Position numbers and translations under genes: made by a program
Notes under the pieces: model-generated
What the model was told of the DNA's origin: nothing
The model's input: only the letters and a program-made list of their open reading frames with translations
The model's database searches: none
In this document: piece by piece, positions 1-64,000 of the stretch
Numbering within the stretch: position 1 is the first letter of the stretch
How the letters are laid out: each line of letters starts with the position of its first letter
DNA from: a virus
Strand: one strand, 5' to 3'
DNA: 64,000 nucleotides
IMG/VR virus record: IMGVR_UViG_3300025438_000009
Span: 23,167-87,166 of that record

Positions 1-298
1 GAGTATTACGATGTTTCACAAACTTTGAGGACTACTGAAACTTTTGACACTTTGAGGGAAATCCAAGCGTGGGGACCCGCTCCCGCTTTCTGACTCAATT
101 CGCAAAACCCGTGATAACCTTTTTCTAGCACGTTGCCGTGCCGACCCTCGCTGGTACACCCCCTTCCTTCCTTCCCGCCAGCGAGGGTCTCCCCCTTTTA
201 TATACAAAGTTAAAGTTAAAATAAAAGTTTAAGAAACACCCTGCAACCCCTGCAAGTGCACAAACGTAAAGAAACTGTACACGTGATAGGGTTTTGAG

Positions 299-544
299 AT
301 GCAACATTTAGAAGTACACATAATTTCTAGTCTTAAAGATATTCATCTTGCAGAAGACGCTGGACTCTTTGGAAGTGACATGTCTGTTATTGTTTCAGGT
401 CCAACTTGCGATTGCTGTGACCAGCTGATATTGTTAGAGCGTAGCGAAAAAGCACTTATTGTTTTGAGTGATAAAGACAGCTTCGAAGTATCCTGCGAGT
501 CCTGCTTGACAGAAACAATTCTAGCTGGTATCTTGGAGGAATAA
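299..544 (+). CDS. Hypothetical protein with two CxxC-type motifs, probably leaderless
   Basis: CDCC and CESC motifs; TAGGGT -10 at 287-292 lies 6 nt before the ATG. Confidence 0.6.
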   Translation: MQHLEVHIISSLKDIHLAEDAGLFGSDMSVIVSGPTCDCCDQLILLERSEKALIVLSDKDSFEVSCESCLTETILAGILEE

Positions 545-565
545 CCACAACGAAAGGACGACAAC

Positions 566-1012
566 ATGACCAAGGCAATTGCCAAAGCTTTGTACATCGA
601 GCTTCGCAAGTACTCCAATACTGCACAAATCATTCTTATCCCAGCGCTCAAAATCGATGCCTCTGGGGACTCACAACCTATGCGAGTTCTCAATCGACAG
701 ATTAGCGCTTCGCACCCTCGCAGGTCTTGGAGGTTCTACAAGTCCTCAACTCCTTCCGAGCTTTTCGAAACTATCGACTTGGAGCTTGCCACCACCCAGG
801 CAATTCCCTTCATTCAGGACATCGAATCGTACTTCCATGGATTCGGCAACGCTGGCTGGGAAGTTTACAAAACTCCTGTTGCTGTCGAGCTGACATATGA
901 CGACATCAGGGAAGTTCAAGATGCTAGGACCCCCCAGGCGTTTATGCGCCGACTCACCAGGGCTCGCGTTGGTGCGGGGTACCACGAAGAACTTTTCTCT
1001 ACTTCTGCCTAA
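566..1012 (+). CDS. Hypothetical protein
   Basis: 148-aa ORF after the ACCACAACGAAAGGACGAC leader/RBS. Confidence 0.8.
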   Translation: MTKAIAKALYIELRKYSNTAQIILIPALKIDASGDSQPMRVLNRQISASHPRRSWRFYKSSTPSELFETIDLELATTQAIPFIQDIESYFHGFGNAGWEVYKTPVAVELTYDDIREVQDARTPQAFMRRLTRARVGAGYHEELFSTSA

Positions 1013-1035
1013 ATAACCCCAACGAAGGGAAACAA

Positions 1036-1293
1036 ATGTCTGGATACTACCCCGAGGGCGTTACAGGAAATGAATTGGCGATTGCTGGACCCGACAGCGA
1101 GAAGGAAGCCACACGCGAGACTTGGTGCCGAAACCGAGAGTGCGAGGATTACACCGTCCCCCAAGAAATCGAGGGCGATGAGTGGACACACGGCGGTGAA
1201 GTCTTTTTCGATTGGACTTGCCCCGAGTGTTCCAAGTGGCACCAGGACGAAGACGGCTACATCGACCCTATGGGCTACCACCCCGACCTATGA
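1036..1293 (+). CDS. Small acidic Zn-ribbon-like protein
   Basis: CRNREC and CPEC motifs; GAAGGGA RBS. Confidence 0.7.
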   Translation: MSGYYPEGVTGNELAIAGPDSEKEATRETWCRNRECEDYTVPQEIEGDEWTHGGEVFFDWTCPECSKWHQDEDGYIDPMGYHPDL

Positions 1294-1365
1294 GGGGACA
1301 AGCCGATTTGACACTCTAAAGTATCTACACTAAACTAGGTATATCACAATGAAAGGACGACAACA

Positions 1366-2403
1366 ATGGAAACTAAAATCAAAGAAGTTACCGAGTTTGC
1401 AAATGCCAGGCTTTCCGAAATTACTGTCGATACTATGACAGGGCTCTCTCCAGAGCTGTCTGCATACATGGCGGCGACCATGGCTCAGAATCTTCACCCA
1501 GACATGGCTGGGATTCTCGAGAGCATCACCAACGACCAGGGCAGAGCCCGAGGACGTTCAGGCGCATCTACTACTCCTAGGGAAGGTTCTGCTACTAGCA
1601 ACCTTACCGAGGAAAATAAGAAGTGGCTACGCTCTAATGGCGAGTACTACTTCACTCGCTCGTGGGGAGGGCACGATGACGTTTTGGTACTCCGGCAAGC
1701 GCGGGATAACCAGCACTTCATTCTCCTCTATGGCGCACCTGGCTGTGGGAAGACTGCACTTGTTGAGGCAGCCTTCGGCGATGAGCTCTACACTGTGCTT
1801 GGGTCTGGCGACACCGAGGTTTCTGACCTCGTTGGTGGCTACTCCCAGCTCCCTGGTGGAGACTTCATCTGGACTGATGGTCCTCTAGTCAAGGCAGCCG
1901 AAGCTGGCAAGCCTCTGCTGATTGACGAGATTGGGCTCATTGACCCTAAGGTCCTCTCGATTGTCTATGGCTTGATGGACGGGCGTCGCGAGTACACTGT
2001 GACTGCCAACCCCGAGCGTGGCACTGTCAAGGCTCAAGATGGCTTCTACGTCATTGCGGCGACCAACCCCAACGCTCCTGGCGTTCGACTCTCCGAGGCT
2101 CTGCTCTCCAGGTTCGTGGTCCAGGTCGAGATGACTACGGACTGGTCCCTGGCTCGCAAGCTCGGCGTTCCAAGTCCTGCGGTCAATGCGGCGCAGAACC
2201 TGGCTCGCAAGCAAGAGTCTGGCGAAGTGTCTTGGGCTCCGCAGATGCGTGAGCTCCTCGCCTTCCGCGACCTCGAGAAGGTCTTCGGGACTAAGTGGGC
2301 AGTACAGAATCTGCTTGCAGCATCTCCCGAGATGGACCGCCCCACTGTGTCTGATGTGTTTAGTCGGACCTATGGTGAGCCCGCGCTCCCAGCGCGTATC
2401 TAG
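1366..2403 (+). CDS. MoxR/CbbQ/NorQ/CobS-like AAA+ ATPase
   Basis: Walker A GAPGCGKT, Walker B LLIDEI, sensor ATNP, LSRF arginine finger; next to a VWA gene. Confidence 0.9.
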   Translation: METKIKEVTEFANARLSEITVDTMTGLSPELSAYMAATMAQNLHPDMAGILESITNDQGRARGRSGASTTPREGSATSNLTEENKKWLRSNGEYYFTRSWGGHDDVLVLRQARDNQHFILLYGAPGCGKTALVEAAFGDELYTVLGSGDTEVSDLVGGYSQLPGGDFIWTDGPLVKAAEAGKPLLIDEIGLIDPKVLSIVYGLMDGRREYTVTANPERGTVKAQDGFYVIAATNPNAPGVRLSEALLSRFVVQVEMTTDWSLARKLGVPSPAVNAAQNLARKQESGEVSWAPQMRELLAFRDLEKVFGTKWAVQNLLAASPEMDRPTVSDVFSRTYGEPALPARI

Positions 2404-2507
2404 ACTACTGGGGGGAGGGAGTCGTCCCCCTCCCCTCAGTTCTAGTTTGACTTTGATACAGTGACCTGGTATCGTGTAGGTAGGACGACCACAACGAAAG
2501 GACGATA

Positions 2508-4307
2508 ATGACACACTTTGGACCTAGTGCCACAATTACCAGCACCACCCCCGAGGAGTGGCTAGGCGTTGGCGCAAAGATTGGCAAGCTCGTAAACAAG
2601 TGGGCAGGTCGCTATGACCTGGTTGCCTACATTGGAGACGAAGCTTCCATCGAGAGTGGCTCTCCCGCACGTTTCATACCCGCCACTGGCGAGGTCGAGA
2701 TAAATACTAGAATCTCCTTCCCTGGCGCAACCCCCGAGCAGGTCGGGGACCTTACCGAGCGCTCACAACAGTTTGAGTTCCCCAAGGGAACTGGCGCGAT
2801 TCTTCACGAAGCGATGCACGCCCGGTTCTCAACTTTCGACATAGGGCAAGCGCAACGCGAGCTCGGCGCTCGAGCATGGGAGGGCATGTACCTTCTCGAG
2901 GAAGGACGTATCGAAGCGTTCGGCGTGCGGACATTGCCAGAAAATAAAGCGTTCCTACGGGCGTGCGCTATGGATATTGTTCTGGGCGATGTTGCCGACT
3001 GGGAAGCTGAAGCCCTGGGTTCCGTTCGTGGCGTGGCAAAGATGATTGCCCTCACCTCGGCTCGAGTTACCGCTGGGGTTCTGTCTGCCGACGACATTGC
3101 GCCCTTCACAGCTATCATTCCGGTGGTCGCTCCCGAGGGATTGATTGATGCTCTACGACCTATCTGGACTGAGTACCAGATGCTCGTTCCCGAGCTCCAC
3201 CTCGAGCGTATGTATAACCTTGCTCGCAAGTGGGCTGAAGTTGTTGCCTCGGCTACCGAGGAAGCTGGCGAGTCTGAAGATAGCGAAGGCGAAGGCGAGA
3301 GCTCTCCAGGGAGTGAGTCCCGCGCTGAGCAGATTCGCGAAGCCATTCAAGAGATTCTCGACAACGTAGAGTTTGGGGCGATTGCCGAAGCTCTTGACCA
3401 GCAGGCTAAAGAGGACCGTGAGGGTGCTATCGAGCAGGCGAACCGCAATAGCCAAGAGGTTCGCTCGGCTCGGGAAACCGCCTCAGAGGTATTCTCCCAT
3501 GGCTCGGGTTCAGCTGACGTTCGGGGGACCTCCTCGCGACTCATGGAAACACGTCCACCCTCGAGCTCAGAGCGGGCTAGCGCTGTGCGGATTGCTCAGG
3601 CTCTCGAGCGTGCTAAGTATCGTGACCGCGTTCGGACGGAGACGGCAAGCGCTACTCCCCCAGGACGCCTGCGGACTCGTGCTATTGTGCAAGGCAGGGC
3701 GATGCGCAAGCGTGGCATGATGGACACCACCACCCCATGGAACCGGATTCAGCGGAGACACGTTGATGACCCAGACTTGACCATCGGCGTGATGGTGGAT
3801 ATCTCTGGCTCAATGAGTTCAGCGATGGAACCGATGGCGAGTGCGGCGTGGGTTCTCTCTGAGGCAACCCGGCGTGTGCAAGGTCGAACCGCGATGGTCT
3901 ACTACGGCTCGGACGTCTTCCACACACTCAAGCCAGGACAGCACCTAGACAAGGTGACGGTCTACTCGGCAAGCGATTCGACAGAGGAGTTCGGTAAGGC
4001 GTTCCAGGCTCTGGACGGACAGCTCGAGTTGCTCAACGGGACGGGTGCTAGGTTGCTCGTCATTGTGTCGGACGGACAATATCGGAGGGACCAGGTTGAT
4101 GAAGTCCGGCGAGTGATGAAGCGGTGCGACCAGGCAGGCGTGGCAGTTCTGTGGATTGGTGCTGGTAGCTATGGTGCTGATGCTGAGAAGTTCTGTTCAT
4201 CGGCGAGCTCCTCGTTCACGAGAATGGCGGGTGCTGTGACCGAAGTCGCTGACCGTATCGGCAAGCTAGCAGAGCAAGCTCTGACCAACGCAGGAAGCCG
4301 AGGGTAG
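2508..4307 (+). CDS. VWA-domain (CobT-like) protein with N-terminal HEXXH zincin-like region
   Basis: HEAMH followed by EEGRIE; MIDAS motif DISGSM and VSDG; acidic linker. Confidence 0.88.
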   Translation: MTHFGPSATITSTTPEEWLGVGAKIGKLVNKWAGRYDLVAYIGDEASIESGSPARFIPATGEVEINTRISFPGATPEQVGDLTERSQQFEFPKGTGAILHEAMHARFSTFDIGQAQRELGARAWEGMYLLEEGRIEAFGVRTLPENKAFLRACAMDIVLGDVADWEAEALGSVRGVAKMIALTSARVTAGVLSADDIAPFTAIIPVVAPEGLIDALRPIWTEYQMLVPELHLERMYNLARKWAEVVASATEEAGESEDSEGEGESSPGSESRAEQIREAIQEILDNVEFGAIAEALDQQAKEDREGAIEQANRNSQEVRSARETASEVFSHGSGSADVRGTSSRLMETRPPSSSERASAVRIAQALERAKYRDRVRTETASATPPGRLRTRAIVQGRAMRKRGMMDTTTPWNRIQRRHVDDPDLTIGVMVDISGSMSSAMEPMASAAWVLSEATRRVQGRTAMVYYGSDVFHTLKPGQHLDKVTVYSASDSTEEFGKAFQALDGQLELLNGTGARLLVIVSDGQYRRDQVDEVRRVMKRCDQAGVAVLWIGAGSYGADAEKFCSSASSSFTRMAGAVTEVADRIGKLAEQALTNAGSRG

Positions 4308-4364
4308 CGGGTGAAGATTCTAGCTTTTGACATAGTAGCCCCTAGCGCAGAACCAACCAAGAAG

Positions 4365-4391
4365 CCCCCGAGAAATCGGGGGTCTTTTTTT
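4365..4391 (+). terminator. Intrinsic terminator
   Basis: CCCCGA-GAAA-TCGGGG stem followed by a T run. Confidence 0.85.
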
Positions 4392-4500
4392 GGGTTCTTG
4401 TATCAACGTAAAGAAAGTGTACGGGAGTCACAACTAAGACTTGCGCTCGGGAGAGATTGCTGATATTGTCTAATTGTAACCACAACCGAAAGGACGACAA

Positions 4501-4671
4501 ATGTCACAACTAGACCCGTTCGAGTGCGATGCCGAGGGGTGCTTCGATTCGTCAGAATACGGCGTGACCCTCACGGATATGACCAAAGCGGACATCTGCT
4601 CGGGTTGTCTCGGATACCTAGAGGGCGAGGGACTTGTTTTGTTCTCTATCCGCCACAAAGTTCTCAACTAA
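4501..4671 (+). CDS. 56-aa Cys-rich peptide (below the ORF-track cutoff)
   Basis: MSQLDPFECDAEGC...DICSGC...KVLN; preceded by the ACCACAACCGAAAGGACGAC leader. Confidence 0.7.
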   Translation: MSQLDPFECDAEGCFDSSEYGVTLTDMTKADICSGCLGYLEGEGLVLFSIRHKVLN

Positions 4672-4698
4672 CCACAACCACAACAGAAGGACGAAAAA

Positions 4699-5160
4699 AT
4701 GGGATACACACACAATTGGAGAAGAGACGAAAGTCTGATGTTTCCAGAGGACTCTCGCGAGTTCTACGCGGAGTTCACTCGCTATGCGGTGCAGATAATC
4801 CAAACCGCAAAGCAACAGGGTATCGAACTTGCTGACTCTAGTGGCGAGCACTTGGGTGCCTGGCGAGTGGACGGGGATTCGGTGCGACTCAACGGGTACG
4901 GCGAGGACTCTTACGAGAGTTTTGTTTGGGAGAAAGTCTGCCCTGAACCGCAGGACTCCAAGGGGTTCTACGGTTTTTGTAAGACCGCTCGCAAGCCTTA
5001 CGATGTTGTCGTGACCGCCTTGCTCCTTGCGGCACGGGAAGCATACGGGGACGCTGTACGGATTTCTTCCGATGGTTCGCCTTACGAGTGGGAGGACGGG
5101 GTGAAACTCTTCCAGCAGGCGACTGGACTGGTGTCAAGCCCCCTACTCGAAACCGTCTAG
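4699..5160 (+). CDS. Conserved phage hypothetical protein
   Basis: MGYTHNW start, FCKTARKPYDVVV and SSDG motifs; good RBS. Confidence 0.8.
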   Translation: MGYTHNWRRDESLMFPEDSREFYAEFTRYAVQIIQTAKQQGIELADSSGEHLGAWRVDGDSVRLNGYGEDSYESFVWEKVCPEPQDSKGFYGFCKTARKPYDVVVTALLLAAREAYGDAVRISSDGSPYEWEDGVKLFQQATGLVSSPLLETV

Positions 5161-5183
5161 ATGTAGACAAGCCACAGCGAAAA

Positions 5184-5208
5184 GCCCCCGCGAAAGTGGG
5201 GGTTTTTT
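5184..5208 (+). terminator. Intrinsic terminator
   Basis: CCCCCGC-GAAA-GTGGGGG stem followed by a T run. Confidence 0.85.
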
Positions 5209-5332
5209 GTTGCCCGATTTTTTGTCGGACACCTACGAACGTAAAGAATGTGTACGGGCTCAAAATTTCTGGTTGCTCCGCAACTTTGTATGTGGAAAGT
5301 TTGTGGGCGCTCCGAAGAAATACCTTGCTGGT

Positions 5333-5361
5333 TTGACAATGTCACACGTGGGTACTAAAGT
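5333..5361 (+). promoter_or_regulatory. SigA-type promoter with embedded TGTCAC-N10-TANNNT element
   Basis: TTGACA-N17-TAAAGT; near-identical copies at 5955-5983 and 6336-6364. Confidence 0.8.
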
Positions 5362-5388
5362 AGTAAGTACCACAAGAAAGGATTTACA

Positions 5389-5727
5389 ATGGAAAACAAG
5401 AATCACAGCGCGGAGTTCTATGTTGATGCTCCCTGGCTAGAAGTTATTTGGGGCGAAGGCTCACGATTCCAAGTCTGCCGTAATGGCGAGATGCGGATTA
5501 TCGACAACGTTCGCGAAGCCGTCTACCGCTACACGAGTGACTTGGTCGAGGCAGGCATCACGACTGATGCCGATGTCCAGGCACTCTACGAGAGCGAAGA
5601 CTATGTTGTTTCGTACAATCCCTGGTTCGAGGTCTTCGACGCCGAGGACTCTGGGGGCGATGGAGAAGTATTTCATAACGTCCACGAGGCTATCTCTCGG
5701 GCCCAGAAGTTGTCTGAGGAGAAATAA
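5389..5727 (+). CDS. Hypothetical protein
   Basis: 112-aa ORF with ACCACAAGAAAGGA leader. Confidence 0.8.
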   Translation: MENKNHSAEFYVDAPWLEVIWGEGSRFQVCRNGEMRIIDNVREAVYRYTSDLVEAGITTDADVQALYESEDYVVSYNPWFEVFDAEDSGGDGEVFHNVHEAISRAQKLSEEK

Positions 5728-5729
5728 TA

Positions 5730-6002
5730 ATGAGTGATAATGACCAGTTGATACGACACCTAGGAGTCTGGCAAGGACTCGAACTGGAGTATTCTTGGGG
5801 ACACTACGCGGTCTACTGCGGTGGCGCGGAAGACGCCACGCTAGTCGAATACTTTGGTGGAGACGACTACGGGGTTATCAAGCGCTTCGCGGGTGAGACT
5901 GCTATCCATGATGCTATCCGCGAGTGTGACGACCAATACAGCGCGTCTCTCGATTTGACAATGTTACACGTGGGCATTATGCTAAGAGTATCAACTCAAT
6001 AA
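5730..6002 (+). CDS. Hypothetical protein
   Basis: Translationally coupled ORF whose 3' end runs through the 5955-5983 promoter. Confidence 0.65.
   Translation: MSDNDQLIRHLGVWQGLELEYSWGHYAVYCGGAEDATLVEYFGGDDYGVIKRFAGETAIHDAIRECDDQYSASLDLTMLHVGIMLRVSTQ
5955..5983 (+). promoter_or_regulatory. SigA-type promoter, repeat copy
   Basis: TTGACA-ATGTTACACGTGGGCAT-TATGCT. Confidence 0.75.
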
Positions 6003-6095
6003 CCACAACGAGATGAGGGGTTATCACCCGAGTCGGACTCTCGCAAGAGAGCGAGGACTGAACAGAGAGAAGGGGAGTCGCAGACTCCCCTTTTT
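5990..6095 (+). ncRNA. Candidate small RNA of about 100 nt
   Basis: Lies between a promoter and a terminator; no RBS-led ORF; internal hairpin CTCTC-GCAA-GAGAG. Confidence 0.4.
6072..6095 (+). terminator. Intrinsic terminator
   Basis: GGGGAGTC-GCA-GACTCCCC-TTTTT. Confidence 0.9.
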
Positions 6096-6197
6096 GTTTG
6101 TGCCGTGAGCCTTGCACGAACGTAAAGAATGTGTACGGATTTGACACGGAAAGGTTTTTTTGGTACATTGTCAATGTATTTACAACCAAGGAGAAAA

Positions 6198-6311
6198 ATG
6201 ACGAAGCAAAAGAAAATGACAATGGCAGAAGGGTTCACCCTCATCACGGGGCTCTCTGCGGTATTTGTTGTGTTCTACCTAATCGCGCAGCTCATAGGGC
6301 GCGGTTACTAA
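6198..6311 (+). CDS. 37-aa single-pass membrane peptide
   Basis: AAGGAG RBS; hydrophobic stretch FTLITGLSAVFVVFYLIA; TTGACA promoter near 6141. Confidence 0.65.
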   Translation: MTKQKKMTMAEGFTLITGLSAVFVVFYLIAQLIGRGY

Positions 6312-6335
6312 TTTTGCGACACGCCGTAGCAAAGT

Positions 6336-6364
6336 TTGACAATGTCACACGTGGGCACTAGGCT
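6336..6364 (+). promoter_or_regulatory. SigA-type promoter with TGTCAC-N10-TAGGCT
   Basis: TTGACA-N17-TAGGCT. Confidence 0.75.
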
Positions 6365-6393
6365 GGGAGTATCCCAGAGAGAAGGAGGACGAA

Positions 6394-6675
6394 ATGGAAA
6401 AGACAGTAAACGCCCAGACAGCCGAAGCGATTGCCGGACTGGCTCAAGTACGCGCCGATATCAAGCGCCTACAGGAGCAAGAGTCCACTCTCCGCGACAC
6501 CGTCATCGAGGGTATGGGGGACGCACAGATTGCGGTCTTCCGAAACCAAGCGATTGCTCGCTTGACCCAAGTCACTCGCACCACGATTGACTCCAAGAAA
6601 CTTCAGGAGCACTATCCCGAAGCGTTCGCAGACACGAAGCGCGAGAGCACTTCTCCTAGGCTGACCTTAGTCTAG
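6394..6675 (+). CDS. 93-aa coiled-coil protein, paralog of 9060-9341
   Basis: 68/93 identical to the second copy by hand count; C-terminal IDSKKLQEHYPEAF motif. Confidence 0.85.
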   Translation: MEKTVNAQTAEAIAGLAQVRADIKRLQEQESTLRDTVIEGMGDAQIAVFRNQAIARLTQVTRTTIDSKKLQEHYPEAFADTKRESTSPRLTLV

Positions 6676-6705
6676 GGGGAGACTCTCTCCAAGGAAGGAA
6701 ACACA

Positions 6706-6924
6706 ATGTCACTTTATGAAATAACCGGATATATCCAAATCCCCGTCTCCGCTACGGTGGAAGCGGACTCCCCCGAAAAAGCCCACGAGATTGGTAAAGA
6801 CCTTATCAACGATGGGATTGGTATCCAGGGAGACCAGTACTTGCTAGAAGAATACAGCGTATGGAACATTGACCTACCCGATGAGCCAGTAGAGACTCTC
6901 TTGACCCACATAGGACACGCATAA
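6706..6924 (+). CDS. Hypothetical protein
   Basis: AAGGAAGGA RBS; VEADSPEKA motif typical of small phage proteins. Confidence 0.75.
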   Translation: MSLYEITGYIQIPVSATVEADSPEKAHEIGKDLINDGIGIQGDQYLLEEYSVWNIDLPDEPVETLLTHIGHA

Positions 6925-6969
6925 ACAAATACAAAGATAGCCCCCGCAAGAGGGAAGAAAGAGGACAAG

Positions 6970-7107
6970 ATGAAAATCACCGCCACCTACCCGACTTGGC
7001 GCAAGCCAGCACCAGAGACCTACATCGTAGACGCCGAAGAGGCAGATTATTGGGTCGAGCAACTAATTGCTAGTGGTGCGCTTTTTGTGACAACTAAAGA
7101 AGATTAG
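6970..7107 (+). CDS. 45-aa hypothetical peptide
   Basis: GAGGA RBS; MKITATYPTWRK...KED; ends just before a terminator. Confidence 0.6.
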   Translation: MKITATYPTWRKPAPETYIVDAEEADYWVEQLIASGALFVTTKED

Positions 7108-7121
7108 AAACGAAAAAATAT

Positions 7122-7153
7122 CCCCCGCCAAAAGCGCGGGGGTTATTTTTTTT
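7122..7153 (+). terminator. Intrinsic terminator
   Basis: CCCCCGC...GCGGGGG stem followed by a T run. Confidence 0.8.
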
Positions 7154-7261
7154 GCGCGGGAGCCCCCGCGAACGTAAAGAATGTGTACGCGGGTTTTGGT
7201 GCTTGACTTTTTATGTGCGGGTTGGTACTTTACTAATATATCCACACAACAAGGAGGAAAA

Positions 7262-7417
7262 ATGTATTACTTTATTACTGTAGTTGCTAGGGGTACGCGG
7301 GAAATAATTGCTACCTATATCGCATCACTCGAAGATGAAGCGCACCGAATCGTCCAGTCTATTGGAACTGGCGAAGGCTATATGGTATTTGTAACTCAGG
7401 GCGACCCACTGTCGTAA
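7262..7417 (+). CDS. 51-aa hypothetical protein
   Basis: AAGGAGG RBS before the ATG at 7262. Confidence 0.7.
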   Translation: MYYFITVVARGTREIIATYIASLEDEAHRIVQSIGTGEGYMVFVTQGDPLS

Positions 7418-7479
7418 CTTGCGCTGAGTGCCGTTGAGCACTATACTGAAACTGTAAGACTAAATAGAAGGAGACACAA

Positions 7480-7755
7480 ATGGGAAACTTACAAGCAGCA
7501 TCACTGGCAGAGTTGGCTATTGACGACAACGCCCTGCACAACGCCCTGGCTATCCACTTGCGGAGTAATCACTATCCCCCCGTGAACTATGCCTTTATCC
7601 CCGTAGCGAAGCAAGCAATCGCTTTGGCAATCGAGGAAGACTATGACGCCGAGTTGGAATACCCTAATGGTCTGGTGCGGAGTGTCGCACACACTATCGA
7701 GGGACTTCACTTAGACGCTTTTGTGGAGGCTCGGGTAGGTGACTACGATGAGTAA
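7480..7755 (+). CDS. Hypothetical protein
   Basis: HLRSNHYPPV motif; AAGGAG RBS; promoter TTGCGC-N17-TATACT upstream. Confidence 0.8.
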   Translation: MGNLQAASLAELAIDDNALHNALAIHLRSNHYPPVNYAFIPVAKQAIALAIEEDYDAELEYPNGLVRSVAHTIEGLHLDAFVEARVGDYDE

Positions 7756-7930
7756 TCAAGTTGCCGTTACTGAACTACCCCAGTGCGACTTTTGCGCGGG
7801 GGAGGCAGAGTATGACGCCAAGACAACTTTAGGACCCTGGGCTAATATGTGTGAAGGCGACTTCCAAACCTACGGAGTTGGACAACTAGGGACTGGCTTT
7901 GGGCAGAAACTGGTCGTCCTCACCTACTAA
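7748..7930 (+). CDS. Conserved small phage Zn-binding protein
   Basis: CDFC...YDAKT..GPWANMC...GTGFGQ pattern. Confidence 0.75.
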   Translation: MSNQVAVTELPQCDFCAGEAEYDAKTTLGPWANMCEGDFQTYGVGQLGTGFGQKLVVLTY

Positions 7931-7944
7931 GACAATAAGCAAGA

Positions 7945-7970
7945 GGGAGTCAGGAAACTGGCTCCCTTTT
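7945..7970 (+). terminator. Intrinsic terminator
   Basis: GGGAGTCAG-GAAA-CTGGCTCCC-TTTT. Confidence 0.85.
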
Positions 7971-8009
7971 GTGTTTGACAATGGCAAACGCCGATGATAT
8001 AGTGTAACT

Positions 8010-8177
8010 ATGAATAAGAAACCTAAGCACAGAGGAATAGCGAACCCAGCCTATGCGCTCGCTATGTCTGAGTTGCGCCGCTCGAACGCCTCGGGGACTC
8101 ACGCCGACAAGCGTACTCGCAGGGTACGCACTCGCAGTGCCTCGAAGCGCAGGTCGCTGGAGGACTATCGTGGCTAA
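8010..8177 (+). CDS. 55-aa very basic, probably leaderless peptide
   Basis: TTGACA(7975)-N17-TATAGT(7998-8003) with ATG 6 nt later; ELRRSNASGTH...RVRTRSASKRRSL. Confidence 0.7.
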   Translation: MNKKPKHRGIANPAYALAMSELRRSNASGTHADKRTRRVRTRSASKRRSLEDYRG

Positions 8178-8304
8178 GTTGCTGGGACTGAGTGTAGTGC
8201 TCGGAGTGTTGGTGGCGTTGTCCCCCGACTCCCCTGGGACCCTCGCAGGGCTGATAGTCGCGAGTGCGGTTGCTGCAGTGTCAGTAGTCGCCGATAGAAT
8301 GTAA
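8170..8304 (+). CDS. 44-aa membrane peptide
   Basis: GGAGG RBS, GTG start, two hydrophobic segments. Confidence 0.55.
   Translation: MAKLLGLSVVLGVLVALSPDSPGTLAGLIVASAVAAVSVVADRM
8279..8300 (+). promoter_or_regulatory. PafBC/RecA-NDp-like promoter
   Basis: TGTCAG-TAGTCGCCGA-TAGAAT. Confidence 0.7.
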
Positions 8305-8337
8305 GTGTAAGACAAACCACAACTAAGGAGAAGCAAA

Positions 8338-8484
8338 ATGAACAGAGATGATTTTTTCAGGAAAGTTCTGGAAATATTCCCCGAAGCAATTATTGACGAG
8401 GAATACGCCACTGGTGAGTTGATGATATCAACTGGCTGGAAGTTTGACACCATCGACACCATCGTCCCCCTGGTCGAGAAGTAG
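8338..8484 (+). CDS. 48-aa hypothetical peptide
   Basis: ACCACAACTAAGGAG leader; MNRDDFFRKVLEIFPEA. Confidence 0.7.
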   Translation: MNRDDFFRKVLEIFPEAIIDEEYATGELMISTGWKFDTIDTIVPLVEK

Positions 8485-8495
8485 GGGTAAAGACA

Positions 8496-8612
8496 ATGAG
8501 TACCACACCCTGCAACATATGCGTAATCGCAGTTGATACCGATATCCACGCCGAAGAACTAGGAATGTGTGTGGACTGCTCGAACGAGTATTTCACGCAC
8601 GCAGATGAATAA
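8496..8612 (+). CDS. 38-aa micro zinc-finger peptide
   Basis: CNIC...CVDC; followed by a terminator at about 8627-8658. Confidence 0.6.
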   Translation: MSTTPCNICVIAVDTDIHAEELGMCVDCSNEYFTHADE

Positions 8613-8709
8613 GAAATAACAAAGATGGCCCCTGCATAAATGTGGGGGCTGTTTTTTTGTGGGAGTAGTGGGGGCGAACGTAAAGAAAGTGTACGCAGGA
8701 GATGCGCGG

Positions 8710-8731
8710 TGTCAGTGGTTGCTGATACACT
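8710..8731 (+). promoter_or_regulatory. PafBC/RecA-NDp-like promoter
   Basis: TGTCAG-TGGTTGCTGA-TACACT with no canonical TTGACA. Confidence 0.75.
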
Positions 8732-8770
8732 AAAAATGTACCCAAAAACACTCTAAAAGAAGGAAAACCT

Positions 8771-8977
8771 ATGATACACAACATTATTTCCCCCCGAGGT
8801 TCGTATTTTGCTGGTGATGGGTCATACGGAAGCGCTAAAAACGTCGTGATTGTCGATACCGACAGTTGGACTGAAGAAGACTGGGCGCGTATCGAGGACG
8901 CCTCCGATGAAGAACGTCCCGACATCGCCGGCGAGCTGGGAACATACTATTGGTCTGCATCAAGAAAAAATATCTAA
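8771..8977 (+). CDS. Hypothetical acidic protein
   Basis: AAGGA RBS downstream of the promoter. Confidence 0.7.
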   Translation: MIHNIISPRGSYFAGDGSYGSAKNVVIVDTDSWTEEDWARIEDASDEERPDIAGELGTYYWSASRKNI

Positions 8978-9059
8978 TATTTAGTGTTTCAACTTGACAA
9001 GATGACATTGAGGCACTATTCTTGAAGTATCAAGAACAACCACTAGGGAAGGAAACCCA

Positions 9060-9341
9060 ATGGAAAAGACAGTAAACACCGCGACTGCCGAGGCAGTGTC
9101 GCAGTTGGTCCAGGTTCGTAAAGCCATCAAGAAAATGCAGGAGCAGGAAAGCGCATTGCGCGACACTGTGATTGCGGGACTGGGTGACCACAGTGTCGCA
9201 GTGTTCCGAGGACAGCAGATTGCTCGCTTGACTCAGGTCACCCGCGTGACTGTGGACAGCAAGAAGTTGCAGGAGTCTTTTCCCGAGGCTTTTGAGGCCA
9301 CCAAGCGTGAAAGCATCTCACCCCGACTGACTTTAGTCTAG
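9060..9341 (+). CDS. 93-aa coiled-coil protein, paralog of 6394-6675
   Basis: Same length, start and end (MEKTVN...SPRLTLV); own TTGACA-N17-TATTCT promoter. Confidence 0.85.
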   Translation: MEKTVNTATAEAVSQLVQVRKAIKKMQEQESALRDTVIAGLGDHSVAVFRGQQIARLTQVTRVTVDSKKLQESFPEAFEATKRESISPRLTLV

Positions 9342-9443
9342 GGGAAAGCACAAGCCCTAGTTGCTACGGCAACTGGGGCTTTTGCTATTTGCATTAGAAG
9401 AGACATTCTGATACACTCAAGGAACCGTACAGAAAGAAAAAAT

Positions 9444-9761
9444 ATGGACAACTATGCAATATCTTTTGCGAGTGAACTGGAGTTACGCTTTGGCGGAAAA
9501 AATGCAAACTACATCTTTGAAGTTATTCCTGGACGGAAGTTTGACAAGATTGTGCGAAGGCTAACTGGCAGTGAGCAGACTAGCGTCCACGCATTCGTTG
9601 AGCGTTCTACGGGAGCACTCATCAAAGCTGCGAGCTGGTCACAACCACAGAAGGATACGCAGGGAAGACTTGCTATTCGCTACAACCTGGCAGACGAGCA
9701 AGAGTACAAGCGAGCAGTAGAGAGTGCCGACGAGTTTGGAAGTTACCTTTACGCACGCTAG
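9444..9761 (+). CDS. Conserved phage hypothetical protein
   Basis: GRKFDKI...SVHAFV...LIKAASWSQP pattern. Confidence 0.8.
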   Translation: MDNYAISFASELELRFGGKNANYIFEVIPGRKFDKIVRRLTGSEQTSVHAFVERSTGALIKAASWSQPQKDTQGRLAIRYNLADEQEYKRAVESADEFGSYLYAR

Positions 9762-9824
9762 TTTGACATTCGTAAGAGTGTCGCCTACACTAAAGCAATA
9801 CCTAATCACAATGAAAGGAACACA

Positions 9825-10166
9825 ATGGTAGAAATGAAATGGGAAGAGCCACCTCAGCAGTTGCTGGGTCGTGGTCATACTGACTGGCGGGCAGTCGCCG
9901 ATGCTTTGAAGAGCAACCCCAACGAGTGGGCAATAGTCGCAGAAAATGTTAGCGCGTCAACTGGGACACACATTCGTTATGGTCGCCTCAAGGCATTCGA
10001 GCCATCTGGCGCATTCGAAGCACGAGTAAGTGGCGCACGAGGAGACGCAAGCGGTAGGGCTAGTAAAGTCTACGCACGTTATGTGGGTGCCGGTAGTGTT
10101 ACTACCACTCCCGTGACCGAAGTAGTAGAGGAAGGGACTCCGTTCTCTTCCTGGGGTTCTGAGTAA
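9825..10166 (+). CDS. Hypothetical protein
   Basis: TTGACA-N17-TACACT promoter and GAAAGGA RBS; WEEPP...LKSNPNEWA...VYARYVG. Confidence 0.8.
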   Translation: MVEMKWEEPPQQLLGRGHTDWRAVADALKSNPNEWAIVAENVSASTGTHIRYGRLKAFEPSGAFEARVSGARGDASGRASKVYARYVGAGSVTTTPVTEVVEEGTPFSSWGSE

Positions 10167-10281
10167 ACAGAATCCAACAAGGCCCCCGAGCAATCGGGGG
10201 TTTTTGTTTTGTACGGCGTGTCGTTTTGCATTCTCTGTGTGTTTTTGGTACTGTGTAAGTACCACAAGGAAAGGAATCGAA

Positions 10282-10392
10282 ATGGAAAATCCATTCGACA
10301 ACCCAGACATCATCAACACCGAAGCTATCGAGGATATGGACGACCAGACTGTAAAGACAATCTGGAATATCCTGACTAAAGCAGGATACTAA
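10282..10392 (+). CDS. 36-aa acidic peptide
   Basis: ACCACAAGGAAAGGA leader; flanked by terminators. Confidence 0.65.
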   Translation: MENPFDNPDIINTEAIEDMDDQTVKTIWNILTKAGY

Positions 10393-10562
10393 ATCACAAG
10401 AAGGACCCTCCGAAAGGGGGGTTCTTTTTTTGTCGTCCTGTCGCGAGGGCCGGGTGCGAACGTAAAGAATGTGTACATGTTGAAAGTTGGCTGATGTGCG
10501 AGTGTCAGTGGTTGCTGATAAAGAAAAACCCCCTCACTCTCGAGGGGGGGTTTCCTTTTGGG

Positions 10563-10652
10563 CTATCGGCCTCTACGAACCTGAACGAAGTAGACAATCC
10601 ATAAGATTATTGCTAAGGGAATTGCGACCTCTGCGGGGATGTTGTCTTGCAT
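10563..10652 (-). CDS. 29-aa membrane peptide on the opposite strand
   Basis: MQDNIPAEVAIPLAIILWIVYFVQVRRGR; GAAAGGA RBS; TTGCTT-N17-TATACT promoter on the minus strand; hairpin at about 10525-10555. Confidence 0.7.
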   Translation of the reverse strand: MQDNIPAEVAIPLAIILWIVYFVQVRRGR

Positions 10653-10827
10653 TTTGTTTCCTTTCGTCGTCCTTATATCTCAAGTATAAGATGAAACTTT
10701 GTAAAAAGCAAGTCCTGTAACTAATTTTTGACGTGCTCTAGCATATTTCTCTCCGCAGTGCAAGTAGTTTCCGTCACACGGAAAACGTCCCCTCAAACTT
10801 TCTACATTGGCGTGTCATAGTTGCGAG

Positions 10828-10849
10828 TGTCAGTGGTCTCTGGTACAGT
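10828..10849 (+). promoter_or_regulatory. PafBC/RecA-NDp-like promoter
   Basis: TGTCAG-TGGTCTCTGG-TACAGT, with TTGCGA at the -35 position. Confidence 0.75.
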
Positions 10850-10875
10850 GTGATTACCACAAGAAAGGATTTGAT

Positions 10876-11403
10876 ATGACTACATCATTCGCCACCGAAC
10901 GCCAGATGGCTTTTATTCGCAACTTGGTTGCCGAGCGTGACGTTGCCCCTGTTGAGTTTGCGGGCATGACTGTACGCGAAGCCTCTGCCACGATTGAGCA
11001 GTTACTGGCTACGCCCAAGAAAGCCTCTGTAGTCAGGTTCTCTGACGTGCTCACCTCTTTGCCCAAGTCGAAGTACGCTCTGCCGTATCAACTGGTAGCG
11101 CCAGTCTTTACGGACAGTAGTTTCGACAACGACTACCTCTTCGTCGAGGTGCGGGAGCACCGGGGAACGACTTACATGAGGAAGTTGCAAGGTTCATTGG
11201 GCGACTTTGTTCGCACACGGTTCTCCCGTGATGAAGAGCAGTCGCTCTACAACATCCTGAGTTCTAACCCTGTTGAGTACATCACGAAGTTTGGTGAAGT
11301 ATTTTCCTGCTGTGGCAAGTGCTCCGCACCACTCACCACAGAGCGAAGCAGGGAATTGCTCTTGGGACCGGACTGCGCCCGAATGTTGGGGGTGAGGTAC
11401 TAA
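10876..11403 (+). CDS. DUF6011-like Zn-finger protein
   Basis: C-terminal CGKCSAPLT..SR..LGPDC; N-terminal ATERQMAFI; RBS places the start at 10876. Confidence 0.75.
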   Translation: MTTSFATERQMAFIRNLVAERDVAPVEFAGMTVREASATIEQLLATPKKASVVRFSDVLTSLPKSKYALPYQLVAPVFTDSSFDNDYLFVEVREHRGTTYMRKLQGSLGDFVRTRFSRDEEQSLYNILSSNPVEYITKFGEVFSCCGKCSAPLTTERSRELLLGPDCARMLGVRY

Positions 11404-11572
11404 TAGTCTAGATAATTGCAGACCAGCTCACGGGAAATGCAATGTTTCTAAAGGAACTAATCTTTATTAGCCGACTATTGACCTCAACTTGACAGTTGGG
11501 GCGTAGTTTGGTATGCTTATTATGTCAGAAAGTGTATTTACACAACCACAACTTTGAAAAGGAGGTGCACCT

Positions 11573-12532
11573 ATGACAAAAAACCTTCAAATTGCGTATA
11601 GTGATGACTATCTCAACTGGGACCTCGGTTCTGGAGACGGCACCCACATTACGAAGCCTATTCGGGCGAAGCTTGCTACGGAGTTTCTCGTTGATTCATT
11701 GGGAGACAAAGTAGACATTATCGAGCCCGCCATTAGGGAGGGAGACCGCGAGAAGCTAGAAGCTACTCACGACCCTGGATATGTTTCTCGGGTGCTCGAC
11801 TCCTATCAAGCCCACGACTGGTCTGGTGCCAACAAGAGCAATGCCGAGACAGCATTCAAGATGTTTGCGGGCACTGTTCGATTGACTGAGAACATTATCT
11901 CCGGTGAGACTAATGTTGGATTCAATCCTCAAGGCGCTAAGCACCACGCTAAGTATTCACACAGCGAAGGGTTCTGTGTGTTCAACGACATGGTGTGGGC
12001 TGCTAGGGAGTTCAAGAAGGCTGGTATGAAGCCTTTGTACCTGGACTGGGATGTTCACGCTGGTAACGGCGTACAGAACCTTTTGGAACTGGAGGACATT
12101 CCGACTCTGAGTATTCACGCCTCGGGTATCTACCCATTCAACGACAACAACCACAGTATGAAGAATAGCAAGATTGCTACGACTCATACCTGGCACAGCA
12201 CGACTAGCCATTACTACAACTGGAATATCGAACTGCCCGGATACGACTACGATTTGTACCGTGCTCTCGATGGAGTGGAAGAAGTTATTGACCACTATCA
12301 GCCAGATGTAGTCCTACTCGCCGCTGGTGCGGATGGACATGAGAATGACATCTGGGGAATGAAGTACAGCATTGACGGATTCACCTGGGCGTCTCACCGA
12401 CTGTCGAAGATGGTAGAGAAGTATGCCGAAGGTAGGATTCTCATTGGAGGCGCTGGAGGCTATCAACCCTACGACTGGACACCACTGGTGTGGAAAGAAG
12501 TAGTCGAGACAATGTACACCAACGTGCGCTAG
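11573..12532 (+). CDS. Histone deacetylase family (AcuC/HdaH-like) Zn-dependent deacetylase
   Basis: GAKHHA, GFCVFND, LDWDVHAGNG, SIH, AGADGH and GGY motifs are all present. Confidence 0.92.
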   Translation: MTKNLQIAYSDDYLNWDLGSGDGTHITKPIRAKLATEFLVDSLGDKVDIIEPAIREGDREKLEATHDPGYVSRVLDSYQAHDWSGANKSNAETAFKMFAGTVRLTENIISGETNVGFNPQGAKHHAKYSHSEGFCVFNDMVWAAREFKKAGMKPLYLDWDVHAGNGVQNLLELEDIPTLSIHASGIYPFNDNNHSMKNSKIATTHTWHSTTSHYYNWNIELPGYDYDLYRALDGVEEVIDHYQPDVVLLAAGADGHENDIWGMKYSIDGFTWASHRLSKMVEKYAEGRILIGGAGGYQPYDWTPLVWKEVVETMYTNVR

Positions 12533-12541
12533 GATAACGAC

Positions 12542-12691
12542 ATGGAAATTATTATTCTTGTTTCGTTATCTGTTGCCGTAGGTATTGTTACGGGCATGGG
12601 GTTCTGCACATGGAGAGCCTATGCCCGTGACGCCCGCCTGAGACAAATGCCTCTGTTAGGCGTTGTGCTCCCCCCTAAGAAAGATAAGTAG
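12542..12691 (+). CDS. 49-aa membrane peptide
   Basis: MEIIILVSLSVAVGIVTGMGF hydrophobic N-terminus, basic tail. Confidence 0.55.
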   Translation: MEIIILVSLSVAVGIVTGMGFCTWRAYARDARLRQMPLLGVVLPPKKDK

Positions 12692-12855
12692 TGCGTAGGG
12701 TCTGGGTATACCTAAGAGACCTGGTGTGGACTGCTGTGGCGTCCGTGGCGCTTGCGGTAGTCTCCCTGGTCGCCCTCGCCCTCGGGAACCCCGAAGGTGC
12801 TGGAGTATTTGCTCTGTTGGCGGTAGGGTCTGCAATCCTATCAACACGTTCATAA
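12691..12855 (+). CDS. 54-aa two-helix membrane peptide
   Basis: Coupled GTG start; two hydrophobic segments. Confidence 0.5.
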   Translation: MRRVWVYLRDLVWTAVASVALAVVSLVALALGNPEGAGVFALLAVGSAILSTRS

Positions 12856-12874
12856 TTTGCTATAGTTGGTGATT

Positions 12875-13312
12875 ATGGAAGATAAAAAGCCACACTCCAA
12901 TAAGCCAACTCCTAAAGACTTTGCTCGCAAGCTTGATGAAGTTGTACCTACTCCACCCAAGAAAGAAGCGGAGCCTGCTCCTGTTTCTGCTCCCCCAAAG
13001 TCTTTGGCCCCAAGAACGGCTTACGCTGTTGTTAGTGGGAAGAACCAAGACGACGTGCACTTGTCTAAGGCTGTGTATAAGAACACTGCCCGCAAGCGCT
13101 CACTTACCGTCCACCACATTCAGCGCAGGCTGACTGAGTGGGGGCACTATGACGCCTTTCTTGACAAGGATGGATTCTACGGTGACAGCACCAAAAAGTC
13201 CGTCATTGAGTTTCAAGATAGGATGGGCATTATTGCCACAGGGTTGATGGACATTGAGACTATGACCAAACTCTTCGAAAACGATACAAACGTAGTCGTT
13301 CATTTGTCCTAA
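12875..13312 (+). CDS. Peptidoglycan-binding (PG_binding_1-like) domain protein
   Basis: VHHIQRRL..WG...DGFYGDSTKKSVIEFQ...GI..TG pattern; Pro/Lys-rich N-terminus; no catalytic domain. Confidence 0.8.
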   Translation: MEDKKPHSNKPTPKDFARKLDEVVPTPPKKEAEPAPVSAPPKSLAPRTAYAVVSGKNQDDVHLSKAVYKNTARKRSLTVHHIQRRLTEWGHYDAFLDKDGFYGDSTKKSVIEFQDRMGIIATGLMDIETMTKLFENDTNVVVHLS

Positions 13313-13429
13313 CAACCAAAACCTAAAACGTCAGGCCCCTCGCTTACGCGGGGGGTCTTTCGTATTGTGTGGGTATACACATTCTTTACGTTCGCGAGTA
13401 TTATGGTTTAGTAATTTTTGTTTGTCAAT

Positions 13430-13458
13430 TTGACTTTGTCAGTGGTGAGCACTATACT
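13430..13458 (+). promoter_or_regulatory. Dual SigA and PafBC-like promoter
   Basis: TTGACT-T-TGTCAG-TGGTGAGCAC-TATACT. Confidence 0.8.
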
Positions 13459-13494
13459 AGTTATATAACAACTACACAGAGAGAGGAAGTGGAC

Positions 13495-13701
13495 ATGAGC
13501 GGATACACCGTAACCACACCCACGGGGCGCTACGCCCAGACCAGCGCGGGGGAAGTACTAGTGTTCGACACCGAGCGTAATGCTGAGACCTACATTTGGG
13601 ATAGGTACTACGATTTTCGGGATTCCTTCACCATTGCCCCGAGCACCAAGGACAGTGGTCGCCCAGTGAGAGCCACAGACCTAATGCGCTTTAGCGCCTA
13701 G
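13495..13701 (+). CDS. Hypothetical protein
   Basis: GAGGA RBS before the ATG at 13495; followed by a terminator. Confidence 0.7.
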   Translation: MSGYTVTTPTGRYAQTSAGEVLVFDTERNAETYIWDRYYDFRDSFTIAPSTKDSGRPVRATDLMRFSA

Positions 13702-13946
13702 CACCAAACGGAGTAGCCCCCCTACGCACTAGATGCTAGGGGGGTTATTTGTTTTTTGACACGATTTGACAGTGCTAGTTTTGATAACTATACTTGGAGT
13801 ATCAAGTCAATTAGTTAGGGGTGATGCACTACGGGTGCTCATGGGGCGCCTTGTTCAGTGCTATCGCTCAGATACGTCTGTAGCATCGGGGGGCCTCGGC
13901 CCCCCACACTAAAAGACAATGACAGACAAGACAGAAAGAAGGAAAG

Positions 13947-14288
13947 ATGAGAACAGCAGTGAAAGTAACCACAGAAGGACAAGTGGCAGTGCTCGACTTA
14001 GACAGTGTGGACAGTGAACTATCAACACTTCAGAGTGCCGTAGGTGGGTGGATTGAAGCAGTAGACGTAGCTGGAGAAATGAGTATCTACCTAAATGAAG
14101 AAGGAAAGATGATAGGACTCCCTATCAACTATGTAGCTACTTGGTACTTCGACCAGACATGGGGAGCAGGGAAAGACATTATCGTAGGTGATGTTGTATT
14201 CACTGGACTACCCGATGGAGAAGGTAAGACCATGGGACTTACCGTCGAGCAGCTGACCGGCGTTATGGACCGCGTAGGCGCTAGCTAG
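13947..14288 (+). CDS. DUF3846-like protein
   Basis: LQSAVGGWIEAV, NEEGK, LPIN..AT and IVGDVV motifs. Confidence 0.85.
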   Translation: MRTAVKVTTEGQVAVLDLDSVDSELSTLQSAVGGWIEAVDVAGEMSIYLNEEGKMIGLPINYVATWYFDQTWGAGKDIIVGDVVFTGLPDGEGKTMGLTVEQLTGVMDRVGAS

Positions 14289-14353
14289 CCAACACCCCAA
14301 GTAAAGACCCCCACACACCCCGTGGGGGTTTTTGCTATGATATCCTTGACCCT

Positions 14354-14914
14354 ATGAACCTACCTAATGACGTACAAAATGACCTAGCTCGCCACGCCGG
14401 GAACACTTTGACCTTGCCGTACCTTGCCCGTGTCCTACGGGACAGTGGGTGGACGTTGAGTGCTATTGCTGAACCTTTAGGCCTAACCCGCGAGCGCGTG
14501 CGACAAATTATCAACAGTGCAACCGATAAAGACTACGAAAGTCTTGCGGACTTCGCGAACAGCATTGGTTTTGAAATCCCTGCGCCCCCGCCCAAGCCAG
14601 TGCTGGAAGAACGTAAAAAAAGTGTACGCCCGACAGTAGGCCAAGAAAACATTGAACGGATGTTGGAACTGCAACCTTTTGCTAGGCAAGTGCGCTCGAA
14701 CAGCCCGCTTTACCGTGCGGAGGGTGAGGAATACACTCGTCTCATTGCTTATGAGCACCTAGAACGTGGTGTATCACTCTTTAGCTTGAGTAAAGAGCTG
14801 GGAGTGACTCACGGGGCACTTCGCTTCCGGTTAGTGCGATACGGGTATAAAGAAGCGACTTCAGAACATAAAGTCTACAGACCTATTAGCCAGGAGAACA
14901 GAGTACATGGGTAA
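14354..14914 (+). CDS. Double helix-turn-helix DNA-binding protein, probably leaderless
   Basis: GWTLSAIAEPLGLTRERVRQI and GVSLFSLSKELGVTHGAL; TATCCT -10 lies 7 nt before the ATG; overlaps the terminase start. Confidence 0.8.
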   Translation: MNLPNDVQNDLARHAGNTLTLPYLARVLRDSGWTLSAIAEPLGLTRERVRQIINSATDKDYESLADFANSIGFEIPAPPPKPVLEERKKSVRPTVGQENIERMLELQPFARQVRSNSPLYRAEGEEYTRLIAYEHLERGVSLFSLSKELGVTHGALRFRLVRYGYKEATSEHKVYRPISQENRVHG

Positions 14915-16322
14915 ATCTCTCGCTCAGATAGTTGCAGAACTTCCCGATGAGGAGAGACTGCAAGCGATGGAAGGACTAGACCCTGACAACCTTTTATGGG
15001 ACTGGAGATTCTGGGGCAGACCAGAACAGATTCCCCCTGCTGATGACTCGTGGAACGTGGGACTGTACTTAGCTGGACGTGGAGCTGGGAAGACCAGGGC
15101 AGCAGCGGAGTGGATTAGGGACAGAGCTAAGATTTCAGACCGGGGACACTTGAGATTCCTGTTGGTCGCTCGTACTGCAGCTGACGTGCGAGACGTGCTT
15201 GTGGAGGGTGACTCAGGAGTACTCAACGTTAGCCCGCCCTCAGAGCGACCACTCTATGAACCATCCAAGCGTAGGCTCACGTGGCCCAATGGGAACACTG
15301 CTGTACTCTCGACCGCTGATGAACCTGACTCACTTCGTGGTGTGCAAGCACATTACTCGTGGGCTGATGAGTTGGCAGCGTGGAGGCAGACCCCAGATGC
15401 AGCAGGCATGACCTCATGGGACAACTTGAGGGTGGCAACTCGTCTAGGTATGAACCCTCAGATACTGGCGACCACCACACCCAAGCGCGTGCCTGTGCTC
15501 TATGCATTACTAGATGAAGCCAAGCAGGGAAAGAAGATATGGATATCTCGGGGCTCAACCATGGACAACGCTGGCAACCTATCAGAGGCATACTTGAGTG
15601 CTATCACGGGAGTGTATGAAGGTACTCGGCTTGCAGCACAAGAGCTCTATGGTGAGATGCTTGACGCTGTTGAGGGAGCACTGTGGACGGAGGAGCTAAT
15701 TAGTGCTGGGAGGCAGAGTGTCATGCCTAGTGGACTTCCCCTACGCTGTATTGGTGTAGACCCCTCGGTAGCGGAGAGCCCTCGTGATGAGTGCGGGATA
15801 GTCGTAGTGGCTAGTACCGCCGAACGTGACCTGTACAAGAGACAATCGTGGGTACTGGAGGATGCTAGTGTCCTCGGGTCGCCTACAGTGTGGGCCCAGA
15901 GAGTAGTGGACATGGCTCGCAAGTGGGGTTGTCCTGTAGTGGCAGAGGTGAACCAAGGTGGAGCTTTGGTAAGTAATGCTATCCACACCATCGACCCGAA
16001 CATCACGGTGTTGGAGGTGCACTCCAAGTACGGCAAAGCCCTGCGGGCAGAGCCCATCACCCTAGCGTATGAACAGTCACGGGTGCATCACCTCGGATAC
16101 TTCGCGGAGCTCGAGAGCCAGATGACTTCGTGGGTACCAGGTGAAAGTAAGTCTCCCGACAGAGTTGATGCACTTGTACATGCACTTACGGCTTTGCTCA
16201 TCAAGCCCCCTGCTGGATTCAGTGGTGGGAAGATTACGGCTAAGTCCCATGCGGGTAGGCGTATATCTGATGGTAATAGTGTCGCCGGACGTGGCGGGCG
16301 TGGAGTGTTCAGAGTACGGTAG
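14907..16322 (+). CDS. terL: Terminase large subunit
   Basis: AGRGAGKT Walker A, WADE Walker B, TTTP coupling motif, nuclease motifs GVDPS and SPDRVDAL. Confidence 0.95.
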   Translation: MGKSLAQIVAELPDEERLQAMEGLDPDNLLWDWRFWGRPEQIPPADDSWNVGLYLAGRGAGKTRAAAEWIRDRAKISDRGHLRFLLVARTAADVRDVLVEGDSGVLNVSPPSERPLYEPSKRRLTWPNGNTAVLSTADEPDSLRGVQAHYSWADELAAWRQTPDAAGMTSWDNLRVATRLGMNPQILATTTPKRVPVLYALLDEAKQGKKIWISRGSTMDNAGNLSEAYLSAITGVYEGTRLAAQELYGEMLDAVEGALWTEELISAGRQSVMPSGLPLRCIGVDPSVAESPRDECGIVVVASTAERDLYKRQSWVLEDASVLGSPTVWAQRVVDMARKWGCPVVAEVNQGGALVSNAIHTIDPNITVLEVHSKYGKALRAEPITLAYEQSRVHHLGYFAELESQMTSWVPGESKSPDRVDALVHALTALLIKPPAGFSGGKITAKSHAGRRISDGNSVAGRGGRGVFRVR

Positions 16323-16563
16323 AACTTATGCGGTAATACGGTAATGGCATTGCTGGAGCTTGAGTTGTTTGTTATGGAATCGTTATTGGCCAACCGCTAA
16401 CTTTGTAGATTAGTTTGTGTATCAAGTTATGGCGCACTGCGTGTCGCCGGTGGAATTTTCTTTGACACTGTGTACATGAGGTTGAGCTTATGACCCCCCT
16501 GTTTGGGTGGGTGTGTTGTTGTTGAGTGTGCAATTGTTTGTACAGAGTTGCTGGCCACCCCTG

Positions 16564-16585
16564 TGTCAGTGGTCATCATTACTAT
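16564..16585 (+). promoter_or_regulatory. PafBC/RecA-NDp-like promoter in a non-coding stretch
   Basis: TGTCAG-TGGTCATCAT-TACTAT. Confidence 0.6.
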
Positions 16586-17084
16586 TGATAAGGGGGAAGC
16601 CTAGACCCCCACGCTGGCAGAGTAAAGAACCCCCTTGCCTAGGGGGTGCATGCCTGTAGGTGGTAGGGGGTAGCTTTGCCTATGTCTGTCAACAAGGTTG
16701 AAGAGGGTGGGTTGCACCAGAGTTACATGTTTGCTAGTACAAATCTTTTGTTGTTGTGTCTAGTACAAGAGGGGGGGGGTACACATTCTTTACTTGTATA
16801 TATTTTTTCTTGGCCCCCCCTATTGAGGGGGGTGTACCTCTCTAAAACACATCATCTGCCCCAGAAAAAAGTGCGCAGCCCCTAAAATAAACAGAGGAGA
16901 AAGTATTCTGGAATTGACTTGACATCTGTGTAGCTAGGTGGTGTTGCAGACTTTTGCCGTGCCATGCGGGGGTGGGGTGAAAACAGGAAACCAGGCGATT
17001 TGCAGCTCAGCGCAGAGGCTCCCCACTCACCGACCAAATGCAGTTTAACTAAGGGTACCGAAACGTACACTATGTACGTAAGAA

Positions 17085-17432
17085 CTAAGCCTTTTTTCTC
17101 GGAGCCCTCTTCTTAGGAGCAGGCTTTGCCTTAGCTGTAACAGGCACCGCCACAACCTCTTCCTCGGGTTCTCCGGCAATCTTGGCATCCAGGATGGCAC
17201 TTCCGCCATCGGCAAGGAAGTGTGAGAAAGCAATCTGCGCCTCTCGGGGGACGTCCATCACCTTCTCGAAGTCGACAATGTGTAGGACGTCGCCTACGGA
17301 GTCTAGAATCTCGTAGTCGTTTCCGACGAGCATTCCGACTAGTGAAACTTCTGCCAGTGTAGACTCACTGGTGCAGAATACGTTTAGCATGTAGTTGCGG
17401 TATGCCACGCTGATTTTGAATTCTTTGGACAT
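17085..17432 (-). CDS. Hypothetical protein with histone-like basic tail
   Basis: AAGGAGAG RBS; C-terminal KAKPAPKKRAPRKKA. Confidence 0.8.
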   Translation of the reverse strand: MSKEFKISVAYRNYMLNVFCTSESTLAEVSLVGMLVGNDYEILDSVGDVLHIVDFEKVMDVPREAQIAFSHFLADGGSAILDAKIAGEPEEEVVAVPVTAKAKPAPKKRAPRKKA

Positions 17433-17532
17433 GTCTCTCCTTAAGATTTACAACCCAAACTATATCAGAAAAATATAACTTTATTGTTCTATTTCCGCCC
17501 TTAAGTACCAAATCTTCCTGTAGAATCTTCTT

Positions 17533-18015
17533 ATGAGAAGGTCCGCCAGAAGTCAGCCACTTCCCCTCAAAGAGCAGAAGCATCTGCTCGCCCTCGTGGA
17601 AACCCCGCCTTTGCTCAAGGCTCGTTGCTACTCTCTCTATATGGCTGGGTGGACTCTTTCGGCTATTGGTGACGCTCTTGGGAAAGCTCGTTCGACAGTC
17701 CGTTCGTGGATTGTGTCTGGCCCGTATCCTTTCGATACCACTATTCCTAAGCCTGCTGATAAAAGCTACGTCCGTCGACGCCCCATCTCTCCGGGCATTT
17801 CTCCTACCGACAAAAGTCGCCTTGCTAAGCTTGCGCCTATTGCCCGACGCTATCGGGCTAGACTCGCTCCCACGCATAGCGCTACACTTGCTAATAACGA
17901 ACTTACGGATTTAACTCGCGCTCTCCACGCCACAGGCGTATCCATTCAACAACTTGCTGATGCCACGGGTGTCACATATCGTGCCATGTATAGAAGGGTC
18001 AAAAATGTCCGTTAA
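17533..18015 (+). CDS. Double helix-turn-helix protein, paralog of 14354-14914
   Basis: GWTLSAIGDALGKARSTVRSWI and GVSIQQLADATGVTYRAM; TAGAAT -10 lies 6 nt before the ATG. Confidence 0.8.
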   Translation: MRRSARSQPLPLKEQKHLLALVETPPLLKARCYSLYMAGWTLSAIGDALGKARSTVRSWIVSGPYPFDTTIPKPADKSYVRRRPISPGISPTDKSRLAKLAPIARRYRARLAPTHSATLANNELTDLTRALHATGVSIQQLADATGVTYRAMYRRVKNVR

Positions 18016-18382
18016 GTACGACCTTTTCCCCGCGTATGTTGCTATTCTTCCTTCCGATGACCCGACCCCTAATGACAGTATGTCTTCGGGTCCACAGAAT
18101 CCTAGACATGCGAGGCATTTGGATAAGGCTCGGGTTGTGGTGTACCAGAATCGGATTATGATTGCTGTTGATAGTGATGAGGGCCCCCGAGTTGTTTTCC
18201 AGGAGAAGTACGACATCCCAATGTTTACTAGGTCTTCCTCGAGGGACGTTGACTCTTTCCTGACTACCGTTTCGGGAAAAAAGCTATCCTTCCGACGTAA
18301 CGATGCCTGCGGGTGTGGGTCTCGTTTGAGAAGTTGGAATCCGTATAACACTCTTCATTCAAAAAACGACCCTACGGAGTAG
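18005..18382 (+). CDS. Hypothetical protein
   Basis: C-terminal CGCGSRLRSWNP; start chosen at the coupled ATG. Confidence 0.75.
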   Translation: MSVKYDLFPAYVAILPSDDPTPNDSMSSGPQNPRHARHLDKARVVVYQNRIMIAVDSDEGPRVVFQEKYDIPMFTRSSSRDVDSFLTTVSGKKLSFRRNDACGCGSRLRSWNPYNTLHSKNDPTE

Positions 18383-18386
18383 ACAC

Positions 18387-18674
18387 ATGACCTTGACCTT
18401 TGTTGCGCTGGCTGTGCTGAGTGCGGCTACCTATCGAATCTCGAAATTCTTTATTGAAGATTTTTTGTTCAACGGAATCCGTGAAAAAATTTTTACAAAA
18501 TTTTCGCCCGAGACTTCTAAGATTGGCTATTTTTTTACGTGTTACTGGTGTATGAGTATGTGGATTGGAACAGCTCTTGCACTCGGTTATATACTAAATA
18601 GTAATGTTATGCTTGTAGTCTGCCTCCCCTTTGCGCTTTCCGCAATTGCAGGCATTATTAGCGATGTGAAGTAG
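18387..18674 (+). CDS. DUF1360-like membrane protein
   Basis: ATYRI...ED and CYWCMSMW motifs; sits before the portal. Confidence 0.8.
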   Translation: MTLTFVALAVLSAATYRISKFFIEDFLFNGIREKIFTKFSPETSKIGYFFTCYWCMSMWIGTALALGYILNSNVMLVVCLPFALSAIAGIISDVK

Positions 18675-18682
18675 GAGAAGCT

Positions 18683-20302
18683 GTGGGTGTTTTTCGTAAA
18701 GAGTCCGTTGCAGTACCTGCTCCATACTCCACCCCTCGCGCTTTAACGGCAGCAGCTGCCCAGGTTCGTCTTAATGATAGGGCTGAGGCTGAGCAGTTTA
18801 AGTCCCGGCGTGCGTCTTCTGTTAGTCAGTGGCAACAGGAGGCGTGGGAGTACTACGACGCTATCGGCGAGATTAAGTACGCTTTTAGTCTTGTTGGTTC
18901 GGTTGTTTCTCGCGTCCGCCTTTACGCTGCAGTAATTGAAAACCCAGCTAACGCTCCCGTTTCAGTTACGGACTCGGACACTATTGACCCTTCGCTTGCT
19001 GAGGCAGCACAACGTGCTTTGGCGAGACTTGATTCTGCATATGGCGGACTGGCTGGACTCCTTCGGGACGCAGCCCTCAACATTCTTGTTGCTGGTGAGT
19101 GCTATCTGATTCAGACTCCCGAGCGCATCGGCTCCAGCCTCCCTGAGACGTGGGACATTCGTTCTGTTGATGAGCTTAAGATTGACGGTCGCGGTCAGTA
19201 CATTATTTCTACACGTAGGGACTTGAGCGCGGCTAACGTTGTTCCCGTTCCTAAGAACTCTTTTGTTGGACGTATCTGGCGTTCACACCCCCGCTATTCT
19301 GATGAGCCAGATTCTAGCTTGAAGGGTATATTAGACCTTTGTTCCGAGCTGCTTTTGTTGAACCGTACTTTCCGCGCTACTGCCCGTTCGCGTCTGAACG
19401 CTGGTGCCCTCTACCTTCCCGACGGTCTTTCCGTTTCCGCTGGTCCAGAGAACGACTACCAGTTCGAAGATGAGATTGACATCACGAACCCGACTCCTGA
19501 GGAGGAGGAAGACGAGTTTGAAGAGCAACTGATTGATGCGATGACGACTCCTATCTCGGACGAGTCCTCCGCTAGTGCTGTTGTTCCTCTCATCATTCGC
19601 GGACCTGCTGAGCTTGGGGATGCTATCAAGCAGTTCAAGTTTGAGCGTTCTTTTGACCCAGCGCTAGCCGAGCGTTCTGACCGTGTTCTCGAACGCATCC
19701 TCCAGGGTCTTGATGTTCCTAAGGACATCGTTACGGGTCTTGCGAATGTTCGCTACTCGAACGCTATTCAGATTGACGAGAGCCTTTACAAAGCCCACAT
19801 TGAGCCTCTGATGCTTCTTATTGCAGACGCTCTCACGGTTGTGTATTTTCGCCCCTACTTGCGTTCGCTCGGGCATGAGGATGCGGACATTGACCGCCTT
19901 GTTATTTGGTATGACCCTTCCGCTGTTAGTACGCGCAACGACCGTGCGATGGATGCGGACTCGGGCTTTGACAAGATGGCGGTTAGCTACGGTGCGTGGA
20001 GACACGCACACGGATTCTCGGAGGCAGACGCTCCTAGCCCAACAGAACTGGCTATGAGGTTAATGATTCAAAAGGGCATGATTACGCCCGAACTGACGGA
20101 AGCACTTCTTGCAACTTTTGCCCCCGAGGCAATGACGGCTGTGCGTGATTCTGTTCAGTCTAAGAGTGACACCCCTGTTCCGACCGAGGTTGAGCAGATT
20201 CTTGAGCAACAGGGACCACCTGCAGAAGGGGGAGACGAATCCGCACCTCCTGCTCCTCCAGGAGAAGAACCACCTATCCCGCTAGCCGAGCCAGAAGCAT
20301 AA
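18683..20302 (+). CDS. Portal protein
   Basis: WQQEAWEYYDAIGEIKYA, GRIWRSHPR and GLDVPKDIVTG resemble cluster-B-like actinophage portals; size and position fit. Confidence 0.85.
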   Translation: MGVFRKESVAVPAPYSTPRALTAAAAQVRLNDRAEAEQFKSRRASSVSQWQQEAWEYYDAIGEIKYAFSLVGSVVSRVRLYAAVIENPANAPVSVTDSDTIDPSLAEAAQRALARLDSAYGGLAGLLRDAALNILVAGECYLIQTPERIGSSLPETWDIRSVDELKIDGRGQYIISTRRDLSAANVVPVPKNSFVGRIWRSHPRYSDEPDSSLKGILDLCSELLLLNRTFRATARSRLNAGALYLPDGLSVSAGPENDYQFEDEIDITNPTPEEEEDEFEEQLIDAMTTPISDESSASAVVPLIIRGPAELGDAIKQFKFERSFDPALAERSDRVLERILQGLDVPKDIVTGLANVRYSNAIQIDESLYKAHIEPLMLLIADALTVVYFRPYLRSLGHEDADIDRLVIWYDPSAVSTRNDRAMDADSGFDKMAVSYGAWRHAHGFSEADAPSPTELAMRLMIQKGMITPELTEALLATFAPEAMTAVRDSVQSKSDTPVPTEVEQILEQQGPPAEGGDESAPPAPPGEEPPIPLAEPEA

Positions 20303-20311
20303 GGTACCCCA

Positions 20312-20875
20312 GTGTCTAATTTAAACTTTGTTATAGACTCTTTGACGAGTGACGAGAATACACTTGTTGCGAGTGTTCGCAAGACTGACCCTTCTCAGAA
20401 GACTTTGATGCAGATTCTCAGTGACGAAGCTGAGCAGTTTAATCAGACGTTGCCAAAGCAACTACAGGCTAGTAAGAACGAGGTTGCTCTTCTTATTAGG
20501 CGAGAGCAGGATAATGGACATCCTGTTGCCATGCGTGCCGTAGGGCAGTACTTTAATACTCTCGAGAACCCGGATACTTTAACTCCTACGGAGCACAGGG
20601 ATTTGCTTCCTAAGGGGCACCCGTTGTCTACAAGGTGGGTTTCTTCTTTTAAGATTCGTAGAGAAGTTGCACAGTTTTTCACTACGGACAAAAGAATCCC
20701 TGAAGGGGAAATACGCACCCTTGTTGCCTCCGCTCTTGTGTATGAGCCTGGCTCTGCTCAGCGCATGTTCTATGAGGAGGTCATTACCTTGAAAACAAGG
20801 AGCCTGCCCATACTTGCTATTATTGAGAGGGCTGATATACTGATAGAGGAAAGGAAGAAAAGAATTAATGACTAA
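20312..20875 (+). CDS. Hypothetical head-module protein
   Basis: DLLPKGHPLST resembles DLLPASHPKST in the 1984-aa protein. Confidence 0.7.
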   Translation: MSNLNFVIDSLTSDENTLVASVRKTDPSQKTLMQILSDEAEQFNQTLPKQLQASKNEVALLIRREQDNGHPVAMRAVGQYFNTLENPDTLTPTEHRDLLPKGHPLSTRWVSSFKIRREVAQFFTTDKRIPEGEIRTLVASALVYEPGSAQRMFYEEVITLKTRSLPILAIIERADILIEERKKRIND

Positions 20876-21074
20876 ATTAACCACAAAAATCATCAACAAG
20901 GCTCTGTACTATCGACTGACTAAGGCAACGATGGAAGAGTATCTCGAGGTTTACCCCATTGAAGATGAAGAAACTCTGGAGTATTTCAAGGGTTTTTGGG
21001 CAAGGCTAGACAAAGAGATTTCTGAGACTAAACTACCACCAGGCGACTCCTGGGATATTCCTGCTGAGTGGTAA
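20868..21074 (+). CDS. 68-aa hypothetical protein
   Basis: Coupled ORF immediately upstream of the giant effector gene. Confidence 0.7.
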   Translation: MTKLTTKIINKALYYRLTKATMEEYLEVYPIEDEETLEYFKGFWARLDKEISETKLPPGDSWDIPAEW

Positions 21075-21140
21075 GAACACCTAAAAGTATTTGTACTAAA
21101 CTTATTTAGTACACATTTTGACCTAGGAAAGAAGCCTGAA

Positions 21141-24100
21141 GTGAGCCAAGGACGTGACGTGCTGAAGGCCCTAATCGCGGCTATTAATCCTTTTGCTGGT
21201 GGGAACTCTCGGCTTGCTCGTTCTCTTCGAGCCCGCAAACAACCTCGTGACCGCAAGGGTAGGTTCATTCGGACTGGTTCTGGTGTTAAGTTTGATATCA
21301 GAATTGGTGGCAAGGTTGTCCCTCTTACTGCACGCTCTGTAGGTTCTGCTTCTCGCGAGGGCTACATTCAAATGTATGTTCCGGCAGGCGACCCCAATCT
21401 ACCCGCAGGATTCTACGAGGTCGAGTCTGGCAAGGGTATGCTTGTTCAGGCGGTTATTGATGCTCCTGAAGTTGGGGACTCTAGTGTCTCAGTTACAGAC
21501 AAGAACATTATTGACCTTGAAAGTATCAGAACCTCTGACTCTCCCGAGGGCTGGGACTTTGAACCTGGCGAAAATGGCGAGGACCGTTGGGTTAGTCAGG
21601 ATGGAAAACTTGAGATTCTTGATAACTCTGAGACGGGGAAAATTGAGCTCAGTGAAAATGGCAAAAAGATTTCTGAGCATGCTGAAGTTCCCGACGCTTT
21701 TGTAGCGTCTGACAAGCGAGACATTGAACAGTCTCTAACAAAAAACTCTAAGACAGTTGTTGCCCGCCTCCGTGCCAACCTCGATGATGCTGAAACGGCT
21801 AAAGACGCTGGCCCAACAGATGCCAAAAATGCGAGAGAAGCTCTCGACAATGCTCTTTTTGATGACCCAGATTCCGAAGAAAAACTTGCGCTTGTTGATT
21901 CAGAGGCACCCGACCCAGAGAGCATGGGTGAGAGCGTACAGCTTTCCCCAAAGGACCTCGCAGACATGCGTAGAAGTCCGCTTACCTCTCAGCACCTTAA
22001 TGAAGACGGAACTTTTACCGAAGAGCGCCAGGCTTTACACGATGAAATAATCCGCAGGGCCTTAGAGGGCTCAACCCCCGTTGAGAACCCTACTCAGTGG
22101 ATGAATGGTGGCGGTCCTGGTTCCGGGAAGAGCTCACTCACTGAGGGTGTCAACAAAGAGCTTACGGGTTATGACGAGAACTCCGTTCTTCTTGACCCTG
22201 ATGAGGTTAAGCGCGAACTACCTGAGGTCCAGGAGGCTCTTGCTCGGATTGAGGCTGGCGAGGCTACTGAGGATGATATTGAGTGGGCTGGTCTTAGCCA
22301 TGAAGAGAGTAGTTACATTGCTAAGCGTATTCACCTCGCTGCTCTTGAGCGCCACCACAACGTTATTTTTGACGGTACAGGCGATGGAAGCGTAGACAGC
22401 GTCCGTAAAAAGGTCGAGCTTGCCCGGAAGAATGGCTATAAGCGCATTGAGGCTAACTACCTGTATCTGGAGCCCGATGAGGGCATTAAGCGTGCCAAAG
22501 AGCGTCAGGCTAAAAGTCACCGTAAGGTTCCTACTAAAGTCATCGAGGAGACCTACCAGACCGTCTCTAGTATTTTTCCAGAGCTTGCAGAGTCTGGCAT
22601 TTTTGATACGCTTCGTTTGTTTGACAACAACCAGGAGCGTGGTGTCACTGCCAAACTAATTTTTGAGCAGGTTGATGGTGATACTCAAGTTCTTGATGAC
22701 GACGCATACGACAGGTTTCAGAAGGCTCGCCCTACCGGGGGTGCGCCACCCCCACCAGTTGAAGAGGTCGTGGAGATTTCAGCTCCAGAGGCACCGACGA
22801 CACCAGAAGCCACGTTGCCTGACGGCGAGGACTCCCCACAGCTCCCCCGTATAGAGCGAACTCTTGACGAAGTCAACGCGGAACTTGCCGAGTTAAATGA
22901 GCGGATGCGCGAGCTAGAGGCGTCTGGGGCGGACGTCACGACTCCCGAAGAGTTTGATGCGCATGTCCAAGAGACGATAGACCTCCTAGCTGAGATTGAC
23001 GAAGTCCAAAATGAAAGAGTTCCTCTTGTTGTCAGAGAGGCCATGAGACAGGCAGTTGACAATCGGGACAGAGATACGCTAGAGTCGCTAAACACATCTA
23101 TTGATTCTGCCGAAGCCGAGAGTATTAGACTTAAGAGCAGAGGACAGGACGCATCTGAATCTGAGGAAAGATACCAAAATCTTATTGCCCAAAGAGATGC
23201 CTTACTAGAAAGAAGAGAGAACAATGTCGGAGAAATTGGACCAACAACTGACAGAAGACCAGCGGGAACAGTTCCTAGCGGTGTGGAAGGAGCGCCGTCC
23301 CGAAGTGCTCGAGTGGAGCGACAAGGAGATACTCTACGCGATGTTTCTGGGAATGTAGTTGCCACCAGGATTGATGGTCCCTCTAACGCAAACGAAATAG
23401 ATGCTGACGGTAGCAGGCTTGTAGAACTATTCGAGGTCAACTCCGACCAGGCAGAGCTTTTTAGGGGGGCTCTTCAGTCCAGTGTGGACGCCAGTGAGCA
23501 CGGTAGCTCTGTTACCGTCCACGACTTGGAGTATTACCAGCAAGACGGGGTCCGTATGTTCCTCACCCAGGATGGGCTGGGTGGAGTCGTTCTCAATGGA
23601 GATGAAATAGTCTCCGGCTTCATGCACCCCGGGGCTTCTGACCGTGGACAGGGTGCCATTATCTCTATGGTCTCTAGTATGGTAGACCGCGGCGGTCGCC
23701 GTCTGGATGCTTATGACACTGTGCTTCCTGACTTTTATGCCGAAGCTGGGTTTAAACCCGTTGGCAGGATTAAGTGGGATGACGCAGAGGCGCCTGAGGG
23801 TTGGAATTACGAGCTATATAGCAGGTGGAATAATGGTCGTCCCGACATTGTATTTATGGCATACGACCCTGAGCGTGTTGGGTCTGACTATAACAATACC
23901 GAGGGCGAGTTACTAAGTGACTATGGACGCGGTGAGGTACTTCAGCGGGAGGTTTTGGCAACTCTGGATGATTCTACAGTCTCTGAGATTTTGGAGGAGA
24001 GGAATAGTCTTTTTGCTGAGCGTCGTCGCCTTGCCCTGGAGGTTAACGAAGAGTTAAAGTCTCCTGACGGGCTTCTTCTTGGGGCAGTCCCCATCGGTGA

Positions 24101-27100
24101 CCGTGGCGCTCCTGATAATCTTTCTCTTATCTACGCGCCTGTTGGTCAAACCGTTGAGGTCACTAATGACGACGGCACAAAACGTCGCTATAAGAAAGTT
24201 TTTACTGGTCTTTGGAAGCGCGTTGATGACCCCACAGACTTAAAGCGTTACCGCTCACACCAGATTCGAACTGGTTTTATGGAGTACGTCCGCCCTAGGG
24301 ATGACGATAGTGTTTCTCCTAGTATTGCTCCTAGCCCCACAACCAGCGCTCCCGTAGCTGTCCCTTACTTTTTTCCTCCCAATACCAGTAAAGAAGAGCT
24401 CGAGTCTTTAAGAGAGTCTTACCAGCGCCAGGTGGGTAGCTCAGACAATGCTGTTGACTCAGAGCGCTCTGCAGCGACCGTTCGGCTTATTGACCGTTTG
24501 TTGGCGTCTCGGGGGGGAGAGATTCTAGACAACACTCCTGAAACTCCGGATAATACGCCTAGCCGTAGAATGGGTGCGCCTCTTCTGCCTGACAACTTGC
24601 CAACTTTGGGTAAGAGCACTGAGCCGTACACTCCAGGACAGGTTGATGTTCCGGGCGCAAGTGATGACCCTGCAGTAATTGCTAATACTTTCCGTGAGGT
24701 TGACCTTAAGAATTCTTACGAAATGGCTCTTATCACCAACTCAGACATGGTGAGGACTAACTTTCCTCCTGCTGAGGACGAGATTTTTGGGGCAGAAGTT
24801 AACTTGCCTATTGACGCTGTCCGTGATGCTTTGCAACTCATGGGCATTGACACAAATCAAACCGTAGAAACGATAGAGACTATTGAGCAGAATCGGGGCG
24901 AAGAGAGCACCGACCCAGTAACAACTGCAGACATTGAAGAATATAACTTTAATCAAAAAGAGCTCGAAAATCTTTATGGCTCATATGAACAACTTCGGAG
25001 CGCTAGAGCTTACGCTGTATCATCCGGACAGCCCGACTCTAGCATTGCCAATGTTGATGAAAGAATGCGTGCCCTTCGGGAAAGAATTCGTAGGCTTGAG
25101 TCTCAAGGTTTAAGAATTACTGAGCGTCCTGAGACAGTTGATGTCGGCCAGTTCAGGTGGGATTCTAGTGACCCAGACATTTACCGTCCAGGGCTTGTCA
25201 TGGAGGCCCTCAGGAAGAAGTATCCAAACGCTACAGAAAACTCAGATGGTGAGTTGGTTATTGGAGAAGCCGAATACACTGTCGCCAACGGCAAAAGATT
25301 TAAGTACGAAGCAGTCATCACAAAGACGGACGACGAGCTTTTCTATGTGTACATTCGAGAGACGAACTTGGGGGAGGAGGACCCAGCTAAGCGTTTCCGC
25401 TCAATTCGTTATGGTGAGATGCGTCACTCTGCTAGGGCTGTTAACATCCAGGCAATGAAGGCCCTAAAGAAAATTGACAACAGCGCTGGTGGCTCTAACA
25501 TTCACTCTTGGTTCAATGACCGCAGACGCGCCCGTGAGGGACGCGCAGCTAAGTTTGATGTGGCTGATGCCCAAGGGATGCCCCATCACATTCGGGATAT
25601 GGTGTTGACTCGTGAGTCTATCCGAAAGATTCAAGAAGCCGTTGATGAAGATGGCATCACTGAAGAGATGGTTACAACTCTTTATAACTACATCAACAAC
25701 TTTGGTAATAACGCTAATGTCATGCTCGCACTTTATGACACGTTTGGTCTTGACACTCCCACCTTGAACCGCTTTGTTGATGCTACTAACCAGCACATCC
25801 ATGAGCGTGACGGACTCAATACTTTTTCGCTGTGGGAGTCTGATAATGGCACTCCGCTTGCCGAGGGTGACATAGTTACGTATACGGGAGACCCAAGTCA
25901 AACAGGCTTCGATAATAACGCTGGCCGACGAGCTATTGTTAAAATCCGTAGCTTGGAGCACCGCTCTGGTGGGTACACGTACACGGATTATGTACAGATT
26001 AAGTTTATTGACGATGACGATGTCCCTATTCCTGGAATAGATTATCTTGTTGTTTCTTCGCACAATCTTCGCTTGGACAGAACTTTTGGAAACACTGATG
26101 GCTCTGAGCGTCGAGGGCCTAATGCAATCTCTACGCCACTGCCTGTCTTGACTACTCGCGCTGGGAACCGCTATGCGGGACAGGGCCGACTGGGTAGTAT
26201 CTCTCCTTACGTTACGGAGTATGACCGAGACACGATGGCAAGTCCGACAGTTGAGATTGACGGGGTTAAGTACCCTGTTCAGGCGTCTCGTCAAAGCTTG
26301 GTTGGACCAGACTTAACAAATATTGTTGCTCGCCCTGGGGATATGCAAACTGGCGATTTTATTATGCAGTTTGACCCCACATTTAGCTCTAGGCGTTTGG
26401 TTGAAGTTGTCAACGTGGAGACTCTAGAGAGTGGAAACGTTCGTCTTACACTTGTTGAGCCTATCAATATTTCATCGGCACGGGTGTCTCAAACAGAATT
26501 TGACGCTAATTCTACGCTAGCTATTGATGCGTACCGCAAGGACCCTAACTACGCTCCTGAGAGCGGACTTACTATGAGCCACGTTGGGCGCTTGGCTGAA
26601 ACTGTGCGAACCACTAATATTGACGCACTTACCCCTAGGAGCCGGGAAGTTATTCGGGGAATTCTGGGTAGCGCTGATGCAAGAGGCATTGAGAGTGGCG
26701 AGTTCACTCTTGAGGACTACAATGATGCGTTCCTGGATATGCTGGATAACCAGAACAATGAGCCGAGGGGTCCGGTTTCACTGGCGGAGGCTCGCAGGGC
26801 AGTGGAGAATGCTTCAAACCGTGGACTACCCGACGGTGACGCATTTTCTTCCATAAATTCTGTACGTGACGCTTCCGTTTCTCGGGGGGCAGAGCTGGGT
26901 GTTGATACTGGAGTAGAGACCCTGCCCTCTCAAATTATCCCGGAGGGCCCGCCCGTTCTAGAGACTCTAATTCCCGCTAATCTTCAGCAGGGTCCTTATG
27001 GCCCCAATGCTGGTGTGGTTGAGGGTGTGGATAGGGCTAGGATGGTAGAAATCCTGAGTATGCCAAAGAGTGTAGCCAGAACAAGAGCCTTTAATACAAT

Positions 27101-29699
27101 TATTCGTGCTTCTGTGGGAGATAAGGTCTTTGGCAAACGATTCACTTTGAGGTTCTTGAGCTCTGACATCACTGCTAGTAGCATTAAGTGGAACTCTAGA
27201 ATAGTTGACCCCGTAACGGGCTCAGATGTCGGTAGAGTTGAGAGAACTTACAGACTTCTGGCTGATGGAACTATCGATGTTCATCACGACTATGTTTGGC
27301 TCTCTCGTGATGAAGACACTGGGACTGGATTTGCTTCTGAGTTTTACCAAGTATCAGACAACTTCTACAGGTCAATTGGCGTGGATATCAACACGATGCA
27401 GACTGCCAGAGATGGTTCGTATGCTTGGGCAGCAGCCAACTTTACGTGGGCTAGCATGGCTGGAATCTCAACGATTATTGCCCGGTTGTACACCAAAGCA
27501 AAAGATTACGATTCCACGAGCCCCGAAACCGCACTTCAACTGAGGCAGATGGCCGTTCGTCTTGGTGCCCCTGAGGGGTATGAAAACGTACCTGAGAACG
27601 AGAGAGCGGCCAGGCTTCGGGATGCCCTGAGAACTTTGTCTATGTCTACTATTCAAACCTCAGCAGACTATCCAGACCCCGTAGATATTGCAATGCTTCT
27701 CGACCCCGATGATGAGCAGAAGAGGGCGGAACACGCTCGGGAGCAGGGGCTACTACCGGAAAGAGAGAGAAAAAAGTATAAAACTCTGGGAAGAGAGATT
27801 CTCCAAGAAACTGGCTGGAATGCTATTCGATACCTAAACCCAGAGCTGGACCCCAGACCAGAAAACAGAAAAAACAAGAAGTCCCTCAAGGATATTCGAA
27901 AAGAAGAGGCTGTAGAAAAGGCCAAAAAAGAATTTGAGGAAGCTGAAAAGGCTAAGAAAGATAGAGAGCCCACCCAAGAGCCCCCCCAGGGTAAAAAAAT
28001 TACCAGTCTTAACGACGTAAGTAATGCCCAACCTGGCGATGTTCTTCGGGTTACTGAGTTGGGCTCTGGGGGAATATACATAAAGCAAGAAGACGGCTCG
28101 TGGGATGAAATTTATTTTGGTAGTGCAGCTTCTTCTTTTAGAAGTGGCTACACCGATGAGGATTTGGATATCCGCGACACTTTTACTGATGAAATTAGAG
28201 AAGCACAAATTTTTAGTACTCCTGAAGGTAAAGAGTATTATTCCCGTTATATGGCAGGAACTTTAACACTAGAGAACCCCACGAAAGAAACCTTAGAAAA
28301 AGCTCTAAGAGATGGTGACATTGCCACTCTGGACGGCCTCTACAGAGGAAATCTTTTGGGCAATGGTCAGAGTAAATTCGGAAGAAATAACTTTACGCTC
28401 AAAGTAAATTCTTCTGGATTCGAAAGCAGGGGCATAGATTACGACGTTTACGAGGTCTCGGGGGATATCCTAGATGAGAATGGTCAGAGGGTAGGACCTT
28501 TTAGGCGAGAAATACGAATGATGCCTGACGGCAAACTTGTGGTGTACCACGGCATACTGAAAATTGAGGATGACAGATACAAGAGAACTGGTTTTGGGAA
28601 GGATTTCACAAAACAGAGTGAAGCTTTGTATAGGCAGATGGGTGTCGACACAATTAGACTCCACTCAGCGTGGGATGGGAGCTACTTCTGGGCTATGCAA
28701 GGCTATGAGTGGGACCTTGAACACGCTAACGGAAGTAAGTACGAAATTTTGGGTAGTGTCCCTGGCAACCTTCAGTTAGCTCTAGAACAAGCTAAGGGCG
28801 ATGGTCGCGACGAGGATGTCGCAAAGCTTGAAGATATAATTGATAGACTGGCTGGTTTAGAGATTGACGACCCCAACTTCCCTTCTCCGAGTGAACTTGC
28901 TGTGCTTAAGAGTCAAGACCCTGCGATGAACGATGATGGTAGTGGTGGGAACGGTAAGTGGATGCAAGACATCCTTAAGAACACGGGGTGGCATGGAAAG
29001 AAAGAGTTTGGGGGGGACGAGGACCCTGAGGGGGTGTCGGGAGATGCGGGTCCAGATAGCGACTCAGGTGGTGATGGTGGCTCAGACGGAGGTGGAGGAC
29101 CCAGCGGGGACGAAGACTCTCCAGATGAGGGTAGCTTCGTCTCGTATACGAGAGCAGACCTTGATGCGTTCTATGATGATGTTGACCAGGGAAGTTCTCT
29201 TTCACTTCCCGCACAAAATGCAGTAGAAATGTACCAAGTGGGCGGTGGCGGTGGCGATTCTCGGTATGAAGAAATTAACAGGGGACTGCGCAATGGTGAT
29301 GAGGACGTTGTTAACTCTTCTATAGTGGGGGAGTTAGATGAAGCCACATCGGGCGGTGCTGAACTGACAAGAGATGTTTTTTTATGGCGAACCATTAGGT
29401 TGACCATAGATGACCCGAGGGCTGCCGAGTTGAGTAGTCTGAGCCCAGGTGATATCATTGAGGATGGTGGCTTTGTCTCAACCACAGCAGACCTGGATTG
29501 GGCTGTAGATTTTTCAAGAAGGTACAACTCTTCGGTGCTTCTACAAATCGAAGCACCTGCTGGGACAACAGGAGTAGTACCTTATCAGTACACGAATCAA
29601 CTTAGAGATGAATATGAATTTATTCTTCCTAGGACTACTAGGTTTGAAGTAATATCGGGTAATCCCAACACGGGAGCTATAAGAGTGAGGATTGTATAA
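21141..29699 (+). CDS. Giant multi-effector head-associated protein: zeta-toxin-like P-loop kinase, three GNAT-like domains, C-terminal VIP2-like ADP-ribosyltransferase
   Basis: QPRDRKGRF; GGGPGSGKS..DPDEVK..FDGT (~22.0-22.7 kb); GGRRLDAYDTVLPDFYAEAGF (~23.7 kb); GTGFASEFY..DGSYAWA and RTGFGKDF..DGSYFWA; INRGLR..LWR..GFVSTT..EYEFILPR. Confidence 0.85.
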   Translation: MSQGRDVLKALIAAINPFAGGNSRLARSLRARKQPRDRKGRFIRTGSGVKFDIRIGGKVVPLTARSVGSASREGYIQMYVPAGDPNLPAGFYEVESGKGMLVQAVIDAPEVGDSSVSVTDKNIIDLESIRTSDSPEGWDFEPGENGEDRWVSQDGKLEILDNSETGKIELSENGKKISEHAEVPDAFVASDKRDIEQSLTKNSKTVVARLRANLDDAETAKDAGPTDAKNAREALDNALFDDPDSEEKLALVDSEAPDPESMGESVQLSPKDLADMRRSPLTSQHLNEDGTFTEERQALHDEIIRRALEGSTPVENPTQWMNGGGPGSGKSSLTEGVNKELTGYDENSVLLDPDEVKRELPEVQEALARIEAGEATEDDIEWAGLSHEESSYIAKRIHLAALERHHNVIFDGTGDGSVDSVRKKVELARKNGYKRIEANYLYLEPDEGIKRAKERQAKSHRKVPTKVIEETYQTVSSIFPELAESGIFDTLRLFDNNQERGVTAKLIFEQVDGDTQVLDDDAYDRFQKARPTGGAPPPPVEEVVEISAPEAPTTPEATLPDGEDSPQLPRIERTLDEVNAELAELNERMRELEASGADVTTPEEFDAHVQETIDLLAEIDEVQNERVPLVVREAMRQAVDNRDRDTLESLNTSIDSAEAESIRLKSRGQDASESEERYQNLIAQRDALLERRENNVGEIGPTTDRRPAGTVPSGVEGAPSRSARVERQGDTLRDVSGNVVATRIDGPSNANEIDADGSRLVELFEVNSDQAELFRGALQSSVDASEHGSSVTVHDLEYYQQDGVRMFLTQDGLGGVVLNGDEIVSGFMHPGASDRGQGAIISMVSSMVDRGGRRLDAYDTVLPDFYAEAGFKPVGRIKWDDAEAPEGWNYELYSRWNNGRPDIVFMAYDPERVGSDYNNTEGELLSDYGRGEVLQREVLATLDDSTVSEILEERNSLFAERRRLALEVNEELKSPDGLLLGAVPIGDRGAPDNLSLIYAPVGQTVEVTNDDGTKRRYKKVFTGLWKRVDDPTDLKRYRSHQIRTGFMEYVRPRDDDSVSPSIAPSPTTSAPVAVPYFFPPNTSKEELESLRESYQRQVGSSDNAVDSERSAATVRLIDRLLASRGGEILDNTPETPDNTPSRRMGAPLLPDNLPTLGKSTEPYTPGQVDVPGASDDPAVIANTFREVDLKNSYEMALITNSDMVRTNFPPAEDEIFGAEVNLPIDAVRDALQLMGIDTNQTVETIETIEQNRGEESTDPVTTADIEEYNFNQKELENLYGSYEQLRSARAYAVSSGQPDSSIANVDERMRALRERIRRLESQGLRITERPETVDVGQFRWDSSDPDIYRPGLVMEALRKKYPNATENSDGELVIGEAEYTVANGKRFKYEAVITKTDDELFYVYIRETNLGEEDPAKRFRSIRYGEMRHSARAVNIQAMKALKKIDNSAGGSNIHSWFNDRRRAREGRAAKFDVADAQGMPHHIRDMVLTRESIRKIQEAVDEDGITEEMVTTLYNYINNFGNNANVMLALYDTFGLDTPTLNRFVDATNQHIHERDGLNTFSLWESDNGTPLAEGDIVTYTGDPSQTGFDNNAGRRAIVKIRSLEHRSGGYTYTDYVQIKFIDDDDVPIPGIDYLVVSSHNLRLDRTFGNTDGSERRGPNAISTPLPVLTTRAGNRYAGQGRLGSISPYVTEYDRDTMASPTVEIDGVKYPVQASRQSLVGPDLTNIVARPGDMQTGDFIMQFDPTFSSRRLVEVVNVETLESGNVRLTLVEPINISSARVSQTEFDANSTLAIDAYRKDPNYAPESGLTMSHVGRLAETVRTTNIDALTPRSREVIRGILGSADARGIESGEFTLEDYNDAFLDMLDNQNNEPRGPVSLAEARRAVENASNRGLPDGDAFSSINSVRDASVSRGAELGVDTGVETLPSQIIPEGPPVLETLIPANLQQGPYGPNAGVVEGVDRARMVEILSMPKSVARTRAFNTIIRASVGDKVFGKRFTLRFLSSDITASSIKWNSRIVDPVTGSDVGRVERTYRLLADGTIDVHHDYVWLSRDEDTGTGFASEFYQVSDNFYRSIGVDINTMQTARDGSYAWAAANFTWASMAGISTIIARLYTKAKDYDSTSPETALQLRQMAVRLGAPEGYENVPENERAARLRDALRTLSMSTIQTSADYPDPVDIAMLLDPDDEQKRAEHAREQGLLPERERKKYKTLGREILQETGWNAIRYLNPELDPRPENRKNKKSLKDIRKEEAVEKAKKEFEEAEKAKKDREPTQEPPQGKKITSLNDVSNAQPGDVLRVTELGSGGIYIKQEDGSWDEIYFGSAASSFRSGYTDEDLDIRDTFTDEIREAQIFSTPEGKEYYSRYMAGTLTLENPTKETLEKALRDGDIATLDGLYRGNLLGNGQSKFGRNNFTLKVNSSGFESRGIDYDVYEVSGDILDENGQRVGPFRREIRMMPDGKLVVYHGILKIEDDRYKRTGFGKDFTKQSEALYRQMGVDTIRLHSAWDGSYFWAMQGYEWDLEHANGSKYEILGSVPGNLQLALEQAKGDGRDEDVAKLEDIIDRLAGLEIDDPNFPSPSELAVLKSQDPAMNDDGSGGNGKWMQDILKNTGWHGKKEFGGDEDPEGVSGDAGPDSDSGGDGGSDGGGGPSGDEDSPDEGSFVSYTRADLDAFYDDVDQGSSLSLPAQNAVEMYQVGGGGGDSRYEEINRGLRNGDEDVVNSSIVGELDEATSGGAELTRDVFLWRTIRLTIDDPRAAELSSLSPGDIIEDGGFVSTTADLDWAVDFSRRYNSSVLLQIEAPAGTTGVVPYQYTNQLRDEYEFILPRTTRFEVISGNPNTGAIRVRIV
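23224..23358 (+). CDS. Nested +1-frame 44-aa ORF inside the giant gene (candidate antitoxin)
   Basis: MSEKLDQQLTEDQREQFLAVWKERRPEVLEWSDKEILYAMFLGM; purine-rich RBS; TTGACA-N18-TAGAGT at 23056-23085. Confidence 0.5.
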   Translation: MSEKLDQQLTEDQREQFLAVWKERRPEVLEWSDKEILYAMFLGM

Positions 29700-29821
29700 T
29701 GAGTGAACAAGAAGAGCGTATGGACAAAAAGTTTGCAGTTGACTCTGAAAGTATAAAGATTACACCTGCTCAGGGGGAGCAAGAAAGCTCAGCACCGGAT
29801 GATACGGAAGGAGATAAGTAA
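29699..29821 (+). CDS. 40-aa acidic peptide coupled to the giant gene
   Basis: TAATG overlap; fills the gap exactly to the next ATG at 29822. Confidence 0.55.
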   Translation: MSEQEERMDKKFAVDSESIKITPAQGEQESSAPDDTEGDK

Positions 29822-30430
29822 ATGAAGAAAACAATAATGCAGTCGACAATTAAAGTCGAGGGAGAGTACGCCGTTGAGATTGGTGACTACGCTGTCATAA
29901 TTGGTGAGACGGATGGCTATGTATATAGGAAACCCTTCCCGGAGGGCTGGACTGTAGAGGAAAATCAGACTGACGGGAAGATTGAAGTTGACGAAGACCT
30001 CTTAGACCAAGCCGAGATGACGGGCACTTCTGCAGCCACTAACGCCGAAGATTTAAGAGCAATTACTGAAGGGGGAGGCGACCCCACCCAAGCAGTCAAT
30101 GAGGACGGCGACGGACTTTGGATTGTTGAGCAAGAGGCAGAGGAGTACGACAGACAGAATCCTGTGGCCCCCCAAAAAATTGTGGTCAACGCTAGTGTAA
30201 GCTTAGATGGAAAACTTGGTTGGGAATATTTCCCCGGCTACTACCTGTTTGAGGACGATAAATTCTACTCCCCCTATTCTAGGCCACCAATTTCAAAAGA
30301 TGAAATTGAGCCTGCAGAAGGGGAATTCACTGTAGATTCTTACAGTTACATTGATGCCACTTCAAGCGCTGAAAAGCTTGGATTTGTAGCTGAGGCAGAG
30401 AAACTTGGGGTTGAGGGCTACATTGATTAA
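29822..30430 (+). CDS. Acidic hypothetical protein
   Basis: AAGGAG RBS; 202 aa. Confidence 0.75.
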   Translation: MKKTIMQSTIKVEGEYAVEIGDYAVIIGETDGYVYRKPFPEGWTVEENQTDGKIEVDEDLLDQAEMTGTSAATNAEDLRAITEGGGDPTQAVNEDGDGLWIVEQEAEEYDRQNPVAPQKIVVNASVSLDGKLGWEYFPGYYLFEDDKFYSPYSRPPISKDEIEPAEGEFTVDSYSYIDATSSAEKLGFVAEAEKLGVEGYID

Positions 30431-31031
30431 GAACGCCAAAAAAATATTTTATGCGGGCCTCGGAGTTCTTGAAAGAGTGGACGAGCCCACGGCGCCTCTT
30501 GCTATTAAATATGCTGTAGAAACACAAGACGGCAACATTGAGGTGGAGTATGTCGATGAAACTCAGGAGTCATTTCCTCCAAAACAGGGTAGTATAGAAC
30601 AGTATACTTACGGAGTTGTGCTGTTCTCCACAGAAGCAGGTGAAGAGTACGTAATCCGTCAGGTTACAGACTTAGACGGTGAGTGGATTTCACAGTTAAA
30701 AATTCCACTCCCTGTAGTGGCTTTGCAATATTTACTCATACAACCAGAGGAGACTCTCAAGATGGCCTATCTTGAAGATGAGCTTGAGAAGCTCATTGCA
30801 CTAAAGTCCCCCGAGAGCGATGACATTATCTCCATTATGTACCTGAACAGGTACGGAGCTTTTGTTCGCATCAACGAAAGCTGGATTTCTATAGCTCCAA
30901 TAGATACTAGCCTTGATGGGACTGTCCCCTTTAATGTAAAAGCGGACACCGCCGAAGAGTTTATTACTATGTACGACAGTGACGCGCTCAGCTATGAGCA
31001 AGCACAAGAGTACCTCTCCCCCGTTAGGTAG
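30405..31031 (+). CDS. Hypothetical protein
   Basis: 208-aa ORF in the head operon; start uncertain. Confidence 0.7.
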   Translation: MGLRATLIKNAKKIFYAGLGVLERVDEPTAPLAIKYAVETQDGNIEVEYVDETQESFPPKQGSIEQYTYGVVLFSTEAGEEYVIRQVTDLDGEWISQLKIPLPVVALQYLLIQPEETLKMAYLEDELEKLIALKSPESDDIISIMYLNRYGAFVRINESWISIAPIDTSLDGTVPFNVKADTAEEFITMYDSDALSYEQAQEYLSPVR

Positions 31032-31039
31032 TAGGGTCG

Positions 31040-34000
31040 ATGACAAAATTTCTTGGTGCCTCTGGCGCTCTTATGCTTTATACAAGTGGCGCTTGGGGTG
31101 TTGTTGTTGACTCTGAGGTCGGTCTTGTTGTTGCCTCTGGTGCATCAGGAATCCTTACTACATCTCGCAAGTGGTCTTCTAATGAGTTACAACCCACGGA
31201 GGAAACTAACGAACTAGCAGAAGCAAGTTTGGGTGGTCTTGTTGCTTCGGGTAAGGGCTCGAGTAGCAAGTACACCGTCCCTAAGTCTGTCAGAGCCGAA
31301 GCTAAAAAAGCTTTAGAGTGGCGTAAAGAAGAAGACAGGGGCGGTACTAAGGTTGGACTAAACACCGCCAGAACTCTTGCTAGTGGAGACCAAGTCGGAG
31401 TCGAAAAGATTCGCCACATTGCCAAGTATTTTCCCCGCCACGAGGTGGACAAAAGAGGCAAGGGCTACAAGCCCAAAGAAGACGGGTTCCCCAGCAACGG
31501 GCGAATTGCGTGGGCTTTGTGGGGTGGTGACGCTGGGTGGCGTTGGGCTAAAGCTGTCGTTGAGCGCGAGGAGAAAAAAGCTCTTACCGCTACGGGTTAT
31601 GATTTGGGAGAAGAGCCTCGAAAAGGCATAGAGGTTGAAGAATTTACGTATGACGACGCCCCAGACTATATGTCTGAGTTTGTTGCTCGGGTTAAGCTTG
31701 ATGGTTCTGGGATGGACCGACTGTATAAAATAGATTCTGACAACAAATGCCTGGTGTGGGATGACGGACGCTGGGACGATTTGGGAATTGTTGAGCCTAC
31801 GATTTGGGACTATGACAAGGCTCTTGATGAAGAAGAAGTTGCATCAACCCACCTCACTATTGACCCCGAATCCGCGATTATTATTGCAGCTCGTCTTTTT
31901 GTTGCGCCCTATGGGACTGTTACTGTTGAGGATATTGATGAGTACGAGGCTGGGCTTGCTGTAGCTGCGATTGAGGATGAGGACTGGGAGTTTATTGACA
32001 GGACTCTGATGGCTTCTGGAACGGCAACATTCCAGGGAGAAGAGCCCGCTGAGGGTGATGCGGAGTATACACCTGAGGAGCGCTCAGAGAACGCTTCTAA
32101 GCAGGTACGCAACAAGCAGGGTAGGTTTGCAACAGCAGGCTCTCGGGTTGTGGTAGGTAATGACCCCACCCGTGGTTCTGGAATTATTACTTCCGTTGAC
32201 CCCAGCACGAAGAGTGTAAATGTTAAACTAGATAACGGTAACGAAGTTACTGTTCCTGGCAACACTGTTGAAAATGAGTCTAACTACGACAATCAAATCA
32301 ACAAAGACATCAAGCAGATTGATACTTCTGGAATCCTTGGTGAGCCAAGAACTCCTATCAACCGTTCTGTTGCTCAGTTGCCTGGGACTCTTCCCGCTAT
32401 GGGCGTTAAAGACATACAGGGTATGCTGTCTAACTGGCCAGCATGGGTTAAGTCTCAGAGAGACTCTTTCACTCCACAAGCAACTCCGAGCCCCACCAAA
32501 GTTCAGAAAAAGGGTAGTGGACCCAACCTTGATGTTGGGGACTACGGTCGCAAACTACAGCAGGAGACAGGTAAGTCTCTCACTACAGACGCTTATGACC
32601 ACCCACTCCTGAAGGACTGGCTCAATAAAAAAGATGGTGCCGGATTCTCTCCCAACCGTCTTTGGTATAACCCCATCACTGCCAGTGCCGATGAAAAGCT
32701 TGTTAGCCCCGACACGACAGATGTACAACCCGTGTACATGGCTGTTGTTGATGCGGATGACCCTCGCGCTGTTTTGAATTTAATTAGTCTTGTTCCTGCA
32801 AGCACAGTTTCTACCTCTCCTATGGTGTACACCAGGGACCAGGGCAAGTGGGCTCGTGACCCGAAGATGCTTGCTGACTTGAACTCGCCTACACCTCCCC
32901 CTGTTGTGCCTCTTGACTCTGAGACATTGAATGATGTCATCACTCAGGTTGATGCTTCTCAGGGAGTTACAGCTTCTATTGCGCTAACAGTTCTGTTTGG
33001 TAACGACCCCATCACCGCAGGAATTTATGGTACTGAAGAAGAGAATATCGCTCAGAAGCTCCGTCAGTACTGGATTGCTGGTCCAGGTGCGAAGGAAATT
33101 CAGTGGGGTGTTGGTGGAGATTGGTATCGCTGTGTTCGTCAGCTGGCTCCCTACCTGGGCGTTCGGGCTAAGGGCTATTGCCAGATGCTTCATAAGAATG
33201 CACTCGGCTATTACACTTCTACGCACGCTCGAATGGAGAGGGCTAAGCTCGGGGACTTTGATGCTGGGGTGGAGACCTTAGAGTTTACTAAGGTCACTGC
33301 AGAAGACATGCAGACCCCTCTCAAAGATATTATTGCTCGAGAAGACACTGTCTCTGGTGACTTTGAGATTGACGCAGACATTGCTGTGCTTCTGTCTGAC
33401 ATCGAGGCTTTGGACTACTCAGAATATTCTCTTGTAGCTGCTGGTGGGGCTGACCGCAATCGTGGTGGCGCAGAGAATCTTCGTAAGTATTGGACTGTGG
33501 GCAAGGGTGGTGCAAAGATTCGCTGGGGAACTGGCGGAGACTGGACGCGCTGTGTCCGTAATCTTCGCAAGTATCTGGGTCCCCGCGCCAAGGGTTACTG
33601 TGCACTTCGCCACAAAGAAATGAATGGCGTGTGGCCTGGAGACCGACGCAACACAGAAACATCAGTTCTTGAGTCGTCAGAACTTCTCAACTATTCTGTT
33701 CCAGTTTTTTCTGTGGAGGAGATTCTCCGTGAGTCTGCGGAGAGGGCGCTTCTTGCCTCCGCGGGGGTTAGTGTCCGGAACTTCTTTATCCCTGAGCCGA
33801 TTTACCGCACTCCAGAAATGGAGAAAGCTGTTGAGGAACAGAAGCCTGTTGATGTTCAAAAAATTAATATTGATGACTTGATTCCTACGCAAGACTCTGT
33901 TGAGGTGGAAAACATTGCTGAGGTTCTTGAGTCTTTGAAGCCTATTTCTGTGCTTATTACAGAGGATGGTCCTCTCTTGGTTGATGGACACCACAGGACA

Positions 34001-36994
34001 GCTGCGTACCGCCTTCGCGGTGAAGATGAGATTCCAGCCAATATCTATAAGATGCTGAAGAACGAACAAGAGCTTTATTACGAAGATTTTGGTTATAGCC
34101 CAGAAACTGACCTTTTTCCTGAGGATGAGGTTCTTGTTGCTACGGCTGGTTCTAAGCCTTCCCCTAAGAAAGACCAAATTAAGGGCTCCAGTAAGAATAA
34201 GGCGGGTTCAGCCTCTTCGGGAGCTAATGTAGACTTCACTGAAAAAATTGAAAAGGCGTTGTCCAATAAAGTAACAAAGCACAACGAGAAGGCAAAAGAT
34301 GGTCGTAAGGCTAATCTCCGTACTCTGAAGGCTGTGTACCGTCGTGGGGCAGGAGCATTCTCTACTTCGCACCGTCCAGACCAGAACCGCAACAGCTGGG
34401 CAATGGCAAGGGTTAACGCATTCTTGCACCTGCTTAAGTCTGGGTCTCCGAAGAACAGCAAGTACGTTACAGATAATGATTTGCTTCCTGCAAGCCACCC
34501 TAAGTCCACAAAGGGTAGTGCCAGCTCTCTAGTTTCTGGGGCAGGCAATATGTATGGCGGAGGAAAGTTTAGTATTCCTCTTGTTATTCCCGAGGGTGTT
34601 GAGTCGGGGGATGGTCGTAAGTTTAAGCAGGGTGCTATTGAGATTCGTGAGCTTCCTCTTCCTCTATTGTGGCAGATTCAGACAGGCAATGGACATGATG
34701 GTTCAGTTGTTGTTGGTCGGATTGATGCCATGGAGCAGACAGAAGAGGGTATTGGAAATGCCTACGGAGTTTTTGACTCGGGGGCATACGGACAGGAAGC
34801 CGAAAGGCTGGTCCGTGCGGGCTTCCTTCGGGGAGTTTCTGCCGATATGGACCGCTTTGAAGCATCTGAAGAAGTTGAAGAAGCAAGTGATGATGATGAC
34901 AAAGATAACAAAATCAAGAAAGAAAAAATCATAATCAGTAAGGCTCGTGTAATGGCGGTTACAATAGTACCTAAGCCCGCTTTTCAAGAGTGTAAAATTG
35001 TTCTTGTGAATGATGAGTACGAGGACACTAATCAGGAGGATACTATGATTCCCGACGGAATCTACATTGAAGACATTGAGCCCGCTGAGGCTGAGGCAGT
35101 TGTTGCTTCAGGTCTTATCGCTGGTTCCATCCCCGTGGCCCCGCCCAAGTCGTGGCTCACTAACCCGAACCTAACTCAGCCCACCCCACTGACTGTTACT
35201 GATGAAGGCCGTGTATACGGACATATCGCAGCATGGGATGTTGACCACATTGGTATGGTTGCAGGGACTAAGCCCCCTCGTAGCCGTAGCAACTATTCAT
35301 ATTTTCATACCGGAATTCTTCGCACAGAAGAGGGCGACGACATTGGAGTTGGTCAGATTACCCTCGCCGGTGGTCACGCAGACATTCGTGCAAGCGCCTC
35401 TGAGGCAGTAAAGCACTATGATGACACCGCTAGCGCTGTTATTGACGTGCGTGCTGGTGAGGATGCTTATGGTATCTGGGTTGCTGGTTCGCTACGCCCA
35501 GGTGTTACACCCGAGCAGGTTCGCGCCCTTCGCGCTTCATCTCCTTCAGGTGACTGGCGTCCCATTCGCGGTAGCCTCGAGCTGGTTGCCGTATGCCAAG
35601 TTAATGTCCCAGGATTTCCCATTGCTCGCGCCATGGTCTCGTCTGGACAGATTACTGCACTTGTGGCAGCAGGCGCTTCGGTTCTTGCCAAGATGCGTAG
35701 CAACCCTGTTCACGAGTTGGAGCAGAGACTCTCCAAGCTTGAAGAGAAGGAGCGTTTTGCTCTTATTGCTACCGCTCAGGCAGCTCGGGCAAAGTTCCAA
35801 GCTTTGCGCCCAGCCCCCAAAGAAGAGCCTATTGTTGCAGACGCTTTCTATGAAGAAGTCATACCTAGTTTGATTCCCATTCTGGAGAAGACTCTTGCTG
35901 ATGTTGTTGCCTTTAGCTTTGTTGCTCAGGGGTATCACTGGAACGTCAAGGGTAAGAACTTCCCTCAGTATCACGAGTTCTTCGGTGAGATTTACGAAGA
36001 GGTTTATGGGTCGGTTGACCCACTTGCTGAGAACATTCTTAAGCTCGGGTATGACGCTCCGTTTAGCATCTCAGAGTTTGCTCAGATGAGTGCGATTGCT
36101 TCCTCGGGAACAAAAGATTCCTCATGCGAGGCTATGACTTATGACTTGTTCTTGTCTAACAGCACAATCATTGATGACTACAAGGAAGCTTTTGCTGTTG
36201 CAGATTCAATGAACGAGCAGGGTGTTGCAGACTTCCTCGCTGGTCGTATCAACATGCACCAGCAGTGGGCTTGGCAGTTGAAGGCTTCATCTATGCCTAA
36301 AGACATGCGCAAGGAAAGCTACTCTGAAGGTGAAGAGCCTCTTGAGATGATGTTTGCTATCTCTACTGAACTCCCCGAGATTGCAGTTCTTGCGGGAGGC
36401 AATGTTACACATGCTGATAACAGATTCCTTGCTTTCAGTGCGCTTAACGAATTTGGTAAGTTTACAGAGGAGAAGCGTCAAGCGCTTGCTAAAGAGGGCA
36501 AGGCTATGCCAGACGGTTCGTACCCCATTAGGAACGAAGATGACCTTAAGAACGCCACCACTACCTATGGTTTGGGCAAGTCTCCTAAAGAAGAGGTTAG
36601 TGCGCACATCACTAAGCGTGCTATGGAGCTTAACCGCGAGGACATGATTCCCGAGGGCTGGGCATCTTCTGACTCCGCTGAGGATTCCGAGTTTGCTGTC
36701 AAAATCTCTGACAAAGAGATGAAGAAGCTTGTCAAGGATGGCATTGCTATGGCTGATGGTTCTTACCCAATTAGGGACGAGCGCGACATGAAGGAGGCGG
36801 TTAAGACTTACAATCGTTCACCCCTGAGGGGTCGTATGGACATTCGCAAGCACATCATTGACAGGGCAAAAGCTCTGGGGCTGACCGCCATGATTCCTAA
36901 GCAGTGGGCCAACCCTAAGAACTCGTCTAAGGCGTATTCAATCGAAGAAATGCGGGAACGTATCTCAGAGTTAAGCGCCAAGCTGGAGAACTAG
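31040..36994 (+). CDS. Capsid maturation protease polyprotein with ParB/Srx-like, Dps/ferritin-like and repeated small domains
   Basis: PEGVESGDGR..LPLPLLWQ..GH..VVVGRID..RGVSAD..PAF protease (~34.56-35.0 kb); LIPTQ..VDGHHR; HWNVKG..HEFFGEIYEE..DPLAE; two LRxYW..GGDWxRC repeats; two DGSYPIR repeats. Confidence 0.85.
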   Translation: MTKFLGASGALMLYTSGAWGVVVDSEVGLVVASGASGILTTSRKWSSNELQPTEETNELAEASLGGLVASGKGSSSKYTVPKSVRAEAKKALEWRKEEDRGGTKVGLNTARTLASGDQVGVEKIRHIAKYFPRHEVDKRGKGYKPKEDGFPSNGRIAWALWGGDAGWRWAKAVVEREEKKALTATGYDLGEEPRKGIEVEEFTYDDAPDYMSEFVARVKLDGSGMDRLYKIDSDNKCLVWDDGRWDDLGIVEPTIWDYDKALDEEEVASTHLTIDPESAIIIAARLFVAPYGTVTVEDIDEYEAGLAVAAIEDEDWEFIDRTLMASGTATFQGEEPAEGDAEYTPEERSENASKQVRNKQGRFATAGSRVVVGNDPTRGSGIITSVDPSTKSVNVKLDNGNEVTVPGNTVENESNYDNQINKDIKQIDTSGILGEPRTPINRSVAQLPGTLPAMGVKDIQGMLSNWPAWVKSQRDSFTPQATPSPTKVQKKGSGPNLDVGDYGRKLQQETGKSLTTDAYDHPLLKDWLNKKDGAGFSPNRLWYNPITASADEKLVSPDTTDVQPVYMAVVDADDPRAVLNLISLVPASTVSTSPMVYTRDQGKWARDPKMLADLNSPTPPPVVPLDSETLNDVITQVDASQGVTASIALTVLFGNDPITAGIYGTEEENIAQKLRQYWIAGPGAKEIQWGVGGDWYRCVRQLAPYLGVRAKGYCQMLHKNALGYYTSTHARMERAKLGDFDAGVETLEFTKVTAEDMQTPLKDIIAREDTVSGDFEIDADIAVLLSDIEALDYSEYSLVAAGGADRNRGGAENLRKYWTVGKGGAKIRWGTGGDWTRCVRNLRKYLGPRAKGYCALRHKEMNGVWPGDRRNTETSVLESSELLNYSVPVFSVEEILRESAERALLASAGVSVRNFFIPEPIYRTPEMEKAVEEQKPVDVQKINIDDLIPTQDSVEVENIAEVLESLKPISVLITEDGPLLVDGHHRTAAYRLRGEDEIPANIYKMLKNEQELYYEDFGYSPETDLFPEDEVLVATAGSKPSPKKDQIKGSSKNKAGSASSGANVDFTEKIEKALSNKVTKHNEKAKDGRKANLRTLKAVYRRGAGAFSTSHRPDQNRNSWAMARVNAFLHLLKSGSPKNSKYVTDNDLLPASHPKSTKGSASSLVSGAGNMYGGGKFSIPLVIPEGVESGDGRKFKQGAIEIRELPLPLLWQIQTGNGHDGSVVVGRIDAMEQTEEGIGNAYGVFDSGAYGQEAERLVRAGFLRGVSADMDRFEASEEVEEASDDDDKDNKIKKEKIIISKARVMAVTIVPKPAFQECKIVLVNDEYEDTNQEDTMIPDGIYIEDIEPAEAEAVVASGLIAGSIPVAPPKSWLTNPNLTQPTPLTVTDEGRVYGHIAAWDVDHIGMVAGTKPPRSRSNYSYFHTGILRTEEGDDIGVGQITLAGGHADIRASASEAVKHYDDTASAVIDVRAGEDAYGIWVAGSLRPGVTPEQVRALRASSPSGDWRPIRGSLELVAVCQVNVPGFPIARAMVSSGQITALVAAGASVLAKMRSNPVHELEQRLSKLEEKERFALIATAQAARAKFQALRPAPKEEPIVADAFYEEVIPSLIPILEKTLADVVAFSFVAQGYHWNVKGKNFPQYHEFFGEIYEEVYGSVDPLAENILKLGYDAPFSISEFAQMSAIASSGTKDSSCEAMTYDLFLSNSTIIDDYKEAFAVADSMNEQGVADFLAGRINMHQQWAWQLKASSMPKDMRKESYSEGEEPLEMMFAISTELPEIAVLAGGNVTHADNRFLAFSALNEFGKFTEEKRQALAKEGKAMPDGSYPIRNEDDLKNATTTYGLGKSPKEEVSAHITKRAMELNREDMIPEGWASSDSAEDSEFAVKISDKEMKKLVKDGIAMADGSYPIRDERDMKEAVKTYNRSPLRGRMDIRKHIIDRAKALGLTAMIPKQWANPKNSSKAYSIEEMRERISELSAKLEN

Positions 36995-37689
36995 TGTCTA
37001 AAGAACTTCATGAGTTTATTGCCTCGGAGGACCTACGCAAGTTGGTCGACACGGTTGACCCCTCCATCAAAGAAGACGCGCTTGAAGAGGCTGAAAAGAT
37101 TGAGGAAGAGGAAGATGTAGTACCAGTTGACTCTCCCGAAGGCGACACTCGTGAAGATGAGTATGACGAGACAGGCAAGAAAAAATACACTGCAAAAACT
37201 CAACCTCGAGATGCTCAGGGTAAGTTTAGGCTGGTTCTTGCACGTTTGAAACAGAACCTTGGTACTCGCGGAAATCAGCGCGTTATTGAGAAAATTCAAG
37301 AGGCTGAGAATCTTGATAATGCTGGTGACTACGCTGGCGCTGTTGAGGCCTCTTCGGACCTTATCGACACTGTTGACCGTCTTGACTCGGGTGCGCTTAA
37401 TGCAGACTCTCTGGAGAATGTTCGGTTGGCAACATCAGATTTGGGCAAGGTAATATCTAACCTTCCTCTGCCGTTTGATAATCAAGCGCAGAAGATTAGG
37501 TACAGCGATTTACCTGCAACCCTCAAGACTCTCACTAAGAAATTAATTTCTCGAGTGGAAGAAAAAATCGGAGCAGAAGATGCCGAGATTGCAACACAAG
37601 AACTACGTGCATTTATGTCAGGTGCTGACGTCTATAGTCAAGCAGAAGTTTCTGCTCAACTAAACAGAATGCTCAGATTACTAACGTAA
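36994..37689 (+). CDS. Head-module hypothetical protein with QPRD motif
   Basis: QPRDAQGKF; lies between the protease and the capsid gene. Confidence 0.8.
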   Translation: MSKELHEFIASEDLRKLVDTVDPSIKEDALEEAEKIEEEEDVVPVDSPEGDTREDEYDETGKKKYTAKTQPRDAQGKFRLVLARLKQNLGTRGNQRVIEKIQEAENLDNAGDYAGAVEASSDLIDTVDRLDSGALNADSLENVRLATSDLGKVISNLPLPFDNQAQKIRYSDLPATLKTLTKKLISRVEEKIGAEDAEIATQELRAFMSGADVYSQAEVSAQLNRMLRLLT

Positions 37690-37832
37690 ATTTAGTGTAG
37701 TATATAACTATAAATTAGCTGGTGTAGTGCCTAGCACAAATCTTTGTGTATTAGTCCCTATATCTTAGACTATTCGAACACACAAAGGCAAACCCTTGCC
37801 TTTGTGTCTGACTGGCCCAAAGGAGAAGTACA

Positions 37833-39860
37833 GTGGACCAAATCAAATCGCAGCTGGACAGGCTAGCTGACCTCGCCGACGAACAAGTTGACGAGCTCGA
37901 AGCTGGTATTGTCACTGAGTTTGAGTCGGTTGAATCTGGAGACACAACTCCCGAGTCAGTTGATGCCATGACAGCTCTTGCCGAGATGTTGGAAACCGTT
38001 CGAGCAGAGGGTCAGCGCCGTGTTGCGCAAGCTGAAGAGCTTGCTTCTCGCGCCGCAGAAGCCACTGCCCGAGTTAAGGGAGACAGTATCGAAGAAGCAG
38101 CAGCCACTCCCATGGACGAGGAAGAGATTCCTTCCGACGATGAGGCAGAAATGCCCGTTGAGGAGCCTTCAGAAATGGAGGAGCCTATGGAGGAAGAAGA
38201 GCCTGCCATGGAAGACGAAGAAGAGGACGAGGATAAGGATAAGACTATGTCCACAGCATCAACCGAATCGGAAAAGAACGAAGAGTTCACATCAGAATCC
38301 GACGAAACCGTTGTCGAGTCAGCTGAAGTTAGCGCCGACGTGGAGACCGAAGCTGAGGTAGCTGAAGCTACCCCTGCCGAAGAGCCCACCGAAGCTTTCT
38401 CAGCCGAGGAGACAGAACTATCTGCAGAGCCAGAGGAATCCCCCTCTGAGGAAGCAACAGAAGAAGCAGTTGTTGAAGAGTCAGCAGGCGAAGAAGTTTT
38501 CGCTGTTGAGGACGAAGCATCTGTTACAGAACCCGAAACAGAAACTAGTGAGCCAGAGGCTCAGGAAGAGGCACCCGTGACAGCCGCAGTTGATGGAACG
38601 ATTGACGTTCCTGCTGACCGTCGCCCCGTAGCCCCCGCGACATATGCTCCAGTGGCAATCACTGCTGGTGCTGACATTCCGGGGCACTCGGCAGGTAGCA
38701 CCCTTACCGACATGCACGCAGTTGCAGACGCTATGGAGAAACGTCTCCACAGCTTGCGTCGTGTTAACGGTGGAGATGGAGAACAACACATTGTTGCTTC
38801 TATCACCACGCAGTACCCCGAGGACCGTATGCTCGGTACTGACCCCGAAGAAAACCGCGCAAAGATTAGCAACGTTGTTGGTCCCCAGGCCCTTGTGGCT
38901 ACTGGTGGCTTTGCCACACCTCTTGAGGTGCGCTACGACGTGTTTGGTCTCGGGACGGCTATCCGCCCCGTGCGCGACTCTCTTCCCCGTTTCCAGGCTG
39001 ACCGTGGCGGAGTTCGCTATGTAACACCGCCTGTTCTTTCCGGCTATGCAAATGCTGTTGGTGTGTGGACAAACACTACCGACACCACTCCTGAATCGAA
39101 CGTTAAGGCTAGCCTGACAGTTACCGCCGCTTCGGAGCAGACTGCCGTCACAGACGCTGTCACACTCCAGATGCAGTTTGGTAACCTGTTCACTCGCGCG
39201 TATCCTGAACTACTTGCTCGCCACAACGAGCTTGGTCTGATTCAGCACGCACGTGAGGCAGAGCAGAACATCCTCAGTCGCATTGCCACTGCATCTACAG
39301 CTGTTACGACCACCAGCCTTATTGGCTTTGGTCGCGACTTCTTGGTGCAGGTCAAGCGCTCTGCCGCAGCGTACCGCTCGCGCCACCGCATTGACCCCAC
39401 GACTCAGCTCCGCGCAATCGTCCCTTCTTGGGTTTACGATGCAATGGCTGCAGACCTGGCTCTGGCTATGCCTGGAGATGGAACACTCTCCGTAAGCACC
39501 GCAGAAATCAATGGTTACTTGGCTAACTCCAACGTCACGATGGTTGCTTCGCTTGACCAGAACGTGTTTGGCTCTCAGGGTGCAGCTGCACTTCTTGAGT
39601 TCCCCGATTCGTTCTCGTGGTACCTGTTTGCTGAGGGAACATTCTTGTTCCTTGACGGTGGAACACTCGACCTCGGAATTATCCGTGACTCGGGTCTTGT
39701 TGGAACCAACGACTACAAAATGTTCGTTGAGACCTTCGAGGGTGTTGCCTTCGTTGGAACAGAGGCGCTTGTTATCACCTCGACCATTTCGGTCAACGGT
39801 GTTGCTGCGGCCCTGCGCGACACAACTGGTGGCGCATCCGCTGCCGCGATTGAGTACTAA
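37833..39860 (+). CDS. Major capsid (hexamer) protein with acidic N-terminal scaffold region
   Basis: E/A/P-rich N-terminus; LVATGGFATP..RYD, LPRFQADRGG and GGTLDLGIIRDS..TNDY; AAGGAG RBS; downstream hairpin. Confidence 0.9.
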   Translation: MDQIKSQLDRLADLADEQVDELEAGIVTEFESVESGDTTPESVDAMTALAEMLETVRAEGQRRVAQAEELASRAAEATARVKGDSIEEAAATPMDEEEIPSDDEAEMPVEEPSEMEEPMEEEEPAMEDEEEDEDKDKTMSTASTESEKNEEFTSESDETVVESAEVSADVETEAEVAEATPAEEPTEAFSAEETELSAEPEESPSEEATEEAVVEESAGEEVFAVEDEASVTEPETETSEPEAQEEAPVTAAVDGTIDVPADRRPVAPATYAPVAITAGADIPGHSAGSTLTDMHAVADAMEKRLHSLRRVNGGDGEQHIVASITTQYPEDRMLGTDPEENRAKISNVVGPQALVATGGFATPLEVRYDVFGLGTAIRPVRDSLPRFQADRGGVRYVTPPVLSGYANAVGVWTNTTDTTPESNVKASLTVTAASEQTAVTDAVTLQMQFGNLFTRAYPELLARHNELGLIQHAREAEQNILSRIATASTAVTTTSLIGFGRDFLVQVKRSAAAYRSRHRIDPTTQLRAIVPSWVYDAMAADLALAMPGDGTLSVSTAEINGYLANSNVTMVASLDQNVFGSQGAAALLEFPDSFSWYLFAEGTFLFLDGGTLDLGIIRDSGLVGTNDYKMFVETFEGVAFVGTEALVITSTISVNGVAAALRDTTGGASAAAIEY

Positions 39861-39881
39861 ACACTCAATCAAAACTCTGAA

Positions 39882-39914
39882 GGTTCCCCCTGGGCTTATG
39901 CCTGGGGGGAGCCC
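39882..39914 (+). terminator. Strong hairpin after the capsid gene (terminator or stabiliser)
   Basis: GGTTCCCCCTGGGC-TTAT-GCCTGGGGGGAGCC without a T tail. Confidence 0.55.
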
Positions 39915-39943
39915 CAGAACACTAAGAAGAGGATTGCACACAC

Positions 39944-40828
39944 ATGGTTTCTAGAGGCGTTGTTGAACCGCTCAAACTTACCCCGTACCCTTATGGAGTA
40001 TTCAGTGTAGCTCCTCCCACGACCCACACCTCTCGCGCATATGACGAGAAGTGGATTAGAGGTTTTTCACAACTATTAGACTCTCGCCCTACTGCTATTC
40101 GCAACTGGGATGTGACAAGTAACACTGAAGATGTAATTTACTCTCAGTCTTTGGCCAATGATGTTGCAAGATTTATTGAAAATATTACTCCGTTTTTTAT
40201 TGAAGTTGAAGACAACGCTTCTACTCTTGGCTTGAATGGCGAGGACCGGTTTGCCCGTGTTCTTCGCCAGCTTGATGCTAGTTCTCAGAAAGCTGTAGAA
40301 ACAGAACTCTGGCTGGGGACGATTGCTCAGGCAGAGTCGCTCAACAACACATACTTATGCGATGCTTCTACAGCCACTGTTCTTAATGGTGGGACAGCTC
40401 TTGAGGCAAAGAAAGCTCTTGCTATTTTGGAGCAATATATTGCTTCCAGTTCTCCCACAGGAGAGACAGGAGTTATCCACATGCCTAAACATATTGCTTC
40501 TCTTCTGGGTACTGCTATCGAGTTCGACAAGAAAAAAGAACACTTAGTTACCCGCTTGGGCACTCCTGTTGCTACGGGTGCAGGATATACGGGCGCTGGG
40601 CCTGTTGGACAGACTGGCGCTGCTGCCAGTGATACAAACAAATGGATGTACGCTTCTGGAACTACCAATATTCATCTCGGTAAGTCTGAAGTCGTCAACG
40701 ATACATTGTCCCAAGGGTACAACGTGTCGGGTAATAAGAATGACATGAGAATAAAAGCTACACGGCCTGCGGTTGCGTACTTTGACACTTCGATACACCT
40801 AGCAGTTAAAGTCGACTTGTCGGTTTAA
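39944..40828 (+). CDS. Probable capsid pentamer or minor capsid protein
   Basis: Directly follows the major capsid gene; PYGVFS, GVIH and TRLGTPVATGAGY as in cluster-B-like phages. Confidence 0.65.
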   Translation: MVSRGVVEPLKLTPYPYGVFSVAPPTTHTSRAYDEKWIRGFSQLLDSRPTAIRNWDVTSNTEDVIYSQSLANDVARFIENITPFFIEVEDNASTLGLNGEDRFARVLRQLDASSQKAVETELWLGTIAQAESLNNTYLCDASTATVLNGGTALEAKKALAILEQYIASSSPTGETGVIHMPKHIASLLGTAIEFDKKKEHLVTRLGTPVATGAGYTGAGPVGQTGAAASDTNKWMYASGTTNIHLGKSEVVNDTLSQGYNVSGNKNDMRIKATRPAVAYFDTSIHLAVKVDLSV

Positions 40829-40875
40829 CTGTACAATTATAATAACCAACAAGCTAAAAAAGGAGAATAGCTAAC

Positions 40876-42144
40876 ATGGCTACTCAAGATTATGCCGCTA
40901 GCATTCAGGGTGTGTCCATTCGTGTTACCCGCCTCAATGCATACGGAAACCTTCTCAACGGTCCCGGTGACAGCTACACCACCTCGGCCTTCATGCGAAT
41001 TTCGTTCACCCCCGAATATGAAGAGGGCGATGAAATGACCGAAAAGTCTGCAAACGGTTCCGTTTGTGTGACTTACAAGTCTCCTGACACGCTAAAGCGT
41101 ATCACTATGGAACTTGCTATCTGTGAGCCCGACCCTGAGCTTACAAACCTTATTTCTGGTGGTCTCTTGCTCCGCAAGAACCTCGGAACTTTCGCCAGCC
41201 CCAACAACCGTAGCATTGGTTGGGCCGCTCCTGCTGTTGGAGACGACCCTGCAGGTAACGGTGTGGCAATTGAGACTTGGTCTCTCGCCATCAAGGACGG
41301 CAAAAAGTCCGCAACACTGCCGTACTTCCACTGGGTGTTCCCCTATGTCAAGATGCGTCAGAGTGGCGACCGAGTTATCGAAAACGGTATGCTTGCCAAC
41401 ACCTTCGAAGGTTACGGCTTGGGCAACATCAACTTCGGTGATGGAATCGATGACCGTTGGGAGTTCCCAACAGCCGCCGAGCGTCCCTACTCCTACGCTC
41501 GCGACGACTGGGCACCTACCGGACGTAACGGCTTCTTCTCGTGGCACGGATTCATCTCGAACACCGTTGTTAACAAGGCTCGTCTTGCTAATGTTGCTAC
41601 TCTTACGACTGCAACTGCGCACGACTTTGCACCTGGTGAAAAAGTTGTTGTTGCAGGCGCTGAGGTTAGCGAGAGCATCACAGCTGCGTCCGGTGATGGT
41701 ACAACAGTTACCTACACTTGCGAAAACAGCTTCTCAGGTGGCCAAACAGTCACCATCTCGGGTTTGACACCAAGCACGTTTAACGGAGTCTTTACCATCG
41801 CTTCTGTAACTTCCTCTGCATTCACTGTCACATCAGTAGTGTCGGGAAGCTCGTCAGGAACTGGTACGGCTGTGTTTGACTCGATGTTTGGCTTCACAGG
41901 CAGGTATGAGATTGCTGGAACCCCAACGGCAACCACATTTACTTACTCAAATGCTGGTACTGACAGTGTCTCTGCTGCTGTATCCCCAGTTGGAACTGCG
42001 ATTGTTGACCCAGACGCACGTGCTGTTAACACATTGCCAGATGCCAACGAGAGTGGTACCTACAACGTTCCTGGAAGCAAGGACTACAACGCTGACGATG
42101 CAATTGACTACGTCATCAGCTCTAACGAGGACCCAACCTCCTAA
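40876..42144 (+). CDS. Major tail protein with C-terminal beta-rich appendage domains
   Basis: IRVTRLN..G, EYEEGDE..KSANG..C; TLTTATAHDF..GEKV repeats; hairpin at about 42158-42194. Confidence 0.8.
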   Translation: MATQDYAASIQGVSIRVTRLNAYGNLLNGPGDSYTTSAFMRISFTPEYEEGDEMTEKSANGSVCVTYKSPDTLKRITMELAICEPDPELTNLISGGLLLRKNLGTFASPNNRSIGWAAPAVGDDPAGNGVAIETWSLAIKDGKKSATLPYFHWVFPYVKMRQSGDRVIENGMLANTFEGYGLGNINFGDGIDDRWEFPTAAERPYSYARDDWAPTGRNGFFSWHGFISNTVVNKARLANVATLTTATAHDFAPGEKVVVAGAEVSESITAASGDGTTVTYTCENSFSGGQTVTISGLTPSTFNGVFTIASVTSSAFTVTSVVSGSSSGTGTAVFDSMFGFTGRYEIAGTPTATTFTYSNAGTDSVSAAVSPVGTAIVDPDARAVNTLPDANESGTYNVPGSKDYNADDAIDYVISSNEDPTS

Positions 42145-42211
42145 TTAGCAGTTGGCTGAACGGGTGGCACACTGCATAAGTGTGTCACCCGTTCTATCTA
42201 AGGAGACATAA

Positions 42212-43267
42212 ATGAGTACAGGACTTTGGGTTGCCGTATCCGATTTGGGCCCAGACTGGGAGAATTCGGACTACGCTGAAGAAGCGGTGCGCTCAGCCTC
42301 CTACATTATGTGGGCTTTGTCGGGGAGAAAGTACACGGGGCTATCGACAGTTACCGAGCGGTACATTAGATTTGCTCCGCTTATCAACACTAGACTTCTT
42401 CAAGAAGCTGCGATTCTTAATTCTCGCATTAATAAGACACTTGAGCTTGTACAACCTTGGGTGGCTGCTGAAACAAGAATTCGCCTCCGGGGGCAACCAA
42501 TCAGAGAAATTAAGACGGTACGCAATGTCGGAGGAGACATTGTAAACCCCGATAGCTACTATTTGGTAGACCACTCGACCCTCCAGTTCTCTGAGGGCGC
42601 TTTGATTGTTCCCGCCGATATTGAGGTTAGCTACTCATATGGCGCAGAACCTCCTGTGCTGGGCAAGATGGCTGCTAGGCGTGTCGCTATAGAGTTTATT
42701 AAGTTGTGGACTGAGGACAGCGACTGTGCCCTCCCAGAGCGTATTACATCGGTATCTAGGCAGGGTGTTACATACACTGTCTTAGACTCGCAGGATTTCC
42801 TCGAAGAGATGCGTATGGGCATCTACGAAATCGACTTGTTCCTGAAGGCAAACAACCCCAACAAGGCCCAAAAGCGCTCAAAAGTTTTTTCTCCCGATAT
42901 TCCTCGCGCAAGGCGTTATTCTCCTGAAACCCTGACATACCCAGTTTCCACCCAAGACATCGTTGTCTCTAAAAATGGTGGCTCAGTTACTTTGACTCTG
43001 GCGTCAATATCTGCAGAATTCCTTGTGGATGAGGCTGGCTGGACTCCCGAACTGATGATTAGAAGCAAGGGTGGGTCCAAATCTAAAATTCTTCCCGGAA
43101 GTTCTGTAGTTATCAATTCAGGCAATATCACCCTGACAGTGCCCTATAGAGAAGCATATTTAATTTTGACCCTTGTTAATTCTGGAACGTGGGACTTGTA
43201 TGCAAACAAAGATGGGGCATCAACCTACATTGAATCGGGTAACCTTACAGTAGACATGACAATCTGA
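42212..43267 (+). CDS. Head-to-tail adaptor
   Basis: ASYIMWALSGRKY, CALPERITSVSRQGVT, GIYEIDLFL..NP. Confidence 0.75.
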   Translation: MSTGLWVAVSDLGPDWENSDYAEEAVRSASYIMWALSGRKYTGLSTVTERYIRFAPLINTRLLQEAAILNSRINKTLELVQPWVAAETRIRLRGQPIREIKTVRNVGGDIVNPDSYYLVDHSTLQFSEGALIVPADIEVSYSYGAEPPVLGKMAARRVAIEFIKLWTEDSDCALPERITSVSRQGVTYTVLDSQDFLEEMRMGIYEIDLFLKANNPNKAQKRSKVFSPDIPRARRYSPETLTYPVSTQDIVVSKNGGSVTLTLASISAEFLVDEAGWTPELMIRSKGGSKSKILPGSSVVINSGNITLTVPYREAYLILTLVNSGTWDLYANKDGASTYIESGNLTVDMTI

Positions 43268-43281
43268 CGTAAGGAAGTCCC

Positions 43282-52876: not shown

Positions 52877-55800
52877 TGGCACGTCTGAATCTTCTCCCCA
52901 ACCCCTCTTTCCGGTCGGGTACAGAGGGCTGGGTCGGTATCAACGGTGCCTCTATAAGCATTAGCTCTGTTGACGGATTTTACGGTGAGACGTCTTTAGA
53001 AGTTACTAAGTCGAACATTGGTGGTTCGGGGGTCCAGACAGCAAACTTTATTGCTATTCCTTCCGCCAATGTGGGTCTTCCTTATGCTGGCTCTGCGTAT
53101 GTGCAAGTTGCTCTTATTGAGGATGAGACCGCAAGCATCCTGCTTAAGCTTTCGTGGTACTCCTCGGTCGGTGACCTTTTGTCTGAGAGCTCTTCTGAGA
53201 TTCTTCAGCTTCCAGCTAACTCGGGGTGGCAGAGAGTTTCTGTAGTTGGTAATGCTCCTGCGGGTGCTTTTCTACTTAAGTTTTCTATTACTCAGCTTGT
53301 TCCTGGGACTTCGGGCAAAAAGTTTAAGACTGACGCAGTACTGCTTGAGCAGTCCTCCTTTGTTGGTGGGTATTTGGACAACATCACGCAGGATGAAGAA
53401 ACAACTACGGTTGACAGGTCTCTTACTCCTAAACAACTTCCGACCATCGGTGGTATGCAACTTAATGCTGATATCACTATTGGCGACTTGGTTCTTAATA
53501 CCATTGACGAAAACGAAGTTGTGTGGGTGTGTACGGATATTGAAGGATGGTGGGGGCACTCCGATACCGCTATCCCCGATATTGAACGTGGAATAGAGGA
53601 CGGTTCTTACGACGTTGAGGGGCGCTACAGAGCTCGGCAGATGACCCTTCGCGGTGTGTTCATTCCCAAGGACCTGACCCAGATTACCTATGCCCGTGAC
53701 CGTCTCATCTCGGCAACAAACTTGGTTCGCGAGGGCGCGTGGCTTCGAACAAATGAGGAGCCTACCAGGGCATCGTATGTTCGCCTTAGCGGTCGCCCAC
53801 AAATTCAAACTGTTAATGCTAGGGGTCGCACAGAGTTTTCTATTGGTCTTAAAGCGGCTGACCCGATTCGCTATAAATGGAATGACTCTTCCATTGATGG
53901 CTTTGAGACAGTAGTTATTCCTAGGACAACCAATCCTACGAGTGGAACAGATGTTTTCGTCATTGTTTCTCGGTCTGCAACTCTTTCTAGTTGTACCCTG
54001 ACAACTAGCACTAGCCACGGGTACTCGGTGGGGCAAAGTGTTACTGTTTCAGATGTTGGTGTCAGGTATAACGGAACATTTAAAATTACAGCAATTACGG
54101 GCACCACTTTTACATACACTTTTGCTGGGTTAGAAGAGTCTCAGACGGGCGCTTCGGGTACAGTTGTTAACCGTAGTCAGATTACGGTATTCAACGAAGG
54201 AACTGCCGATGTTACGGGAATTTTTACACTTATTGGTCCTATTGGTGCGGGCTCCACCATTACTAATGCAACAAATGGTGAGGTTCTCCGAATTGTCCAA
54301 CCCCTTCGTGGCACAGGTCCCATTGCTCGGATAAGTAACTCTGAGCTTTTCAACAACATCGCAACATTGCAAACTTTTAGTGCGCATGAGCTCGTAGTTG
54401 GAGACATTATTGAGGTCTTCGGGCTTGGTGAGCCTTATGACATTGTTGAAACAGTTGTTGAGTCTGTCACGACAAGTTCTCCATACACATTTAGTTACAA
54501 TGTTGTTAATCCAGACGTGCCTAGGAGCTCAGAGGACGGTGGTGTCAGCCTGAAGAACAGTGACGTGATGACTATCGACACCTATGACCGAAGTGTTTCC
54601 TATAATGGCAATCTTGTGGGGCAACGAGCTCGCGTCGACACTCTTGTTTATTGGGTGAAGCTATCTGCTGGCGAGAACCTTATTAAATTTGAGGACAGCA
54701 TTGACCCGTTTGACATTATTTTTAAAGACTTTGATGATATTAACGGTATTGCACAACTGACTACCCGAGAAGCTCACTTCCTTGTTCCAGGACAAGAAAT
54801 TAACGTATCTCTTGCTGAAGAAGCTTCGCTGATTAGGAAACAGCTTTTTGACAATGTTGTGACAATGACAACCACAGAGCCACACGGATTCTCTGTTGGA
54901 GACAGTATTGATGTGGTCTCTAAAGAGGTTTCTACGATTGTCAATAAAGAACTAGAAAACAACTTGGCAATTCTTACAACCGAAGAAGAGAACGGAATTA
55001 ACCCAGGGGACACCGTTGAGGTTGAGCTGGTTCAGAGTTCAGTTATTCTGAGCAAGTCTTCACTTGCCAATGTTGTTACTGTTCAGACTGAGAGGGCGCA
55101 TGGGGCTTCGGTTGGGGATGAAGTTGTTGTTGCGCTACCCACAAATTCTTCTATTGCTAGTAAGTCTCTACAGTCAAATATTGCCACGATTGGTACTGCA
55201 TCTGCCCACAACTTTTCTGTGTCGGATTCGATAACGGTTGGACTTCCAACAACTGCAACAATTGTAAATAAGTTTATTGCCGATACAAACGTTGTTGCAA
55301 CAACAAGTAGCTCTCACGGTTTTTCTATTAATGACCGCATAACTATTACTTTCCCGTTACTAGCCACTGTCGCTGGAGTGTCCTACGCAGGGGGCTCAAC
55401 AAGCCGAGTGACCTTGACTACTTCTTCGGCTCATGGTTTTGACGTTGGAGATGTTATTAATGTCAATGTTGATGTGTCTTCTACCGCAACAGTAACAAAC
55501 CGTACTGCTACTTCTGGGGCTCCTGGAACATGTACACTGACTACTGCGGGAATTCACAACTTTTCGGTAGGAGAAGAGATTACTGTCTCGGGGGTTGGCT
55601 CTAGGTATAACGGAACACATGTTATTACTGCAGTGAATCCTGGCACCCGAACTATCACGTACCAGTTTGGAACAACGGCTGAAGGTTCCGCAACTTCGAC
55701 AGGAAGCATCACCAACAACACCATCGGGTCGGGGTATAATGGTAGAAAAGTTGTAGAGTCTGTGACATCTACAGCATTGACGTATTACTATTATGGACAG

Positions 55801-55935
55801 ACAGGAAACGTTGTGAGTTCTATTGTTGGTGGTTCACCTTCACTCACAAACGTTACCAACTCTGAGATTGATGGAAACATCACAATAGACTCTGTTCCTA
55901 GCGCCACTCAGTTCACTTACGCTAAGGTGGCATAG
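52876..55935 (+). CDS. Distal/minor tail protein with N-terminal CBM-like domain and many beta-rich repeats
   Basis: NLLPNPSF..GW; IEGWWG..ARQMTLRG..LKAADP distal-tail core; repeated TT..HGFSVGD.I.V units. Confidence 0.75.
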   Translation: MARLNLLPNPSFRSGTEGWVGINGASISISSVDGFYGETSLEVTKSNIGGSGVQTANFIAIPSANVGLPYAGSAYVQVALIEDETASILLKLSWYSSVGDLLSESSSEILQLPANSGWQRVSVVGNAPAGAFLLKFSITQLVPGTSGKKFKTDAVLLEQSSFVGGYLDNITQDEETTTVDRSLTPKQLPTIGGMQLNADITIGDLVLNTIDENEVVWVCTDIEGWWGHSDTAIPDIERGIEDGSYDVEGRYRARQMTLRGVFIPKDLTQITYARDRLISATNLVREGAWLRTNEEPTRASYVRLSGRPQIQTVNARGRTEFSIGLKAADPIRYKWNDSSIDGFETVVIPRTTNPTSGTDVFVIVSRSATLSSCTLTTSTSHGYSVGQSVTVSDVGVRYNGTFKITAITGTTFTYTFAGLEESQTGASGTVVNRSQITVFNEGTADVTGIFTLIGPIGAGSTITNATNGEVLRIVQPLRGTGPIARISNSELFNNIATLQTFSAHELVVGDIIEVFGLGEPYDIVETVVESVTTSSPYTFSYNVVNPDVPRSSEDGGVSLKNSDVMTIDTYDRSVSYNGNLVGQRARVDTLVYWVKLSAGENLIKFEDSIDPFDIIFKDFDDINGIAQLTTREAHFLVPGQEINVSLAEEASLIRKQLFDNVVTMTTTEPHGFSVGDSIDVVSKEVSTIVNKELENNLAILTTEEENGINPGDTVEVELVQSSVILSKSSLANVVTVQTERAHGASVGDEVVVALPTNSSIASKSLQSNIATIGTASAHNFSVSDSITVGLPTTATIVNKFIADTNVVATTSSSHGFSINDRITITFPLLATVAGVSYAGGSTSRVTLTTSSAHGFDVGDVINVNVDVSSTATVTNRTATSGAPGTCTLTTAGIHNFSVGEEITVSGVGSRYNGTHVITAVNPGTRTITYQFGTTAEGSATSTGSITNNTIGSGYNGRKVVESVTSTALTYYYYGQTGNVVSSIVGGSPSLTNVTNSEIDGNITIDSVPSATQFTYAKVA

Positions 55936-55937
55936 CC

Positions 55938-58900
55938 GTGGTTACCGTACCCTTCGGTAGTGGAGGTAGTGCTTCTAGCGGTACCTTTACCGGACCGTGG
56001 AATGTAGGTAATTCCTGGGTTGCAACCAATGCTGGCTCTTGGCCTTCGGGCAACAGGGGTGTTGTGGTCATTGATAGTGTTACTGTTAATGGCTCCAGAA
56101 GCACTGGTACCCTCTCTGTTGTAAACTCTGGTGGAGCCCAGGTACGCATCAACTGGAATACTGCTATTCAGCTGCGGTTTACCAGGTACATCGGCAACGG
56201 TGGAAGCATTATCCGTGGTCCAGGTGTTGGTGGTACTGCTAACTGGAACGGTACAGGTGGTCTCCAAGGAAACTATGTTTGGTCCACCGTCCCAGCACAA
56301 CCCAATGCCCCCAATATTTCAGCTAGCCAAAGCGTTGCTGGTCGAGTCAGTATTTCGTGGAGTGCCCCGGGCGATGGTGGCAAGAGCATCTCGGGGTACA
56401 CAGTATTCCTTAACGGCTCTCAGGTTGCCACAACAGGTAGCACTTCTATTACCATTAGTGGACTCACTCCTGGTGCAGGATACTACGCTCAAGTTTCTGC
56501 GTCAAATGCTAACGGAACAAGTGACACCTCCGGCAACTCGGCAACTGTCGTCACTAGTGGGTTCCCCTCCGCTCCCATTAATTTCACTGTCACCCCAAAC
56601 GGTCTTACGGCAGGAAGAATTGACTTAGCTTGGGGTGAGCCAACAAACACTCAGGGGGGAATCACCAGCTACAAAGTTTATCGAGGTGGCACCCTTCTAA
56701 CGACCTTAGACTCCGATTTAAGAGTTTTTGCAAATACGGGGCTGGCAACAGGAACAAGCTTCTCTTACTTTATTCGGGCGACTAATCAGTTTGGTGAGGG
56801 AAATGCGACAGCTACTCTTTCCGCTACTGCTCCTGGTGTGCCTACTGCCCCTCGAACTCTTGTGGCTACCCCTGGGACAAATGACACGGATACAGGAAAA
56901 ATATACCTTACGTGGTTGGTGCCCGCCACCACAGTTACAACTATTACTGGATATGACATATTCAGGGACAATGTCAAAATCACCGCAACAACGGGCACAG
57001 GAACTACTTTTGTTGACACGGGCAGAACTCCTGGGCAAGCACATGCCTACAAAGTGCAAGCCAGAAACGCTTTTGCAGATAGCACTGGTCTAAGAAGTCC
57101 TGACTCAAACCCCAGCACCGCAACGGCTCCTGGGGTGCCCTCTGCACCACTAAACTTTACTGTTGGGGCAGACTCTGTTACTGCAGGATTACTTAACCTT
57201 TCGTGGAACCCACCTACCCAAACCAACGGGTCTATCACAGGGTATGACGTACATCGAGATGGTGCTCTTCTTATAGCGCTTTCTGGACCAGCAACAACGT
57301 ACAGTAATTCTGGACTTGTTGAAGGTCAAGTTTATACATATGAAGTTTTTGCCCGAAACTCTTTTGCTGACACAAGTGGACTGCGTGGCCCAAGCTTTGG
57401 AACAAGCACTGGGGTTGCGCCAGGGCTTCCTACAGTACCCAGAAACTTTGCTGGTGCCTCAGACGCAGTTCTTTCTGGGACAATTAACCTGTCTTGGACC
57501 CCCCCAGAAACTCCTAAAGGAACAATTACTGGGTATCGGATTTACCAGAAGCTCAGCACGGACGCGTCCTACTCGACAACACCTACATACATTACTGTAG
57601 GCGCGGGCACAAACTTTATAGCTTCAGGGCTTGTTGTTGGCACAACGTACAACTTTAAAATTGCAGGAAGAAACGCATTCTCTGATGCTAGAGCTTCCGA
57701 GGGGGCAAACTCTGGCTCTATTACCGTTTTGGCTATAGGTCTTCCCACCGCCCCTGTTCTTGTTTCCGCAATCCCCAGTACAACTGCGTACAGTGTTGTA
57801 ACGCTGTCGTGGAACGTCCCCAGTATTACCGCTGGCGGAATTGTTGACTACTATATATACGTTGACGGAACACTTGTTAAAAGTGTTGTCGGGGAGAGCA
57901 ACACCACTACAGAAGTTACTGGGCTTAATCAGAGACAAACTTACGGCTTTACTGTTAGGGCGCGTAACAACTACTCTATTATCAACGCCACAACAGGCCC
58001 ACCCTCTAATGCAGTTAGTGCAAAGTCTCCTGGGCCACCCAGCCCCCCTCGCACTCTCACGGCAACGCCACCCCCCACCCCTGAGGGTGTTATTGACCTG
58101 AGCTGGACGCCTCCGCTTGATACTGCTGGGACTCTTACTGGCTACGATATTTATTTCTCTTCGGGGACTCTTATTGCTCAGACCTCGGGCGCAGGAACTA
58201 CTTTCGGTGTCACTGGTCTAGCACCCTCAGTTCAGTACTCGTTTTATGTGCGAGCTCGCAACACCATCTCTGAAGTTGTAGGAATTGCTAGTGTTCCCTC
58301 CAATGTTGCCACCACTGTTGCGCTTGGTGAGCCAAGCGAGCCTCGTAATTTTCAGGTAAATGGTAGCGAGCTGGTTGCAGGAAGACTTGTTCTTACGTGG
58401 GACCTGCCCCTTGAGGGCGGAACTCCAACAGGGTACCGAGTGTATTACTCCAACAACACTCTTCTGGGTACCACTGGCTCGCAACAGTTTGTTATTGATG
58501 GGCTAAATTCCAACCTTGACTACTCTTTCTACGTCCGAGCATGGAACAGTATTACAGAAGGCACAGGGATTCCTGGTGGAACTATCTCCGCCATTGTTAC
58601 TGCCAGACCTGGGAGCACCTCTAATCAAGCCCTTAACACAGGGCGTAGCGTATCTAACCAAACCAACACGGTTCTAAGTGGGACGTACCCGATTACGTCC
58701 ATTACTTCAACAACTGTCTCCTATATCAAGTCTGCTCTTGATATCGAATCTTCTAGTGTTTCGGGGGCCTCAGGCTCCGTTGTTAACAACACCAACACCA
58801 CCTTAAGTGGTACTTTTGCTGTGTTGTCCACCCCAGCATCTGACCAGATTAGATATAGCAGGGTTGGACCAAACCTTCCCACCATTGCTGTTCCTAGCGG

Positions 58901-61900
58901 TAACATCACAAACAACACTAACGCGATATTTAACGGTAGCCACGAGATTTTGTTTGTTGATGTTGTTGACCAGACTATTACATACGCAAGAACAAATGCA
59001 GACATTCCCTCGAGAGTTGTCCCCACAGACCCGGAACAAATAGTCTCGAACACAACAAGCGCTGTCTTTAACGCAGACAACGAGTTTATTACTGCAACAA
59101 CGTCTGATAGTTTTTCCTTCTTACGCACCTCTTCTAACATTGAAGAGTCTTTTGCCTCTGGTACGGTCCTCAACAACACTAACCGAGAAATTTATAACGG
59201 TAACTACACTGTTGTTACAACCCCCGACTACCAAACTTTTACATATAGCACAGGGGACGACGTTACCAAACGGAACGTCGCGACTAACCCCTCCATGGAG
59301 TATGTTGGCGAAGGAACGTCAATTCTTCGTACCAACTATTACACCAATCCACGGCTGAGGAACTCCACGACGGGCTGGACTTTGCTTGCTAGTGGTGCAA
59401 CTCAAACGCCTGACATTAACGGTACCGTTATTGACTTCAGCGATGAGGTTGCCCCCACAAATTCTTTCTTCTTTGAAACAACCCCTGTCCCTATTCAGGT
59501 TGGGGAGTACTCTATTGCGTCCATAGAAATTACAGTACCCCTAGGTTTTCCGTCGCTGAGCTTGCGCTCCATGCTGACCAGCATTGGCTCAGGAAACTCA
59601 GCAGTTGTTACCACAACAATTGACCCAGGAAAAACTGTCCGACTGACTTCTGCTCCTCTGCTGACAACAGCAACATCAACAGGGGTTAGGCACCTGATTG
59701 GGTCTACAGCAACTATCCCTATTGGCTCTCGTATTGTTGTGCGCAATGCCATTTTTGAAAAAACTAACATTTCCGAGGGTTACTTCGACGGGTCTACTAC
59801 CGATGCTAAAGGCTGGGATTACGCCTGGACTGGAACCACAGATGCTTCCACATCTGTTGCTAAAGCAGAAGCCGTGGTTCTCAGGTCTAACAGAATCACT
59901 AACCCGAGCGTTGAGACAACGTCTACAGGTCAGACTGTAAGAACAAACTTTATTGTTAACCCAAGTTTTGAGGCAACCAACACGGGCTGGCTGACAACTG
60001 TTACTGGGATGACACAAGACAGGTCTGCTCTTGAAGTTCTTTCTGGGGTCGCCTCCCTTCGGGCAATATCAACCGAGACTGACTCTTGGGTTTCTTCCCC
60101 CGCCATGTCTGCTACTGCAGGAGCCTCGTACACATTCTCTGCATGGGTCAAAGGCACCCCAGGAAACACGGTTGCGGTTCGCATTGAAGAATTCAATATC
60201 TCAAGTGTCTCCTCAGGCGTCACTGACTCCTCCGATACCGTATTAACAGGAGATTGGCAACGAATTTCCGTCACACGGAATTTGTCTTCGACGGCTTCTA
60301 CCGCAGAGGTATATGTTGTTGACAGGAAAGCCTCCAACGCAGGACAGACTTTTTATGTTGATAATGTGCTCTTCGAGAGAACCGCATTTGTTTTTGACTT
60401 CTTCTCTGGAGCTACTGCTGACTCGGACGGGTACAACTACGCATGGGCTGGCACAGCCAATGCTTCTATTTCGACGGTAATTTCTTCCACCACATTTTCG
60501 ACAAACCTTGCCACAAACCCCTCCATCGAATCTGTACAATCGGGCTCAACGGAGCTTCGGGTAAACCTGCTCAATAACCCTGTACCTGCTAATGCGGGTG
60601 GGTTGGTGTGGAGTGTGAGTGAGGCTGGTCCGAGTGGTATCTACACACAGACATTCACAGTGGATGGCTTTGTTGCTCAAGTTATTACTCAGCCACTTAC
60701 TACAACGTTCACTTTGCGCTCTGGCACGGACTCAGGGACTGCGGGTCGAGTTGCTATAGAACAGGGCAAGGCATACACGCTTTCTGCCACCGTTGTTTCC
60801 AGTATTAATGACGCCCGTTCGATTGTTATTGAGTGGTATAACAATACTGGGGCTCTGCTTTCTCGAGCATCGAGTACAAGGTTGCCTTTAGTTAGCAGTG
60901 TTGCACAAAGAATTAGTGTCACAGGTACTGCCCCTTCGGGTGCGGTTACCGCAGGACTTGTCTTTGCGTGGGTGGGAACAACAGGACCAGACCCCAGCGT
61001 CCGAGTTCTTAACTCTACGTACACCGTCCGTAATGCTCTCTTTGAGCAGACCACTCAGCTTAGACCGTACTTTGATGGAGAGACTCCGAACGGTCTTGGG
61101 TGGGCGTATGACTGGAGCGGTGTTGCAAACCAGTCCACATCAGTGGGTGTGGCTACTGCTGAGGTCACTCGCCAGAACGCTATCCCTACGCCTTCGATGG
61201 AAGTTGCCACTACGGGTGACGTTCTTGTTGCAACAAACTTGGTTACAAACCCGTCAATGGAGTCTTCTTCTGGGTCAGTAACTGTGCGAACAAATCTTTC
61301 TACAAACCCTTCAATGGAGGGCGTTGAGTCTGGCTCTGTTATTGCCAGAAGAAACTATATCCCCAACCCGTCCTTTGAAATTAACACAACAGGCTGGACC
61401 GCAAGCGCGGGTGGGACTCTCACTCGAGTATCTACCCAGTACATCCAAGGCTCGTTCTCTGGTCAGCTTGTAGCAACGGCAAACAATGCTTCTCTCTCTA
61501 CCGGAGCACTCGCTGTTGAGTCCCTGGCTACTTACGTGTTCTCTGTGTGGGTGCGAGGAGAAGCGGGCAAGAACGTAGACGTTCAACTGGTTGAACTGGA
61601 CTCTGTGAGCGCAGAGGTTGGTCGCACAACCTCTACAGCATTATCAACAAACGGAACTTGGCAAAGAATTTCTGTGTCCAGGGCGTTCGGGTCCACTGGT
61701 GTGAACGCAGTCTGTGTTGTGCGAAACGGCACAGGTAACGCAAACCACACGTTCTTTATTGACGGAGCAATGTTTGAGGGTGGCGCATCGGTTGCAGACT
61801 ATTTTGACGGCTCCACCGTTGATGCTTTGGGTTGGGACTATGACTGGTCGGGGGGTGCACATTCTTCAGCTTCTGTGGCAAAAGCGTCTTCTGGTGTGGT

Positions 61901-62246
61901 GCGAACTAACTTTGCCACTAACCCCAGTTTTGAGACTTCATCCGGTACAGTAGAGACACCTGTGGGAACACAGCCTGGAGTGGCGGGAGTTACACCAGAC
62001 ACAAGCAAGGTTTATGCATGGCAAAGTTCTGATACAAAACTACATGGAACTTACGCAGTTGCTGTAGAATGGACTCAGTACTATGGAGTCTCTACGGAGA
62101 GTTCTAACGCAGGACTGTATTTGTTGGATAACAACACACCTTACGATGTAGAAGACACATTCTCAGAGGGACTATATGACTTACACCCCGACACCGACTT
62201 CGACCCCGTGGTTGGCGAAGACGGTCTATACACGATTGGGTCTTAA
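55938..62246 (+). CDS. Large minor tail/adhesin protein with fibronectin type III repeats and CBM-like domains
   Basis: Eight PxAP..LSW..ITGY..Y.VRARN repeats; repeated NPS(F/M)E and YFDG..WTG modules. Confidence 0.8.
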   Translation: MVTVPFGSGGSASSGTFTGPWNVGNSWVATNAGSWPSGNRGVVVIDSVTVNGSRSTGTLSVVNSGGAQVRINWNTAIQLRFTRYIGNGGSIIRGPGVGGTANWNGTGGLQGNYVWSTVPAQPNAPNISASQSVAGRVSISWSAPGDGGKSISGYTVFLNGSQVATTGSTSITISGLTPGAGYYAQVSASNANGTSDTSGNSATVVTSGFPSAPINFTVTPNGLTAGRIDLAWGEPTNTQGGITSYKVYRGGTLLTTLDSDLRVFANTGLATGTSFSYFIRATNQFGEGNATATLSATAPGVPTAPRTLVATPGTNDTDTGKIYLTWLVPATTVTTITGYDIFRDNVKITATTGTGTTFVDTGRTPGQAHAYKVQARNAFADSTGLRSPDSNPSTATAPGVPSAPLNFTVGADSVTAGLLNLSWNPPTQTNGSITGYDVHRDGALLIALSGPATTYSNSGLVEGQVYTYEVFARNSFADTSGLRGPSFGTSTGVAPGLPTVPRNFAGASDAVLSGTINLSWTPPETPKGTITGYRIYQKLSTDASYSTTPTYITVGAGTNFIASGLVVGTTYNFKIAGRNAFSDARASEGANSGSITVLAIGLPTAPVLVSAIPSTTAYSVVTLSWNVPSITAGGIVDYYIYVDGTLVKSVVGESNTTTEVTGLNQRQTYGFTVRARNNYSIINATTGPPSNAVSAKSPGPPSPPRTLTATPPPTPEGVIDLSWTPPLDTAGTLTGYDIYFSSGTLIAQTSGAGTTFGVTGLAPSVQYSFYVRARNTISEVVGIASVPSNVATTVALGEPSEPRNFQVNGSELVAGRLVLTWDLPLEGGTPTGYRVYYSNNTLLGTTGSQQFVIDGLNSNLDYSFYVRAWNSITEGTGIPGGTISAIVTARPGSTSNQALNTGRSVSNQTNTVLSGTYPITSITSTTVSYIKSALDIESSSVSGASGSVVNNTNTTLSGTFAVLSTPASDQIRYSRVGPNLPTIAVPSGNITNNTNAIFNGSHEILFVDVVDQTITYARTNADIPSRVVPTDPEQIVSNTTSAVFNADNEFITATTSDSFSFLRTSSNIEESFASGTVLNNTNREIYNGNYTVVTTPDYQTFTYSTGDDVTKRNVATNPSMEYVGEGTSILRTNYYTNPRLRNSTTGWTLLASGATQTPDINGTVIDFSDEVAPTNSFFFETTPVPIQVGEYSIASIEITVPLGFPSLSLRSMLTSIGSGNSAVVTTTIDPGKTVRLTSAPLLTTATSTGVRHLIGSTATIPIGSRIVVRNAIFEKTNISEGYFDGSTTDAKGWDYAWTGTTDASTSVAKAEAVVLRSNRITNPSVETTSTGQTVRTNFIVNPSFEATNTGWLTTVTGMTQDRSALEVLSGVASLRAISTETDSWVSSPAMSATAGASYTFSAWVKGTPGNTVAVRIEEFNISSVSSGVTDSSDTVLTGDWQRISVTRNLSSTASTAEVYVVDRKASNAGQTFYVDNVLFERTAFVFDFFSGATADSDGYNYAWAGTANASISTVISSTTFSTNLATNPSIESVQSGSTELRVNLLNNPVPANAGGLVWSVSEAGPSGIYTQTFTVDGFVAQVITQPLTTTFTLRSGTDSGTAGRVAIEQGKAYTLSATVVSSINDARSIVIEWYNNTGALLSRASSTRLPLVSSVAQRISVTGTAPSGAVTAGLVFAWVGTTGPDPSVRVLNSTYTVRNALFEQTTQLRPYFDGETPNGLGWAYDWSGVANQSTSVGVATAEVTRQNAIPTPSMEVATTGDVLVATNLVTNPSMESSSGSVTVRTNLSTNPSMEGVESGSVIARRNYIPNPSFEINTTGWTASAGGTLTRVSTQYIQGSFSGQLVATANNASLSTGALAVESLATYVFSVWVRGEAGKNVDVQLVELDSVSAEVGRTTSTALSTNGTWQRISVSRAFGSTGVNAVCVVRNGTGNANHTFFIDGAMFEGGASVADYFDGSTVDALGWDYDWSGGAHSSASVAKASSGVVRTNFATNPSFETSSGTVETPVGTQPGVAGVTPDTSKVYAWQSSDTKLHGTYAVAVEWTQYYGVSTESSNAGLYLLDNNTPYDVEDTFSEGLYDLHPDTDFDPVVGEDGLYTIGS

Positions 62247-62248
62247 CT

Positions 62249-63610
62249 ATGGCGTTTGACAAAATAGTCGCAGCAGATTCTGCTACTTATGACCTTCCCC
62301 CCCTGGTTCGTGACCGCCTGGCTACCAACATTTCTACGGAAGCCACGGGAGAGTACACGGCTGTTGAGAGCGTTGTTAACGCTGTTCTTGCTGGTGCTGA
62401 CCTGGGCTCTTTGCCTCAGTGGACTACCGCTGGGCGCCCCGCCACGCCAGGTGATAGTGCGCTTATTGGGTTTAACACAGAGACCGAAACGGTCGAGTTT
62501 TACAACACTGTTACTGACGAGTGGGAACCTATCGGTGCGGGGAGCAAGTTTACAGTTTCAACTACTGCGCCTGCAGAAGCCGAAAACGGTGACACGTGGT
62601 TTAACTCTGAGACTGGTTCTACATACATTTACTATGTTGATGGCAATTCGTCTCAGTGGGTAGAAATCGGTGGTTCCGGTGGTTCTGGCGATGTGACTAT
62701 CTCGGACTACGCCCCCACTAGCCCCCAACCTGGTGACCTCTGGTACGACTCGGTTACTGGCTCCACATTTATTTACTATGAGGACGCGGACTCTACCCAG
62801 TGGGTAGAAATTGGGCAAACAGCTCAGCCCACTTCTGCATACATTCGTGAGACTGCACCACCTGAGGCTGAGAATGGTCAACTGTGGCTTGATTCCACAG
62901 ATGGTCGACTTTATGTTTACTATATTGATGGGGATAGCAGTCAGTGGATTGGTGTTCGTTCTGCTGAGAGCACGACGGGGGCGTTTGTTTCTGAGACTGC
63001 CCCTCTCGCTCCAAATCCGGGAGATTTGTGGTTGGATTCGACTGAGGGTCTAATGTATGTGTGGTATGTGGATGGGGATTCCTCTCAGTGGGTTGCTGCT
63101 GTGGGTGGGACCAACACGCCACCGCCACTTACTCGCGCGGATTTGCCTGCGGGGAGTGTGTTGCAGGTTGTGTCTACCGTCAAGACGGATACCTTTGCAA
63201 ACACAACCAACACTTACGCAGATGTACCTGGTTTAACCGTTACGGTGACACCATCCTCTAGCTCAAATAAAATCCTAATAATTGCTCAAGTTCAGAGCAA
63301 CGGGTCTCATGGGCATCTTAGGCTTAATGGCGGGAACAGTGATGCGTATGTTGGTGATGCTTCTTCGAATCGGGTGCGTAGCGTGTTCGGTTTCGCGCAG
63401 ACGGTTGCTAACGAGAACACTTTAGCGGGGCCGTCTGGGTCTATGGTTTACCTGGACAGCCCAAACACGACCTCTGCTACGACTTATGCGGTGCAGGTGA
63501 GAGGACACAATTCGGTGGCGGGTTTTGTAAATCGCACGTTTACCGATAGCGATTCTGTGAACGGGACTCGGGGCGCGAGTTCGATTACGGTGATGGAGGT
63601 AGCAGGCTGA
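62249..63610 (+). CDS. Tail fiber-like protein with four internal repeats
   Basis: 4x AP...GDLW.DS..G..Y.YY.D..S.QW; C-terminal GSVLQVVS..SITVMEVAG. Confidence 0.75.
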   Translation: MAFDKIVAADSATYDLPPLVRDRLATNISTEATGEYTAVESVVNAVLAGADLGSLPQWTTAGRPATPGDSALIGFNTETETVEFYNTVTDEWEPIGAGSKFTVSTTAPAEAENGDTWFNSETGSTYIYYVDGNSSQWVEIGGSGGSGDVTISDYAPTSPQPGDLWYDSVTGSTFIYYEDADSTQWVEIGQTAQPTSAYIRETAPPEAENGQLWLDSTDGRLYVYYIDGDSSQWIGVRSAESTTGAFVSETAPLAPNPGDLWLDSTEGLMYVWYVDGDSSQWVAAVGGTNTPPPLTRADLPAGSVLQVVSTVKTDTFANTTNTYADVPGLTVTVTPSSSSNKILIIAQVQSNGSHGHLRLNGGNSDAYVGDASSNRVRSVFGFAQTVANENTLAGPSGSMVYLDSPNTTSATTYAVQVRGHNSVAGFVNRTFTDSDSVNGTRGASSITVMEVAG

Positions 63611-63876
63611 TGGATATCGTGAGCATTCTTACAAGGCGTTACGAAGGGTCCGAGTGGACTTTGAACGGCGACAACTACAGTGGCCTCACCTGGCTATCCG
63701 ACACACCCAAACCCACGAAGAAAGCCCTCGAAGCTCTCTGGGCTGATGTGCAAGCCGAAATTGCCGGTGAGGCGCAAGCGCGTGTGGACGCTAAGGCTTC
63801 CACGATTGCTAAGTTGCAGGCTTTGGGTTTGACGGTTGAAGAAGTACAGGTTGCGTTCGGGTTGGGGGTAGAGTGA
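63610..63876 (+). CDS. Small tail-fiber-associated protein
   Basis: EWTLNGDNYSGLTWL..KPT..AKLQALGLT, a pattern typical after fiber genes. Confidence 0.7.
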   Translation: MDIVSILTRRYEGSEWTLNGDNYSGLTWLSDTPKPTKKALEALWADVQAEIAGEAQARVDAKASTIAKLQALGLTVEEVQVAFGLGVE

Positions 63877-64000
63877 CTGCCATAAATTTTCCTAACAGTC
63901 CGTCGAACGGTGACCGTTTTGATGTGTGGAAATGGGTTTCTGCAAGGTCTGTGTGGGATTGGAATGTTGTTCCAGGGCCTTACGATGTTCAGTATCTTGT
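63873..64000 (+). CDS. Partial tail fiber-like protein, truncated by the window end
   Basis: GTGA overlap; MTAINFPNSPSNGDRF start. Confidence 0.6.
   Translation, partial: MTAINFPNSPSNGDRFDVWKWVSARSVWDWNVVPGPYDVQYL

Follow-up and report, generated by a model that had tools for sequence, protein, structure and literature searches.

Putative PafBC-type promoters in a WhiB-carrying phage and in unrelated lake phages

Promoters and genes at the locus

The window analysed here is the whole stretch of 64,000 nucleotides taken from the viral record IMGVR_UViG_3300025438_000009, and the promoters described below lie between its positions 5,333 and 16,585 (Table 1). The phage is uncultured and encodes WhiB, which is a marker of actinophages, and most genes in this region have no assigned function according to Pfam and PHROG. 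Two sorts of promoter are interleaved in the window, namely roughly 14 sigma-A-type promoters of the form TTGACA-N17-TAnnnT and a smaller set in which a TGTCAG box precedes the -10 hexamer. The five exact TGTCAG-N10-TANNNT matches reported in the first-pass annotation (8279, 8710, 10828, 13437 and 16564) were all recovered, all on the plus strand, while 100 shuffled sequences gave a mean of 0.46 and at most 2. A sixth copy at 10503, TGTCAGTGGTTGCTGATAAAGA, lacks the last T of the -10, as had been described. The TGTCAG box, with its invariant GTC triplet, is present at six of six sites. Perfect copies of the 10-mer TGTCAGTGGT stand at 8710, 10503, 10828, 13437 and 16564, and 8279 differs from it by one mismatch. 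The spacing in the window is strict: five sites have a gap of N10 between box and hexamer, and any other gap from N6 to N14 gives 0-3.

The six sites all lie in intergenic DNA, oriented with the direction of the genes. At 8279, 8710, 10828 and 13437, a ribosome-binding site and an ATG follow 26-39 nt past the -10, and no gene is visible behind 10503 or 16564. The former is directly followed by a terminator hairpin (10529-10548), and the latter by about 750 nt of hairpin-rich DNA with runs of G/C, in which neither a convincing ORF nor an Rfam family was found. The products encoded behind these promoters are small proteins without assigned function (the 48-aa ORF has no Pfam or PHROG family), for which the terms "early" and "accessory" are guesses. 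Outside the box and the -10, which alone are invariant, the flanks of the copies are unrelated, except for the sites 8710 and 10503, whose common flanking sequence points to a local duplication. Such a duplication is what functionless repeated DNA would produce, but this explanation, like chance, is highly improbable for the set as a whole, given the unrelated flanks of the other copies, the failure of any of the 100 shuffles to reach five matches, the co-directional, intergenic placement in front of translation starts and the recurrence of the same architecture in 22 other phage loci.

Table 1. Promoters and associated reading frames in the window (scores on the host recA matrix).
Feature	Positions	Strand	Score or remark
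Class A sigma-A-type promoter, TTGACA-N17-TAAAGT, conserved spacer ATGTCACACGTGGGTAC	5333..5361	+	<10 bits
Class A promoter, spacer with TGTTAC, GTC triplet broken	5955..5983	+	
Class A promoter	6336..6364	+	
Putative PafBC-type promoter, weaker copy (TGTCAGTAGT, -10 TAGAAT)	8279..8300	+	14.9 bits, under host range
48-aa ORF downstream of 8279 promoter, RBS AAGGAG	8338..8484	+	
Putative PafBC-type promoter (TGTCAGTGGT, TGn-extended -10 TACACT), no -35	8710..8731	+	20.7 bits
68-aa ORF downstream of 8710 promoter	8771..8977	+	
Putative decayed copy of 8710 promoter	10503..10524	+	14.9 bits; -10 without last T
Putative PafBC-type promoter, box at 10828, -10 TACAGT, partial -35 TTGCGA	10821..10849	+	20.7 bits
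175-aa DUF6011 protein downstream of 10828 promoter	10876..11403	+	
Putative hybrid promoter TTGACT-N17-TATACT, TGTCAGTGGT box (13437) within spacer	13430..13458	+	20.7 bits
68-aa ORF downstream of 13437 promoter	13495..13701	+	
Putative orphan PafBC-type promoter 3' of terminase gene	16564..16585	+	20.7 bits

The sites differ in what surrounds the box. The first-pass annotation had several copies nested in a TTGACN-N17 promoter, which holds for 13437, where TTGACT stands 17 nt from the -10, whereas 10828 has only a partial hexamer at that distance (TTGCGA, 4/6). It was right that 8279, 8710 and 16564 have no good -35: no -35-like hexamer was found at 8710 or 16564, and 8279, with TTGCTG alone, at 19 nt, has no usable one. 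A TGn-extended -10 is present at 8710, 10503 and 10828 and absent from 8279, 13437 and 16564. Owing to these -35-like hexamers and TGn motifs, some of the sites may work without an activator.

TGTCAC/TGTTAC-N10-TANNNT matches at 5340, 5962 and 6343 had been listed as variants of the same element. These matches exist, each of them inside a TTGACA-N17-TAnnnT promoter, and the promoters starting at 5333, 5955 and 6336 have the TTGACA, 17-nt spacer and TAnnnT expected for the housekeeping sigma factor. As candidates for PafBC-like sites they were rejected, because they score below 10 bits on the host recA matrix described below and the GTC triplet is broken at 5962. Judged by their sequence, they are -35/-10 promoters of the sigma-A type with a conserved spacer, distinct from the PafBC type.

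Comparison with actinobacterial PafBC promoters

PafBC is the main DNA-damage regulator in actinobacteria, including mycobacteria, and acts in an unusual way, by adapting the housekeeping sigma factor to promoters devoid of a -35. Its promoters, also known as RecA-NDp or recA P1-type, are read by "sigma adaptation" (PMC8635444, PMC11804915, PMC6789036), and the regulator is activated by single-stranded DNA (PMC11804915). In the passages cited from PMC8635444, their consensus is tGTCgg(N10)tA(N3)T, in which the box at -23 to -28 forms a -26 element without a -35 and the GTC triplet is strictly conserved across actinobacteria. The -26 element read by PafBC was also named in the first-pass annotation, but the string that it quoted, tTGTCRgtg-N8-TAnnnT, does not occur in the cited passages of the PafBC literature.

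In one sampled actinobacterial order, TGTCRG-N10-TAnnnT was found 90-180 nt upstream of the RecA domain in 27 of 30 recA loci, as opposed to 2 matches in the remaining 201,644 nt of these loci, and the spacing was N10 in 28 cases and any other gap in at most one. One of these loci (L271) carries the identical TGTCAGTGGT. A weight matrix was built solely from these 27 host recA promoters, which are orthologous promoters of one order and hence not 27 independent sites. The scan against shuffled sequence that had been suggested as a check gave 20.7 bits for 8710, 10828, 13437 and 16564, within the 17.2-22.6 bits of the host sites, and 0.04 such matches were obtained over 200 reshuffles compared to the 4 observed. 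The sites 8279 and 10503 reached 14.9 bits, under the host range. A Streptomyces genome contains 77 motif sites, among which the triplet ACC after the box occurs 12 times versus 0 in the control and TGG is also present; several of these ACC sites belong to leaderless promoters in front of HNH, MazG or DinB-like genes.

The phage sites resemble PafBC promoters in the position of their TGTC(A/G)G box, which spans about -28 to -23, in the exact 10-nt gap to TAnnnT, at some sites in having no -35, in a 10-mer that some host recA promoters share and in the TGG and ACC flavours found in both. They differ in that they precede small genes without assigned function and not repair genes, that a -35 or an extended -10 is added at some copies, and that two copies have no gene. 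On balance, the sequences at 8279, 8710, 10828, 13437 and 16564 are likely to be phage promoters of the PafBC (RecA-NDp) class, with 10503 as a decayed copy, and the phage probably borrows the PafBC switch of its host to start a handful of small genes. Thus, the earlier proposal that phage genes are plugged into the host PafBC regulon agrees with the sequence, the geometry and the host-matrix scores, from which we infer PafBC dependence and, with it, PafBC binding, a single-stranded-DNA trigger and the timing of expression.

Distribution among phages and candidate host

Among 116 IMG/VR stretches retrieved by the motif, 22 carry 4-19 co-directional copies each, including clusters of 8-19 copies in unrelated, WhiB-carrying lake phages. 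WhiB is found in 9 of these 22 motif-rich records and in all three complete ones. In the 22 loci, 241 sites have the N10 gap versus at most 22 for any other gap, and the triplet after TGTCRG is TGG in 147 of 239 sites and ACC in 29 of 239 (background 1.1%). With the window as a second, unrelated lineage, the motif is not limited to one phage family, and single promoters that carry it can alternate with ordinary ones, as they do in the window.

Another possibility is that the sites are ordinary housekeeping-sigma promoters, which would need no activator and rely on a partial -35 or on the extension of the -10, the box serving as a repressor operator or as an element of spacing or shape. The TGn and -35-like hexamers of the window would fit such promoters, as would the other phages, in which 121 of 239 sites have the TG of an extended -10, the relatives L301 and L338, whose box often lies within a TTGACA/TTGCGA-N17-18 promoter, and the three class A promoters, which exemplify conserved elements embedded in spacers by the phage. 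We nevertheless regard this possibility as quite unlikely, since half of the six sites have no TGn, 8710 and 16564 have no -35, most sites of low-GC phages are without any -35 signal in a sequence logo, typical operators do not share the asymmetry of the box, and the exact identity with host activator sites is left unexplained.

The phage and the motif-rich lake phages have no structural gene in common. What they share is limited to thioredoxin, WhiB, a 91-aa ORF and weak matches to two giant proteins, thioredoxin being the sole protein common to the phage and all three lake phages (blastp, 1e-5). This makes a host factor the simpler candidate for the reader in both. WYL genes occur in a low-GC actinobacterial genome and, within its family, in 20 of 21 genomes, mostly as tandem pairs, and the pair of the low-GC genome matches the two halves, PafB and PafC, of the solved PafBC structures PDB 6SJ9 and 7P5X. 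With its pafB-pafC genes, this family is a plausible candidate for the host family.

Alternatively, the TGTCAG box could be read by a factor other than host PafBC, whether phage-encoded, carried in the virion or another -26 regulator of the host. Such a reader would work like MotA/AsiA of T4, and the likeness to PafBC sites would then be mimicry or convergence. The relatives of the phage give some weight to this explanation. No motif match was found in DSL-LC01 or Zooman, at least three co-directional sites were seen in only 2 of 47 TerL relatives (those with at least 5 kb upstream), and four cultured Streptomyces relatives of the lake-phage lineage have 0-1 matches despite the many in a Streptomyces genome, so that the motif is patchy in both phage lineages. 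In DSL-LC01, a repeated box, gATTCTAAAGaTGTTATAATaGAATCa, adjoins the -10 in a comparable position, and further relatives have others there, including TTCCAGAG-N4-TAnnAT and aACCTGATATAAT; these boxes resemble phage-specific promoter codes, which phage-specific readers would fit too. The closest relative, L296, has a similar hybrid promoter in the opposite orientation relative to TerL, and the 68-aa ORF at 8771..8977 has a homologue in DSL-LC01 under a different promoter type. With orthologues under quite different promoter types, promoter turnover is fast.

The search for a phage-encoded reader covered the WYL, Sigma70_r2 and HTH_11 families. The first-pass annotation had asked whether the phage has a WYL protein of its own: none was found in 87 kb of the record or in any of the 22 motif-rich records. 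Sigma region 2 was found in none of four genomes (the phage record and three complete motif-rich phages), in which no HTH_11-class protein scored above cut-off either. The record is estimated to be 51% complete and most of its genes have no assigned function, which leaves room for a phage reader. No candidate DNA-binding protein is common to the phage and the three lake phages (blastp, 1e-5). In core sequence, spacing and TGG/ACC fine structure, the phage sites are the same as those of hosts. SiwR of M. smegmatis, the other described -26 activator, is likewise a WYL activator working in the -26 region adjoining the -10; according to the cited part of PMC10693628, its target is an imperfect palindrome of 19 bp that contains a conserved GGA, whereas the phage sites have GTC and are not palindromic. 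Collectively, these data make a reader other than host PafBC rather unlikely.

Proposed mechanism and significance

If host PafBC is the reader, the -10 would be bound by host RNA polymerase carrying the housekeeping sigma factor, and the PafB-PafC heterodimer loaded with single-stranded DNA would insert between the TGTCAG box and region 4 of sigma to allow transcription by "sigma adaptation". The short, mostly single-gene units would then fire as single-stranded DNA accumulates in the infected cell, possibly from phage replication, recombination, breakdown of host DNA or prior damage, while the roughly 14 ordinary promoters would fire without this signal. With their full and partial -35, respectively, 13437 and 10828 could work both ways. 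A switch dependent on single-stranded DNA would be an odd choice if the genes must be immediate-early. As a tentative and rather speculative extension, unrelated actinophage lineages from lakes and salt lakes may have independently adopted the PafBC -26 element, so that the alarm of the host times a second wave of small genes.

Phage genes wired to the DNA-damage sensing of the host are familiar from temperate phages with LexA boxes, which place genes under the host SOS repressor. LexA, whose cleavage depends on RecA, represses genes from a palindromic operator; in contrast, PafBC activates, independently of RecA, at an asymmetric -26 box. The middle promoters of T4 combine a MotA box at -30 with a -10 and are read through AsiA/MotA, a phage activator with remodelling of sigma region 4. 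The promoters described here would likewise form a phage class in which an upstream box next to the -10 replaces the -35, as a second temporal class beside ordinary promoters. However, T4 encodes its own activator, while here the box equals the site of a host activator and no phage reader was found among the families searched. T4 middle promoters and sigma appropriation are named in the cited part of PMC8635444. In a literature search at the level of listings, apart from the passages cited, no description of PafBC-type promoters in phages was found.

Per genome, motif-bearing phages have 5-19 sites and the sampled small actinobacterial genomes 0-4, so that a phage could soak up PafBC and blunt the damage and defence response of its host. 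If phages do carry PafBC promoters, the host regulon could face competition from phage DNA for this activator, the timing of phage genes in actinobacteria could follow a nucleic-acid sensor of the host and not phage factors, and infection itself would naturally both trigger and use the PafBC pathway.

TGTCAG promoters in the phage genome

The IMG/VR record, of which the window spans bases 23167-87166, is that of a tailed phage and contains a gene for WhiB, a protein that marks actinobacteria and the phages infecting them. Its DNA is listed in 24 DNA sequencing runs, which are salt-lake and freshwater metagenomes, and in no RNA run, a result with no bearing on expression. Megablast of 5000-17000 of the window against phages returned no match, and the terminase shares about 64% identity with its counterparts in Microbacterium phages with genomes of about 190 kb (PMC10611076, in excerpt). 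Short genes follow one another in the region 5' of the terminase gene; every one has a promoter to itself, and many also have a terminator.

In this region and just beyond it, TGTCAG-N10-TANNNT occurs five times, on the + strand only, against 0.46 occurrences expected, a count reached in 0 of 100 shuffles. All five sites for which exact spacing had been claimed in the first-pass annotation were recovered, and the sixth copy reported at 10503 was borne out: the 10-mer TGTCAGTGGT is exact at five places, 10503 among them, and the -10 of this copy lacks its final T. All six sites are intergenic, the N10 spacing between box and -10 is strict, and the copies are alike in box and -10 only, except for a local duplication shared by 8710 and 10503. 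At 8279, 8710, 10828 and 13437, an RBS and an ATG follow 26-39 nt 3' of the -10 (see table). For the 10876-11403 protein, DUF6011 phage clusters were the sole protein-atlas result, and the search of IMG/VR for relatives confirmed none.

Features of the phage record by position (window coordinates except for thioredoxin)
Feature	Position	Strand	Description
TGTCAG site	8279	+	gene behind it: product 48 aa
TGTCAG site	8710	+	gene behind it: start 8771, product 68 aa
TGTCAG site, -10 without final T	10503
TGTCAG site	10828	+	gene behind it: 10876-11403, product 175 aa, DUF6011
TGTCAG site	13437	+	gene behind it: product 68 aa
TGTCAG site	16564	+
TTGACA-N17-TAnnnT promoters	5333-5361, 5955-5983, 6336-6364		common 17-nt spacer
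19-nt element	262, 4404, 5237, 6118, 7170, 8676, 10458, 14609	+
19-nt element	13393, 16797	-
Histone-deacetylase-domain protein	11573-12532		319 aa; full domain, Pfam E 3.8e-44; sigma-A-type promoter upstream
Large terminase	14907-16322		product 75% identical to TerL of metagenome-assembled 'Actinomycetia phage DSL-LC01'
Thioredoxin (WCGPC)	G000:C1:19730-20116 (record coordinates)		before the window; only protein common to this phage and all three complete motif-bearing lake phages

The 10503 and 16564 copies have no gene behind them. At 10503-10548, the 8710 promoter recurs in decayed form, preceded by its 19-nt element and abutting a two-way terminator hairpin; this is what is left of a duplicated cassette. 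The promoter at 16564, also an orphan, lies 3' of the terminase gene in about 750 nt (16323-17080) with no convincing ORF and with many C/G runs and hairpins; the same stretch has a near-match at 16655 and one 19-nt element in reverse orientation. An Rfam search of 5000-18000 gave four matches (E 0.12-0.85), all far under gathering scores, and the fold of 16592-16700 is unremarkable (z = -1.8). The 750 nt after the terminase gene could serve in packaging or replication, or encode small RNAs.

Likeness to the PafBC promoters of actinobacteria

In the excerpted text of PMC8635444, the in vivo PafBC consensus is given as tGTCgg(N10)tA(N3)T, with a box, termed the '-26 element', that covers -23 to -28, a GTC nearly invariant in actinobacteria and no -35; PafBC inserts itself there, with DNA on one side and sigma region 4 on the other. 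The factor is switched on by single-stranded DNA at its WYL domains (PMC11804915, in excerpt). Among 30 recA loci of one actinobacterial order, 27 carry TGTCRG-N10-TAnnnT 90-180 nt 5' of the RecA domain, against two motif matches in the remaining 201,644 nt of these loci, and one host recA promoter carries TGTCAGTGGT, the same 10-mer as the phage.

A weight matrix was built from these 27 recA-promoter sites, using the box columns and the T, A and T of the -10; the inner -10 letters were left out since a version including them penalised the phage -10s. Scanned against shuffled sequence, as the first-pass annotation had proposed, the phage sites at 8710, 10828, 13437 and 16564 reach 20.7 bits (host range 17.2-22.6), a threshold passed by 0.04 hits in 200 reshuffles. 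The likeness held for these four; 8279 and 10503 score 14.9 bits.

The motif is in excess over its reversed control pattern in a Streptomyces genome (77 sites versus 8), a Mycobacterium genome (44 versus 21) and another actinobacterial genome (45 versus 20). The host bases after TGTCRG are mostly TGG or ACC, and among phage sites TGG follows in 147/239 and ACC in 29/239 (ACC background 1.1%). In the Streptomyces genome, ACC sites number 12 versus 0 in the control, and several precede leaderless HNH, MazG or DinB-like genes. Three actinobacterial genomes (L132, L184 and L377) have TGTCAG sites with a consensus -10 located 7 nt 5' of the ATG of a DUF222-HNH gene, the two domains being Pfam-confirmed for L377 and assigned by eye for L132 and L184; with the -10 so close to the ATG, these transcripts would be leaderless. 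A scan of 185,579 genomes for TGTCAGTGG-N7-TAYAAT returned mostly chance matches across phyla, with actinobacteria named in 7/80 rows among the matches listed, and served as a source of examples, not as enrichment evidence. The SiwR site, as described in the excerpt of PMC10693628, has GGA inside a palindrome, unlike the phage TGTCAG box.

Sigma-A-type promoters and the 19-nt element

The TGTCAC/TGTTAC variants at 5340, 5962 and 6343, which the first-pass annotation had counted as PafBC elements, did not stand up: all three sit within perfect TTGACA-N17-TAnnnT promoters, score below 10 bits with the host PafBC-site matrix, and one has a broken GTC triplet. They are grouped with the 14 TTGAC-N16-18-TAnnnT sites found on the + strand from 506 to 13766, apart from the TGTCAG sites. 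The spacer common to the three promoters, ATGTCACACGTGGGCAC (invariant form ATGT(C/T)ACACGTGGG), contains a CACGTG palindrome, and an operator may be lodged in this spacer. The histone-deacetylase-domain protein matched no PHROG family.

A 19-nt asymmetric element, GAACGTAAAGAA(A/T)GTGTAC, is present in 10 copies at up to three mismatches versus 0.04 expected, mostly 10-25 nt 3' of a terminator hairpin and 5-95 nt 5' of the next promoter, whichever its class. It is also found in the closest relatives, L296 and L297.

Distribution in relatives and in other phages

Few phages of the window phage's lineage have the motif, and DSL-LC01 and the Microbacterium phage Zooman show 0 matches. Of the 80 relatives by terminase, 47 offer 5 kb or more of upstream sequence; only L301 and L338 of these 47 show 3-5 co-directional sites, often within a TTGACA or TTGCGA promoter. 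L296, the closest relative with coverage (90% terminase identity), keeps a hybrid promoter of the 13437 kind, reversed relative to the terminase gene. In DSL-LC01, the genes homologous to those at 8771 and 10876 have a quite different promoter upstream. In this phage (OQ999401.1, 24063-65421), gATTCTAAAGaTGTTATAATaGAATCa, an extended -10 inside the 7-bp inverted repeat GATTCTA/TAGAATC, stands 5' of each of about 30 small genes, and the region looks like one using a single operator-promoter throughout. The boxes before the -10 differ again in the terminase relatives L302-L375 (aACCTGATATAAT, TTCCAGAG-N4-TAnnAT, AAACTAAAGTTGTTATAAT and GGATTGTATAAT). Promoter types seem to turn over fast in this phage group.

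A motif scan of IMG/VR yielded at least 116 stretches, and among the matches listed 22 have 4-19 co-directional copies at 34-45% G+C. Also among these, WhiB is encoded in 9/22 motif-rich records and in 3/3 complete ones, WYL in 0/22, and sigma region 2 in none of the three complete phages. The complete genomes measure 107-116 kb, with the sites in one 10-15 kb block. These lake phages are akin to each other and share 55% portal identity with Streptomyces phages of 121-134 kb. Five phages of cultured hosts were scanned: 0-1 motif matches were counted in each of four of these Streptomyces phages (Muntaha, StarPlatinum, Jollison and Ankus), and 0 in Zooman. Thioredoxin, WhiB, a 91-aa ORF (7480-7755, without a match among GenBank phages) and weak matches to two giant proteins are all that the window phage has in common with the three complete lake phages, and it belongs to a different lineage.

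Which factor reads the box

Collectively, the phage TGTCAG promoters may well be read by host PafBC, the simplest reader since core, spacing and fine structure equal those of host sites in unrelated actinophages without a visible shared regulator. Reading by a phage-encoded or other factor is unlikely, although box diversity in the relatives and the missing half of the genome keep it alive. Searches for WYL, including the check for a phage WYL protein suggested in the first-pass annotation, and for Sigma70_r2 and HTH_11 gave nothing over cut-off in the record, which is 87 kb long at an estimated completeness of 51%. The idea that a 186-aa HTH protein (14354-14914) is a sigma-like factor was discarded; as it has only an N-terminal region-4-like HTH and lies directly 5' of the large terminase, it is more likely a small terminase. 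That the promoters work independently of any activator, the box being kept for another reason, is quite improbable, even with the -35 or extended -10 present at some copies.

Concerning host PafBC itself, adjacent genes of an actinobacterial genome with low G+C (46-48% in the parts that were read) match the PafB and PafC halves of the solved PafBC. WYL genes, mostly in tandem pairs, are present in 20/21 genomes of its family, a candidate host family. One 2.4-Mb genome of the family has 18 box-plus-GG sites versus 1 in the control, and four small ones (1.4-1.9 Mb) have only 0-4. Some phages carry more sites than this, which is a hint, and no more, of possible competition for PafBC by phage DNA. 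A 2025 paper in ACS Infect Dis reportedly concerns pafBC and mycobacteriophage resistance.

Literature searches found no paper describing PafBC-type promoters in phages. What the window adds is a second, unrelated phage lineage with PafBC-type architecture, in which PafBC-type and sigma-A-type promoters are mixed promoter by promoter, hybrids included, and rapid promoter turnover between relatives.

Follow-up and report, generated by a model that had tools for sequence, protein, structure and literature searches.

The 64,000-nucleotide stretch of viral DNA analysed here (the window) contains a giant gene with a second open reading frame (ORF) of 44 codons lying wholly within it, and the locus raises the question of whether this small frame is a gene and, if so, what its product does. 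The host gene (21141..29699, plus strand) encodes a 2852-aa polyvalent virion or effector protein carrying a zeta-like kinase, an acetyltransferase-like domain, further domains and a C-terminal ADP-ribosyltransferase, and it sits after portal-like genes, as in Microbacterium phage Caron. The upstream neighbour of the nested frame is the kinase, a Zeta-toxin-like P-loop domain (22074..22637, plus strand, aa 312-499; Pfam PF06414, E 1.4e-24). Downstream lies the acetyltransferase-like (GNAT-motif) domain (23406..23900, plus strand, approximately aa 756-920), recognized from its homologues and its motifs, and this domain is the predicted partner of the encoded peptide. The nested ORF runs from ATG to TAG at 23224..23358 on the plus strand, in the +1 frame relative to the host gene, and the main frame across it reads NVGEIGPTTDRRPAGTVPSGVEGAPSRSARVERQGDTLRDVSGNV, which is linker-like. 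A preliminary description of this DNA had reported a 44-aa +1-frame ORF over a low-complexity linker between the zeta-like kinase and the first GNAT-like domain, and on all of these points it agrees with what is seen here.

An in-frame TAG at 23206..23208 (plus strand), five codons before the ATG, closes the +1 frame, so that an earlier start for the nested ORF is impossible; in the relatives L002 and L003 the corresponding TAG directly abuts the ATG. The purine tract that the preliminary description placed before the ORF was found as GAAAGAAGAGAG (23208..23219, plus strand). It is Shine-Dalgarno-like and ends 4 nt before the ATG, and its AAGAAG, 8 nt before the ATG, equals AAGGAG at five of six positions. 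Other genes of the same phage have AAGGAG/GAAAGGA-type sites, and the position equivalent to the tract holds AAAGGGGAG in L003, AAAGGGAAG in L002 and GAAAGG in Caron. The ribosome-binding site of the nested ORF in the window is without a GGAG core, which counts against the explanation favoured below.

The nested gene had also been credited with its own internal promoter. A sigma-70-like motif, TTGACA-18 nt-TAGAGT, is indeed present (23056..23085, plus strand; 10/12 match), with its -10 element ending 138 nt before the ATG, but promoter-like sites in the giant gene show no excess over chance (9 vs 6.5 +/- 2.6 in shuffles). L002 and L003 both share the pattern TTGACA-N18-TAGA[GA]T, although their spacer has diverged. 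Its hexamers coincide with the conserved main-frame residues V-D-N and L/V-E-S, and three of the four informative synonymous sites are kept, which is not significant. Since the hexamers fall on conserved residues and only four synonymous sites are informative, their conservation is inseparable from that of the protein, and a dedicated promoter for the nested gene is both unneeded and unproven. The giant gene holds 16 ATG-started same-strand alternative-frame ORFs of at least 44 aa, vs 11.1 +/- 2.0 in 300 synonymous-codon shuffles of the same gene. As both counts lie near those of the shuffles, the ORF and the promoter motif are unremarkable in a single sequence; it is the comparison with relatives that lifts the ORF far above chance.

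In those relatives, the ATG, the frame and the TAG are intact in L002 (45 aa), in the lineage of L003, L004, L010 and G001 (44 aa) and in the near-identical L009. The sample is small: DNA was available for three diverged lineages and a near-identical contig, to which a 43-aa protein (P0003) can be added. Searches that used only the downstream main-frame domain, and thus had no bias towards the ORF, returned the same lineages only. Other alternative-frame ORFs of the giant gene (ATG-started, at least 44 aa) served as a control, 15 of the 16 being comparable with G001 and 10-12 with L002/L003 (28933-29226, which is mostly gap, was left out). All 14 of the other comparable ORFs fail to keep start, stop and open frame together, and the nested ORF alone does so; 13 of them have one to five internal stops, and the remaining one (26677-26856) has no internal stop but has lost both its ATG and its stop. 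Further, identity is higher in the +1 frame (36/45) than in the main frame (30/45), a relationship unique to the nested ORF among the alternative-frame ORFs compared.

The main frame also bears a signature of dual coding. At 23265..23354 (plus strand) its synonymous sites are frozen, with 26 of 26 degenerate codons identical against a background of 0.50 (binomial p 1.5e-8). When the whole giant gene was scanned against its G001 orthologue (2899 aa; 58% aa identity over 2594 aligned codons), this stretch ranked top of the 2565 windows, with a p value of approximately 4e-5 once multiplied by the number of windows; the second-ranked window has a p value of 2.5e-4. The freeze is likewise found against L002 and L003. 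Over 126 nt, the window and L002 differ at 14 positions, which divide into 0 synonymous and 14 non-synonymous changes in the main frame and into six and eight in the ORF frame, the counts being small; in the open antisense frame, one of the same 14 differences is synonymous and 13 are non-synonymous. Differences by main-frame codon position number 8/8/1 inside the ORF vs 810/644/1434 in the remainder of the gene, and therefore the main-frame wobble position, which is the second codon position of the ORF, is frozen (at most one of 17 at p 0.50, binomial approximately 1.5e-4). In the +1 frame, conservation extends to the ATG and the N-terminal residues of the ORF, where replacements are conservative, and in its N-terminal third the DNA has diverged while the character of the protein is kept. 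At the level of sequence, these comparisons establish the 44-codon ORF as a real gene under purifying selection in its own frame, and the earlier proposal of an overprinted gene is thereby upheld.

The nested peptide has no Pfam or NCBIfam match. Its predicted fold consists of three helices (residues 11-21, 26-30 and 33-42; mean pLDDT 82.5) and no strand, in keeping with the helical protein originally expected. Among 1.84 billion proteins searched by profile, 17 matched at E<=1e-3, and word-index searches found 25 small proteins (38-160 aa) and six longer ones. The family is unnamed and comprises free-standing small proteins and C-terminal tails with the C-terminal signature W-S-D-x-E-I-L-x-x-M-x-x-G-M-COOH. 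Residues F17, W21, P26, V28, W31, D33, E35, I36 and G43 are invariant in an 11-row family alignment; in P0005 the C-terminus differs after ...EEI. Free-standing members begin at their own Met, and homologues at 43-54% identity are called as separate proteins elsewhere. At least nine larger proteins carry the family as an extreme C-terminal tail, including HD_4 proteins (P0004, P0036-P0038), a protein with PF18143 (P0039) and proteins with no known domain (P0013-P0015, P0040). It is the tails of the four HD_4 (RelA/SpoT-type hydrolase) proteins that resemble the peptide most closely, at 73-80% identity. The peptide family, with its free-standing and fused members, is probably the older coding sequence, and the effector linker the frame that reads across it. 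The direction of overprinting implied by a gene hidden inside an effector is thus probably the reverse of the true one.

A comparison of neighbourhoods shows which part of the effector the nested gene belongs with. The ORF and the acetyltransferase-like domain are kept as a pair while the upstream neighbours differ among the window, L002/L003 and Microbacterium phage Caron, in which the upstream part of the protein is unrelated, a VG15 head domain standing where the window has the zeta kinase. In the Microbacterium phages Caron, UtzChips and Barnstormer, a 47-aa +1-frame ORF (L011:2894..3037) with GAAAGG 7 nt upstream lies at the equivalent place, ahead of the same domain (39% identity). This ORF is the top six-frame HMM match among 609 fragments (E 0.0065), and hhalign aligns it with the peptide family over 36 columns from end to end (probability 69%, P 4.4e-5). 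Between Caron and UtzChips it has seven differences, of which three are synonymous in the ORF frame vs one in the main frame. Judged by these alignments, the Microbacterium ORF is likely to be homologous to the nested gene of the window. The conserved pair shows that the nested gene and the acetyltransferase-like domain immediately behind it are inherited as a unit.

This pairing is not universal. The expectation that homologues of the domain keep an open +1 frame upstream holds for L002, L003/G001, L009 and the Microbacterium phages. Limnohabitans phage DC33 has a 71-aa +1 ORF before the domain that is not detectable as a member of the family (hhalign probability 0.07%), and no detectable family ORF was found before the acetyltransferase-like domain of Methanobrevibacter virus vir075 or before the solo acetyltransferase-like genes of Streptomyces phage GreenWeasel, Haloarcula virus HATV-2, Vibrio phage VP505 and Pseudomonas phage Ulina01. 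Similarly, the proposal that the nested gene was inherited with its effector module survives for the acetyltransferase-like module, with which the pair is kept, but not for the zeta kinase, since the upstream neighbours differ; nothing was found in support of a connection between the peptide and that kinase.

The domain following the nested gene had been called GNAT-like, a label that holds at the level of motifs but not of curated profiles. GNAT enzymes have a motif A (R/Q-x-x-G-x-G/A) following beta-4 and a Y/F..GF motif; R-G-Q-G-A and F-Y-A-E-A-G-F are present and conserved in the domain, and GenBank annotators label Streptomyces phage homologues of the domain 'acetyltransferase'. No Pfam or NCBIfam family was found at E<=10 for the domain of the window or for three homologues; the one family matched, phrog_2563, is of unknown function, and the sole PDB profile match is a GNAT (2qec_A, E 0.11) over RGxG...LY..GF. 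The AlphaFold model of the domain is unusable (pLDDT 42.9). Because of the missing Pfam/NCBIfam match, this low pLDDT and the single GNAT at E 0.11, the term 'cofactor cleft' as used below rests on the motifs. A conserved main-frame N-terminal extension of the domain starts at 23310.

Co-folding of the peptide with this domain, as proposed in the preliminary description, gave a complex score of 0.87 (runs of 0.86, 0.87 and 0.88) vs 0.01 for the best of three controls (0.00-0.01). This score is a model confidence obtained with a domain alignment of three rows; in calibration, 58 of 80 solved complexes and 2 of 110 mismatched pairs attained this mark, counts that apply only roughly here because the alignments were self-made. 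The runs share at least 92% of their contacts, and the pLDDT of the partner is at least 85. No sequence relative of the domain was found in the PDB at E<=1, and recall of a solved complex is therefore unlikely. In the model, peptide residues 37-44 contact domain residues 103-108, 112-117 (R-G-Q-G-A-I) and 137-142, and the contact residues F104, G113 and L139 are invariant in eight diverse homologues of the domain. The modelling supports binding of the predicted three-helix peptide to the acetyltransferase-like domain. From the pose, we infer that the conserved C-terminal helix and the -G-M-COOH end would lie in a V-shaped cleft formed by the beta-4 strand, the R-G-Q-G-A loop and the beta-5 strand. 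We take this cleft to be the place where GNAT enzymes bind acetyl-CoA. An inhibitor or immunity role of the peptide is plausible.

The explanation that we favour, and hold to be about evenly balanced between right and wrong, is that of a separately initiated real gene, overprinted on an inter-domain linker, whose product binds and plugs the neighbouring domain. Translation of the nested ORF would most likely begin internally on the late mRNA of the giant gene, at the purine-rich ribosome-binding site. The peptide would then be a cognate plug resembling an antitoxin or an immunity protein, keeping the effector domain inactive during protein synthesis and packing in the producing cell, and it would be shed when the effector unfolds or is ejected into the next host. 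A cassette of small gene plus enzyme may have been accreted into the polyvalent protein, with the read-across in another frame giving rise to the low-complexity linker.

No paper describing a nested ORF before an acetyltransferase-like domain was found in the literature. Antitoxins of GNAT type II toxin-antitoxin systems carry a DNA-binding ribbon-helix-helix part. The nested peptide does not look like an RHH/DUF1778-type antitoxin, given the lack of a Pfam or NCBIfam match and the three short helices predicted without a strand, and no sequence similarity to AtaR/KacA-type antitoxins was found. Complete genes with their own start within another gene, and with functionally linked products, are exemplified by the overprinted genes of phiX174 and by lambda Rz1, which lies in the +1 frame inside Rz; Rz1 and Rz are spanin subunits. 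The nested gene is likewise a complete second-frame gene with its own start wholly inside another, but it covers only an inter-domain linker, its host encodes a giant multi-domain effector and the nested frame is apparently the older one.

The order seen here, with a small protein encoded just ahead of the acetyltransferase-like domain, is also that of AtaR-AtaT, KacA-KacT and their relatives, whose second member has an acetyltransferase fold. Passages of a review on such systems report that AtaR neutralizes the GNAT toxin AtaT via its C-terminal region and that, in GNAT-toxin pairs, the C-terminal region of the small protein acts at the active or cofactor site of the toxin (PMC7758455), which matches the pose predicted for the nested peptide. 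However, AtaR and KacA are separate genes, whereas the nested ORF is overprinted on the gene of its predicted partner, and the enzyme is here one domain of a 2852-aa virion protein. The ParS-ParT (RES/Xre) antitoxin may offer an analogy to the invariant -G-M-COOH end, predicted to lie deepest in the cleft, although folds and chemistry differ (ADP-ribosyltransferase there, acetyltransferase-like domain here). The host protein resembles the polyvalent proteins, giant virion-associated proteins that string effector domains together (here zeta-like kinase, GNAT and ART) and whose accreted domains include GNAT families and RelA/SpoT modules, according to the main text of Iyer et al. (2017; PMC5512222); in that main text the terms 'overlapping', 'frameshift' and 'immunity protein' have no occurrences. 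For MuF polymorphic toxins, sections of Jamet et al. (2017; PMC5576092) describe small candidate immunity ORFs that accompany the toxins downstream as separate genes. The layout of polymorphic-toxin immunity, with a small ORF immediately downstream, differs from that seen here, where the nested ORF is upstream of the domain and inside the same coding sequence.

The C-terminal tails bear on another reading, rather doubtful in our view, according to which the peptide fold is a portable C-terminal docking tag or adaptor that latches onto the acetyltransferase-like domain and is not an inhibitor. The polyvalent protein would carry tagged enzymes (HD hydrolase, HAD-like and others) into the capsid and the next host, and the free 44-aa form would be a cap, chaperone or assembly factor for the docking site. 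The position of the family at the extreme C-terminus of at least nine larger proteins points this way, as does the tight interface of the binding model; the HD_4 tails so similar to the peptide fit a tag at least as well as an antidote, and the RelA/SpoT modules that the main text of Iyer et al. lists among accreted domains are consistent with it. However, 25 of the 31 family members found by word index are small, with a short variable N-terminal extension, and therefore have no cargo, and a peptide bound where the model places it, in the putative cofactor cleft, would block the enzyme rather than simply dock to it.

It seems unlikely that the small gene, although real, has a function unrelated to the neighbouring domain, for example as a regulator of host or phage, in linkers that merely tolerate a second frame. 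The gene-level evidence is silent on function, several homologues of the domain are without the ORF, and there are precedents for nested genes that have roles of their own: comS in srfA of Bacillus subtilis and GndA in gnd of E. coli are out-of-frame peptides of <50 aa in large enzyme genes, tied to the biology of the host gene (PMC11230408). These are cellular genes with no homology to the nested peptide, and the passages of that source dealing with them do not describe their products as binding the overlapping-frame protein. Arguing for a link with the domain, the order of ORF before domain recurs in the Microbacterium phages behind an unrelated upstream part, and the complex model scores far above its controls.

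An alternative C-terminus, produced by a +1 ribosomal frameshift in the linker that ends at the TAG and yields a short isoform (kinase plus tail), is highly improbable. The family is always C-terminal in larger proteins, as it would be in such an isoform, but because the upstream TAG closes the +1 frame in the window, L002 and L003, the slip would need to happen inside the ORF. The conservation of the ATG and N-terminal residues in the +1 frame also speaks against it, as do the start Met of the free-standing members and the lack of an evident slippery site around the ORF when read by eye. Just as hard to credit is the notion that there is no gene and that the nucleotide conservation comes from an element in the RNA or DNA or from recent exchange of the segment, the open frame being incidental: a 44-aa alternative-frame ORF is expected by chance and few lineages are available, but the RNA of 23200-23380 folds no better than shuffles do (z 0.40; 130 of 200 fold at least as well), changes avoid the second codon position of the ORF and are synonymous or conservative in its frame, the N-terminal third keeps its protein character over diverged DNA, and homologues exist as separately called proteins.

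Because gene callers do not allow one gene to lie entirely inside another, annotations omit this small protein, and that of the cultured Microbacterium phage Caron is no exception. Were the peptide the cognate plug of an injected acetyltransferase-like effector, one could understand how a phage produces and packages an enzyme that is potentially self-harming. The peptide would in that case also represent a new, very small inhibitor fold for the acetyltransferase-like class of enzymes and point to a concrete path for the assembly of multi-effector 'polyvalent' proteins out of cassettes. More tentatively, polyvalent effectors may in general grow by swallowing cassettes of a small partner plus an enzyme, the small gene persisting in overprinted form and its out-of-frame reading turning into the linker; the peptide fold would then be a general plug or latch for a single family of acetyltransferase-like domains, used free as an antidote, nested or as a C-terminal tag, and linkers would be a systematic hiding place for unannotated partner genes. 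Were this broader reading true, the C-terminal tag would clip other enzymes, such as RelA/SpoT-type HD hydrolases, onto injected proteins.

The 2852-aa protein encoded by the host ORF at 21141..29699, in the 87-kb record of an uncultivated virus, matches Zeta_toxin at aa 312-499 and, at its C-terminus, an ADP-ribosyltransferase. Nested in its gene at 23224..23358 is an ORF of 44 codons in the +1 frame, with an in-frame TAG five codons ahead of its ATG. A short way 5' of this start codon comes the purine tract GAAAGAAGAGAG; over the bases of the ORF, the main frame reads as a linker of low complexity. The T of the nested ATG is also the last base of a main-frame Asn codon (AAT), where AAC would be silent. 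A promoter-like TTGACA-18-TAGAGT lies at 23056..23085. The nested ORF, the purine tract, the linker and the promoter-like motif agree with the preliminary description. Judged from the single sequence, neither the ORF nor the motif stands out: there are 16 alternative-frame ATG ORFs of at least 44 aa in the giant gene (11.1 +/- 2.0 in synonymous-codon shuffles) and nine promoter-like sites (6.5 +/- 2.6 expected). All 16 ORFs use the +1 frame, and +2 has none, a bias that is probably an effect of codon usage.

A megablast search revealed no close DNA relative of the window among cultured phages. Relatives of the giant gene were recovered from IMG/VR and JGI metagenomes as three diverged lineages with about 58-60% amino acid identity, the relatives being locus L002, locus L003 (identical to L004 and L010, and carried under the handle G001) and locus L009, which is 99% identical. 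Two of the searches were probed with the downstream main-frame domain only and thus carried no bias towards the nested ORF. The ORF is kept with its ATG and TAG in every lineage (45 and 44 codons, 80-82% identity), and in L002 and L003 a TAG directly adjoins the nested ATG. As a control, all 16 alternative-frame ORFs were mapped onto the relatives; one fell largely in gaps, so that 14 others could be compared with the nested ORF. Start, stop and open frame are jointly kept only in 23224-23358: 13 of the 14 others have 1-5 internal stops, and the remaining one has no stops but has lost both its start and its stop codon. Similarly, identity in the +1 frame (36/45) exceeds that in the main frame (30/45) in the nested ORF alone among the compared ORFs. 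Further IMG/VR scans with the peptide family yielded no new loci, also when another member headed the alignment. In cultured phages, tblastn searches with the peptide and with family member P0022 gave either nothing or chance-level matches (E of at least 1). Two matches of 15-16 residues from a family scan of genome contigs (L013 and L014) were regarded as chance. The family is present in single copy in each of the records G000-G003.

At L003:~2900-3900, and also in L002, some 350 additional aa, a module absent from the window's protein, separate the zeta-like kinase from the coiled-coil that precedes the nested ORF, so that the upstream neighbour of the ORF differs between relatives. The region 22600-23900 is present whole or largely in contigs of 24 public DNA runs labelled as salt-lake or freshwater metagenomes, so that the phage or its close kin recurs in such samples; no RNA run is among the public runs listed as carrying it. 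Contigs of four DNA runs are near-identical across 22900-23700, with X10 differing at 23632 and 23639, and the lack of any difference inside the nested ORF means that this comparison carries no population information.

Selection on the overlap was assessed by a codon-aligned scan over the full length of the gene, with the 2899-aa orthologue in G001 for comparison (2594 aligned codons, 2565 windows). At 23265-23354, 26 of 26 codons are identical against a background of 0.50 (p 1.5e-8, or ~4e-5 corrected for 2565 windows), and the overlap is the strongest single place of frozen synonymous sites in the whole-gene scan, as it is with both L002 and L003. The second-ranking cluster of reduced synonymous divergence from G001 lies at 28191-28631; its best window (28419-28508, 20/23 identical codons, p 2.5e-4) is not significant once corrected, and in G001 the alternative-frame ORFs of this cluster (28105-28266 and 28570-28779) are disrupted. 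In the nested ORF the window and L002 differ at 14 sites, which include none that is synonymous in the main frame and six that are silent in the ORF frame. Counted by codon position of the main frame, there are 8/8/1 differences in the nested ORF as against 810/644/1434 in the rest of the gene. The wobble position of the host frame, which is the second position of the ORF, is therefore frozen. In the N-terminal third of the ORF, where the DNA has diverged, the ORF-frame replacements are S/T, E/D, Q/K and R/K.

Two other causes of this conservation were considered. A 240-aa antisense ORF on the minus strand (22718..23440) spans the nested ORF, and shorter versions of it are open in L002 and L003; as the selected frame it was rejected, with one synonymous against 13 non-synonymous differences. 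RNA structure was ruled out by folding (z 0.40). The claim of an overprinted gene inside the giant effector gene is borne out by the kept ATG and TAG, the frozen synonymous sites and the substitution pattern in the ORF frame, and we consider the nested gene very probably real.

The accompanying claim, that the gene has its own internal promoter, fared less evenly. The motif exists, and both L002 and L003 show its hexamers 18 nt apart, around a spacer that has diverged. However, such sites occur in the giant gene at chance level, and the hexamers encode the conserved host-frame residues V-D-N and L/V-E-S, with just four informative synonymous sites. Internal initiation on the late mRNA would require no promoter. 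The 87-kb record, with a completeness rating of about 51%, shows no integrase (PF00589).

The peptide also has relatives outside the overlap. A profile built from four peptides gave 17 matches at E<=1e-3 among 1.84 billion proteins, and word-index searches gave 25 small and six longer family proteins. In all members found, the peptide domain is at the extreme C-terminus, and the residues F, W, P, V, W, D, E, I and G do not vary in an 11-row alignment. Some members are free-standing, 38-91 aa long, and differ in their N-terminal extension. Others are the ends of larger proteins. HD_4 proteins of the RelA/SpoT hydrolase type that stand alone (P0004, P0036, P0037 and P0038, with the fragment P0034; 213-277 aa) have C-terminal tails 73-80% identical to the window's peptide. 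More distant tails occur on P0039 (PF18143) and on P0013-P0015 and P0040, which contain no known domain. A close relative of 45 aa, P0005, starts with V and has a different eight-residue ending after ...S-D-E-E-I; this could reflect an indel or frameshift in its contig, or a decayed copy. No model in Pfam, PHROGs or NCBIfam covers the peptide, and a Foldseek search of the PDB gave nothing usable (best E 6.9). Protein atlas matches to fructosamine-kinase fragments, with scores below 0.9, were treated as noise. An IMG/VR scan with the HD-tail proteins gave 32 HD loci, none with a peptide-like tail.

Other phages carry homologues of the domain that follows the nested ORF (about aa 756-920). The Microbacterium phages Caron, UtzChips and Barnstormer have it at the C-terminal end of an annotated minor capsid protein whose N-terminus is an unrelated VG15 head domain. 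At the same place and in the same +1 frame, these phages contain an unannotated 47-codon ORF with GAAAGG upstream. It is the top family-HMM match among 609 six-frame fragments (E 0.0065), and hhalign pairs it with the family over its whole length (probability 69%, P 4.4e-5); the few differences within it point in the same direction as those in the window's ORF, three being synonymous in the ORF frame against one in the main frame. Limnohabitans phage DC33 has a 71-aa +1 ORF (L012:2699..2914) just upstream of the same domain in a protein of >2100 aa. Its ending, ...E-I-V-E-M-A-E-K-F-G-F, recalls that of the family, but hhalign finds no statistical similarity and the ORF was discounted as a member. 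The ORF travels with this domain rather than with its upstream neighbours, which differ between the window, L002/L003 and Caron. No detectable family ORF, however, precedes the domain in Methanobrevibacter virus vir075, and none lies near the solo domain genes of Streptomyces, Haloarcula, Vibrio and Pseudomonas phages. Going by these sequences, the ORF-domain pairing is not universal.

Profile libraries do not recognize the domain. Its motifs R-G-Q-G-A, after a strand, and F-Y-A-E-A-G-F are conserved in eight diverse homologues, and its sole PDB profile match, the GNAT 2qec_A (E 0.11), is aligned over these two motifs. The domain is therefore named acetyltransferase-like, and not a proven GNAT. 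An AlphaFold model of it from a three-row alignment was unusable (pLDDT 42.9). The peptide modelled alone forms three helices (pLDDT 82.5). Modelled together, domain and peptide scored 0.87 (runs 0.86, 0.87 and 0.88), against 0.01 for the best of three controls; 58 of 80 solved complexes and two of 110 mismatched pairs attain this mark, but the counts are approximate here, our own alignments having been used. The runs agreed in at least 92% of contacts, with partner pLDDT of at least 85. The PDB contains nothing related to the domain by sequence, so the model is unlikely to have reproduced a known complex. The last eight residues of the peptide are predicted to contact domain residues 103-108, 112-117 and 137-142, which we take to be the two strands and glycine loop that hold acetyl-CoA in GNAT enzymes. 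The modelled pose resembles the neutralization of AtaT by AtaR and the plugging of ParT by the C-terminal carboxylate of ParS, as outlined for these pairs (PMC7758455). On this modelling, we lean towards the peptide binding the adjacent domain; a role for it as inhibitor or as an immunity-like plug is put forward more tentatively. The main rival to such a plug is a role as a docking tag, because the closest relatives of the peptide are tails on enzymes.

Rz1 in Rz is an embedded phage gene. Other nested small genes that have been described are comS within srfA and GndA within gnd (PMC11230408). These are the nearest known cases, together with GNAT toxin-antitoxin pairs (PMC7758455) and polyvalent (PMC5512222) and MuF (PMC5576092) proteins. 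In the literature searched, the latter two papers included, no description was found of a nested or partner gene overprinted on a polyvalent-protein linker before such a domain, although supplements may list architectures. As family members occur both free and fused, the peptide frame would be older than the linker frame. The peptide thus appears to be an older, portable coding sequence, and the effector linker a frame laid across it.
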